DNA of 63,316 nt, filler included, from Reticulomyxa filosa (GCA_000512085.1; 15 parts of 15 records of this genome joined end to end with filler, not necessarily neighbours in it); one strand, 5' to 3'. Shown: positions 1 through 63,316, counted from the whole stretch's first letter. Program-made: numbers and translations. The notes: a model not told the origin generated them from the sequence alone.

Positions 1-1650
1 ATATTTCACCAAATGATCAAAAAATTGTATCATGTTCTATTGATAAAACAATTAAAATCTGGGAATGAAACAAAATTTACAAAAACAAACATTGCATTCC
101 AATGGACTTCCTCTTTTTTAATTCATTTATTCCTTTCATCACAATTTTCACGCTTTTTTTTTTGTAAACAACTTGAAAAAAGACAAAGTAACGTATACTT
201 TTTTTTGTTTTTAAAAAAGATAATATTCTCAGTACCCGAGGACTTGTACTGCCGCAATTATTATTTTTCCAAACAAACTCAAATTAGATTATCAGATAAT
301 ACATTATGAACAAAAAAAATACAAAATAATAATGTAGAAAAGAGAAAATATTTTGATTGACAAAAAAATGTAGGAAAAAAATTAAATGTATTTTGAAACC
401 CTTGAAAATTCGTAGACACTTTTAAAAAAATTTTAAAAAGTTTATTTTCGCTTAGAAAATCGACCATCTTCATAATGTGGCATTTTAGTTTCAACACTTT
501 TGTCAGTAACTGTAAATGTTAGTAGTGCTCTTTGATTAAGAACAATGAAAGCTATCATTGTTGTATATGTTAATGTCCATATTTTTCTTTCTTTTCATAC
601 TTTTTTTATTATTTAAGTGTAGCGCAAGCCCTTATCACACATGGGTGAACTCTTATGGAACTGAGGAGCTCCCTTTGGGTTAAACTTCTTAACCAACTAC
701 TTCTTACTTCCTTGTTTTCTTATTTTCCTTTTTGTCATTTTGCTTTATTTCTTAATTGAGTAAAAAGTCTTTTCGTATTACATTTAGTGCAGCTCTCCTC
801 TTTTGACTCCACATAAGATTAATACTTTTTTTATTTATTATATCATTTGATACTTTAAGAAATCGAATTTGCGTTTTATTGTATATATCTTTGTTTAATC
901 AATAAAGTTTGATATTGTTCGCTACTTCTTTGCAAATATGATTTTTAAAATTGTAAACGTATCACGTTAGTTACTTTATTCTTTATTTAAAACCCACTGC
1001 AAATTATATTGGCCAAAAAAGCGTCATATTCAATGTTCAATAATTTGCTTGCACTCTGAAATTATTGCCATTTATTACCCATGCTAATCCAAAATCACAT
1101 ACACGTAATTATCATTTGAATTCAAATGTTTTGGATACTTTCATGAAAAAGTTTAAAAGCTGTCAAAACTCTTATTTCGGCTGTACTTTAATAGCGTAGT
1201 CGTAAATCATTAAAATTATTTCTTTTAATCCTTGCTTTACAATTGCTTCTAACAATTTTCAGTTCTTGCTATTTCGCGCTTTAATTTTTCAAGTAAGAAA
1301 TTCAAAATAGTATTTACATAAAGGAATAGCTTAAGCTTAAATGTAATGATTATCTGTGTAGCTGACAAACGTTGATGACAAATTCACAATCAAATGAACT
1401 GTGAAATTGGGATATTGGCTTTTGTTTATTTTATAAATTTAGTAAGCCGATAGAATTGCAAGCTTGAATCAGCAAAAGGATGTACTTATCACACGAAGTA
1501 CTTCACAAAAAAAAATATTTTGTTACAGAATGAAAATAAGCGCAACAAAATAGTTTTTTTGAAGAATATAAGTATGTTATATGTATATACTCGGAAGAAC
1601 AGCAAAAAACGACTGAAGGAAAGCCGAATCAAAACAAAACAAATGATAAT

Positions 1651-4218
1651 TTACCACCACTCCCACCAAAATTGTGGTGGTGTTGTTGCAGTATTTTCAT
1701 CTGCAGGCCTGTCGTGATGACGCAGAAGATCATTTGTTTGTTCAAAAGTACTATGCAAATCGGTTGTAATGTGCTTTTTTAGCTCTTCGAATCGTTTGTC
1801 AACTTTTTTCCATAACTCTTCTCCGTCAGTGATTTGAGGTTTGTTAGTGGAAATGGACAATGGTTGATCAAGCCGGCCGAACAATTGATCCGTTTTACTT
1901 TGCACAAGTTGTTTGATATTCATCAACTCCGCCAACACCTGTTTTGAAAAAGTGTCTGCGCTATTTACATCCTGCACTTTCTCTGCACTGCCATCATTTG
2001 CTTTTTCCTCTTGGTTCAATCTGTCATCGTCATCAAGATTCTCTTCGTCATCCTCGTCTTCGTCGTCCCCTGTATATACCTCGGTGGTCTTTAAGCGACT
2101 GTTCCTTGGTCGCGGGCTTGTCTTGTCGTTGTTCATCTTGACAAATAACGACTCTGAAATTTTCTTGGCCATTGTGCTTATAGCTTCGTCGTTCCAATTT
2201 GTCCATTTGTTGGTTTCTTATAGATATTTGTGCGACAATCGAGTTATATTCGAAGAAGAGAATAGTATATATACATATATATGCACATATATAAATATAT
2301 ATGTATATATATATAATGAAATAACCGAGTGGTTCGGTCTTTGCATAAATGTACCTTCTCTCGGAGAAGTTAAAGTCTTTGGAGTAGTGGGTACTTTGGA
2401 TTGAACGTTAGTGGTGCTCATCTGTCGAATAACGGATCTGTTGCGCTGTGTGGAATCGATGTCGAGCATGGTCTTTTGTTTTTTCATTCCGTTGTATACG
2501 TGATGGAGTCGCTCTCGATTGGATAATTCCGGAGTGCTGCAAGGCTTTGCTAATGAGCACAAAAGCGTCTCATTTTGCTGCAACTCTGCAAACGAGGTAC
2601 TGCCGCCCAGCGACTTTGTGTCGGGAGCACCGGCGCTATTGTTCTCTCTACTCTTCTTTAGCTCGCTTCCTAATGTCTCACTCGACAGCGTTAATTTCAC
2701 TGTCGCGAAACGAGTCAATTTACGATTGGGCTGTTGTTGTTGTTGCTGTTGCTGTTGAGTCTGTGGTGCATTCATCACTGTTCGAAACTTGAAATGCTGA
2801 GCTTCTTTCTTTTGCGATGGCGGCGATTGTGCAATCATTTCTTTTTTTTTTTTAACAATGATAACACATTCCATTATTTATTATTATGTGATATTTGTAC
2901 GCACATGCATGAACGCATGTGCGTGTGTATGTGTGAAGGACTCAAAAAAAAAAAAGACCATTGAGATATGGAGCAGGAGAACCAACAGATTGCGCATTGA
3001 CATTGTCCAATTGACCTCGTAGAGTCATGAGCTCACTCATATACGAGTGATTGGCTTCTTGTAGTATGGTAATCTCTTCGAATAGCTTTTTATTTTCATC
3101 GCGCAAGCTTTCAATCGTTTTGATTTGGGTCTGATTTTCCACCGAAAATCTGTTGTTTTCGCGGTTTAGTTTCAAAATCGTCGAATTTTGAGTGCGACTC
3201 GTTTCCACCAAATTGGATATCATTAGTTTTGCATCTGCTAGTTCTTGCATCAATTGCATCTCCATTTCGCCTTTGATTTCCTTACGTTTCAACGGAAAGT
3301 AGTTATTTTTTTTATTATTCACATGCATTCTCGCATTTGTATATTATATCATGTACATGCATATATATATATATGCATATATATCACGTGTGTATTACAA
3401 AAATACCGCATCGGATGTGAGTCGAGTCAAGTTATCAGTTTTTTCTTTATCTGATGTTTGCAGTTTTTCCACCCATTTGGTCAGTTCGTTGTTCTCTGCA
3501 CTCAAAGATTCCATTTCTTGTTTCGACTGCTCAAGTTCCATTTCCAGCTTTCTTTTTTCGTCCAACAACTTAGCATTTTCTCTTCGATACTCGTCGCATT
3601 GCCGCTCTGCTGGCTTGCCAAAGTCTTCAATCCATTGCTTCAATTGTTGAATTTCTTGATTCTTTATACCCATACACACATACATTTTATACTTATTCAT
3701 ACTTTTAAAAAATAATTATTAAAATTGCTTTTCATATCACTCAACACACATTCTCTCTTTTCATTGAATGAACACGCATAAATAAAAATAGACACAACTT
3801 TTCTAGTCATCATTTCTTGTGATTTCAATTCATTGTATTCCTGCTCTTCTTGCCATGCCGCGTCACCACCGTCTTGGGAATGTTCTACTTCTTCTCCAGC
3901 GACTCCTTCGTTGTTATGATGTTCTGCCGATTGTGCGAGTAAAAATTGAGTAAAAAAATCCGATTCCAATAACTCAGTATATTTTATTGCTCCCGATTTA
4001 TCCACATCAAAGGCATCAAACAACTTTTGCAATTGCTGTGGTGTTGATTCTGGCATCCACTCTTTCATTAACTTTTCAAACTCTTTCAAGTCTAACACCT
4101 TATCATGATTTGCGTCTGCTTCCTCGAACATTATCCGTAATTTTTCCAACAAATGCTCTGTATCATTTATATCCGCTATTGATTGGGGGATTGTAGTGTT
4201 CGATTCTTGTTCTGCCAT
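1651..4218 (-). CDS. EF-hand pair plus coiled-coil protein, ~5 exons (4218-3799, 3661-3407, 3280-2959, 2840-2355, 2216-1651)
   Basis: Two canonical EF loops (DANHDKVLDLKE, DVDKSGAIKYTE), then heptad-rich coiled coil, a poly-Q tract and an acidic tract. GT-AG introns join the ORFs in phase. The last junction and the 3' end are less certain. Confidence 0.8.
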
Positions 4219-4578
4219 CTTATCCTTAAAAGGTTTTTGAAATCTTTCCCTTTGAACACAAAAAGTTTCTGCAATTACACCACATAGACTGATATTACAA
4301 ACTATTCTTATTAGTACGTACGTTTTGTATCAGCTTTAATTTTTTGATTCTTAGGACAAGATAAGTGATGTTAAAAGCTACAAAATTCTAACTTACTGTA
4401 ATACAGTCATACACACATGTAATGGCTTTTTTTTAATCTGAAAACACGACACCGAATTTCTAACAGAACTACTATTATTGGTACAAACTTTAAACATTTC
4501 TTTAAAATCCAAAAAAAAAAGACAAGGACCCCATTACGCCTTTTTCTTTGTTATACTTTTAAACACAAATTCTTGAAA
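4219..4578. promoter_or_regulatory. Short divergent intergenic region (putative bidirectional promoter)
   Basis: Only 360 bp separate the head-to-head start codons at 4218 (-) and 4579 (+). No specific motif identified. Confidence 0.4.
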
Positions 4579-7500
4579 ATGAAAAACACAGAAGCTTATC
4601 AATATGAACAAAAAAAAATTGTTTCAACTCCAAACGCTAACAAAATTGAGGATGACAACAGTGTTCCCAGTTTATTGGTGGACTTGGATCACACCATTGG
4701 ATTTAGTGCACACTCAGTTTCACCATTGCACTTTTTGCAGCGGAGTACAAATAATAGTAAATTTTTGAATATGAGCTCACTGGCATCCAATTTACCGGAT
4801 AGTGAACAAAAAGAGGACAAAAATGACCAAGAAAACCCGGAAATTGGTTTCGATTATGTCTGCACAGCGGGCTCCACTTTACGTTAAGCAGTCCCTCCTT
4901 CTTATATGAATTTTTAAAAATTCCTGATGTGCAAATTATAATAACAACGAACAGTGTTGGCCAAATTTGGAAATCCTCACGAGCAAATCTCATTACAAAA
5001 TCATCGAGGACAAATCAGTGTCTGTGCGTTGTCTCCAGGAGTTATGTGCATCATTTACTTTTTTGTTTACAAAAAAAAGATAAAAAAAAAAATTTAGAAA
5101 TCTCTGTTGGCCTCGGTGGAGTCTGGAGAAAGACCAGACATTGTAGTCTGGAGATTTGAAGATCCCAATTCCGATATCCCAAAAGAGCTTTTCAGGTGAA
5201 GTTGTATGTTCATTGTCTCCAATATTTGTTCTTTGCCATCACTTTGTTCTTTTGTTATTCTGCTTTCACAGACTGGAAGAACACACCAAAGGAGTTCAGC
5301 TGCTTGCATTTTCCGATGACAATGTTACGTATATACACATATATGTATACGTAAGATTGTCACCGATTGGAAACGCTTATATTGTGGTTGATATCTCATT
5401 CAAATATTAATTTATTTTTTTTTGCTTCAAATATAAAAAAAACGATTAGCGATTACTTGCGAGTGTGGGTAGCAAAGACGATGGAAAGATGTTCATTTGG
5501 GACATGGATACGTATGTTTATACATATAAACATATTAAAAGCGTACACATCTGTTTTCAAAGTACTGTGAATTTGTAATTACAAAAACAAAACAGAGGAT
5601 ACATAGTTGCCCCTCATTCCGTATATCCATCTCCATGCGCCGATTTTGCTTGGGGAGGTCGTGTAGAAGGTAAGACCATTTTTTTTTTTTACTTTAATGT
5701 ACTTGTTTAGTTTACGATTTCCCTCTCAAAAAAAAAGAACATCACAACAATAACAAAAAAACCAAGATACAAGGAGAAGACCCACAACCGACTATTTATT
5801 TTCAACCTGCGGATTTGACGAAGTGTGTGTTTGGGCATTAACTCCGAAGACGGGACGTATTATACGTCAAAAGTGCACAACCAATTTTCATCGCGATTAC
5901 CAGTTCCGATCAAAACTAAACAAATTTTTTTTTTTCAAGGAAGTGAAAACAAAAAAAACGAATAAAAATGTTTGCATTGCGTAGATGCTTGACATTTTCG
6001 CCATCGAATGAATTGATAGTTGCGGGGACAAAGACGGGAGATTTTGTAATCTTTCATGTTCGGCAGCTGCAATCCATCGGCATTTACCAGACGTGTGTGA
6101 GCGGCGTGAGTTGCATTCAGTGTACAAACATGGTGTCCGTGGATCCGGACGAGATAAAAAACTCGCTTCGTTCTCGTTATTTGTTTAATCGGATCTTAGT
6201 CGGAGGAGGGGACGGCACGGTTACGGAATGGAACTTTTCCGACAAAACAGTTGTGCCAAACAAAATATATAATCGTTTTGTGATTGTATTGTTAAGTGGT
6301 ATTGCCGGGACGGGGAAAAAAGGGAAAGTATACCAAGACCAAAGCAGTGAAATTAGATAGTGGTGTTACAGCGTTACAAGTTAATGCGACACAAGAACAG
6401 GTGTTGGCGGGGACTAGTGCAGTTATGTTGCTTTTTTCTCTCTCTCTTTCTTTCTCTCTTATTGAACTAAAATGAAACTTAAAAAAAAAAAAAACAATGA
6501 ACAAATGCACTCCAGGGATATGTGTATCAAATAAAAGAAAAAACATTGGACAATGTTGTCGTGGAGTCTGTGAGCGAGACAAATCCAATTATTAGTGTGC
6601 GGTTTCTGCCACAGACAAATGATAAATTTGTGACATGTGCAGTCAACGGACTCATCAAGTTTGTGTACACTTCTATCCTACACTCTCTTGAATTGTTAAA
6701 AACATATTCACTGGGAAAAAAAAAAGGCTTTGGAGTAGTAATGACTACAATATTGAGTTGTCGCACAAACCAATTTCAAGGATTAAACGCAGCGCACAAT
6801 GTTTGGATCTAAACGAGGAGTTCATCTTGGTTGGATGGTACGTTTGTTATTTATGTATTTTCTTCTTTTTTTTAAATGAAAGGATTGCGAGAAAAATTGA
6901 ATATACTTTGTGCGATGACCACAGGGACAACGGAGATATATCTGCCTTTGATACGTACGAGTCCGACTCAGAGTTATGGGAAATTAAGAGTGCCCACAAA
7001 GACATGGTTTGTGGAATTGGAATTAGTGCAAATCAAGTTTAGTTTGACTTTTTCTAAAGTGTTTGCGTAAGCTATATACACACATTTTGTGCCATTTCCC
7101 ATTTCCTGGAAAAAATTACAAGTTTTTTGGACACAATTTCATTGTATTGTGTTTGTTTTGCCAAGCACAGAAGTATTTCGTGACAGTTGGAGGAGATGGG
7201 CTTTTGCGGGTGTGGGACACCAAACATCGCCATTTAGCTGCAAACATGAAAGAGCATAATCAGCAAATCACTGGATTGGTAATTATTTTTTGTCATTTTG
7301 CTACTCTCTTCTTCATTTGCACATAAACATTCTCTTATTCCGTTACAACTAATCAAACTGTGCTTTTCTTTGTTTGATGAACATAATAAAGGCATTGTAT
7401 CGAGATGCGAGACATGCATTGACTTGTAGTCGTGATCACACCTTTATTTGCTGGGATTTAGCGGTTAATACTTCTTTTCCAAAAAATGCACTTTTTTGAA

Positions 7501-8272
7501 ATATCAGACTCTGTTTTTTTTTTTGAAGAGAGTCACTCAAGTGGTGAATCTCAAACAGTAATAAATTACCCTATAAACTTACCAACAGGTTCAAAAAAGT
7601 ATTTCCTGTTATAGGATAAAAACTGGGGGGATTAATGGCATCACCATCACTCCAGACCAACAAACGGTTATTACTGTTGGTCGAGACAAAGCCATCACGT
7701 CAGTAATGATTATATTTTCATTTGTTAACTTTTTAAAAAAATCGAGAAATATCAAATTCAGACTTGGGTTGGTGTGGGTGGGAATGGGCTAATGCTTTAT
7801 CATAGATATTGGGATTTACGAATTGACTCGCCAATTCATGTAATTCCAAAAGCTCATGAAATGGACCCAACATTTGTCACAGTTTGTATACGTTTGTGGT
7901 AACACGCACAAAAGACATTTTTCATCTCTGGGGGCGTTCACACTTAGTGAGCTGTGATGTAGCGAAAAAAATAGGCAGCTAAAAAAAAATTTATCAAACA
8001 CAGGTTTCACCAGAGGGAAAGACTTTGGCATCAGCTGGGGATGATGGGTGTGTCAAGTTTTGGAATATGGATACGTATCAGCTCCTAGGTATGCTATTGT
8101 ATTCCAAAATCTTCAATATTTTATGACTCAATTGTTTAAAAAATAAAACACAGACTGCAAAAATGCTCATTGTCATGAAGTCCATGGTATTGAATTTAGT
8201 CCAGACAATAAGCAACTTATTTCCGTTGGTGCAGACGCCAATATCAAAATTTGGAATTTATACTACAAATGA
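4579..8272 (+). CDS. CFAP52: CFAP52/WDR16-like WD40-repeat ciliary protein, ~18 exons
   Basis: The spliced product has LDHTIGFS...EQISLQNHRGQISVCALSPG...LEEHTKGVQLLAFSDDN..LASVGSKDDGKMFIWD...IVAGTKTGDFVIF...FVTVGGDGLLRVWD...FSPDNKQLISVGADANIKIWNLYYK*, which matches the CFAP52 motif order. Introns 5041-5097, 5670-5766, 6250-6322 and 6422-6515 splice in frame. It could be a paralog rather than the ortholog. Confidence 0.75.
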
Positions 8273-8570
8273 CTTTCATTCATCCCTATAGACAAGCCAG
8301 AAAATTTTTTTTTAGCGATTAAATTTTATTTGCCAGTTTTAGTTTACTTATTTATTGTACTGCGTCATTGTTTATACTTTAATGACCCAAAAAGTGATAT
8401 TTATCGATAAAAATCTCAGGTTTTTAATTTTCAAATTCGCAAGCTATTTTTTTCCTTTCGCTTTTTTCGAAACACAATAAAGCAATGAGATAGCAGTGAT
8501 ATTTAAAAGTTTTCAGTTTTAACAAACCCCGTCAATTTTTAAAAGAACTTTTAATCATTGTACAATTCAA

Positions 8571-9164
8571 ATGTCCGAGAAGACTGCTGAAAAACGTTCT
8601 TTGGCAGAGTCTCACTCAACAGATTCCACAAAAGTTGGTGAGGAAACAAATAAAACAGATGTACTGGCTCCCTCGTCAAAAAAACCCAAAAGAGTTCCAA
8701 TAACTCGCCCGGCACATTTTGAAATTCACGCAAGTGACGTCGAGCGATGTATTAAATTTTATGCTGAAACCTTTAATTGGAAAGTCCAGCGATGGGAAAA
8801 TAATGATTATTGGATGGTAACAACTGGAGATAAAAAGGTTGAAGGCGTTAATGGTGGGATAGTGCCAAGAAAAGGGGATCCACCAAAAGAAAATTGCCCA
8901 ATCAATGGATACGTTAAGACTTTGTTTTGTGAGTTGCTGACACCATGATTTGATTTTTTTCCAAAAATTTTCTACCAGGTGATGACCATGGAAGTTCCTG
9001 ACATCGATGATTGCCTCGAAAAAGTTAAAAAAGCTGGTGGTTCGATTGCAAAAGAAAAATACACTCTCCCTTATGTTGGACAACTAGCTTATCTCAAAGA
9101 TACAGAACAAAATATGTTTTGTGTCTTGCAAAGTTTTACAAGACCAATTTATTATGAAGAGTGA
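8571..9164 (+). CDS. VOC/glyoxalase-bleomycin-resistance family protein (bacterial type), 2 exons (8571-8912, 8979-9164)
   Basis: Motifs HFEIHASDVERCIKFYAETFNWK...GVNGGI and VPDIDDCLEKVKKAGG...VGQLAYLKDTEQNMF. A 66-nt phase-0 GT-AG intron lies at 8913-8978. Confidence 0.88.
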
Positions 9165-10887
9165 ACTATAAAATGTAACGATTTTGTTATTTAATGAGTG
9201 CATTTTTTCTGCAAAATCACTAACACAAAAGAAACTACCACGAACATACACTTGACATTGCTGTTCTCGAAAACAATACAAACGGTTTAGATAAAAATCT
9301 TCCGCTATCATATTGCGATATCGATAAAATAAATTTTTTTTAGTAAAACTTATTTGCTGCCAAATATTCTCTTAAGCTTAGTTTCAGTGTGGCTAAATTA
9401 AAAAGCAAACCTTGAATTCAACTTATTTACGACAGTAATTATGTCGTTACAAGAATAATACAGAAAGGATTGTTTAGTCTTATGCAGTAAACAACATCAA
9501 AGTAGCTCAGTGCAATGCGAAAAGCAAGAGAAAATTTAGTATCAAAATTACTAGAAAAGAAAATACATTATTGAAAAACTATTCTCAAAGAAATCAAAGC
9601 ATTAAAAAAATAACAATGATAACAGACATTAAAAGAAAAAGATTGAAAGGAAAAAGGACTAGAACAACAATAAAAATACAAAATAGTAAATCATATGGTG
9701 ATGAAATAAAATATATAATGCAAGAATTAGCATATGTGAAATTAACATTTCAGTAAATATTGCAATATATAAATCAAGTGTTTATCCAAGTGTTGAGTTG
9801 GAATATATTACAATGAAATCAACATAACGTATATTACCAATTGTAATTTTTCAGCACAATATAATTTGATTTTATTACAATGTCCAAATATTAGAACAAA
9901 ACTTGCATCAGAAGAAGTATAATATTTATTTATTACAAGAATGTTTTCGATCAAAGAAGGAAAATATGTAAATATGTATATTAAAGAACTGAATAGTGTC
10001 CATCGATTAAAGTAAACTAGCTGTTGAAATTTATATTGACTTACAATTTTTATTTTGAAATTTTTGTGAAAGCAGCCAGTCGGAACAAATTACGTGATGT
10101 TCTTTCTTTCTTATTATTGTGAGCTACTAGATTTCTTAAGAAATTTGGATTTGTGATACCAACCAGTTGGAACAAAATCAGCATTGGTGTTCCATATTAT
10201 GCAAAAGAAATACTAGAATGTTTTGCATTGCTTTATATTCATTTTTTTTAATTTAATTTTTTGTTGTTTTGTTCACGTTTTATATATTTGATTATTATTT
10301 TTTCACGTACTTGCTGTGTTTTGGGCACATTAGTAAGTCAATCAGATGCGTTCTTTTGCAAAGTGCAAAGCTGTATTTTTAGTGTTTTTCTTGAAAATGC
10401 AGTTTTCCGACTTAAATTTTGTTTTCTATAATATGATTAAAACATTTTTTACATTGCCAAAAATCTTGTCTTGTGTGCAGTCTATTGTCATCATACATTT
10501 CTGGATTGTTAATATATCTTTTTTATCGTTTGAATTTTTTCTATTTTCGATTTCTTGTTAGTGAAATCTATTAAAATTTTCAGCAATTGGTTACAATTTA
10601 TTGATTGAATATCTTTGGAAAAGCGCAAAATTGTTTTCCAGCTGATTGAATATGTGTGCATTTTATTTTTTTTGCAACAGAATGATCTATTCTCAAAAGT
10701 TTCAACAGTACAGATAGAGTCAGAAGTGTGCTTTTTGGTCACTAATGTGGGAACCACAAGGGGAAAGGGTCAGCGCAAAAAAGAAAAGACTAAGTGTAAT
10801 ACGAAAGGCAATTAGTTCTAAAAAGCAATTTCAGTAAAAGAAAATTAAATTGACAAAAATAATTGCAACACAAGAAAGAAAACAAGT

Positions 10888-11283
10888 ATTTTTTTTAGAT
10901 GAGTTGCAGTGGGGCGTGTCAAGTATTGGACTAATCTACCGCTTCATCCTGCACAAACTCAGGTCCTAGTTACAAGATTACCTCGTTATAAGAATAGAAC
11001 ACAGTACTCAAAGAAACACAAAACAAAAGAAAGACAATAAAGTTAATTCTTGAAGAAACTTGAAAATTGTTCAAATTCTTCTATTGTCGATTACGAACTT
11101 CTTTCAAAACTTTAATCCTGACATGGTTTCCACGATCGATCCCCAATGATGAACTGTTTCATCGACAGTGACTGTACCGCAAATATTAATTAAGAAATGT
11201 TCGACAGCTTCTTCTTCATCACACCAAATACAATCAGGAGAATCTGATCTTTGGATATTATACAAATAATCATTCAATCCAAC
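10888..11283 (-). mobile_element. Non-LTR retrotransposon 3' end (ORF2 C-terminal zinc-finger remnant, 3'UTR, short poly-A)
   Basis: The minus strand reads GLNDYLYNIQRSDSPDCIWCDEEEAVEHFL, a typical LINE ORF2 C-terminal CCHC region. It is followed by ~180 nt of UTR and an A-run at ~10889-10896. Confidence 0.65.
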
Positions 11284-11954
11284 TTAATGTAATACAATCT
11301 TCTAAAAATAAAAATAAAAAATAAAAAATCTAATCGCCATCATCGATCGTAAAAGATTTTTCAAGATTAACAAGAATCTCGACAAGCAAGCTAGATATCT
11401 CGGAAGATTTTGAAAGATCTCGAAAGAGCTCGAAAGTCCAAGCGAAATCATTTCAAGAAATCTGAACAATTTTTTTTACTATAGTGATATAAAGATTTTT
11501 ATAGTTGACATTTTTGTATTGGAGTGTGGCTTTCAACTTTTGTTACTCTCTGGCAACGTAATTGTTGCATTATTTTGGGTTGTGCTCTGCATAACTCCCC
11601 CAATTTTGAGGCACGTGCGGTTAAAAAAGAGTCTTTTAGCTAGCTTTGTGATAACAAGAAAGCTGTTCAGCAAGGCTGCCGACTGAGTAAAGGTATAGTT
11701 AGCGACCTCATTTTTCAGTGAGGTTGTTACGGGGTTGAATATATTCACTTAGCAGACGTAATCGAGAGCTGCTATACTCAGGCCTAGAAACACAGGCTTT
11801 TCTCATCCCGACTGAAAAAGGCAATCCGGAGCTTTAAAACTTTTGTTGGCTATTCAAATAAAGATGCAGTCAGCAAATTCTCAAAATTGTAATGCTGCCG
11901 ATTGTGATTCCAGGTTATTTAATGGGAAATCTGGAATGAAATCGGGTATGTTGA

Positions 11955-12960
11955 GTGGATTATTTGGTGATTCCAGTATTGGGATTACATTATTACAACA
12001 ACGGCAACGCAAACAGAGCAAAGAAAAGGAAACTGCCGGAAAATGATGATATTCCCGATATGAATGTCAAGAAGAGAAGGACTTCTCAAATGCAAGGACA
12101 AATCGCTGTGCGACTATGCTCATCATCCAAAACCTTGGTGATTACACCAATTCAAGCCAAAGAGCTTAAGTCAGCAACATCAGTACTTAAGCTTCTTGGC
12201 TTGAAGAATAAACATCAGCTCACACATTCTCTAGCAATCTAAGACCAGTCTATGTTCATTTTGCTGCGAATGTGAATGCCCAACACTTGCAACAGCTGTG
12301 TACGACATTCAACAGTAATCAACCTTCGTCGGATGGAGATGAGAAAGCCAAAGAACAATCCATTCGGCAACCGAAATGCCAAATTTATCAACGAGATTAT
12401 GTTGATGAAATCAAGAAAAGAAAAGAGCAGGAAGTATACAATCCCAACCTTGACAAGGTTGTATTATTGAAGAATGTTCCAGTTCTGGAATTGGAAGACT
12501 ATGGATATTCAGTTAATCAAGTAAAACGATTCAACAGAATGCCAATTGTTATGCTGAAAATGTGATGAAGATTTTGATGATAAGGAGATCCATGGCACAA
12601 GCTGCACTATATGATAAAAATAAGTCAAGGCCCAAGTACCATTTTAAGCAATGTCGAAATTATTACAAATTTAACCACATTGCAAAAGAATGTCCACAGA
12701 AAAGAAAGACGTGCAAGTATTGTGGATTGAAGAACCACGAAGCATCGAAATGTCGACACAAGAACGAACAAAGTCGACATCAATGTATATTGTGCAAGAA
12801 GAGTCGTCCAAGTGGTTCGGTGCAATGCGAAGTGATTCGCAAGGCAAGAGAAAAGATTGGAATTAAATTGACAAGGAAAGAAGGTGAATTCCTAATGAAA
12901 AAGGAATCACAAAGCATTCCAATTAAACACAATGTTCAGCATCAACCGAAACAATATTCA
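11955..12960 (+). mobile_element. Non-LTR retrotransposon ORF1 (gag-like zinc knuckles), degenerate
   Basis: Frameshifted ORFs ending in three CCHC-like knuckles: QCRNYYKFNHIAKEC, CKYCGLKNHEASKC and CILCKKSRPSGSVQC. Confidence 0.8.
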
Positions 12961-14240
12961 TCATTTACATCACTTGTAAATATTGATGTCCACAATGCCA
13001 CGTCATCAGCAAACATGCCACACTGAATAGGCTGATGAATCGCTGTCGGTAGGTCATTAATATACAATAGGAACAATATTGGGGATAAAGCAGATCCCAG
13101 TCAATCTCAATAACGATTGGAATCCTGCTTGTGTTTGATGTAATAATTGCTTATCATTCAACTATATGTAACCCATTCGAAAACTCCAAATAGGAATAAC
13201 AATGAATCAATCATTGCATTGCCACCATTCTTAAGCATTTGATTGTGGATGTTATCAGGACCCTGTGCTTTGTACGGCGATAGATGTCTCAGTGCCTCAA
13301 TAACTTCTTCCTTTGTAATGTCACTTTGATTGATATCAAAGGACCAAATACAACTTTCATCCAATTCCAATGGTTTAGATATCGCCACTTTAAATTTAAT
13401 ATCATTTCATAATGTTTCTCATCCACATCTTTTGGAGGCTATGCAAATGTCTTTGCCAACAGATATGCATCGTGTTCAATGCTTTGAATTGCGTAAATAA
13501 ATTCCTTGTATTCCCTTCATGCAATGAGTTAATGCTCTTTATCATATGTTGATGCTTTTCGAATAACAATTTCCTTCGTAATTGTTTCGAAATTTTCCTG
13601 TACAGCATCAAATTCCTTGGTGTCCTGCTTACGAAATCGGTTCTTTGATTTCTGAACTCTCTTTCGTAATCGAGATAAACTATCACTCCACCAAGGTTTA
13701 TTGCCTTTCCAAATCGTCTTAATACCCAATGGTTGCCTCTCCAGCATCAACAACACATTTGGTCCAAGATTCAACTGCTTTGTCCAATGATTCTGTGCTT
13801 CTCAATGCAATAGGGTCAATTGATTGCATCCAATTTCTTCTCAATCTAAATTGTTCCCATTTATTACTTCTCAGATTCCAAGTCTCGTTCAATTCGTGGT
13901 GATGACTACGTGATTTTGATATTGAACGTGATTGGGAGATGATCTGAGTGCACATGCAATTCAACATCATCCGCTCTCCAATTGCTAACAAATGGAAAAA
14001 AAGATGATGAACATAATGTAATGTCAATATTTGATGTTGCATTGTCCTTCATGAATGTGCAGTCAAATGGCAATGTGTTAATAATGTGTAGTCCATTGGA
14101 TATAATAAAATCGAGAATACATTCACCTACGTCGTCGGTATTTTAATCCAACCATACAGGGTTATGTGCAGTAATTTTCTGAGTTGATTGTAATTATTGC
14201 TTAAATGCGGTCGTATTGAATTGCTTACACTGCAGATTTC
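12961..14240 (-). mobile_element. Non-LTR retrotransposon ORF2 relic (APE endonuclease and reverse transcriptase), internally deleted and frameshifted
   Basis: Minus-strand fragments in order: AHNPVW..DDVGECILDFI..NATSNIDITL (endonuclease), KPWWSDSLSRLRK, ITKEEVIEALRHLSPYKAQGPDNIHNQMLK, QAGF, and GSALSPILFLLYINDL...MFADDVALW (RT motif FADD at 13002-13013). Confidence 0.88.
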
Positions 14241-14340
14241 NNNNNNNNNNNNNNNNNNNNNNNNNNNNNNNNNNNNNNNNNNNNTTAATTAATTAANNNN
14301 NNNNNNNNNNNNNNNNNNNNNNNNNNNNNNNNNNNNNNNN
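14241..14340. other. Artificial contig-joining spacer (N44-TTAATTAATTAA-N44); first of 14
   Basis: Identical 100-bp N-flanked linker with stops in all six frames. Others are at 23308-23407, 25978-26077, 27691-27790, 30030-30129, 33004-33103, 36143-36242, 41984-42083, 46409-46508, 47639-47738, 53119-53218, 54725-54824, 56439-56538 and 58173-58272. Confidence 0.98.
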
Positions 14341-14392
14341 TTTTTTTTTTTTTTTTTTATTTTATTTTTAAAAAAAAAAAAAAAATTAATAG

Positions 14393-17300
14393 CTACTTTG
14401 ACACTGCAATGGACAAACTTGAGTTGGTGTCGCCAGTAATGTATACGTTTTATTGCAGTCCTTATCACAAAAACACCGAAATACGAGCTCTGATTCGGGT
14501 GTCGGTGGATCGCAATGGCTGTCGTGTGGAGTTTCACGAGAAATTCGACGACAAACACAAGTCGACGACATTCCTGTGGGACCCATTGCTGGAATATCAG
14601 AAACAGAGGACGATCGACGTAAAGACACTTGAGCTGAAATTGTTGTGGCATTGGAAGACAGAGTTGCAAAAGTGGGTGCAACTTATCCCCGAATGGGACA
14701 GAAAAGAGGAGCTGTTGGCATCCCCACCCTCCATCCTTGGAAAATTGACAAGTAGTTTCAACAGCCTCCTAACTTCGGCGGCGACGAGCATTCGAAACAA
14801 GTTTTTTTCCAAAGGATCAACCAACTTTGACGCCACTGAAGACGTTGTCATGAGTGGGAACGTGATCACGGACAATTTGAAAATGGACAGTCGCGATCTC
14901 ACCATTACAGGTACTGGCAATGTCCAAGCGCAACATGGTAATATCAATTCTAGAGGCAATATTTATCAAAGTGGCTCGCTCATGCTTGCGTCGGGTGAAA
15001 TGAATGTGCAAGGAAGCCATCACTTGAATAAGTACACCATTAATTTTTTTTTTATTTTTATTTTTTTTAAAACACTTTTGATAAATAAAACAATACATAA
15101 AAAAAAATTTAAAATAGTGGAGCCAAATTGTTCTTGACTCGAACAAAGTACTCGGTCGGAAACAATATGAACATCCAAAGCGGCGCAGAGGCAACATTCG
15201 GTGAGGGATCCAGTGCAAAAATTGGAAACAATTTGTCCGTTGCCAATAGTGCCTCCATCAATTTTTTCGAAAGCTCCCTTAATGTGGGCAACAATGTCGA
15301 CGTGTTTGGTTCGCTGGGTTTGTTTGGAAGCAGCATGACTGCAACCAATATGAATGTTCACAAGTTTTGAAATCAAGGAGGAACAGGAAGGGAGGAAATT
15401 TTTTAGAGCCACTCTATTTTCCTCCCCCCTCTCCTTCTTATATACACATACGTATACAAATTTTTCTGTTTGTAAAGTGGTGGCAAAGCCAAACTGGAAA
15501 ACTCGAGTATGGAACTGCGAAATGACATGAAAGTGGATGGAACATTGGACGCGAAATACGCGAAAATAAACGTTGGCAACAACGCAACGATTTCGGGGAC
15601 AATGATAGCGGAAAACGTGGTTATGGACGTGAAGAACTCGTTTGCCATTTTGTCGAGTGGGATGTTGGATTCGAAAGGCAATACAAAGATTGAAAGCAAA
15701 AACATGACCCATTTGGGTACCATTCGTGCCGAAGGTGCACTCCAGTTGAAAGCAAAGGAGTCATTTTATTCGAGTTACAATAGTGTGTTGGAAGGAAGCA
15801 ATGCAATGATAAAGATCGAGGCCTCCACTGTCGATATGAATAGCTACGGTAACGTAAAGGATTTGCATCTGAAAGGAGATAATATCGTGGGCGTGGAAGA
15901 TATTTTGTATGGCACTGGCCATCGAGCAAGACTCCAAATCTCCAATAATCTCACTCTGGAAAAAAACGTCGGGTCATTCAACATCGATCGATCCCTCAGT
16001 CGCAGCTGCGGAATTAGCTTAATTGCGCCGATGATTGACGTCTCCAAAGACATGTACAGCTCAAAGAATATAATGCTGAAATCGACGAGTGGCAATATCA
16101 ACATTGTCGGAGCCAAGATTGATGGACAGAATACAATGCTGGACTCTGCGGGGTCGATTCGAGCAACTGGCTCCGAAGTCTGTGGAAGAGAGCATTTAGT
16201 GGTGAAGGCAGTCGGAGACATTGTCAACGAGTGCTACGAGGAGACATACCAAGGTCGTTATGACGAACAGAAAAGATGGAAAAAGGGCAAGTTCAGTGCA
16301 GGGAAAAGTATGAGTCTGGAAAGCACAGCAGGATCGATTATCAATGATGCCTCGGATTTGCAATGTGGAGGGGACATGCGAATCAAAGCCAAACGTGGAG
16401 TGGAATTTTTAGCACGTACACATACGTATGTGTCGGAACGCACCACTCACTCAACATACTTTTTGGGAATTGAGGTTAGCTCTACAACTACCGTGAAAAC
16501 CAAGACGAGCTCCGCCACGTGCGACGTATCTGCAGGCGGCAATTTGATAATCGAAACCGAAGGCGATTTCAAATCGATTGGGAGCACGTTTTATGCAGGG
16601 AAAGATCTGATGGCAGATATAAAAGGAGACGCCTTCCTTGCAGGCTCGTTTTGTCCGAGTCCACGTATACAAAGGACAGTTCGTGGTTTGGACTTTGTCA
16701 ATCATCATCGTACGATTACAGAGAACGTAATCAAGCCACCGTCGTCAAAGCCTCAATGGACACCATTTTCAAGTGCAAGAATTTAAAGGCAATTGGAGCT
16801 GAGTTTGAGTCGGGACGAAACTTTCAATTACAGGCTGAAAATGCAACTTTCGAAAAGCAAATACTGAACAATTACAGGTTTTTTTCCTAATAATAATAAT
16901 AATAATAATAATAATGATAATAATTAAAAATAAAAAAATAAAAAAATAGAGCCAATAGTTAAATTTTTTTGTTTGTTTGACTCCATTGACACAATAGTGA
17001 AACCAAAAGTTCTGGCCTATCGCTTTCAGCATCTGGCATCGGATACAATTACAACTCCACAAAGGCACGCTTTCAAACAGCCGGAAGTGGCAGTATAAAA
17101 GCAGGTAATGTCACATTGGATGTGAAAAACAAACTGAACATGCTGCAAGGCTTTGCCCCGGAAATAACGAGCCCGAACGGACTGCTGACGATCAAGGCTC
17201 GGGAGTTCACAATGACCGGTCTGAGATTGGAGTCAGAAGTCGAAAGCACGTCTGTGAGTGTGGGCGTGGGCATTAGTGCGAAAGGTGTGACTGGCTCTTT

Positions 17301-20300
17301 TTCTTGGTCCGAATCGAAAAGATCAGAGTCCAACGCCATCTACACCACGCTCAAGGCTCCGAACATGCATCTGGAAGTAGGGACTGCAAACATCGCTGGA
17401 GTAAACATACAAAGCAAGATTACAGGTCATGTACGCAACATGAACGTCACGGCCATGGAAAGTACTGTGACCGAGACGAGGAAAGGATTTGGAGTTTCGG
17501 CGACGCTTTCAAATGGAGTTCTCACCGGTGGCAGTGCCAATTTTGAAAACACAAAAGAACGCCATGTCACCGCCGAAAATGTCGGATTTATCGCGTTGGA
17601 AGGTAGTACTTTGAGCATTGACAATCTACATCTCACTTCGGTAAACGACAGCGGAGTGAAGGCCACCAATGTCACTCGAAGCGAAATTAAGGAAGTGCAC
17701 GATGTGCAAGGTGTGAAAATGGCTTTCAGTGCCAGTAAGGAGGGTGTTGGAGCCTCGGTGAGTGTGGATGGCAAAGAGCACGGATTTCAATACAGCAAAA
17801 ATGGAGCCAGTCTCACAATCGACGGCAAGAAAACAGGAATTGAAAAAACCGAAAATGGATTCAATGCGAACGTGCATGGCAATGAAGTTGGCGCAGAAAT
17901 GACTAAAGAAGGATTCAATGCAAAAGCAGGAGGTCAATCAATTGGCGCGCAATTCAATGCCACGGGATTTGCAGGCCATGTGAATGAACAAAAAGTCGGT
18001 GTGCAAGTGAATGATAAAGGATTCAAAGCAGAATTTGGAGAACATAGCTTTGACGCACAAATTAGCAAGAATGGAATTGAGGCTAATTTGGATGATCATC
18101 ATGTGGACATGCAAGTGAAAGACAATGGATTTGCTGCGCATTTGGACAAACACACCATCGATGCACAAGTGACAAATCAAGGCCTTTGTGCACATTTGGA
18201 TAAACACAATGTGGAATTGCAGCTGCATGACAATGGCCTTACTGCAAATGTCGATGGCCACAATATCGATACGCAAGTGACGAAAGACAAAGGTCTTACT
18301 GTGACATTGGATGCACACAAAGTACGTATTCCTCCCATTGCCAATGTCACTCAATTGCGAGACAAAGTCCGCACTGTCGAGAAATGGTTCCGAGTGCCGG
18401 AATTGGAAAATTTGGAGGACGCCATTCACACTGCGGAAAAAGCTGAGGACACTCTCAACTTGCTTTTCACAAAGCTGTCAAACGACAGCTGCTCACTCAG
18501 CAAACGTATTTGCAAGGAATGTCTGATCGAACCTTTGCGCGAGTCCACCAAAGTGACCTTGCCACAGCTGTTCATCAATCTCATTCACAAACTTTGTGTG
18601 GAACAAACATCGCAAATGAGCATTCAGGATTGGGCTCATCTGTTTGCAGACGACACACAAATTCCTTCGAAAAGTTGGATTGGCTCCATCGTCGAGCGCA
18701 ATCATCATGCCGTTCTTCAACACATTCGAACCTTGGTTATTTCTGAAATTGCTCCTTAGTTTGTTATTCTTTTTCATATTTTTTTTTTTTTAAATTATTT
18801 TGAAAAATTCAAAAAATCATATATATATATATGTATATATTAATTAAGTACATCTGCTGCAACGATATGGAAAATGGCGGAAACCACAATCAATGCGAAT
18901 GAGATAACAGAAGTGAAATGTGAATTTGCGTTCTCGGAACTTTCCAAGAACATTGAGAAAATTATAACTCTGGAGATTTTGGACAATTTGAAACACAATC
19001 GACCAATCAGTATGTCAATGCAACATGAAATGACATTGAAACTGGCAGCAATGTTGAACATGCGTACGCAATGGTTTGATACGAGTAACTTGGGCGAATG
19101 CTTTCCACATCTTTCAAAAATACAGCAAGTACTGCATTTGGATGTGAAGCAATATCCAATCCAATTGTTATCTGGAAGCAAGCCGTTATTAATTCGTAAT
19201 TTTGTGGAGTGTATCACTCCATTGTTACCCACTCGATTTCGAGATGTGGTCGAATGTGTGACCAAACAATGGTACTCAAAATCATCCCGTGGAAGTCCAA
19301 TCAATGCGACGCAAATGTTGGCACATGCCATTTGTGCCATCAAAGATGCAAGTCCACAAGTGTTGCGATGTTTGAAATGGATCGCAGTTGATAATTGCTC
19401 TCGATTGATCCCTTTGAATGACCAATTGCAAATTTTAAAAGCTGTTGCCCATTCTCCTACAAATGCAATGCAAAATAAAGAGTTTGATGTATTTATTGAG
19501 CTAATTGAAAAACTCTATTCTGATCAAGCTTTGGACAGCAAGCATTTGTGGTTTTTATTGGAAAAAGTGGGCTATGGTCAAGATTCGCTGGTGCAAAAGA
19601 TTTTGTGTTCCGGAACACATCCGGAACAACATGCGGAAGTCGTCAGGAACGGTGTCATGAACCATTTGAAAGAAGAGTTGCTTGATAAATGGACTGATGT
19701 GATTGAAAGGCATTGGGACAAACTAGCATTTAAACGTATGACAGGGGAGTTGTTGGGAATGATATTAGATAAGAATACTGTGCAGTTGTGGCAGCAATTG
19801 CATTCCGGTAAGAAATGCACAATTGATAATGTCCATCAAGTGATTGAGTTGATATCGCCTCCAGAATTTAAACGTGCATTGCATTGTTTGAAACACATAC
19901 AAGCAAATGAAGATGCAAGAGTGGTTGTAAAAGATTTGTTGAATGAACATGTAAATCAAGGACTGCCATCTGATATGATAGCTCTGTTTTGTGGGGAAAA
20001 TGAAAGCAATTCATCCCAAATGAATTGGAAGCGAGTATTGAAATCGATTTTTGATTACTATTGCAAGCGTGGATTGCTTGAGGAACAATTGTGTCAATGG
20101 TGCATTGCCACGTTCTGTGAAGAAGGTAGTGATTCAACTGACTCCAAAAAAGATAAAGAGCCACTGACTCCAATCTTATTACAGCTGATTTGTAAACACT
20201 TCCCTGTCCAGTCACACCGCATCGTAAATGCCGTATTTGGCAATGATGAAACAAAACAAAACAAAGATGACAATATATCAATGTCAAAGTATGTACTGGA

Positions 20301-23300
20301 ATTGGCTGGCATAATGCCAAACGAAATTTCCAAATTGTTAGAAGTGTATCTTACAACACTGTGCAATAAGCCATCCGAAACGCAACGTAAAGAAAACAGA
20401 GTCAGTTTGATGAAGCAATTTTTGGAGCAAGTCATAGGTAAGGATAAGTCTGTTGCAATATTGACGACATTGAAGGACGAACAACAATTGAGAAAGCATA
20501 TTTTGGAAATGGTGAAGAAAGAACATCCATTGGTAGCAAGTTACTTGAATGAATTATGGAAATGCAACTCCAATCTGAATTCCAGTGTTTCAAAAATCGA
20601 TCAAATGTGGCAGACTACTGTAGAAAAATATTGTCTCGAAAACGTTTCCAAGAAACTTCCAACCAAATTGTTTGACGATCATATTGACTTGTTATCCGAG
20701 TGTCGCAGGTTGTTAAGTGACAGTAACATGCCCGAAGGTCTATCCAAACGTTTAAGTGAAACACTTTGTCCAAGTACGACTGCAAAGTATTCCAACATCG
20801 AAGCCTTGTGGGGATTCTTTGTGAAGGAAAAGATTCAAAGCAATCGCTTGAGCAAGTTTTTGCTGTATACGTTGACTCAAGAACCTGCAAAAGCAATGGA
20901 CACAGAGCAAAAGAATACGTTGATGTTTTGTGGAATACATGACATTGACAACAGTCTTACTAGAAATGTACTGTCAATCATTTGGAAATTGCATACCAAA
21001 TATCAAGACCATGACAATCCATTGACTTGGATGCCACTATTGGAAACCCTACTGGCAAAAGCTTATTCCCTTTCTTCTCCATCTTGCACCGCTGTTGCAC
21101 GTATCCTTTTGCAATTTCACACTCCAACTCTTTTATCGCAGCTCAAAGACTTGTGCAAAAGTTTTTTTTTTTTTTTTGGTTTCGATTACAAAAAATATCT
21201 TTAATTACTATTTTTTTTTTTTTTTTTTTTTTGAATGATAGCAATAAAAGATAATTCTGGCAACAACCCCACCACTAATTCAATTTTGGAAGTATTGTTG
21301 AAGAATCTGAATGGCAAACAACCAAAGATGCCTTCATTAGAGGAATTGTGGAAAGTAAGTATAAACAAAATGGAGTCTTGGCCAAGTGCAATTCGGAGTG
21401 TGATGCTCAAATCGACAACCAAGCCCAAATGGACGGTAGAGATATTTTTGGAGTGCTTGCCAAGAGAATGGAAGTCGTCGGAATTGGCGAGTCATATTGG
21501 CAACTGTTTGTCGCTGCAGACAGACCTTGCCATTAAAAAGAAGTACTTACGAGAAATGATTACACATTTGTCTGACAAATACTTGAAACAGTACAGCTCC
21601 GATAAAGAGGCAGAGGCATTGAGGAAGACTGTCGAAAGCAAAGATATTTCCAATGCATTGGACAAGAGCGAGCAGATGCAAATGAGTATTGTGCAGCAAT
21701 GGTTGGACGACTGTTTGCAATTTATGAAAAAAAGCATTGCAAAAATGGACAAAAAGAGCAAAGAGATGAACGTGGAGATCAAAAAATTACAAAATGATTG
21801 TAAATTATTGGAACGCTTTCTACCACTTATCAAAGATCAAATCAAATGTGGCAGTGGTCAAACTCACATGAAATCAGTGTTGGCATGCAATTTGTGGTAT
21901 TGCACATTTTTATTATTGCCAAATGTAAGTCATGAAATGTCATCATTGATGTCAACCTATGTTGCAAATGAAAGCGATGAAAAAGGAAAGGAAGAGAAAA
22001 GAGAGGAAGAGAAGGATGTAAATGAACAGCTTGTATTGTGTTATTTACAAAATTGCTGTGGCCTTTCATCCACTGTTTGTGATTTGATTATACGTTGTGT
22101 CAATGGCGAGACTGCTTGGAATTTATTATGGACGGAGTTATCTTTGTGTCCAGACTTTTCAATTGATGCTAAATGGAAGAACTTGGCACGAGTAAATGCC
22201 AGGAAAACTATCGACACTTTACGTGAAATGATTGAACATAGCTTGCCATTGCCAGAAGATATACGTCGGATATTAGTCAAACATTGGAGTCCATCTTCAC
22301 CACCGAATTTGAAGCAAATATGTCAATCGATTTTGAATGACCGTAAAGACGAATGGAAAGAGGATAAATGTTTATTGTATTTGATGAATCCAAATACCAC
22401 CTTTCCGCAAGAAGAAGTGTTAAGTAATGTGTCACAGTCATTGAATTGGACACCGGCTGTAACTACAATAGTTAAATGTTTCCTTAACGACTCTGTTCCA
22501 AACGCAAAGCAATATGGCCAATGGCTCGAAGAAATGTTTGTCACTTTGGCTCAACACTGGTCGCTCCAAAGTGACAAGTACCCCAATATGCCCACTTTGG
22601 CAAAGACTCTGGTGTCTTTGGATTGTGGCGACGACAAAAACGGAGTGAGTCTGTTTTGTCACCTGTTGCAACAGCATGGTTTGGAGCCATCTTTGGCATT
22701 TGTATTGAAGCATCGATTACTGCATGGCAATTATGTCGATTGCAGCCCAGTTTGGCTGAAAAACTTTGCTGATTTCATTGCAAATGGTAATAGACCTGAT
22801 AATGATGCAATGGATACCGTGACATATTTACGTAGTGGTTATTTCTTGTGTGAAAAAGAAATGGAAGTGATTCTCGCATTGATGGAGGAAAAATGTAAAC
22901 TTATTAACAAGGCCTCTTTTTCTGAAAGCTGCAGTTCATTTTATGGCCAATTTGTAGATACAGAGGATATCACGTTTGATGATTGGTTGGATTGGATTGT
23001 CACCGAGTGGCTCCCAATGATGTCCATAGATAACAAATACCTCCAAATTGTGCAAAATTATTATGGACGAAGCAATGACAAAGAATGCAAGACAGACAAG
23101 TTATTATTTGGCGTTGGATTACAGATGACAGTGAGTGCATTGTCTGCAGTAATTCCAAAAGCCAGTACTTTCATTGCCACTTGTTTGGCTATCAAAGGTG
23201 GCTCTGCGGACAGCATTGCAGTGTGCAATTCGCTATTGCCTATCTCACTTTCCCCTTTCATCACTCGTCTATTGCAACAGATTGAAACACCTTTGAATCC

Positions 23301-23307
23301 TTCCAAT
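14393..23307 (+). CDS. Giant (>2,800 aa, partial at both ends) filamentous-haemagglutinin/CdiA-like beta-helix protein with 18-aa repeats and a long helical region. Exons 14393-15031, 15118-15363, 15478-16877, 16998-18758, 18849-21160, 21242(or 21251)-23307; one 1-nt frameshift at ~16644
   Basis: Five GT-AG introns join the ORFs with matching phases. Haemagglutinin-repeat-like segments include AGKSMSLESTAGSIINDASDLQCGGDMRIKAKRGVEF, VSAGGNLIIETEGDFKSIGSTFYAGKDL and SVSVGVGISAKGVTGSFSWSESKRSES. No start or stop codon lies within the contig. Confidence 0.8.
17803..18324 (+). repeat. ~10 tandem 18-aa (54-nt) coding repeats, consensus G(F/L)xAx(V/L)DxHx(I/V)xxQ(V/I)xxN
   Basis: GASLTIDGKKTGIEKTEN / GFNANVHGNEVGAEMTKE / GFNAKAGGQSIGAQFNAT / GFAGHVNEQKVGVQVNDK / GFKAEFGEHSFDAQISKN / GIEANLDDHHVDMQVKDN / GFAAHLDKHTIDAQVTNQ / GLCAHLDKHNVELQLHDN / GLTANVDGHNIDTQVTKDK / GLTVTLDAHKV. 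Confidence 0.9.
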
Positions 23308-23649
23308 NNNNNNNNNNNNNNNNNNNNNNNNNNNNNNNNNNNNNNNNNNNNTTAATTAATTAANNNNNNNNNNNNNNNNNNNNNNNNNNNNNNNNNNNNN
23401 NNNNNNNTGATCAATTATTAAAAAGAGTTCATCTGACGAAAGCAACTATCAGATGATATCACAATTAATCAATGTTATTTTTAAAATCAATTCATTTGTA
23501 TCCATACTTAAAATGTATAAAATAAATTTTCAATTGTTGGTGAAATAATGTTAATTGATTGGACATATATATCGAAAATATCTTTTAATTATAAAAAAAA
23601 ACGTCGTGACAAAGTCTTTGAACTGTCTCAGCAACTTCCATACAGTAAA

Positions 23650-25750
23650 TTTCTTCGGCAATCCGGGACTATAAATTTTATCCTTGTAAACTTTGAGAAC
23701 AAGGATTAAAACAAATGATGCTAGATAAAAAAATTAAAAATCTGGAACTAGACCCTTTTTAAGGACCTATTTAACTCGTCATTTTTTTTATTTTCAATTC
23801 AAAAATAAATTTTTATTTATTTATTCGTTCAATTTATAATTATTGAGTTATTTTATCAAATTAATTAGTACTGTGTTCAATTTTTTATTTTCAAAGCTGT
23901 TACTATTAATTTTAGAGGTACATTTTTGCTTTGCGACCCAAAGAAAAAGGCTAGTAGCTGTAATTTTTTTGTGAAGATTTTAATAAACTGTTGCAAATGG
24001 ACTCATTGGATCTTTTTCCCTCATATGGATTGGTTGAACTTGTAATTCGAAACTGTTCGCTTGTTGTTTAGATAAAGTTGTTCACTGCATTGCTACGTCT
24101 TTGGCGTTACTGCATTATTCAAAATAATGCCTTAATATTTTAATGCTTTTGAAATAAAATTTTTGTGGGAAATACGCTTGCGATTTGTCCGTATCAGCGT
24201 GCATGTTGACCATCTTTCACGTCTGGTACGAACGCGAGTTTATAGTTAACATAACGGAGAACCAATTTTAAAAGTATGTGTGTTTTGCAATCTGAGGGAT
24301 ATCACATTGCGAAGTACGAACACATTTTAGTAGAGTTATATTTGCACATCTTACAATGTGCAATTAATGCATTGGAGCTGTCCATCTTGCTCTTGTGTTC
24401 GTCTGAGGAATGTAACTTTGCTTGATACTTGAAATTTTGCGGAGATCTATCTGCTTTTGCATACATTGATATCAAAAGTTATCATCATAATTTTGAATAA
24501 TATTTTCTGCAAATGTTGTATCTAAGAATATTTGATGCTATCTTTTCTCAGTTTATATAGCTGATCTTTCACAAATTCAACATGTTTTAATATGATTAAC
24601 ATTTTTCCTACTGATGGACTGAACAAAACTTCTGACGTATTTGAAGGAGAGGAGAGCATTTTAGAAAACCATAGAACTTTTTGGAATAAAAACCTTTTGT
24701 ACTTAGAAAAGTGTTCTAAGGTTTTTTATATAAACAACTTTTCCGAGGATTTTTTTTACTTGTTACCTTGTGGAAAAAAAACTTTGATCGCACATAATTA
24801 TATCATCTACAACAAAACTATCTTTTTGTTTCAGCACTTACAAAAAAAAAGTTGTAAGAGTGTCTCCAGAAAAAAAAAGCCATGTTGGTCTTGTTGAATT
24901 ATCTGTGCATTAAAAAAAATAAATTGAAAATGATCACTTCACCAGAATAGCCATTATTTTAGCCCAACTCTTACAACAATTGCATTTGATAAGAACAGTT
25001 GTTAAATTTCGTTAGTTCCTTCGTATGAAAACGTTTTTACGATATGGGACATTTCTTACTGTTTTTTATCAAGTCCGACTTAACAAGTTGCTAATGTCAA
25101 AAACAATGGTATCAAGGAAGAACACCAAAATCATTTTGTCTTGAAAAAAGAAGTTAGAAAAATCAGCAGCGAATTATAACAAAAGAAAAGCTGACAAGAA
25201 ATTTTTTCATAATTTATAAATATTGATATCAAAGTAATAATGTTTTGCTTCTTTTCATTATTGCAATTGCTTTTGAAATTTTTTAGTGATTAATTTCTGC
25301 ATTAATAATCTCTTCAAAACAAATTTAATTGATTATTCAGAACTTAGACATAAAGAAAATTTGAATAAATTATTCGATTAGCAGCAAGTTAATGATCATT
25401 TATTGTTTTTTTTAAAATCAACAACTGATTCTTTGAATGCAGATAATGACTGTTTCATTTTCGTGAAACAAGTCACACAATAAATTTTCGATCGAAGATG
25501 AAATAATGTAAATATCTTGGACATATAGATCAAAATATTTTTCATCGAAAAAAAAAGATAATGACAGTCTGTTTGAACTATTTCGTTCACAGAATCTCTT
25601 CAGCAATCTGGGAATGTAAATTATATCCTTTTAAACTTTGGAAACAAGGAAAAAAACAAATGATGCAACATAAAAAAATAAAAAATCTGGAACTAGGCCC
25701 TTTTTAAGGAACACTATAATTTTTCAATTTAAAAATATTTCTTTATGTAT
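23650..25750. repeat. Diverged direct repeat (~23650-23810 vs ~25595-25750), ~1.95 kb apart, within degenerate sequence
   Basis: Shared core atcctt(g/t)taaactttg..aacaagga..aaaacaaatgatgc....taaaaaaat.aaaaatctggaactag.ccctttttaagga. No intact ORF lies between the copies. Confidence 0.7.
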
Positions 25751-27790
25751 TATTGTTATTTGAAATAAATGTGATAAAACATTAGACAAGCTTTGCCATC
25801 ATAACACATTGAGATAATAATATAAATTTTGTCTTTTACAGATCCTTCTTGAGAACTGCATGACATTTTAATCACAATAATAACTGCGATTCATTATTTT
25901 TCCTTTCAATATGCTACATGTAATAATATATTCAATTGAAGATGCAATCAATTCTGCAGATATGTTGACAATTGTCGNNNNNNNNNNNNNNNNNNNNNNN
26001 NNNNNNNNNNNNNNNNNNNNNTTAATTAATTAANNNNNNNNNNNNNNNNNNNNNNNNNNNNNNNNNNNNNNNNNNNNCAACCTTTTTCTTTAGTATCTTT
26101 TTTTCTTCTCATTTTTTTCTTATCTCTTTTTTTTTTTATTATTCCATTTTTTTTATCACAATCTTTTTCCCCCCCTATTGTCCAATTTTTTCCCACTTAT
26201 TGTTCTTTTTTTTTCCCCCTACATCCACTTATTATTCAATTTCCCCATTTATTTTCCAACTTTAAAAAAATATATATTGCACCGGAAATCTATACACAAA
26301 CAAACAAAATTATATTTGATATTTTTAAAGATTAAACAAAAATATACTTACTGTCAAAGTTGAGCTAGATCCATCTATATTTCCTATAAGAAAAACACTA
26401 ACAAATATTTTTGGGTGGAAGGAAAGACAAAAACAAAACATAAAATAAATTATTTTTCTTTGTGCGGGGGAAGTCTATTTTGTCACAAACACATAACTAC
26501 ATTTTATAACAAAAGAAAAAAAAATATACACAAACATACACAAACCTTTATCCCTAATATCGGGTGCAGGGTAGATTTCGACCCCAATTATTTTGTGTGT
26601 GAGTTGAGAATATGTACATACGTAACAATCTTTAGGGCGGGGGATTCCTATATCATAAAATATACGATAAATGAATATATTTAAAAAAAAAAACAAAAAA
26701 AAACAAACTGATTTGTCTCCTTTCGGAGACGGGGTGGATTCTCCCCGTTTCTTCTTTTTTTTTCATCATGTGGGCTGTCCTAAACAAAATACACAAAGCA
26801 AATACTATTATACGTTGAACAACAAATAAATAAAAAAACGTATACTGTGCTAAAATAATGAAAAAGTTGTTACCATCTCTTTGCAAAGTGGCCATTGATT
26901 GACATCGTCCTTACCACTGCAACAAACATCATCATCTTCTCATGGCAGTCTTTCGCCATTGTGGTCATTGTCATTTTGCTCAGTTGTCTATACACGTACA
27001 CACATAATGACATAATGTCACATTTTTTTTTTAGAATTTTTAAAAGCAACAACATAAAAACAGTTTTACCTGATAGACACATTGCAAATGCATTCACTTT
27101 GGTGATAGTTTTGCTTGAGTGATGTGGTGTATATTGAGATGTTGTGCGTTTGTGTTGGCAGCTGATGTTGTTCGATAGTTGGGGAGGACTTATATATAAA
27201 ATCAAATTACGAAATTTGGAGCGTTTTAGATTTTGTTTGTCTTCTTTGTTTTGCCTCCCAAATTTGTCATTTGCCAAATGACCTTCCCCTTTGTGCTTAA
27301 TTCTCAATAAACGGAACAGAGTCTCTGTGTCCGTTAGTTCTTCTTTGATAAAGAGATTTTGACAGGCCAACGCACATATTCCAAACATGATCGATTTTGT
27401 ATTGACGTTTCCGCTGCTGTTGTCACAAAATGACGACTTGAGCAATATTTAAGAAAAATTTTGAAGTGTAGTTTTTTTTTCCCAGATTAAAATATAACTT
27501 TTTAATCAAACATAACAAATTGTTTTAATATAAAGTCCAAATTCATTATTTTGATATTTTGAGAATATTTTTATAATAGTAGAATCAACACAAAGATATA
27601 TCTCAATAATTCATATTTGGACTTGCAAAACTAAGTGTTTCACCTAAAAAAAACAAAAAGGGATCACAATCATCTTTTGTGTGTAATAGANNNNNNNNNN
27701 NNNNNNNNNNNNNNNNNNNNNNNNNNNNNNNNNNTTAATTAATTAANNNNNNNNNNNNNNNNNNNNNNNNNNNNNNNNNNNNNNNNNNNN

Positions 27791-28379
27791 CAATTAAAAG
27801 AAGTTTTATCTGAAATAAATGTAATATTATTAAAACCAATATTAATCCATACTGGTAATTTTGCTTTTGATGCTAAACACATTTCATTAATGCAATATCC
27901 TTGCAAATTAATTCCTGGTTTTGTTTTTCCAATTTCTGTTTTTTCCATTTCTTTTTGTATACTTTTATTATTATCATCAAATATGTTCGTTGTATTTTCT
28001 TGTTCTTGTTTCTATTCATCATTCCAAAACAGAAACATAAAGTTATAAAATAAATAAAATAATTTTATTGTTACTTGTTCAATATTCTCCAATTCATTAC
28101 TTTTGCTTTTATCCTATTTAATAAAAATAAAATAAAAAAAACATCAATTATAATGAAATAAGATATGTTGTAATATACCTCATTTTCAACAGATAATTGA
28201 ACAAGTTCTTTTATCATCAATTCGATATTTCCATTATTATTTATTATCTTTTGTTTCAACTCTTCTTTCTTAATTGAATCACCGAATAGTCGAATCAATG
28301 TTTTTATTTCCTTTTCATATTTCTTGTCTCCTTCGTTTGTGGCATTGGTATTGTTATTGCCGCTTTTGTTGTCTTGCAT
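27791..28379 (-). CDS. Uncharacterised protein (helical UBA-like segment plus Cys-containing PGINLQGYCxNxxC domain), intron-containing, 3' partial
   Basis: YEKEIKTLIRLFGD...NNGNIELMIKELV, followed after short introns by KPGINLQGYCINEMCLASKAKLPVWINIGF running into the gap. Confidence 0.55.
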
Positions 28380-29501
28380 TCCCCCTTTACCCTTTGCTTT
28401 ATCTATTAAAATAAAATCACACCGTCTTCATTGTTCATATATCATTGTTGTTTATATCATCAACTGTGATTTTGGAAACATACATCTGTTTTTGATCAAG
28501 GAACAAAGTATTTCTTTTTTTCTCCCCACTGTTATCCGCACAAATAAAAAAAAAACTAACAGTAATCTCAAGCTGTTTTATCTCGCTTTTCTTGTCGTAA
28601 TTGCTCATCTTCTAAAACAAGCATTCAGAGTTTTTGATGAAAAAAGGATAATGAGGATGCACTTTCGCAAGAAAAAACTATTTTTTAGATCTTAAAGATA
28701 GAAATAAAGGAAAATACAATAATGCAATTGAATATTATTAAAAAAATTATTACAAATGTCTCTATTTCATATTGTAAAAAATCTTTGAAAACCCAATTAG
28801 GTGAAACAACAAGTAAAATTAAAATTGAAAAACTTATAATTTTGTTTTGGTTATTTGATCAATATTTCTAAGTGTGCACAAAAATGTTTTGAAAAACAAA
28901 AAGGATAATGTTTATCAGCCCAAATATTTTACAAAATGTAACATTTATCTTTTATTTCAAAATTTTTCTTTTTTCGTTGAATAAAAACAATGCATAATCA
29001 AAGATTATCTCAGTGTTTAAAATTTTTCTGAGAAAAAAGTTATTGAAGCGTAACTTGGGCCAACCTTCTATTAATATTGTTTGTGTTTTTTCCCTTTTTG
29101 TAGAGAGCATTCGAATAAGAATAAAAATGTTGTATTTGTTTTTTTTTTTACAATAAAATCCAAAAGAAGAAAAAAAAGCAAAGACAGTATCTGAAGTCTG
29201 TTTTTCAGCAACAATCTTGCTTTGATAAAAAAAATGGATTTTACAACTGGGATCAGCAGAAAGATATTCACAATGTCATTTGTTTGATTTGCAACAAAGT
29301 CGCTAACAAACCAAATAGGGAAATCAATTGCATTCATAAACTTTTTAAACATAAAGTTTACAAAAATTAGATCATAACATATATTTATATCTTAAACTTT
29401 TTCGTTTTTATTTATGATGCCTTTGAAAAATTTAACAAAAAATATTTTCATTTCAAACAAGTTTAATATCATTTTTAAAAAGAATACTTGATAAAAATAA
29501 A

Positions 29502-30029
29502 TTATCCCCAAATACAAATGGGACCTTTGGCTGAACCATAGCATAAGTTTAAGTCATACATATTATCATTCTCTTTCTTTTTTAATTTAATAAATTTAAG
29601 ACATAATATTCCACCATCTGTTTTATCATCTCCTTTCATAGCATATAATTCATTTTTATTTGATCGAACATCCCAAAAACGAATAGTATTATCTCTTGAT
29701 CCAGAGCATATCACATTACAGCCAGTAATTTTATTAGTATTCTTTACCATGAATGGTAAATAATCAACAGCACATATAATATCTGTATGTCCATGAAAAA
29801 TTTGTATTTGTTTATCAGATCGAATATCCCATAAACGAAGAGTTTTATCTTGTGATCCAGATAAGACTGTATTTAATAATGATCCATTTGGTCCATATTT
29901 TACACTCATTAATTTATGTTCATGTCCTTTAAAAAGATTAAGTTGTTTAGTTGTTTCAATATCCCATATTCGAATAGTTTTATCCCATGATCCAGAACAA
30001 ACAGTATATCCATTTCCACCAATAATGCC
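29502..30029 (-). CDS. WD40-repeat protein of the expanded lineage-specific family, 5' partial
   Basis: The frame is open from the gap: IIGGNGYTVCSGSWDKTIRIWDIETTKQ..KGHEHKLMSVKYG..LSGSQDKTLRLWDIRS..ICSGSRDNTIRFWDVRS..LCYGSAKGPICIWG*. Confidence 0.88.
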   Translation of the reverse strand, partial: GIIGGNGYTVCSGSWDKTIRIWDIETTKQLNLFKGHEHKLMSVKYGPNGSLLNTVLSGSQDKTLRLWDIRSDKQIQIFHGHTDIICAVDYLPFMVKNTNKITGCNVICSGSRDNTIRFWDVRSNKNELYAMKGDDKTDGGILCLKFIKLKKKENDNMYDLNLCYGSAKGPICIWG

Positions 30030-30692
30030 NNNNNNNNNNNNNNNNNNNNNNNNNNNNNNNNNNNNNNNNNNNNTTAATTAATTAANNNNNNNNNNNNNNN
30101 NNNNNNNNNNNNNNNNNNNNNNNNNNNNNAAAGTGGTGTTTTAAAATGATGAATTTTATTGTTTTTTTTATTGTATTGAAAATGTTATGCATTTTTTAAG
30201 TACGAGATTCATAAGCTCATAAATACTTTACAGCAAAAACGTGATCATGTATTATGTTGTTTGATTTATAAAGTTATATTGTGATTAAGCTCATCAGTGT
30301 TTTTTAAATTTTTAAGTTTATCACTATGAAAAGAATTTTAAATTATCTGCAACAACAAACAAAAATTAATAATTTATCAAAAAGAAAATAAATTGTTGAA
30401 TTTTTTGAAATTGTTGTAGTGTCAAAACAAGCGCAATGAAAAATTTATTGTTATGCAGCGAGGAAAAGAACAACCGACAATGCTACAGTCTTTTCACAAA
30501 AAAACGGTTGCCTGAAAAAGCTATCATTCCAAAATTTAACAATTACATTTACAGCTTTGTTGCACGGGTTCTAAAGATATCATTCAATTGTCTTTATTTA
30601 CATCATCTGATACTCTGATTATCAATTTAATACGATCGAAATAAAAAATGAAAAACACTTTTGCAATCATTTCTACAGAAACAATCTCAATT

Positions 30693-33003
30693 TCAGAAAG
30701 GAGAAATATTTGACAAGAATGTCCAGAGCCATGAAGAGGTGGGCCGTTCGTCTTTTTTTTTCCATTCCTGATATGCACAGTGATATGCAGCCGCACAGGA
30801 ACTCCACTCTAAATGTTCATGGGGGAAGTGAGACAGGTCATTGTCGCGAAGGCATTGACGTAAGAGAAAGGCGAGTTGAAACTCTTGAGCGCAGGGCAGA
30901 TTTCGTTGAACTTGTCCTAGTTTGTATGCAATCTCACGCCAAACCCTTAGTATATCTTTCATGGTGGTCAATGGAGTTTTTTTGACAAACGCTTTGATTT
31001 GCTGTTGAAGTTCGTTTGATAACGGATATCGATATATTTCAAGGACAAATGGAGTAACGGAGCTCTCATCCAGGCGTTCGATGCGCATCAAGTTATTCAA
31101 AAAGTGCCACAACGCAGCGATATGTTTGATGCAGAGGACATTTTTTGTGTCTTTGGTATGGGTTTGAAAGTCAAACAGACTCCAATCTTTCTTTTCAAAG
31201 TGCATATGTTGGAGCAAGTTGATCAAAGGTGTGTCGAAGCGGAGTTGGTCGGGGTTGTTGGACAAGAAGACGACAATATCGTTGAGTGCCTCCAAGCCTT
31301 TCTGTTTTTGTAAGGAAGAGGCGGTGTACAAGCGAGTGTGTTCCCAAAGCAACTCGATCTGAGCTGTTTGCGAATCCTGGTGCTGAGTCTCGATGGTGGC
31401 AATGCTATTGTGGATGTCCAAGTCGTTGCGATATTGAAATAGAGGGACTCCAAGAGCCAGAGGTCTCCGACCGTGCACAAAGGTGTGATAAATGTCATTT
31501 TCAATGGACGCGAAATCAAAATATTTTGATTCGCTGTTGATGACACCGTACTCGAGTACTGGAGCACTGTGTCGTCGAATGATTTCATTTAGTTTATTCT
31601 TATCAAAGCACAGCACGTCATTCGAGGTGATATCAAACAGCCATTTGTAAATGACCTGATCATTGTCATGCAATATTATCTCTCTTTCCCCTTTATTGTC
31701 ATCATCATTATCATTTTTATTATTATCATCATCATCTTTTTTGTGTTCATGTACAGACAGTCGCTTTAAACGACAAAGGGTATGCAAAAAGCGATTGTGT
31801 TCGTCTTGCAAAAGTCGGATGATTTTGTAAATACTGAATCGCGCCCGTGCGGTCTTGGCGTTGACCACGACTACGCGTTCAATTGGTATGAGCATCTTTT
31901 CGGCTTGGAGTTGTTGATAATGTGACGCAAAGTGATTCCAGCACATCACAAGATCGCTCCACCAGGAATAGCACTCACGCTTTTGCTTCACTATATCTTT
32001 GATATGCACGTCGTACAGTTGTTCGGGCAGCAGCTGTTGCGAGTATTCGTCATGCACGTGTTTCAACAACTTGGCAATGCTGGGCAAGTACTGCACGGCC
32101 CAAGCGCCTTCGTTGCAAGCGAGCAGCTGTGACGTCAATGGGTACTGCGCACACAGCTCGGAGTCGTGGCTGAATGCGCGGCTCAAGTCATTCCACGACA
32201 GCACTTGCACTGCCAAAAACAACTGTGGCGCATAGCTTATTTGGTATGAGTCTGTCAGCTCTTTCTTCTCTTCGATTTCGCTCATCAACTCGCCGAACGC
32301 TGTCGATGTCTGTCGCTTCCCTGCGTCTTCGCCTGCGTTTCGATACTTGATAAACTTATCTTTGTCATTAAAAAACGTGCGGTATTCGCAGTCCAGCTTC
32401 TCTTCAAACTCGTACATATCCTTCAGAGTCTTGTAGCTCGAGCCATGCGGATACCATTTTGCAAACTTTTCTGAAAAGTCTTTCATCCAAAAATGCAGAG
32501 CCACTTCCAACAGCTCTTCGTTCAGACCGGTCAGCTGTTCTAACTGCCTCCAGTTAGTCTTCACTTGCCACCATAACATGTCGCCCACGCTCTTGCATTT
32601 CAACAGCTGCAGCAGCTTTGCACTATCCTGTGGGATGCACTCGTCTCTCAGTAGCAATGGCAGATGGTATAGCAAGCGTAACAACAGCCACGTTAATGGA
32701 CTCACTGTCTCTGGCTCTGTTCTTTTCGGCGACGTATAATATCTCTCCAGCACGAACCAAATGCTTTTCGACTCTTCTCCCACTTTGGACGGCGTTTTTG
32801 ACGAAAAGGAGGAGGAGGGGATGCACAATTTGGCTCCGCATCCGTCCATTTGACAGGTTGCCTCTTTGCACAAAGATAGAGGCGCATCTTCGAGTAATAA
32901 TGGGTGTCTGTTTGCACAATAATATGGTATAGGCTCTTTCGTAGGTGACGACGACGACAAGGCATCCTGCGACAAGAACAACTCCGAGTCCTCAAATAGC
33001 AAT
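30693..33003 (-). CDS. RNF213: RNF213 (mysterin)-like E3 ligase C-terminal region (RZ-finger-like motif and C-terminal domain), 5' partial, no introns
   Basis: Motifs are colinear with the RNF213 C-terminus: YYCANRHP..C..C..CGAKL, VSPLTWLLLRLLYHLPLLL, WRQLEQLTG, VQYLPSIAKL, IIRLLQDEHNRFL, YFDFASIENDIYHTFVHGRRPL, LCIKHIAALWHFL. The ORF is 769 aa. Confidence 0.8.
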
Positions 33004-33103
33004 NNNNNNNNNNNNNNNNNNNNNNNNNNNNNNNNNNNNNNNNNNNNTTAATTAATTAANNNNNNNNNNNNNNNNNNNNNNNNNNNNNNNNNNNNNNNNN
33101 NNN

Positions 33104-33775
33104 AATAATAATAATAATAATAATAATAATAACGATAATGGTAATAACAATACTAATACTGGCTCAATAAATGTGAACACGAATGCGAATGTCAATGATG
33201 AAGAGAATCCAGCGGTACCGATGGACGATGGGTTCGTTCGGCCAAAAGAGAAAAAAAGCAAAGGGAAATACGACGAAACTCGATTGCAGCCAATGTCGTA
33301 TTCCTCAGCGATCTCTTCATTTGCAATGAAACATGGCCCGAATGGCGAGCGACAAAGACGAATCCGCGCTACGACGTTGCCATCAACTCAGCAAGCGAAG
33401 TTATCAATACACGCAATTGGGAAGCAACGCCAACCCCAACATTAGACACTGTCGAATCCAACGGAAGACGTTGAGTTTATCCGCTCCTCCGGTTTGCGCC
33501 AGTATGGATGTGGCCATCGGGGTGGACAGTGACGCCAAAATGGAACAAGTCCGATTGGATGACTCATCGAATCACATCCATTCCATAACCGTTTCCCAAC
33601 AAAACTCCCTCATTAATGCTTGTGCACAACAATCTGCGGTTGTCAGTCATGATCCGTTATCATTATCATTGTCATTGTCATTTCCAGTGCCAGTCCTTTG
33701 TCTTCTTTTGAAAAAGATCAAAACATTGATTCATCCTGCAACAATCCAAAAGTTATGTATATACATATATGAACA

Positions 33776-33810
<35 letters not shown>

Positions 33811-35337
33811 GTATATGTTAATAAAAATCTGAACAAATTGAAAAAGAATAAAGTTTCCAGTGTTCCATCGATGAGAGTGCGACTTCGAAAGAGCCGTGGA
33901 AATGGTTACAAGTTTCTGTCTTTGGAGGAATCGCATTTGCAAGAAATGACCACAGGCTTGCCATTGACAACGAGCGAAGTGAGAACGACACAGAGCGCCG
34001 AATTCGGCAGTAAAGGGACTTCGAGAGAATCACTAAAAAAGACCCCCAAATTCTCTGGAATAACAACGACAACTCTAACGAACGCAACGGTGATTGGCAT
34101 ATCAACACAATCGAAATGCGCAATGGACGCGCCTTGCACGGACGCGAACGCATCGGAAATGAAAGAGGTGACCACCCCTGAGCCTTGCGTATCTTCTTCT
34201 TCTTCTTCTCGGCGACAAAGAGCAAGTCGCCGTCGTTCATTCGCCACTCACAAAGTCCTCTCCGAAGCGCAGCAAGATTGCAAGCCTCGCGTGGAGGCAG
34301 CCTATGAAGCCGAAGAAATTGTTGAGACTGACACCACAGCCCTCGTCACAAAACAACAAGGACGACCACGTAGGCGCGTAAGCGGCAAAGGAACGAGTAG
34401 TCAAGAGATTGGTAGCGGGCGTGGTGACGACACTCGTGGCCGAGGAAGAGAAGGAGAAAGGGAAAGGGAAAGCATTAGTCAAGGACAAACACCACCCAAT
34501 GGACGCATTACCAAAGTGTCAATCGTGACAACGGCAAGTAAAAACAAACGAGGTCGAAAAGTTACCAAGAGGGGCCAAAAAACCTCTGAGGAGGACGACA
34601 TCACTGAGAGAGTGATCAATCTTGCTCCGCCGACCAAACGGAGACGACTAAGTAGCAATGCGTCACAACCAATCACAAACGACCAATTGACGAAGTGCAC
34701 GTTGCCTGCGAAAATCTGCGTGAGACGATCTACCAAAACGGGACACGACACGATTCAATCGCAACCGATCAAGCATTCCCGTCGCCATCGTGGTCGAAAG
34801 GCCGACAACAACGAAATCATCTATGCGATGATTGCTCTTGGTCCTTTGACTCGACGTGCCAAAAAACAAATGCTACGTCAGGCCACTGCCTTGCAGAAAA
34901 CTATTCCAGCTGATATTCAGGCTCAATGTGACCGTCATGATGATGATGACGATGATGATGATGTTGATAATGATGATGATGATGATGATGTTGATGTTGA
35001 TAATGATGTTGATGATGTTGATGATGATGATATTGATGTTGATGACGATAGTGATGATATTACCACCAATCGTAGCGACGACGGCAAAACCAACAATCAA
35101 AAAACACACAAACGACGTGCATCACGGAAGAGACATCCCACAACGAAATCAAAAACCACACAGAAACAATCATCGTCCATCCGTGGAAAACACACGAAAA
35201 GGTCCAATCCCAATCATCCTGCTTCCTCCTTCCCAAGTACTGGCATGCAAGACACTCCAAACTCGGCGGATAACAGCCTCTCGAATTCTTTGCGAAGGAG
35301 TACGCGTCTTGCTGCGCAAAAAAAAAAACCACATTAA
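33104..35337 (+). CDS. Low-complexity, intrinsically disordered basic/acidic protein, 5' partial; probable frameshift at 33333-33445 and intron ~33752-33860
   Basis: Poly-N start, a long R/K/S/T-rich terminal exon, an Asp-rich tract, NLS-like PPTKRRR and a C-terminal LRRSTRLAAQKKK. Confidence 0.55.
34939..35058 (+). repeat. Imperfect (GAT)n coding microsatellite (poly-Asp)
   Basis: About 40 codons, mostly GAT, interrupted by GTT/AAT/ATT. Confidence 0.9.
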
Positions 35338-38068
35338 TCACTTCCTAAAAAACAGCAATTTTTTTTTAAAAAAAAAGAAAAAAAAAAAAGGTTCATATTG
35401 TTTAGCCTTTTTTATTTTGTTTTGATTTGAAATCGCCCACACAAAAAGTACCTTAATGTGCGGCTGTTGCAATCGAACAGGTTTTATTTGATTGGGACTC
35501 GATTTTCTGGTTTTTTTTTTCTTCTTTATCCTTTTTATTTCTTTATTTTTGAGCACCTTATTGTCCTTTGCTCCATCTTGTTTTTCCCTGCCAAAAATAT
35601 AAATTATTATGGAAAAAAATTTCGTTTGTGCTCAACGCTCTCTCTTGCATAAAACTCTTTATCTAATTTGAGATATCTTGCAGCATTGTAACAGTTTGTT
35701 GGTTTGTGTTTTGAAGTGCAAAGTTCATTCAAAGGAGGGGGGGTGATCGCTTTCCAAAATTGACTCAGGTATTCATTTCTGAGAAGTAATTTTCTTAGGT
35801 ATAATAAAATGTCAAAGAATTCTTCAGATGCACAATGGGGAGTTCAAGTCGATCTCCAATCTTGTGAACTCGTTGTAGACTCGAAAAATCACTCGTATAT
35901 AGTGTGTTGCCATTTGTATTGACTACATTAAAAACAACAGCCCTATACATACAGCACAAACACTTTACAATTCACACAAAGATTTTGCAAAAAGTCGCAA
36001 TCATCAAACAATAAATAAATCAATTTATCTATTGATTTATTTTATGTATAATATATGTGCATACCACGTATTTGATAAAATGTATAGGATCACAAAAATG
36101 TAGTAATGCACGCATACGCATATACAAAAAAAAAAAAAAAAANNNNNNNNNNNNNNNNNNNNNNNNNNNNNNNNNNNNNNNNNNNNTTAATTAATTAANN
36201 NNNNNNNNNNNNNNNNNNNNNNNNNNNNNNNNNNNNNNNNNNACATGGCCTTTAAGAATAAGTCTACAATTTCAAAGAAAAAAAAAATTAGATTTTGTAA
36301 TTGTTGGCCAAGGCAACCATAATAAGATCGAATAAAAGGGTCAATCCATTTGAGACGTTTTTCGGGTTGGCGATCTCTATGTCCGTATTCTCTTTTGTTT
36401 GTTTAGTTCTAATGCTGCCACTGATCTACAATTGAGAAAAATTTTGTGTTCTTCAGTGTCAAGTATTACTGAGTTTTTGGTTTTAGCTTTTTATTAAATG
36501 TTTACCAAAAAGTTGATAACAGAAAAAAACAAAAGCAAAGATACATGCAAATAAAGAATCGACAAAGAGTGTTTTAAAAGCTATATCTTCTCTTTTTTTA
36601 GCAGGTTTTTGCTAACACGTTTCTTTTTGAGAATGGAAAAAAAAAAAGAAAGTAGGCGAAAAAAGGTCTTTTGGCACTGAACAAAAAACATAAAACAAAC
36701 ATTAATGAAGCCAGTATCATCAAAATCTCCGGCTTCTGATCTGATAAGCATTATACATTTAGAGCTTCTTGCTTCTTACAGTGGAACTGGCTTCACATTT
36801 GAAAATTTTCTGGCGTTTTTGACCGTCATCATCGTCCTCATCTTCTTCCTCGCATTCACAAACGCACAAAAAAAAAAGGACAACCAATATCATAGATATG
36901 AATGTGAAGGAATTTGGCCGACATTGGGATTTGCAAGAAATATATTGCGGCATGTGAATGGCATTTATGCATTGGTATTTGACCGTGCAAGGCGTGGACA
37001 ATAACTATAAAACTGTTCCAAGACGGTGAGTTGCTCAAGTTGGAAAAAGTATTTCCAGGGACAGTTTGGCAAAAAAGATCTCCTCGTCCCAAGTTTTGGA
37101 TGTGATTACGGAAAAAAAATTCAAAGATCTTCGCTGTGGCATCACACATTATGAGTGAAAATGTTGCCACCTCGTCCATGAGCAAGAAGAGCAACAGCAA
37201 TGATCCCCCTCCTCCAACCCATTTGTGCGTGCCGAGTGCTCATTGACAGATCGCGTGTCAAAAAATAAGTCAAAGTGAGTACAAATGCAAATGTAAATTC
37301 AAGCGTCAATGTGAATATGAACACCAAGTCCAATGCCAACTCACAAACATCAACAAACGTGGACACGAAGCAAGCGACTGGAGAGAAGCGTTGGCTGATA
37401 GAAGAGCCCCCTTGCAAATGTGAATCTGTATGGAAGAAACGTCAATGCTTTCATCAATCCACCAAAGAGCGCCACGACCATGATGCACCAAAGCAGTAAC
37501 AACAGTGACAATAGCATTAATAGATTCAATAGCATCAACAGCAGTACAAACAAGTGCAATATCCTCGTGCAATGTTTTCCGTTTCAAAACAAAGTCTTGT
37601 CTTGCATTTGTCTGTGACACAAACAAAAGCGTATGTGTGTGCATATATATGTTATAACATATATTAGATTGAATGGAAGACAGTCCTGCGCGTTGATGCC
37701 AGACAACACCAATCGGGAACTCGCGCACACGTTCAAGACCTCTGCCTCGTACAGTGATTACAGCATGATGACAGTGACTGACAGCGAAAGCGATGTGTCT
37801 CACGTGCCTCGAACATGGCAGGGCAGCAGCACTGCCAGTCAGCTGTCTAATCGAACTTTGGATCACAACCAAGCCAAGCCAAAGGACGCAGCAATTGCAG
37901 TATCAAAACAGATAAAACGCTGTATCTTTGACAGAGTCATTTGTGCAAAGTGCTCATGCAACCATGTTTATTTCGCAGAATCGACGCTTACTCGTGGCTT
38001 TTTTGGAACACTTGGGAGAAATTGTACTTATCTAAAATTATTGTTTTTTTTTTTCTTGGAATTAACTC

Positions 38069-38479
38069 TAAACAATCAATCCAATCGAAAAAATTACAAT
38101 GATGTCGAAAATATGCAAATAGATTCGATTTTTCTTATTTAATTTTCACTTACGTGTTTGAAAAAATTGATGACTGGAATTCATTATATGTTGCAATATA
38201 CAACATACGGAGTTTTGTTCTCTTTTGTTGTTTAGAGTTAATTCAAGAAAAAAAAAACGGGAGAAATTGGACTTATCTAAAGTTATTGTTTTTTTTTTCC
38301 TTGGAATTAACTCTAAACAACAAAATAGAACAAAACTCAATATGTTGTATATTGTAACATGTAATGAATTCCAGTCATCAATTTTTTCAAACACGTAAGT
38401 GAAAATTAAATAAGAAAAATCGAATCTATTTGCATATTTTCGATATCATTGTAATTTTTTCGATTAGATTGATTGTTTA
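38069..38479. repeat. ~190-bp inverted repeat (arms 38069-38258 and 38288-38479, 29-nt loop) with an adjacent direct duplication at 38014-38074
   Basis: The arms are reverse complements with a few substitutions, and the ORF track gives MFEKIDDWNSL on both strands. The loop plus the start of the right arm recurs at 38014-38074. Confidence 0.92.
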
Positions 38480-38689
38480 CTTTTACAGTCATATTCTAAT
38501 TCAGACATTTTTTGCGAGAAATCTAATGATCTAGTGTTTAGATGAGATATATGATAGATATCAGTGAGCTGGAGAATCGAAAGAATTGCAATTAACATTT
38601 CCAACAAAATCACAAAACAAGCACAAAACAATCAAAGTTTAACACAAAAAGACAATTTCTTCTGCGTGAATGGTTTCGTGCTTCTCAAA

Positions 38690-41540
38690 AAAATTTGAGA
38701 CATCTTCCAAATGTGATTATGCCTTGAAATCGAACGTGCCACCAACCTTGACTTTACTTGAAGGCACCACACAACCATTTCCAAAATTGACCGATAAACG
38801 AGTATTGTATTCTTTTAATATCTAATGTATACGTGTGTATTAATTATATAAGTTTTCAACTATCTTTAAATCGTAATCATACTATAAGAAAACATTTACC
38901 TTGGACATAGGTTGCGTATATCACTACGAATTGTTCCACTTCTTGCAATTCATCCATGATTAGCCAAGTTTATGGACCTTTTTTTATAAGATACTCCATT
39001 CAAAGAGCAATGTACGATCCATAATTGATGCGCTTCATTAACATATTGATTTGTTCATTATTGAACAATATTTTCCATTTGAGAAATGCATGTGAGCATT
39101 CTTTGGTGTGGGCTCCATGGTTGATTATTGAATGTCCATCAGCAACAATTCGATTTGAGGTTGCCACACTTTTTACTTTTCATATGCTGCAACTATCGAT
39201 TATTCTTGCTGATGTTGTCGCTGCTGCCACTGTTGCTATTGCAGCTGGTGATTCACTACAGCATCAATGGCAATCGAGACAGCGACGACTTGTCCATCTG
39301 AATGTGGTGCACCTCAATTTCAATTTGTGCACTTTTGAATATCTATTTACAAATTTCAAGTAACACAAACACACACATATAAATATAAAGATGTTTATTT
39401 ATGTTTGCTATTAGTTATTGAATATATATATGCACACATATACGTACAAATATAAAATAATTATACTTTTTCGAGAATGGACCCAAGTACGACTTACGAC
39501 GCCAGCGTCATGTACATGAAAGGGGGCATACACAAATACATGACCAATCGAATAACAGCAAGTCTTGTAATGACATAAAATAAATTCTTGCTGTGTGTAT
39601 GCGTGTGCCTCGACTTCAATGCCAACGCTCCCATCAAGTGTTCGATTATTTGGGCCATTGAGCAAATTTTGTGAGTTGTTGATATTCAAATGCTTGTCCC
39701 CCTCCTACTTGCACTCCATTTCTTCAACACGAGTTGGTTTTTGGTAACCAATCGACTCGTACCAGCGACTTCACCTTCGAGAGATAGAAAGAGATAGTGA
39801 GGAGATAGAAAAAAGGGGAATCACACAATCGACTTCTGGCGCTGTTTTCTACGCGAAGTGCCCTCACGTCTTGAAGCAATTATTGCACGTTTCTCCCACC
39901 CCAAATGATTTAGAGACTTTTGAATTGTCCACCACACTATCGATCACCACGACATTGTTGCTTTTTCTATTCAACAACGCAGCAGCCTTATCTCTGGATA
40001 GAGCAACGGTGTGCAAATGTTGACACACATCCAATATCTGCGGGTTAATGAATATGGGACTCGTTTCATCACCAGTATTACAACTTGTTGACCTCGCCAT
40101 ACCCGTCCAGCAGCTTCTATTGTGACACACCATATGAAGCTAGTATACGTCCAGAAATGAGCAAATTCGCATTCGCACTTGCGCGTAGAGAGCCATTTCG
40201 TAACTAATACAGCAACGTCGACGAACTTTTTTTAAAAAAAATAAATCAATCAAACGCGAATACCTCCGAACTCTTGGGATTATCTTTATTCTCCTCTTCA
40301 TCATCGTTCTCTTCTTCCCACCTTCATCTTTCTGTTTGGTGGTGGTCTTGGTTTGAGTTTTACACAACTACCTCCCCCCCACCAAATTGAGCAACTCTCA
40401 TGATGGAGAGATTCTTCTAGCGTCGTGGTTTGATCGACTGTCAACGACTTCTCTTTTTTCTTTCGGTTGATCCGGTCGCTGCCACTGTTGCGATGCCATT
40501 TCTACTTGCGCGATAGCATCATTTTCTTTTTTCTTGGCGGAATTGATTATATCCACTATCGTTACTCATGATGAAGGATGGGCACATGATCATGGATGCG
40601 AACGTTTTCAATGACATTCATGCCTGAACGTTTGGTACTACCCCATCACCAACCTCCCACTCTATATCGGACCGCAAATGCGCTATTTCTTTTTTTTTTC
40701 ATCTTGGACGTATCTCGTTGTCGCTGCTTATGTTTTAATTCTTTTTTTTTTCATCAAAATTGAGCCGAATTGATTTTTGAACTGACGAATCACGAAAGAT
40801 CTTGGCTCAATCGAGAAATACTGTTAGCTTATTGAAGCAGAAAAACAGTTAAACAAAACAAATGCAAATAATACAAACAATGAGTTTTATCCAACAAAAC
40901 TTTAGTCGATCAATAATCGATTACTGACAAGTCTAGCGAAAATACTAGGCGCTTGTCCGACAAACGCCAAATGTGCGAAATGTGATGCGATGATTGCAGC
41001 AATCTTTCTGGCTTAATCTCTATATATCGATGTCCAACGCCTCTATAAATTATTTCATCTGCACACCATAACTCAAAATCCAAAACCACCACGCGCGCAA
41101 TCACACAATCATTTGTTGCGCTTCGATTGCCACATTGTTCATAAACATAGCACCATTTCCAACATCGATAGAATACCAATTGTTTGTCGGCGTTTGCTGA
41201 TCGCAATTCACGATATCTTTGGTGATGCCATCCGTGTAGATTAAAGTGGCGGACTGAACGTATACGAACTGGTGCTGCTGTTGTTTTTTTTTTATTCTAC
41301 ATGTAAACGGACATCTATATGCAGGCACTTGTTCATCACGACGCAAGTATACACATTTTTCCAATGCTTCGGGCTGCCACTGCCAAGACAACGAAAATTC
41401 CGATTTGTATCTATTTCATCACAATGTCTTGGCAAGGCATGGACTTTCCACAATGACGCTATCTTCGTTACGTCGGTTCACTTTGGTCGGCGGCGCTTTC
41501 AACTTTTTCTTTCCAATCTCACTTGGTCCAACTCTTGATC
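38690..41540 (-). pseudogene. Heavily degenerate multidomain pseudogene(s) (RCC1-like and ankyrin-like remnants)
   Basis: Fragments ILDVCQHLHTVALSRD and GVVSRTWVH are RCC1-like. Segment 39150-39360 is homologous to 60690-60900 in inverted orientation. Many stops and frameshifts. Confidence 0.35.
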
Positions 41541-44479
41541 GTTTCCACTACATTCAATCCAACAAGTCTTGTAAAACGAACTTTGCGAGACTCATTGGCA
41601 CTGCGATTATGGGGAAAACCCCTTTTTTTCTTTTTCAATTTACTTTTTTCATTTTTATCTTTTTTTTCTCTTTTTTCTTTCATTTTTTAAAAATTTTTTT
41701 TTATTTTTCTTTTTTATCTTTTTAATATTTTTTCAATTTTTCTTATTTTTTTATCTTTTTTTTCAAACATTTTTCTTTTTTTTTCAATTTCATTTTTTTC
41801 TTTTCATTTTTTCTCAAATAAAATTATTAAACCCTTTTTCTTAAATAAAATTCACCAACTTTTTCATTTAATTTTTCCCAACTTTTTTTTATCTTTATTT
41901 TTATTTTTTCTTTTAATTTCCTTCTTTATTTTTCCCTTCATTTTTCCCTTTTCTCTTCATTTTCCTCACAAATTTCCCCAATANNNNNNNNNNNNNNNNN
42001 NNNNNNNNNNNNNNNNNNNNNNNNNNNTTAATTAATTAANNNNNNNNNNNNNNNNNNNNNNNNNNNNNNNNNNNNNNNNNNNNTCCCTTCTCTTGGTATG
42101 TTCATCTTTCTTGCACGATTTATCACTAATGTCATATTTTAAAAAATAATTCACTAATACTATTGTTTCTTTCTTTTTCTTTTCCTCTTCCCTTAATCTA
42201 CTCTTTCTTGTTCTCATGTTCCTATTTCTTTCATTCCAGACATAAGGTAAATCAACCTACAATGAAATGATCCATATCCACATTGTTTTGGTTAAAACAC
42301 ACCACAATAACTGAAAATATGATAAAAGTATTACATACCTTCAAATAAAGCTGCCTTTCCTTCTCGTTTGGTTGATGCTTGTCATTTTGAATGTCTTTTT
42401 TTCCGTCGTCCTGATGTTGGTGATATGCATTCTCTGTTTCGAATTCAAGTAATGGCAGGATTGCATGCCACGACAGAATTATCCACAGAACATGCATTTA
42501 CTTCTATTCTTGGTCTTACGCATTTACATTTATCACACAACTCTAATACATCTCCCTTTCCTCGATTATATATATTATATTGATTGATTTGTGAAATTAC
42601 ACAAACAATCGACTTTTGAGCTATGTGCGACAGACCAAGAAAACACCAAAAGTTGGGACAATATTACAATTGCGCAGCATTCTACCAATGGATTAAATTC
42701 GTATTGTCTTTGTTATTAATTATGACCCGTGATACGAACTGTATTTTAAGATTGATGATGTATTGTAAATTGTTCTTGGATGCAAATTGCACAAATTTCT
42801 TCTCCAAATCGTATTGCTGCAGACGATTAAATATTGAACATGGTCAATCAACTTGTTCACACGGACCAGTAAACAATTGAATCGGGATCATGTTTAACAA
42901 TGTGTTGGCTCCACGAATTGTCATCTCTATTATTAGAGAAGCTCAGATGGCTAATAAAAAGTGCAAATACCATCTGCTACCGATGATATGATTGTCAATG
43001 CTTTCAATTCACTATTCAAATCTCGAGATTCAGTCAGCAATAAATACATATTATATACTGACTCTGTTTTGGAGGACAAAGTGTTATTTTTGTATATTTA
43101 GACTTGAAACAACAAATAGTTTTGTTCAAGTGAAAATATATAGATTATTAACAAATTAATTGGAGATTATTGAATAAAGATTGATGTATACTTTGGTAAA
43201 TACTTGTTTCGAATTCACTTTGATTGGCTGCTCTTGTTCTCCTGTTTCAATATAATATCTTGGAGGCAACGTCAATTCGTAATCACGTAATCCCTCAAAC
43301 AATGATATGTGTATTCCTCTATACTAATTATTACATGCGTCGACGTCGGCGATCAAGTTAGACAAAACAACAGCTAAATTAATACATAAGATTACATTAT
43401 TTATTGCATTGTGTCCATTGAGTCTTGTTCTTTTTATCATTGTTTCTCACTGTTCTCTTGATTTGTCGCTGCTGCCTAATTTCATTTATATAACATTATA
43501 AATATATTTTCACATTTGATATTTTTAAAATAAATATACACAAAGAAAAAAAGTTACTTACCTTATGTTGATATCCCGCTCGGGGCATAATCAATATTAA
43601 AATAAAACAATAAAATTTAAAACATAATTTTCTTTTTTCATTATTATTTCTTTTTTATTATTTTTTCCTTATCAAAAATGATTGTTTTTTTTCCATTTTT
43701 CCTTTTTTTTTAACATTTTTTTTTTCTTTTCTCCTTTTTTCTTTTTTTCACATTTTTCCTTTTTCTTTTTATTATCACCTTTTTTTCTTTTTCCTTTTTT
43801 TAACATCCATTTTTTTTATTATTATTACATTTTTTCTTATTACTACCTTTTTTTTTTTTATTACTTCATTTTTTTTTCTCCCCCCTATCATTCAATTACC
43901 CCCACTTTTTATCCAACTCCCCCTTTAAAAAATAAATACCTGTTCATTTTGTGCGCCGAACCTGACGCACACAAACAACAAAATTATATTTTATATAATA
44001 CAAAACATATTTATAACTATTATAATTTGATCCAATCTCCAATTTCGATTTCTTTTTTCCTGTGAAAACACTTACAAACTTTTTTTTTATGGATGGTGAG
44101 GACAAATAAATAGACATATATATGTTTTTTTTCTTGAGGGGGAACCTATTAAACCACAAACACAAACACAACAACATTATATAACAAGATGATATACACA
44201 TTTACACAAATAAATATAAACATCACATACAGTTCTTCCTCTTTGAGGATACGGGGGTAGTTTCAACCCCTTATTCTTTTTTTTTTCTTTTGTGTGAAGG
44301 GAGGGACTAAATATTAACAATAATTGGCGGACGGAGGAACCTATGTTAAAACAATACACAACAATTTGAACACATTTAAAAATATGTATATATGACAAAC
44401 CTTTATCTCTCCTTTCGGAGACGGGGTGGTTTCTACCCCGTTATTCTTTTTTCTTTGTGTCATGTTTTGTAATCCTATT

Positions 44480-46190
44480 TAGTCAACACACATAATATAG
44501 GTATAAGTCGCATAAACAAAACACAAAAGATATTACATTCTCTTGGCGCTTTGTAATTGACTGTATGCCTCTCTCTTGCATCGCCACAAGCGCAGCTGAA
44601 CGTAATATCCATTCATTGTGCGCGGTTCCATTTCGGCAATCACTTGTACAATCACCTAGTTCCTTATTCATTCAACCTATGTAAGTAACACACAAACAAA
44701 TAATTTATATCACAACAACAAAAAATAAAATACAAAATTACTTAACAAGGCCATATCGGTCACATTTTGATGTGGATAGTGCAATGAAAATTTTGAATAT
44801 TATCATCAAAACTCCAAAACATTGTCAAATTCCAATAAATATTTGCGTTGTGTATATGAGTGTTGGAGCAGGAGCTGAATCATGTGTTGATTGAGGTAAT
44901 TGTTGAAATGCGAGATTGTTGTTGGCGGCATAAGTGCATTTGTAGACCATGCCTTGGAGAAGTAGCTCTGATGTACAAAAAAGGATGGCTATCACCACTG
45001 ACTCGCAATTCGGTTGCTTGTCAGTTGTGTTTTTACACATCCTAATTTGGGCAAACAGCGCTTCTATCGCCATTAAGGCAGGTGCTAAACAATGCAATGA
45101 CGACTGACTTTTTGTCGCCATCAATCGCAACTGGCCCGTCCATTTGTCAATTTGTCCTTGTCCGTCCATGTTCAATTTGAACTTCGCCATATTGTATAAT
45201 CTATCCATTTTTTTGTTGTTTGTTTGTATTTAAGAAAAAAAGATGTTGTAAAAAAAAAAGAACATAACATTGCAATGTCGAATATCATTTGCAAAATAAT
45301 ATTGTAAATCGATTTGCGCATTGGCGAGTAAAGAGAAGACGATGATGTATAGCGATCATATTCACACCACTGTCGAATGGACAAATTGTCATGAATACTG
45401 AATTTTGCTTCCAATGATACATACAATTGAAGCAATTCCACTTTTCCAACGTATCGTGTACCAACCAAAACAAATTGTGATTTTGAATTTTTGCAAGGTC
45501 CAACATCCGCACCCAAGCCATTGTCTTCAACACTCGTAACTTTGTTCTTCATCAACAAGATTGTGATATACTCGCTAACCACCAAGTCACTATGTTTTTG
45601 TTTTTTTAAAAAAAAATCAATCTTAAATCAAATCAACCATATATACAATCCATCATCCCCCCTTATCATCTATTGCTATACGTAAACTCCCTTTTTTTTT
45701 CATGAACATATTTTTTTCTTCCATTAAATCTTTTAATCACTGTTATTTACCTGTATTTTGATTTGAAGATTAATGTATATGATGTCGCTGATATGCGCGG
45801 TGTAGACGTGAAAATATTCATTGCTGATATTTTTGTATGTATACTTTCATTGGATTGCATTGGGTCGATCATTAAGGTGCTTTTGATAATGCGTATACGT
45901 GATTTTTTAAATTGCACCAACGACACTCTTTTTACATTGTTACAGAATTGTGGAGATTGCACATACTTCCATATTTTCGATTTTCGTGTGTGCCTGATAG
46001 AGTAGCTGACAAACATATTCAATGATATTGTTGTTGTGCCCATGTTGTCGTGATTATTCGAATGTATTTGCACGTTTTCCTTTGAACTGTCTCTAGTTAC
46101 ATATTTTGTACTTGACACAACCGGAACTACAACTAAGATTTGCAATGTTGTTAATATATTTTCATGCACCAGCGACGAGCCCATGTTGCA
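44480..46190 (-). pseudogene. Degenerate intron-containing gene remnant of unknown family
   Basis: Exon-like higher-GC blocks are separated by intron-like AT tracts, and all frames are interrupted. No recognisable motif. Confidence 0.3.
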
Positions 46191-47110
46191 GTTTAGAGAG
46201 ACAAGTTTCCACTCAATCGTTTCTCTTCTGTTTGCCCCCTCTTTTACGGGGCACTCTGAAATGGAAATACGTCAAATGATAATAACAAAATAAGTTCTAG
46301 AAAATGATTTTAGAATCAAAAGTAGCAATCAATTTTCTTTTTTTTTTTTTTTTTTGAAAAAGTTATGTTCTTTGTGAATTACTTGCACAAATTCAAAATA
46401 AAAACGAGNNNNNNNNNNNNNNNNNNNNNNNNNNNNNNNNNNNNNNNNNNNNTTAATTAATTAANNNNNNNNNNNNNNNNNNNNNNNNNNNNNNNNNNNN
46501 NNNNNNNNTTTTTTTTTCAAGTCAGCATCATTCATCGCAAAAGTTTGTTGATATAGAAAAATGAATTCAATAACCAACTCTTCAAGGAGAAAACACTTGG
46601 AGGTTAAAGATGTTTGCAAATGCAGGAACAGAGGAGAACGCAAGAAAAGATGGAAATCTGGATCAATGTCATTAAATTTGTGTTGTGAGACGAGTTTGGT
46701 TGGTTATAAAGATTGTATTTATTTGTTTGTCCCACTTGTATTCATCTCATCACAATGAATACATTTAGTACAAACACTAACGACGATTTCATGCTGCCTA
46801 AATAACCAAAGCTTTTTACTCAATATTTTCTCCTCCATTTGCTCGCTTCACTTCTACTGAGCACCTGAAACGGAAGGATATTCAATGAGCAAAAAGCCAC
46901 GCTAAGAGAAAAAGAAAAAGTTTGTGGTAAACTATAGAAATGCTAAGTTGATTGGAAATGCAATTGTTGTACTTTGTTTTGTATATGGTCATAGTTCAAT
47001 AAAGAAAAAGGTTAGTAAAAAAAAAAAAATTTAATATTTAAAAACTATAAGATTAGTAGATATTTTTAAAAAAATAAATTAGGTTTAAATCAGCCAACAA
47101 GATGTCTTCA

Positions 47111-47638
47111 CTATCCCCAAATACGAATAAAACCCCCAAATGAACCGTAACACAAATTAATACCACAACCAATATCACCATTGACTTTTCTCATCTTTTT
47201 ATTTTTTTTTAATTGTAAAAACTTCAAACAAGTTATTCCTATATATTTATCATCTCCTTTTATCATGTACAATTCATTCTTATTTGATCGAATATCCCAA
47301 AAACGAATTGTATTATCCTTTGATGCAGAACATATCACATTTGAATTACAAATACTATTATTTATTACAAATGGTGAATATTCAACAGCATAAACAAAAT
47401 ATTTGTGTCCATTGAACACTTGAGTTTGTTGACCAGACCGAATATCCCACAAACGAATACTTTTATCAAATGATCCAGATAATATTGTATTTAATAATTC
47501 ATTTGATCCATATTTTACACTAGTAACCACACCGTCATGTTTTTTGAATAAATTGAATTGTTTTGTTGTTTCAATATCCCATATTCGAATGGTTCTATCT
47601 CGTGATCCAGAACAAATTGTATATCCATTTCCACCAAT
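47111..47638 (-). CDS. WD40-repeat protein of the expanded lineage-specific family, 5' partial
   Basis: IGGNGYTICSGSRDRTIRIWDIETTKQ..KHDGVVTSVKYGSNELLNTILSGSFDKSIRLWDIRSGQQTQVFNGH..ICSASKDNTIRFWDIRS..LCYGSFGGFIRIWG*. Paralog of 29502-30029. Confidence 0.9.
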   Translation of the reverse strand: MGGNGYTICSGSRDRTIRIWDIETTKQFNLFKKHDGVVTSVKYGSNELLNTILSGSFDKSIRLWDIRSGQQTQVFNGHKYFVYAVEYSPFVINNSICNSNVICSASKDNTIRFWDIRSNKNELYMIKGDDKYIGITCLKFLQLKKNKKMRKVNGDIGCGINLCYGSFGGFIRIWG

Positions 47639-48081
47639 NNNNNNNNNNNNNNNNNNNNNNNNNNNNNNNNNNNNNNNNNNNNTTAATTAATTAANNNNNN
47701 NNNNNNNNNNNNNNNNNNNNNNNNNNNNNNNNNNNNNNAACTACTGATTGGTGTGTAAGAATAAGAAAATTTTATAATTAAAAAAAATTAATTAGAGCAT
47801 AAGTAATTTTTTGTTCAATTTTTAACAATTGGATTATCATTTTTTATTGGATGTAAAGATAAATACGTTGTGAAAGTTAAATTAAAAGATTATCAAACTA
47901 TTGTGTAATCTTCTAAAGATGGAACAATTAGACTGTGGGGATAATCAGAGAAAAAACAAAGAAATTGTATGAACCAATTTATCAAAAGAAAAAAAAGTTT
48001 TTTACTTTTGTTGGTTTCAATACGACTTACGTTCTTTTCAAGTTTCAACAAAAAAAAAAGGGGGAACAAAATATCCTTGGA

Positions 48082-49543
48082 ATGAAAATTGGTTGGATGA
48101 AATTTCGTCCTTGCATTCGTTTTCTAAACAGTTCGTTGTTTTCTCGTGCTGCAATGAGAACTAGAAAAGCAAGTGTTGGTCTTTCAAGCGGCAAACGGTA
48201 CATGTCAACCAAAAATGACCCGGACGTGTGTTCGCAGTGCATACTTCATCCGTTGCACCTGAGGACGCACATTGAGTTTACTATTCCACCAAATTACAAT
48301 TGGAAGGAATCAACATCTGCAAATTATGGAACATCGAATGACACAACAGACAAGGGAGATCCATATTACGATAGCAAGAAAAAGTTGGACTACACGTATC
48401 ACGCATACTATACACAAGAACGGCAAAACCGTGTCCACAACGTGATCATCAACCATTATATGAATTTAACCAAAAATGCAGTTTCTTATCCCCTTTAAAA
48501 AAAAAATTTTTCCATTTGTTTGGAATTTTGGAACTTTCCAAAAATGAACCCCCCCCCTCTTTTTTTTTTTTTTTGTGAACACGAACACAGAGTATAAGTA
48601 ATCAAAAAGGTCGAAAGTTGAAAGATGACAAATGGATACTATTTACAGCAGGACCAATGGGGGCCGGTAAAACTCACACTGTTCGTTGGTTGCATCATCA
48701 ACAAAAGGTGTTTCCATTGGATGCATTTGTTCATGTGAGTGCAGACCGGATTAAGCAATTTTTGCCAGAGTACACACATTACTTAAAATATGATCCTAAA
48801 CATGTTGGTATGTAATGTAAAAAAAGTTGAAATAATTTTATTGCAATCGAAATTGATTTAAAAAATAATGTATGATGGAATTATAAAAAATAAACAAGGG
48901 ACTCGATTGCGACAAGAAGCTGGATATTTGTGTGAGATAATATCGTGGGAAATAATGAAACATAATTGCAATTTATGGTATGATAGTAGCTTTCGCTATC
49001 GCGATTTCTTCAAAACTTTCATTGGCTCCATTCGTGCGGAATATGGGAGTGTATACAAAATTGCACTCTTGTCGGTTCGAGCTCAAAGCAATACCATTTT
49101 TGAAAGAGCCAAAAGGAGAGCTACTGTCACATATAGACATGTCCCCGAAGAAGATATCCAAGCATCGATCGATCAGGTTTTCTTTTTTGATAAACGCTGC
49201 TCTTCATATATATGCATATATATACATATATGTACATATTTATGTATATATATTTATAGATGATGTATTATACATTGATTGTTTTTTTTGTGAATGAATC
49301 GGCCAGGTGACAACAGCAATTTCGGAACTCTCACCACTTATGGATTTAGTTATCGAAATAAACAATAACGAAGACGCATATATAAATGCAGAAAATCAAC
49401 CTAAAATAGTGTCTCTTGCTTGGAATCAGAATCCTCCTGATCACTTGACCAAGATAAAAAATCCAACTTGGGATGATTTCGCACAGATTTGGTATAACTC
49501 TAATGGGACTAACTCCTCTTCTCCACAGCAAAGCAAATTGTAA
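48082..49543 (+). CDS. Zeta-toxin family P-loop kinase with N-terminal mitochondrial-type presequence; exons 48082-48480, 48591-48807, 48899-49176, 49307-49543 (~376 aa)
   Basis: Walker A WILFTAGPMGAGKT, then VSADRIKQFLPEY, EAGYLCEI, NLWYDSS and ERAKRRATVTYRHVP. All three introns splice in phase. The N-terminus is Arg/Ser-rich with no acidic residues. Confidence 0.85.
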
Positions 49544-49936
49544 AACTTCAACCTTTTTTTTTTTTGAAGCATATTTATCCTTTATCTTCCTCTTCTTTTA
49601 AAAACATCTTTTTCTTGCCTGCGTGTGCGTGTATGTATTTTCTTCACTTTCAAACCATTTTAATATGAGCATAATGATAAACCTCAGGACCTTCTTCACA
49701 AAGGACATTGGAGGAAAAGGTTTTTTTTGTTTGATAACTCATGAAGTACAAATAATCAAAACCTGTTGATCTTAGAATTGCCAAAACAAAACAAATTTAT
49801 TTTGGCTCGATTTCCAATTTATCAAACTTTTACTGTTTACTTATAAAATTCTACGTCGTTTTGGAAAAAGTGCTCCTTGCTTAAGGCTAAAAACAACAAG
49901 CAAAGAAAGAAATGAGAGATAATAGCTCTGGAGATT

Positions 49937-52423
49937 TTAGTGATGAAGATTATTAAGAACTCCAATTGCTTTAATTACAAATGAAGGAGAGTATATTAAT
50001 AGTTGAAATTTAAAATTTGTAGCATTCTCAAAAAAATAAACAAGCGTCCTAACATAATAGGGGAAAAAATAATAAAAAAAGAAGTCGTAATGATAGTGAT
50101 ATAATAAACCAAAAACAAAATGCTTAAGTAGCTCTGTTTTTTTTTCTTTTAAAGTTAAATATTTCTTAAGCCCAGCTTGAAATTTGAGAGTACAATTGCA
50201 ACACTGAACAAATTCCAAAAAACACTGCCAGAATGAGTGTAACCCACCTTTCAACAACGGAGGTCTGATCTGTCCTCCAAACCACCATAGCAGGGAATAT
50301 GTAGCAACCTGTCCACACAAAGATAGAATAATAATCAACACTGTTTCTTCCAAAAAAAAAAAAAAAGGAAGAGACAAATAAACACTCTTAACAAATGGGC
50401 AAGGAAGTCGATCCCATCAAAGCGTTGACTTGGCCCACGTTAGTAGCAACAAGAGCAATAGCAGCTGCGGACAGCACAAAAGACAAAGTGACAATAACGT
50501 GTTGTCTTTCGGGCAATTGAAAGGATATATTGGCAAGATAGCTTCGTTGAGTCGGATTGGAGCTCAAAGGAGCAACACTCGCTACTGCTGCTGGAGGCGG
50601 GCACTCGTCGTTTTGATCCTCCAGCATTTGTTTTTTTTCTTCAGCATCGCCCTCCATTTTTGAAGAGGGAGATGGCGAGGGTGAGTCATGTCTAGAGTGT
50701 CGGAGTTTAATGATTTTGGGCGCTCCATTGGCAGCTGTGGCGGTATTAGTGGTAGTAATGGTTGTCGCTGTTGTTGTTATAGTGGCTGTGACATTGTTGT
50801 CTGAGCTGGACACAGATGTGGTGTTATCGAGCGTGTTGCTGACTATTTTGGAAGGATCCGTTTTCGTATTAATTGCTGCATTGTCCTGGCGAGAAATGTT
50901 ACTCATTTCAATTCTCTTCGTTGTTTTTTCCAAAGTACCTTTAGTTTGTTCCATCGATGAATTGATCGGTATTGACTCTTTATCAATTTCTTGATAGCTC
51001 TTTCGCACCTCTGCCGGGACATTCAATGATCTCAGCGACCTCTATATTCTCTCCAAAAAAAAAAACAAACAAAATGCAAAAAGCTATAAACGAAGGGGAA
51101 GGAGGGGAGAGAGAGAGAGAGAGAGGAAAGGATCAAACACTTGATAGATATAACAAAACAAAACTGCTCGGGCAGTGGACAGCAGTAATTCGGCCAAGGA
51201 CTTTCGAAAGGCATGGGCGAACAACGGGACGTCGCTGATGACATAGATGGAGAGCAAAATCTGTGCTGCCAACATAGACTTGTTCTTATTATAGGCGGAC
51301 GACAACAAGTTGGGCTGGACATTGTCAGGAAATGTAAAGTATCCAAAGTACGCCATGGCCGTATACACCACCAACGAAAATGCAAAACTGAACCACATGC
51401 CTGTCTTCAAGCGGCTCAGAGTGCGGTCTTTCATTTCAAAATAAATCGGCAAAAACGTTGGTTGCGCTGCAAATGCACCACTCATCAACACTATTGTATA
51501 CGTATGCTTTTTTTTATTTTTATTTTATTTATTATTTATTTTTTTTTTTTTTCACCATTTTTTTTTTTTTTTTTTAACAAAAAAAAAAGTATTTATGTGC
51601 ACCCCTCCCCCTTTTCTTTTTTTCGCTTCTGCGAAACTTGCATAAAATCGGGAGTGGAAAATCTCAAATGTGCTACACTTTGTTGGAAACAGCGACGACC
51701 CGAATCAACGTCAGGAGTGTGGCACCAGTCAAAAAAAATGCCCACCACGACCCCGACGGTATAAATCACGATCAACAAGCCCAAGAGAGAATTGTAGCGA
51801 AGTTCGCTCATGCGACGGAACAAAGACAATGGCAAGACAATCACGACGACACACAAAGGTAGTAATATGTACTCGCTATCCCATATGCTGTTGCTATGCC
51901 CGACTAGGGTCCGTATTGCCGGAATCAGCAAAGTCTTCACCAATGTCATATAAGACACACACGCGCTCCATAACAACACGATCAATGCACATTGAATTCC
52001 TACCGCCGTTCGGTCACCCCAAAGCTTCTCAGCTAACCGTCGAAAGCTACGACAATTATTCAATTCGCAACATTTGGCAAGCATTAGCATTGTATATGCA
52101 CAGCTCCAACAGCCCAACAACAAGTAAAATAAACCCGTAATTGTTCCACATTTTCTATTTGTATTTTTTTTTTTTTTTTTGTTCCAATTTGGGAGGGATT
52201 AATGTACGAATTTGTTTAAAAAAATTTGCTGACATTCTTTAGCCCCTTTGCTTCTTTTTGTTTTTTCTTCTAGCTCTCACTTGACGGCAAAAGATAAAGT
52301 CAATGTCCCTGGTCCGATCATGCAACAAACAAGTTCAAACGTGGTTGCCGCTATCGACCCGGGTTCCATATTGAAATCCTTCACATTTTCTCTGATTTTT
52401 GTCCAAATGTTAGTGGACGTCAT
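49937..52423 (-). CDS. Amino acid transporter, Aa_trans/AAAP (SLC38-like) family, multi-exon
   Basis: GSIAATTFELVCCMIGPGTLTLSFAV, SFRRLAEKLWG, LPLSLFRRMSELRYNSLLG, AFAAQPTFLPIYFEMKDRT, FGYFTFPDNVQPNLL, VNALMGSTSLPIC; multiple transmembrane segments. Confidence 0.9.
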
Positions 52424-53218
52424 CTTGGTATATATTACCCTGTATCCGAATTTTGCTAATCTTTTGAGCCAGAATTTTTTTTAAAGGTACACCACTCCTT
52501 TTCAGGAAAAAAATAAATATAAATATTCTGTTTCGAACCCTCGAACATAAAATATCAAGTTGAGGATGGTTACATTTTACTAAATTGACAAGCGTCAGAC
52601 AAAGTACGTGTTTTCAAAGAATGACATTATTATTTTTTGTTGATTTTTCAAGGTGTACGCCTATTTTCGTCGAAATGAAATTCGAATTTGAATCTAAAAC
52701 TTGTAGCCGTTGAAGATTAGAAATGTTCAAAGATTAACAAATCTTTTAAAAAGAAATTTTAGTTCCACAAGTAAGTATTAACCACAAACGTCATTATTTT
52801 GAAAAATTTTCCAAGTTTCCAAAACATGACGAACGTATTTGCAAAGTACTGTACAACAAACGGAATGAAACAAGCAAAACAAAATAAGATAGAACAAATC
52901 AGCAAATAAAGAAGACAGAAAAAAAAAAAAAAGAAACACGCTTTTTGTTTAATAGAACCTTTTGTAAACAGCAATTGACAAAATACAACAAACGTAAAAA
53001 AAACTCAACACATACAATAGTACCAAAGTCTTGTTGCCTTGAATGTGGAGCAAGATGCACTGAAACAATAGGAAATTTTTTTTTTTTGTGATTCTGAGAA
53101 AAGGAGTCAAGAAAAACANNNNNNNNNNNNNNNNNNNNNNNNNNNNNNNNNNNNNNNNNNNNTTAATTAATTAANNNNNNNNNNNNNNNNNNNNNNNNNN
53201 NNNNNNNNNNNNNNNNNN

Positions 53219-54724
53219 TTGATTTGCTAAATAATGGAGTGATTTTTGAATGATCAATCCAATTATCGACTGACACGATCGATGTTGTTACTTTTTGTAA
53301 CAAATGCGCAATAACATTAGCTTCTTATTGTGCACCAAATCAAATCGTGTAATAAAGCAGAGGTACCCAAATATATTGGCAAGCACAATACCAGTCCAAT
53401 GGATTAAAATAATTGACAAAAAAGTAAAACTGGACTGTGTTTCGCTGTTACCATCATAAGTATCACTGGCGCTGCGCTTGACATCGCCACACCCATCAAA
53501 AAGCTTCCATTGAGGCTATGTGAAAGTAGTCAATTAATAGGAGTGCACAAAGCCACCACTTGCAGATTTGAAGAGTTATTTTATAACAAAAGTAAAATTG
53601 ACATAATGTCTTTTTTACTTTTTAAGACTAATCCAACACGATATCCTCAAAATATTCTATTTATTAATCATCATCCAACTCCTACTATCTTCATTTTCTT
53701 TTTTGCGAAACTCCAAGCCAGTATCACAAGCAAACATCATCCACCAACTTGAGTCATGATATCGAAAGAATGGCCCCATGTGAGAGTGGCTCACTCGACC
53801 ACCATACAACATCATATTCTTCTTTGTCTTCCTTTTCTTTGGCCAATTCAGTCGCTGCTGTCGTTGTGATACCGCAATGTTGATATCGTTTCGTTTCCAT
53901 TTTACGCGATATTATCACGTCTTTTTTTTTTTTCTCCCTTTCTTCTTGACTGATCTTGCCTTTGTAGTTGGATAGCGCCAAGATCCAGATCGTCGACGAT
54001 TAAACTATGAGAATTTTTTTTCAACGATTCCAATGGCATACAAAATTCGTCGCCCTTTTGATAGGAGACATGCTTTGACCTTGGATAATGATCGTTGTTG
54101 GAAATTTCGCAAATCTATTCAACAATTTTTGGATTGACGATACGGTGAGTGAATATATCATTTATATTTCTTTTTTTTACTTTTGACGTATTCTTCTTTA
54201 TTGCTTTCTTGAGTGCAATCTAACGCGTATCTCGTGGTCACAATAGTCGATACTGGAAGCAGTTCGTTAAAGATAGCTTTGTCCACAAACAATGCAATAA
54301 GCTATCTCTCTCTATCTCTCTCTATTCACAAATTATCAATTATCAATATTACCTTCGAGCTTACCATTCATCCCATTAGCACGTACATGATTCAAAATCC
54401 AAAATTTGCGCATGTGTGCATGCACACACAGACAGTTTCGATTGTTGTCATTAGTTTATAAAAGTATCTCGTTATTTTCATTACCACCAAGTTTCAATTA
54501 TTTGTTGGCACCAATAGATTGTATTTTAACACAATCTTGTGGATAATTGTTGGCGTAGCAAAGCGCCAGAGACTTGTATCTGTTTACGTTGATGGTAAAC
54601 AAGTTCTTTGCAATACCTCGGGCTACCACTGTCATATTCATTCAACAATTTCCACTGCGGCGCGATATGGGAAGTTAGTCTACGGCCGCGAGTGGCGATT
54701 TTGCGCGTTTCGAGACTTAAAAGA
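53219..54724 (-). pseudogene. Ankyrin-repeat-like pseudogene
   Basis: Colinear inverted homolog of ~58850-60400, with remnants such as DHSKITPLF and ANVIAHLL. Many stops. Confidence 0.5.
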
Positions 54725-54824
54725 NNNNNNNNNNNNNNNNNNNNNNNNNNNNNNNNNNNNNNNNNNNNTTAATTAATTAANNNNNNNNNNNNNNNNNNNN
54801 NNNNNNNNNNNNNNNNNNNNNNNN

Positions 54825-55424
54825 AAAAAAAAGGGGGAGGACAGCATTGCCCATTTGTCGATACAAAAGTAAGCAAAACTTTTTTTAAAATTGAATATGC
54901 AAGTGGCGCAGTATCGCAAAGACATTGAAAAAAGAAATGCGGCGATGGCAGAAATTTTTCAGTTGATGTTGCATAAGGGCTGCAAAGACGACACGTTTTT
55001 GAAAGAATGTGTTCAATCGAGCTTGCGATATCGAAGACCTCCCATCACTGTCATGCAACAATTTTCCGCGTTGTCCAGATTTGATGGAAAACCCCATTTG
55101 GCTCATTTTGGGAAAAACTTTGCTAAGCAAGCAAATACTACTGACGACGATAGTAACAACGATGCATTTGTGCTGGTGATTCACGGTACAAATGACAATG
55201 TGCTGGACTTTAGAAATAGTGTTTACATTCATAAGCAACTGCCTGGAAATTGCTCCAGATTAGTGTTACTCGATGATGAGGGACACTTGGTACACTATAC
55301 CCAAAAGGGGCTTTCTGCAATCATCAACGCTCTGAAAAACTTTGATTCCAAATGTTGTTCCAAAAAAGATTCTTGCACTTGTCACATTGAAAAGGGAGCT
55401 TTGCACTTGCTTGCCAAAATGTAA
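54825..55424 (+). CDS. Alpha/beta-hydrolase, C-terminal part (5' partial)
   Basis: Catalytic acid motif LVIHGTNDNVL and His motif LLDDEGHLVH; stop at 55422-55424. Confidence 0.8.
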
Positions 55425-55779
55425 ATTAATACGTGTCATGCAAATAACTACACTTTGTTTTCAGTGTCACAATTGCCATTATCATTATACTTTTTTTTCT
55501 TTTTCTATTTTCGAAATAAGATGTATTACTCTGTGGACTAGCACAAGAGCAAGAAAGGTTTTTTCTCTAAACGATGTAATAAGTTGAACCAGATTTGCTC
55601 GATGTTAGCTTAAGTTGATATTTTGCACTGTTGCTTATATTTCATTCGGGAAAATCAAAATTACGCGACAGAAACGGAACTCTACAAAGGGGACAGCATT
55701 TTAATTAGTTGCGTGAGGGAGATAACAACATAAAAGTGAAGTTCATTACTGTATTGGACATTAATCTAAGAAGAAAATC

Positions 55780-56364
55780 ATGTCTAAAAAAGTCCGTGTT
55801 ATCAAGCCGTTTCAAGGCGATTTTGTGACAGATTCATTGACCTTGGAAGAAGGGGACATTATCATTGTCTTGATGGACTCTACGAGTGGAAGAGTGTATG
55901 GTCGTAAAATGCGAACGGGTGAGGAGGGTTATTTTGATATGAGCAATTGTGTGCCAGTCATCGATGAGAATGAAATTGCCAATAATCACAACGCAAGTAT
56001 TGAAACTTGTAACCATTGTTTCTATGTATTTGTGTAATCTAGTTGTATTTATTGTTTGTGTGCATTATTGCACACGTTCAATAATACGTATTGATTCCCC
56101 TTTTCGTCTTTTTTTTTGTTTTTTTTTTAGTAATTTTTTTTACGAATGGGGGAGAGGGGATCACATATTAACAAATACCCAACGGCACAGGAGCAGATCC
56201 TTTCTTGGAGCTGGGTCTCGATTTAAAGCCAGTGCAATCAGCAGCAGCAGGACCAGGCAACAGTGTAACTGCAAACGTAAATACGAGTGGAAATCTACCA
56301 GCAGCATTGCAGAAACAAGAAACATTTGGATTTTCATCATGGGATAATGCTTTCACTGACGAAG
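55780..56364 (+). CDS. SH3-domain protein, N-terminal exons (3' partial)
   Basis: VRVIKPFQGDFVTDSLTLEEGDIIIVL..SGRVYGRKMRTGEEGYFDMSNCVPV, followed by an intron and a second exon with a GT donor at 56365. Confidence 0.75.
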
Positions 56365-56399
56365 GTATGACCATTTATAAGCGATTTTCGTCGTACTCA

Positions 56400-56438
<39 letters not shown>

Positions 56439-57013
56439 NNNNNNNNNNNNNNNNNNNNNNNNNNNNNNNNNNNNNNNNNNNNTTAATTAATTAANNNNNN
56501 NNNNNNNNNNNNNNNNNNNNNNNNNNNNNNNNNNNNNNAGATATTTGCATTTAAGTAAAAAACGAATGAAAATTCGCAACATTGAACACTTTTGACCACA
56601 ACTGTATATCGCATTCACTGGTGATCTGTTGGGTGAATAATGTGACCAAACGAAAGAAAGTCTTTCTATCAGTTCATCACAGTCTAGTTTACTATACTAT
56701 GTCTTTTTATTTGCTTTGATGAACATAGTACATATGCTAGTAGCGGCAGATGCACTTCATTAAGGTAAATTATATCAGTCGTAAAAAAAGTGGATAAATG
56801 GAAAATGCAAATATTTTGTTGGTTTTGTTTTTTCATTGTTGTTTATCTTTCTAATAGGTTCGATTTTGTTAAGTTTTATGTAATTTTATTTACTATAATT
56901 TTTCCATTACGCGAAAAATCAGTTTAAGTATTTTTTACAATGTTTAACTAATTTTTAATCAACTCAAGAGCAAAGTGCCATTGGATAAAATATCTTTGCT
57001 GAATTTTGTTGAT

Positions 57014-57743
57014 CTAATTGGAAATTTTCTTATGCAATAAAAATGGTGAAAAATGATTCTTGAGTAATAGCAATGTTACACCAGTATTCCCTGCAGCTAT
57101 CAAAATACATGTTTTGGTTTTGTCACAAATTGAATTAAATACAAAATATTGTGTAATTTCAATTTGATATATCTTACAGAGCAAAAAAAAATACAATAAA
57201 GATAAGTCGCTGAAACTCAGCATTATTCTTCTTTTAATAATTGTTTTGGAATGAAAATCAAGCAATGTTAATTGATCTGCTATCGTATTCTAGCTGAAGT
57301 AAGTGAAAATTTTTGAAATGATTTTTTTGTTTGGGATACTTTTCAGTTGTTGCAAACAACTCAGAACAAAAAGGGAGCTCGGAAAAAATTGAATATATCA
57401 TAATTTGAAAGACAATGCCAGTTCCCAAAAGACAATTATCAAAAATCCTGCAAATCCGGTCAGCTATCATCACCAACATCATCCTTTCAAAGGATGGAGA
57501 TGGCAATTTTGTCTTGTTACATCAATCAAATCAATGAAGAAAATCGTTTTTGTGCTTATAAAAGATAAATATGGCCATTGCAATAGCACAAAGAATTACC
57601 AATATTCCAAAACAAGCATTTTTCCAAGGATCGTTGGAATCACGAATATTGTCTTCAATTGCTAGTGAGGACACGTCTTGTTCGTTGTTCTTGCTTTTGT
57701 TCTTTTTTCCTTTTAAAGGTTCTATTTCAAATCCACCTCGCAT
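57014..57743 (-). pseudogene. Membrane-protein pseudogene, possibly choline-transporter-like (CTL/SLC44) N-terminus
   Basis: RDSNDPWKNACFGILVILCAIAMAIFIFY plus further hydrophobic fragments broken by stops. The family assignment is weak. Confidence 0.3.
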
Positions 57744-58272
57744 CACTATATCTGTTAATCTTTATGCCTGGAGAGAATAGATTCAATCTATTGCCAGATT
57801 TGATCGAATATTATTTCAGCGTTTAGAGCTCCTTTCGAATTTTTGTAAAACGCCCTGGGCACGCCTTTTTACTTTTTTTAGCACTTTGGCACCAGGTGCG
57901 CATATATACAACACCAGTATTTGAACTAAAATTCCTCCAAAAGTGTACTTTTACGATTTATTTTAAACCGTACTTGATTCAAAGTGTTTCAAATATAAGT
58001 TTTCAGCATTAATAGTGTTGGAGTAGAAAAGTGGAATGTATTTAGTTTTTCAAATCAATTATAAATTGAACCTATGGTAAGGCACAAATTTCTAGCTTGT
58101 TTTGTTATATATGGTAACAAGGAGCGTTGAAAACTTGAAAAAAAAACTGATATCTCCATAAAAATATTTCCANNNNNNNNNNNNNNNNNNNNNNNNNNNN
58201 NNNNNNNNNNNNNNNNTTAATTAATTAANNNNNNNNNNNNNNNNNNNNNNNNNNNNNNNNNNNNNNNNNNNN

Positions 58273-61060
58273 CGAGACATTGGATATTGTTGGTCGGTGA
58301 AGAAAGAGATAAAGCTAGTTTTATCTTCCAATTCCATCGCCGTAAGAGTGGTGTGACTTGCGTTTGTCATATTATCTTTACCGAATTGCCTCCGGGAACT
58401 ATGGACGACGCGTTGGGTGCAAATCAAGAAAGCAAGGAAACGAATACAACTAATAGTGGGAAATAGAATATGCGATTGTTCACGTCCATTCGGTCAGGCC
58501 AAAGCATGTTTCTTCATCATGACGGCGACGAGAGCAGATGAAATTGCAGTTGGAAAACATTGACATATGTAGTTGGAACAGTTGTCAAGATTCTTCAGAT
58601 CAATTGCAGACAATATCTCCACCTTGGTGCCGCCAAATATGAAAGCACGTTCGCCAAGAAGAATAAAGAAGACTGCAATATCGTGCAAAGTAAAAACGAT
58701 TTGGACATTATGATGTAAGATTGGTTCCATTTGGTTGTTCAAAACGCACAGGACATTGGCAAACAAGAAGAGAAAGAGGAGGGCTTGTTTAAAAGGAAAA
58801 AAAAAACCCCAGCCGGCCCGGCTTTATTGATTTTGGTTATGGAATCTCTTTTCATGTTTGAAAATACGCAAAACCGCCACTCGCGGACGTATACTAACTT
58901 CACATAGTGCTCCGCAATCAAAAATATTGAACGAATATGTCAATGTCTCGGCAGCGGTAACCTGAAGTATTGCAAAGAATTTGTTTGTCATCAATGTATG
59001 TTGATACAAGCCTCTGACACTTTGCAATGCCAACAATGATCCTCAAAGATTGTGCTTAACTGCAATCTACTGGCTCCAATGGGCGAGAGAAACTCGATCG
59101 ATATGGAAATGGCGCTAATTTTACAAACGGAGCACAATAATAGAAACGTAGATATTGGGCAATCGTGTCAAAACTGACCGTGTGCGTACGCATATGCGCA
59201 AATTTGGATTTTGGATCGTGTTCGTGCTGATGAGAGGAATCTTAAGCTCGCAGTCAACATTGGACATTGATAATTAGTGAGCAGCGAGAGATTATTGCAT
59301 TTTCTGACGCCATCACTGCAAGAGTTGTTTGCCTTGCATTTGTCGAAAGAGCTCATGTAATCTTTCCTGAATTGTCGCCGGGATTGGCCATTTACTACGA
59401 GCAACGTGTTGAATGGCCTCAAGAAAAATAATGGCGAATACGTCAAAAAAGGAAATACAATTGATACCCTCACTTATTTGATCGCCAATATAAAAATTGC
59501 GGAATGGGCGTATGGTGATGGATGCAAGAATTTCCAATAACGATAATCATCCAATGTTAAAGTGTTTATCTCATTACAAGGTTGATTGGAGCGAATGAAT
59601 TTGGGAACAATTGAACAAAATTATACCAGTTTAATCGTCGACGATTTGGATCTTGGTACTGTCCGATTACGAAGGCAAGCTAATCAAAAAGAAAGAAAAA
59701 AAAAAAGATTTGATAACATCGCTCAAAAATGGAACCGTATCGATAATGGTTTGCAACAACAACAGCGACTGGATTGATAAAAGGAATGAAAGACAAAGGA
59801 GAATATGGCACGGACGTTGTAGAAAATAAATAAGCGCACATGACGATCGAGTTAGCCACTCTCACATGGAACTATCCTTCCGATATCGTTGCTCAATTTA
59901 GTGGGAACTCAAACCAACATCACCATCAAACAAGAAGATAGAAGGAGGAAGATGAACAGAAAGAAAGTTCCGAGAATACTTCGTTGGATTTTTTTTACAA
60001 AGTAAAAAAGATATTGTGTCGATTTTACTTTCGTTATTAAATGGATTCACATCCGCGAGCGGCTTTGCGCATTCTTATCCATGAACTGATTTCACATAAT
60101 GCGCATCCAATGGAAACTTCTTGACAGTTGTGACAATGTCAAGTGCGGCGCCAGTGATACCTGTAATGACGATGACAAAACGCAGTCCATGCTCTCGTTT
60201 ACTCATTTATCAATTGTTCAATACATTTGATTGGTATTGTTTGCGCCAATATTTGGGTACAAGCCATATCCCACGATTTGCTTTGGTTTGCACTGAAGAG
60301 CTAATGTTGTGCACATTTGTTACAAAGGGAATAACGTCGTGCCAGTCCATAATTTGATGGACGATTCAAAAACCGGTCCATTATTTATCAAATCAAGAAA
60401 AAAAGTTTGGATATTGTCAATATGCTGGTGGCACTGAGCCTGCTGGATGGATGTGTGGACAACATTTATGTCAGCAGTCAAGCCCCTCCTTCGACACTGG
60501 CTTGTTGTTATTTAGTTGATCATTTAGTGCGCCTGCTCCAAGTCCCTGTTACCTGTTATAATTGTGATTGGATCCATCGCTTGAAAAAGTTTTTTATGTG
60601 TACAATTTTTTTTATATGTACATGCTCAAACTAATGGCAACATCTTTATACGTATATTGATTATTTATTTGTATGTATGTGATATGTGTTGCTTGAAATT
60701 TTTTAATAGACATCCTAATGTATATCAATGAAATTTTGTAATGTGGATGAACAAGTTTTTGATATTTACATTGCCATTTGTGTTGCAGCGAATTCCCAGT
60801 ACAATGGCAATTGTGACAGCAACCACAACAATATCGATGGTTGCATACATGAAAAAGTGGTAACCTCATTGTCGAATTGTTGTTAAAGAAACATAATATG
60901 CCAAATCATTGAAGCTGCACTACAACTCACGCGCCTGCCATTTTTCAAATACATTTATTTGTTTGTTATGAACAAGTGTTTATAATGACGGCGTGCGTCA
61001 AATATGGGCCATGGTTTACGTTTTGAATACGTACAATTTGAAAAAAAAAAAAGTAAAGAT
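58273..61060 (+). pseudogene. Ankyrin-repeat-like pseudogene with internal duplication (58273-58480 ~ 59255-59470)
   Basis: Remnants ANVVHICYKGNN and DDSKTGPLFIKS..LDIVNMLV and GNLIVELLL. Homologous to 53219-54724 and to 39150-39360. Confidence 0.5.
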
Positions 61061-61529
61061 CCATATGTGATATGGTTCATGATATATTGGAAGTGATGAT
61101 CTAATTATTATGTTGATTATATGCGCAACCTATTCCAAGTTATAATGTTTTTTTGTGATGTGATTGAAATTGAAATGTATATGATCAATACCACGTATAT
61201 AACATAGGTCTCAAAAGAATACAGTACCTGTAGAAAGTGACTGTGGTTGCAGTGCCGTATGCAAAGATAAAACTGGTGCATATTCGATTGCAAGTACTTA
61301 ACACTTGACTCAAATTTTTGGATTAAAAATGTTTGTATTTTTTGTGAATTGTTGTTTCTTTTAGTTTTTTTTAATAATAATTTCAACTTCTCACAACTCA
61401 CCTGAATCTTTTCAAATTATACACATCGTAAAAATTTTTGAATTTTAAATCTAAAAGAAGTAGAAAAGATGCAAATAAATTCGATTTGAAGAAATGTAAA
61501 AAAAATATTATCCACTGACCGATATCAAC

Positions 61530-63316
61530 CTAATTTAATGAACAATTCATCAAACTCATCATCACCAATATTTGTTGGTAATGTAATTGGGACACGTCGT
61601 TAGCGAGAAGCACGCTTGGTTGCATCAATGTAACAAATGCTGTAGAAATATTGAAATGGTGTGAAGAAGCCATGACAGAGAACAAGATACTCCCTACACA
61701 TGAAATTGTTGTGTTAAAATTATTCCACAGATCAGGGGATTCTTTGATAGTCAGTAAAGATTTACCAAACACCATCAATCCTCTCTCTTGACAGTCCATA
61801 TGATGGATTAATTCAGGCGTCACTGTGAGATTGGATGCATTCATGTGGGAAGTAACATAATCAATTCTTCTCAATAGCCAATATATTTTTGAGAGGTGCT
61901 TGTGTCTATCTACTTTTTTACCAACAAATAAGCAATGCATAATCAGGAATATTGACCAAACACACATATATTTAAATATAGACTCCAAACTTTCAAAATC
62001 AATTGATTTGGAGTGGCACAGTGTTTCAACACATTAATCAAAGTTTCATGTGAACACTGCAAGGAAAAGGACGAAGAAAGATGGCAAGGGTTTTAATTTC
62101 TTTTCAATCTGTCCTCTCGATAACTGTGTCACTTTATATATAATTTTTTTTGTCTTTGATCAAGTGTATCAACACCATGCAAAGGGCATGTTTCAGTGGC
62201 CAACAACTTAATCTATGTGTCTTCTTTATCCATTACCGTCCATCTAGATCATTCGTTTTTATACGTTTGTCGGGGGTGTTGATCTGATCGATCCCACAAA
62301 CACAACCTCGCCAATATCGCCTGCGTCGAGAATGACTCTATCACCTGCTTTCACGGCCAGGGTTTTTTGCGTCGCAGGTGGCACATTCGAGGGGGGCGTC
62401 GTGCTCGACTCGCATGTCTGACCACATCGCCCATTTTCGATTTTCGACGATGTGGATAGTTGAGTTCAAAAGCCTTTGTCAAATCTTGCCATTGGCCCAA
62501 TTCGATGTCGGAGCGCAAGGATATCTTTTACGGACTGAGGATTTGCTTATGTCGCTGCAGTTGAATTTGTGATTGCTCCAAGTAAGCTGCTATATGGTTA
62601 ATGAGTTCGACAATTTCGACGATTTCGGAGAGTTTTGTAAAATACCATCCAGTAAAAAGATCGTTGTCATTGTGTTCATTGGGAGTCTATGAGTTCTTTT
62701 CGATACCAATCATTTCAGGATTCGTCGCTCACATGATTTTTTCCTGCTTCTTCTTCTTTGAACAATAATTCTGCGTCTGACTTGGAACACTGACTGTCGT
62801 CCCTTTTGAAATAGTATTTGTCCATCAAATGTTCCACACGTGTCCAACTCCATTCCAATAAAGGAGGGTCACTCGAGTCTGTGACCAATACATTTGACAA
62901 TACTGGTGCCCATGGAATTGGCCGAAAAGTCATCTAACACGAGTCCGACTCATGCGTCTTTGGCAAACTCTGTGGTGAAATACTCTTTGATATCTACATT
63001 CTAATCACCTCCATTTTTCAATCCAATAATATCGTAGTATTTGATTACTTGAGACCAATGGATAAATGCTCCTCTATTGGAATTTACATCCTTTGAATAT
63101 TCCGACTGTAGCATTGGCGTCCCACTTGTTCAGTTTCACTCCAAGAGAGTCTTTGTTGATCCTTTCTCAATTCGATCAAAGATCCCATGTAGTGAACGAT
63201 CACAAATTCGCAATTCGATTGCATATCGCTGCATACAAGATTAATTCGGATAATTGCAGGAACACTTTGTCAATTTTTTTCATCGTCAGCCATGTCTCGT
63301 CGAAAACTTGCCTTTG
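61530..63316 (-). pseudogene. Degenerate coding remnant of unknown family
   Basis: Exon-like composition with protein-like fragments (FRPIPWAPVLSNVLV..LEWSWTRVEHLMDKYYF) interrupted by stops and frameshifts. Confidence 0.3.

Follow-up and report, generated by a model that had tools for sequence, protein, structure and literature searches.

The type Vb exoproteins FhaB, HMW1, EtpA and CdiA contain a right-handed beta-helix with Fil_haemagg_2 or 20-residue repeats of the filamentous haemagglutinin (FHA) type, and they are built as a long rod followed by a distinct C-terminal module. Rickettsiales endosymbionts, which live obligately within the cells of protists and arthropods, encode Hemagglutinin-like modular toxins without CdiB that carry nuclease or peptidase warheads and are accompanied by antidotes; the accessible text of that report mentions no copy from a eukaryote (Verhoeve et al., mBio 2024, PMC11077975). 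They are a precedent for haemagglutinin-type giants with exchangeable C-terminal modules and no two-partner transporter (PMC11077975), but they are bacterial, whereas the gene described here is eukaryotic, and the likeness drawn here is one of description.

The Reticulomyxa filosa protein described here shares the layout and the repeats of the type Vb exoproteins as well as, by prediction, their fold. In contrast to them, it lacks a Sec signal as well as TPS, PT-VENN and toxin domains in the part that is present, its gene is split by introns, and a large helical module is found where the toxin end would be.

Structure of the gene and its ends

The analyzed window, a stretch of 63,316 nucleotides including filler, consists of 15 unrelated contigs, between which N...TTAATTAATTAA...N linkers with stop codons are placed. 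Fourteen such linkers were found, compared to 0.07 expected by chance, and thus the flanks of the contig that carries the gene are not genomic context. This contig contains no other gene. On its plus strand, six open blocks are separated by five short AT-rich stretches (14409-23307; Table 1). The GC content of the latter is 0.10-0.37, compared to 0.39-0.46 in the exons, and all five start with GT and end with AG. Joining of the blocks preserves the reading frame, with intron phases of 2, 2, 2, 2, and 1. The upstream reading frame hits a stop codon inside every one of the five introns, and therefore a continuous protein can only be produced by splicing. The spliced product has 2,803 amino acids and is stop-free, provided that a one-base frame shift in exon 3, near 16644/16645, is bridged.

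Table 1. Features of the Reticulomyxa filosa contig and of the giant-protein gene (positions counted from the first letter of the window).
Feature	Position	Strand	Remarks
Stand-alone contig	14341..23307		8,967 bases; artificial N...TTAATTAATTAA...N linker on both sides
Exon 1	14409..15031	+	candidate start ATG at 14409; N-terminal part of about 135 aa, then start of the beta-helix
Intron 1	15032..15117	+	GT...AG, 86 nt, GC 0.12, phase 2
Exon 2	15118..15363	+	beta-helix
Intron 2	15364..15477	+	GT...AG, 114 nt, GC 0.37, phase 2
Exon 3	15478..16877	+	beta-helix; Fil_haemagg_2 and TIGR01731 matches
One-base frame break	16641..16648	+	GCAGG^CTCG; one base short compared to the frame of the relatives
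Intron 3	16878..16997	+	GT...AG, 120 nt, GC 0.16, phase 2
Exon 4	16998..18758	+	end of the beta-helix (to about 17847), 18-residue repeats, helical module from 18346 onward
Intron 4	18759..18848	+	GT...AG, 90 nt, GC 0.10, phase 2
Exon 5	18849..21160	+	all-helical module
Intron 5	21161..21241	+	GT...AG, 81 nt, GC 0.14, phase 1; based on splice signals and frame only
Exon 6	21242..23307	+	helical module continued; open at the contig end
Shared rod stretch	14841..18093	+	model aa about 145-1122, introns included; collinear with residues of about 1100-2500 of the bacterial giants
18-residue repeats	17848-18345	+	about nine units in exon 4 (model aa 1041-1206)
Paired hydrophobic stretches	23101-23193	+	aa 2735-2765, exon 6

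The junctions were compared with homologous proteins, among them bacterial ones with an uninterrupted reading frame. At intron 1, four of the five spanning homologous domains differed by two residues at most, while the junctions of introns 2 and 3 fitted nine of ten and all eight spanning domains, respectively. The only close relatives are two hypothetical R. filosa proteins, RFI_24394 (P0001; 62-63% identity over exons 2-3) and RFI_13376 (P0002; 44-50% identity over exon 5), and three further fragments. The two proteins are partial, are encoded on contigs of 2.4-2.6 kb and have no described function. Their matching parts start or stop at exon borders of the gene: P0001 reads NIHN-GGKGK over the junction of intron 2 and stops exactly at the end of exon 3, and the matching part of P0002 opens at the start of exon 5, just past intron 4. 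R. filosa, a foraminifer, would appear to hold at least two diverged copies. Judged from the sequence, the locus is a eukaryotic protein-coding gene with predicted spliceosomal-type GT-AG introns. The splice signals, the phases, the in-frame stops and the collinearity of the homologs bear out the intron-bearing eukaryotic gene of the initial annotation, and the three peptides quoted there were all found in the spliced product. Its five phase-matched introns stood, but exon 3 is not a single open frame, and its size of more than 2,800 amino acids is reached only when the frame break, which it had missed, is bridged.

At the site of the frame break, every one of the 41 spanning homologous domains continues collinearly. 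The break reflects either an error in the assembly or a genuine mutation, and in the latter case this copy might be a transferred gene in decay that no longer functions. Such a pseudogene is quite improbable, however: the 8.4 kb that code for the protein contain just one break, the 2,803 codons are stop-free, and all five introns have kept their canonical ends. Moreover, the break lies in a short run, and a base may have been lost in the fragmented draft assembly. The existence of diverged R. filosa copies also indicates that the family at large has persisted.

It had been stated that neither end of the gene is present. This is true for the 3′-end, because the frame is still open where the contig stops (23307), and an enzymatic or toxin domain could be encoded on the absent C-terminus. 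The 5′-end may lie within the contig, as the candidate start codon is situated 68 bases from its beginning, and the relative P0006 begins with a methionine at about model residue 57. The reading frame is also open from the contig start up to this ATG, and an AG acceptor is present at 14391-14392, behind which exon 1 could alternatively be an internal exon. In that case, the 5′-end may be on an absent upstream exon that could encode a signal peptide.

The beta-helix rod and its bacterial relatives

The model residues from about 136 to 1040 contain filamentous-haemagglutinin repeats. The Pfam family Fil_haemagg_2 was matched with an E-value of 1.7e-13 (51.5 bits, cut-off 22; best stretch 16055-16174), and the NCBIfam family TIGR01731 with an E-value of 1.4e-6 (16286-16390). 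Glycine, serine, threonine and asparagine make up 37% of the beta-rich part. The AlphaFold2 model of 15479-16645 is all beta (pLDDT 96.9, pTM 0.91), and a right-handed beta-helix is predicted for the rod part, in this stretch with high confidence. Comparison of the model using VIA-align yielded Z-scores of 19.5 with the secretion domain of EtpA (rmsd 4.4, 239 residues aligned), 19.4 with that of HMW1 and 14.4 with the FHA secretion domain; a phage tailspike, with a Z-score of 19.6, was level with EtpA and HMW1. The composition that had been proposed for this part was confirmed, and the haemagglutinin-like units and the beta-helix of bacterial type were recovered by profile searches and by structure prediction.

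A database search among 1.84 billion representatives yielded 86 matches at E≤1e-3. The nearest bacterial relatives are giant proteins of about 2,000-3,200 amino acids, which have neither a TPS domain nor a signal peptide; only one of the 64 long matches that start with a methionine has a hydrophobic stretch within the first 70 residues or so. By name, they belong to Legionellales, Thiotrichales and Gammaproteobacteria metagenome-assembled genomes (MAGs), e.g., MCX7118016.1 (Legionellales MAG) and PCI38783.1 (Thiotrichales MAG). Besides Legionellales, the family occurs in further Gammaproteobacteria with small genomes. Of the 204 scored Legionellales genomes, 25 had a match to the family, compared to 6 of 401 genomes sampled evenly across the class, and thus the TPS-less giant family is enriched in Legionellales.

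These giants and the Reticulomyxa protein have the rod in common, with collinear homology over about 900 residues at 22-31% identity, and the giants also yield weak Fil_haemagg_2 matches. In other respects they differ. The giants are encoded by a single uninterrupted open reading frame and have about 1,100 additional N-terminal helix residues, while the Reticulomyxa gene has five introns and encodes only about 135 residues ahead of the helix. Some of the giants have ankyrin N-termini or lipase or OTU C-termini (Lipase_3 was above the cut-off in five proteins, OTU in one and ankyrin in one, P0063). The Reticulomyxa protein lacks such ends and instead has an N-terminal part, 18-residue repeats and a helical module of its own.

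Two-partner secretion

The initial annotation had interpreted the gene as a domesticated TpsA scaffold of the FhaB/CdiA type, i.e., an exported adhesin or a contact-dependent toxin carrier, the TPS and toxin domains of which would be encoded on the absent ends. The repeats and the similarity of the model to TpsA secretion domains are in line with this reading, as is the absence of the C-terminus from the contig. In addition, the C-terminal enzymes of the bacterial relatives are polymorphic, as in polymorphic toxins. However, none of the seven open reading frame pieces matched a TPS domain (PF05860) at E≤1, and neither did the first 135 amino acids at E≤0.01. This part, which precedes the helix, did not match any family, and the M start of P0006 is located at about the same place. 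PT-VENN and toxin domains were absent from the 2,803 amino acids, with the C-terminus lying beyond the contig end. No hydrophobic window was found in the N-terminal part, the true 5′-end being unproven, and the only ones of the protein are those in exon 6.

As a positive control, three classical TpsA proteins that are encoded beside TpsB genes (adjacent in all three loci) were analyzed. All three carry the TPS domain, with 168-174 bits, in contrast to none of the 86 database relatives. Their Fil_haemagg_2 scores are 174-241 bits, compared to 51.5 bits in the Reticulomyxa gene, and none of them was matched by model residues 290-1000 using phmmer, while the TPS-less giants scored 87-127 bits. 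At two Legionellales loci no TpsB-type neighboring gene was present. The absence of the TPS domain from 86 relatives and the missing match to the classical controls indicate that the source family is a different, TPS-less class. Eukaryotes do not have an outer membrane in which a TpsB partner could act. Taken together, TpsA identity was not supported, and an origin from a classical TpsA, including its proposed role as a CdiA-like toxin carrier, is very unlikely.

The helical module, origin and putative function

The rod is followed by the 18-residue repeats, for which no repeat was detected at the DNA level, and by a helical part of at least 1,600 amino acids that extends to the contig end. 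The proposed fusion to a large helical module was thus corroborated. The module has no bacterial counterpart and no relatives outside of R. filosa, and RFI_13376 is the sole relative of exon 5 (44% identity). Helices were predicted for it, but the fold of the model is unreliable (pLDDT 38). It is weakly similar to large intracellular alpha-solenoid proteins, with recognition scores below the useful range.

In a tree that is based on a query-anchored alignment and a quick search, the gene groups with P0001, P0003, and P0006 (SH-aLRT 99). This protist clade is not nested within the bacterial family, but is placed outside all 58 bacterial rows, beside a partial, classical-looking Limnohabitans protein (P0085), and therefore the tree does not show which lineage was the donor or in which direction the transfer went. 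Its topology would also fit a reverse or independent origin, in which the rod passed from protists to Legionellales-type bacteria or reached both from an unsampled third source, and eukaryote-like parts, such as the ankyrin of P0063, are frequent in Legionellales effectors. Nevertheless, such an origin is extremely doubtful: the Fil_haemagg_2 repeats belong to a bacterial family, the giants of Legionellales and other Gammaproteobacteria are each encoded by one open reading frame free of introns, and the eukaryotic side comprises nothing but the R. filosa proteins and three fragments.

The reading that we favor, with modest confidence, is that of an intron-split eukaryotic gene with an FHA-type beta-helix rod that was probably acquired from TPS-less giants of the Legionellales type by gene transfer. 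The rod would have passed to the protist from a bacterium, the donor family being giant TPS-less beta-helix proteins, mainly of Legionellales-type bacteria with protists as their hosts. Of the bacterial rod, a central stretch of about 900 residues would have been all that was retained, while the N-terminal extension of about 1,100 residues and the variable enzymatic C-terminus would have been shed. The N-terminal part of about 135 amino acids, the roughly nine 18-residue repeats and the lineage-specific helical module would have been gained.

Concerning the localization, a surface or secreted adhesin that uses the eukaryotic secretory pathway is conceivable, with a signal peptide on an absent 5′ exon and a beta-helix exposed on the reticulopodia for the capture of prey or substrate. 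The open frame upstream of the ATG and the AG acceptor would allow such an exon, the hydrophobic stretches in exon 6 could be a membrane anchor, and beta-helices like those of EtpA, HMW1 and autotransporters are typical surface adhesins. Against this, neither the gene as present nor P0006 has a signal peptide, the closest bacterial family also lacks one, and the faint resemblance of the helical module is to intracellular proteins, so that we regard a secreted adhesin as unlikely. As the protein, in the part that is present, has neither a signal peptide nor a TPS domain, two-partner export would not be expected. The protein would instead work within the cell as a stiff rod some 15-20 nm long, which would keep a helical protein-binding module at a set distance from the binding target of the N-terminal part. 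Judged by its architecture, the protein may thus serve R. filosa as an intracellular scaffold or tether.

Gene structure and reading frame

The plus strand of the contig at 14341-23307 contains six open blocks, which are separated by five short gaps of 86, 114, 120, 90, and 81 nt. The GC contents of the gaps are 0.12, 0.37, 0.16, 0.10, and 0.14, compared with 0.39-0.46 in the open blocks, and every gap starts with GT, ends with AG, and contains a stop in the upstream frame. Splicing at 15031/15118, 15363/15478, 16877/16998, 18758/18849, and 21160/21242 yielded one frame of 2,803 codons without a stop, with intron phases of 2, 2, 2, 2, and 1. At introns 1-3 the intronless relatives, namely giant bacterial ORFs and the Reticulomyxa filosa protein RFI_24394 (P0001), are continuous across the junctions. 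The spanning domains differed in length by at most two residues in 4/5, 9/10, and 8/8 cases at junctions 1, 2, and 3, respectively, and at the second junction NVHN/GGKAK of the window (slash, junction) corresponds to NIHN-GGKGK in P0001. For intron 4 the matching part of a second R. filosa protein, RFI_13376 (P0002), begins at the exon border, and the support for intron 5 consists of the splice signals and the frame. Taken together, it was shown that the contig contains an intron-bearing eukaryotic gene with a haemagglutinin (FHA)-type beta-helix. All introns but the last are in phase 2, with an A before the GT and a T after the AG; four of the five lengths (114, 120, 90, and 81) are divisible by three.

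The exon/intron layout of the initial annotation was thus essentially right, but a frame break in the third exon had been overlooked. This exon is not a single open frame, as a one-base shift occurs near 16644/16645 (GCAGG^CTCG). The homologous domains that span this site were collinear in 41 of 41 cases, and therefore the draft assembly or the gene itself lacks one base. A mini-intron was rejected, because no plausible GT...AG pair exists and the relatives are collinear there. A base missing in the gene itself would fit a pseudogene, a reading that seems quite unlikely to us beside the long spliced frame.

The gene had also been described as lacking both ends. This holds for the 3′-end, which is truncated by the contig end, while the 5′-end may be present, because there is an ATG at 14409 and, in the relative P0006, the initial methionine corresponds to model residue ~57. 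An AG acceptor at 14391-14392 makes an upstream exon possible. The features are compiled in the table.

Features of the spliced product, of the joined contigs, and of bacterial loci
Feature	Residues	Position	Strand	Remark
N-terminal part	1-135	14409-14813	+	no family match; not hydrophobic
Rod	~136-1040	14814-17847	+	beta-rich, 37% G+S+T+N
18-residue repeats, about nine, tandem	1041-1206	17848-18345	+	Q-h-x-x-x-G-F-x-A-x-h type; between beta-helix and helical module
Helical module	1207-2803	18346-23307	+	all-helical
Two adjacent hydrophobic stretches	2735-2765	23101-23193	+	~40 residues from contig end
Intron 1		15032-15117	+	GT...AG
Intron 2		15364-15477	+	GT...AG
Intron 3		16878-16997	+	GT...AG
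Intron 4		18759-18848	+	GT...AG
Intron 5		21161-21241	+	GT...AG
Linker stretches		14241-14340, 23308-23407		12 further sites
Linker cores		14285, 23352, 26022, 27735, 30074, 33048, 36187, 42028, 46453, 47683, 53163, 54769, 56483, 58217
EF-hand pair		3697-4326	-	other contig
WD40 repeats		29502-30029	-	other contig
Aa_trans amino-acid transporter		51593-52195	-	other contig
Loci of bacterial family members		L010:5208-14264, L011:2814-11801, L001:81-6011		proteins P0005-P0087

The window consists of 15 contigs (1.1-14.2 kb). At each joint, N runs flank the six-frame stop linker TTAATTAATTAA, which was seen 14 times versus 0.07 times expected by chance. The gene lies on exactly one of these contigs (8,967 bases). 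As this contig is bounded by artificial joints, its neighbors in the window are uninformative on the genomic context, and conclusions that extend over, or depend on, adjoining contigs of the record are unsafe. No paralogue was found on the remaining 14 contigs. The EF-hand, WD40, and Aa_trans pieces are ordinary eukaryotic genes, which fits a eukaryotic source of the record. A search of sequencing runs listed none of RNA and only two 'synthetic metagenome' DNA runs, which contain 9% of the sequence words and probably do not represent data independent of the assembly. The preceding, unrelated contig has an ORF with a C-X2-C-X4-H-X4-C zinc-knuckle-like motif, recognized by eye (12517-13026, plus strand), and broken ORFs on the opposite strand (13158-14048); this arrangement suggests a decayed retroelement, but Pfam yielded nothing at E<=0.01. 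Two other contigs (GC ~0.41) have long open frames of 784 aa (30693-33047, minus strand) and 535 aa (33730-35337, plus strand), for which neither a Pfam match nor similarity to the gene was found.

Fold of the rod and the two-partner secretion question

The third exon matched the Pfam family Fil_haemagg_2 with an E value of 1.7e-13 (51.5 bits, cut-off 22) and the NCBIfam family TIGR01731, the 20-residue FHA repeat, with 1.4e-6. AlphaFold2, applied to a part of the rod with a 22-row alignment, predicted strands throughout (pLDDT 96.9, pTM 0.91). A comparison with 48,161 chains using VIA-align placed the secretion (TPS) domains of TpsA exoproteins at the top, i.e., EtpA (Z 19.5, rmsd 4.4, 239 aligned) and HMW1 (Z 19.4), followed at lower scores by HxuA (Z 16.7) and FHA (Z 14.4). 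A cyanophage tailspike was tied with EtpA and HMW1 (Z 19.6), and autotransporters came next, so that the structural match alone cannot single out TpsA. Foldseek gave no PDB match at E<=1e-3, and beta-helix or solenoid proteins made up all of its weak rows. According to the model, the rod is a right-handed beta-helix of the haemagglutinin type, and the earlier proposal that a protist has joined a bacterial-type beta-helix to a helical module was right.

The rod had been proposed to stem from a TpsA protein and possibly to carry a toxin. However, no TPS, PT-VENN, or toxin family was detected in any piece of the 2,803-aa product, and its N-terminus has no hydrophobic stretch. A search with the third exon against 1.84 billion representatives yielded 86 relatives at E<=1e-3, and a Pfam scan of all of them found the TPS domain in none. 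As a positive control, three classical TpsA genes on plasmids of Pantoea, Rhizobium, and Pannonibacter, each adjoining a ShlB/FhaC gene, were analyzed. All three had TPS (168-174 bits) and Fil_haemagg_2 (174-241 bits), and none matched model residues 290-1000 in phmmer, while the TPS-less relatives reached 87-127 bits on the same scale. On the sequence available, which is cut at the C-terminus and may miss a 5′-exon, the product is apparently not a TpsA, and the earlier reading as TpsA scaffold and toxin carrier has become very improbable in spite of the structural similarity to EtpA and HMW1. A missing 5′-exon could alternatively encode a signal for a eukaryotic export pathway, and the protein would then be an adhesin; the possible acceptor at 14391-14392 would allow this reading, which is nevertheless regarded as unlikely.

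The 18-residue repeats had no family match and no tandem repeat was detectable at the DNA level. For the helical module, no relatives beyond R. filosa were found among representative proteins, metagenome and viral contigs, and the PDB, where only acetyl-CoA carboxylase rows at chance level (E 0.04-0.4) were retrieved with the fifth-exon profile. AlphaFold2, using the fifth exon and a single relative, gave all helices without a usable fold (pLDDT 38.4), and the ESM Atlas assigned the fifth and sixth exons to generic large alpha-solenoid families (0.88-0.91), with recognition scores of 1424 and 1602, which are below the useful range. The stretches at residues 2735-2765 are the sole hydrophobic windows of the product and may represent buried helices or a membrane hairpin. 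GC3 was 0.51 in the rod and 0.42 in the helical part, and is uninformative on origin, as values of 0.13-0.49 occur among ORFs of the other contigs.

Relatives in the foraminifer and in bacteria

The closest relatives were only two partial hypothetical proteins, both of R. filosa: RFI_24394, with 62-63% identity over exons 2-3 and a precomputed PF13332 match, and RFI_13376, with 44-50% identity over the fifth exon. Three further fragments on contigs of 0.6-2 kb had 33-56% identity. The gene most likely belongs to R. filosa itself, which would then have at least two diverged copies.

Most matches were proteins of 2,000-3,200 aa that share 22-31% identity with the model, their residues ~1100-2500 being collinear with its residues ~145-1122. 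Among the long relatives that begin with a methionine, one of 64 has a hydrophobic stretch in the first ~70 residues, and this is unlike a signal peptide. Class-3 lipase domains above the cut-off form the C-terminal ends of five (P0036, P0038, P0043, P0056, P0060), P0013 has an OTU protease, and P0063 N-terminal ankyrin repeats; sub-threshold matches included ankyrin, TPR, and a Scabin-like ADP-ribosyltransferase. Only a few members have names, and these come from MAGs of Legionellales, Thiotrichales, and 'Gammaproteobacteria'; the weak hit P0085 is from Limnohabitans and is itself named as a partial 'hemagglutinin repeat-containing protein'. A Legionellales search that started from a MAG locus found matches at E<=1e-5 in 25 of 204 scored genomes (two further genomes were unscored), each with a single ORF of 551-3,152 aa without internal stops. 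In an even sample of the class, 6 of 401 genomes matched, including the starting genome, and all six have sizes of 1.6-2.8 Mb. Two full loci contain a ~3,000-aa ORF and no TpsB-like neighbor. At the locus L010 a 583-aa TPR protein directly follows the giant ORF. The TPS family was found in none of five of these Legionellales genomes, but the control genomes were equally silent, which makes this result uninformative. With the third exon as query, proteins of 682-2,000 aa yielded no relative at E<=0.001, nor did genome contigs with P0011 alone or metagenome and viral contigs with the alignments A4 and A3, and the PDB sequence search gave no match for the third, fourth, and sixth exons or the profile A2.

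Legionellales and other small-genome Gammaproteobacteria thus have a family of giant beta-helix proteins without TPS or signal peptide and with exchangeable ends, which is apparently undescribed. A literature search, which included passages of PMC3482391, retrieved no paper on it. Analogous modular 'hemagglutinin-like' toxins without CdiB are described in Rickettsiales endosymbionts (PMC11077975).

Sequence comparison showed that the rod is homologous to this TPS-less family, which is enriched in Legionellales. A quick maximum-likelihood tree was calculated from 63 rows (query-anchored alignment, LG+G4, SH-aLRT only), leaving out six rows with less than 35% coverage (P0004, P0022, P0035, P0057, P0067, P0074). 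A branch with an SH-aLRT of 99 separated the window, P0001, P0003, P0006, and the long-branched P0085 from all 58 TPS-less bacterial rows. As classical TpsA proteins are unalignable by sequence, the tree could not be rooted with them. By similarity the protist clade is the nearest neighbor of the bacterial family, yet it is not nested inside it, and therefore the donor and the direction of transfer are inferred only. A reverse transfer from the protist to bacteria would agree with this position outside the bacterial rows, but is considered very improbable, the relatives being found mostly in bacteria.

Proposed origin and role

Bacterial genes in protist genomes are a known phenomenon. The rod would have come from bacteria resident inside the protist, and after the transfer the bacterial ends would have been lost and the introns, the 18-residue repeats, and the lineage-specific helical module gained. 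The product would likely act as a stiff intracellular rod that holds the N-terminal part and a helical binding module apart; its length would be roughly 15-20 nm, taking the rise per coil to be ~4.8 Å. It is tempting to speculate, though tentatively, that the foraminifer obtained the rod from Legionellales-like bacteria living within its own cells, where it had belonged to a giant effector. Introns and a helical module of 1,600 residues would then have been added by the host, in which several diverged copies would be maintained. The protein might then be a host-domesticated piece of a pathogen or symbiont weapon, used intracellularly as a tether in reticulopodial transport or in defense against the original bacterial proteins, as a decoy or guard.

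A literature search found no description of a eukaryotic ~900-residue FHA-type beta-helix with introns and a large eukaryote-specific module; the R. filosa genome paper, which might mention it, lay outside this search. New here is this putatively horizontally acquired, intron-invaded chimeric gene, of a kind that is already known. The question has shifted, as the source looks like giants that lack TPS and signal peptide, have lipase, OTU, or ankyrin ends, and are concentrated in protist-dwelling bacteria. If the rod is indeed a host-domesticated effector part, it would expose an undescribed polymorphic family of TPS-less haemagglutinin-type effectors across Legionellales. If the transfer is confirmed, it would link foraminifera to Legionellales-like intracellular bacteria, and it would offer a natural experiment on the work of the rod once it has been parted from its bacterial ends.
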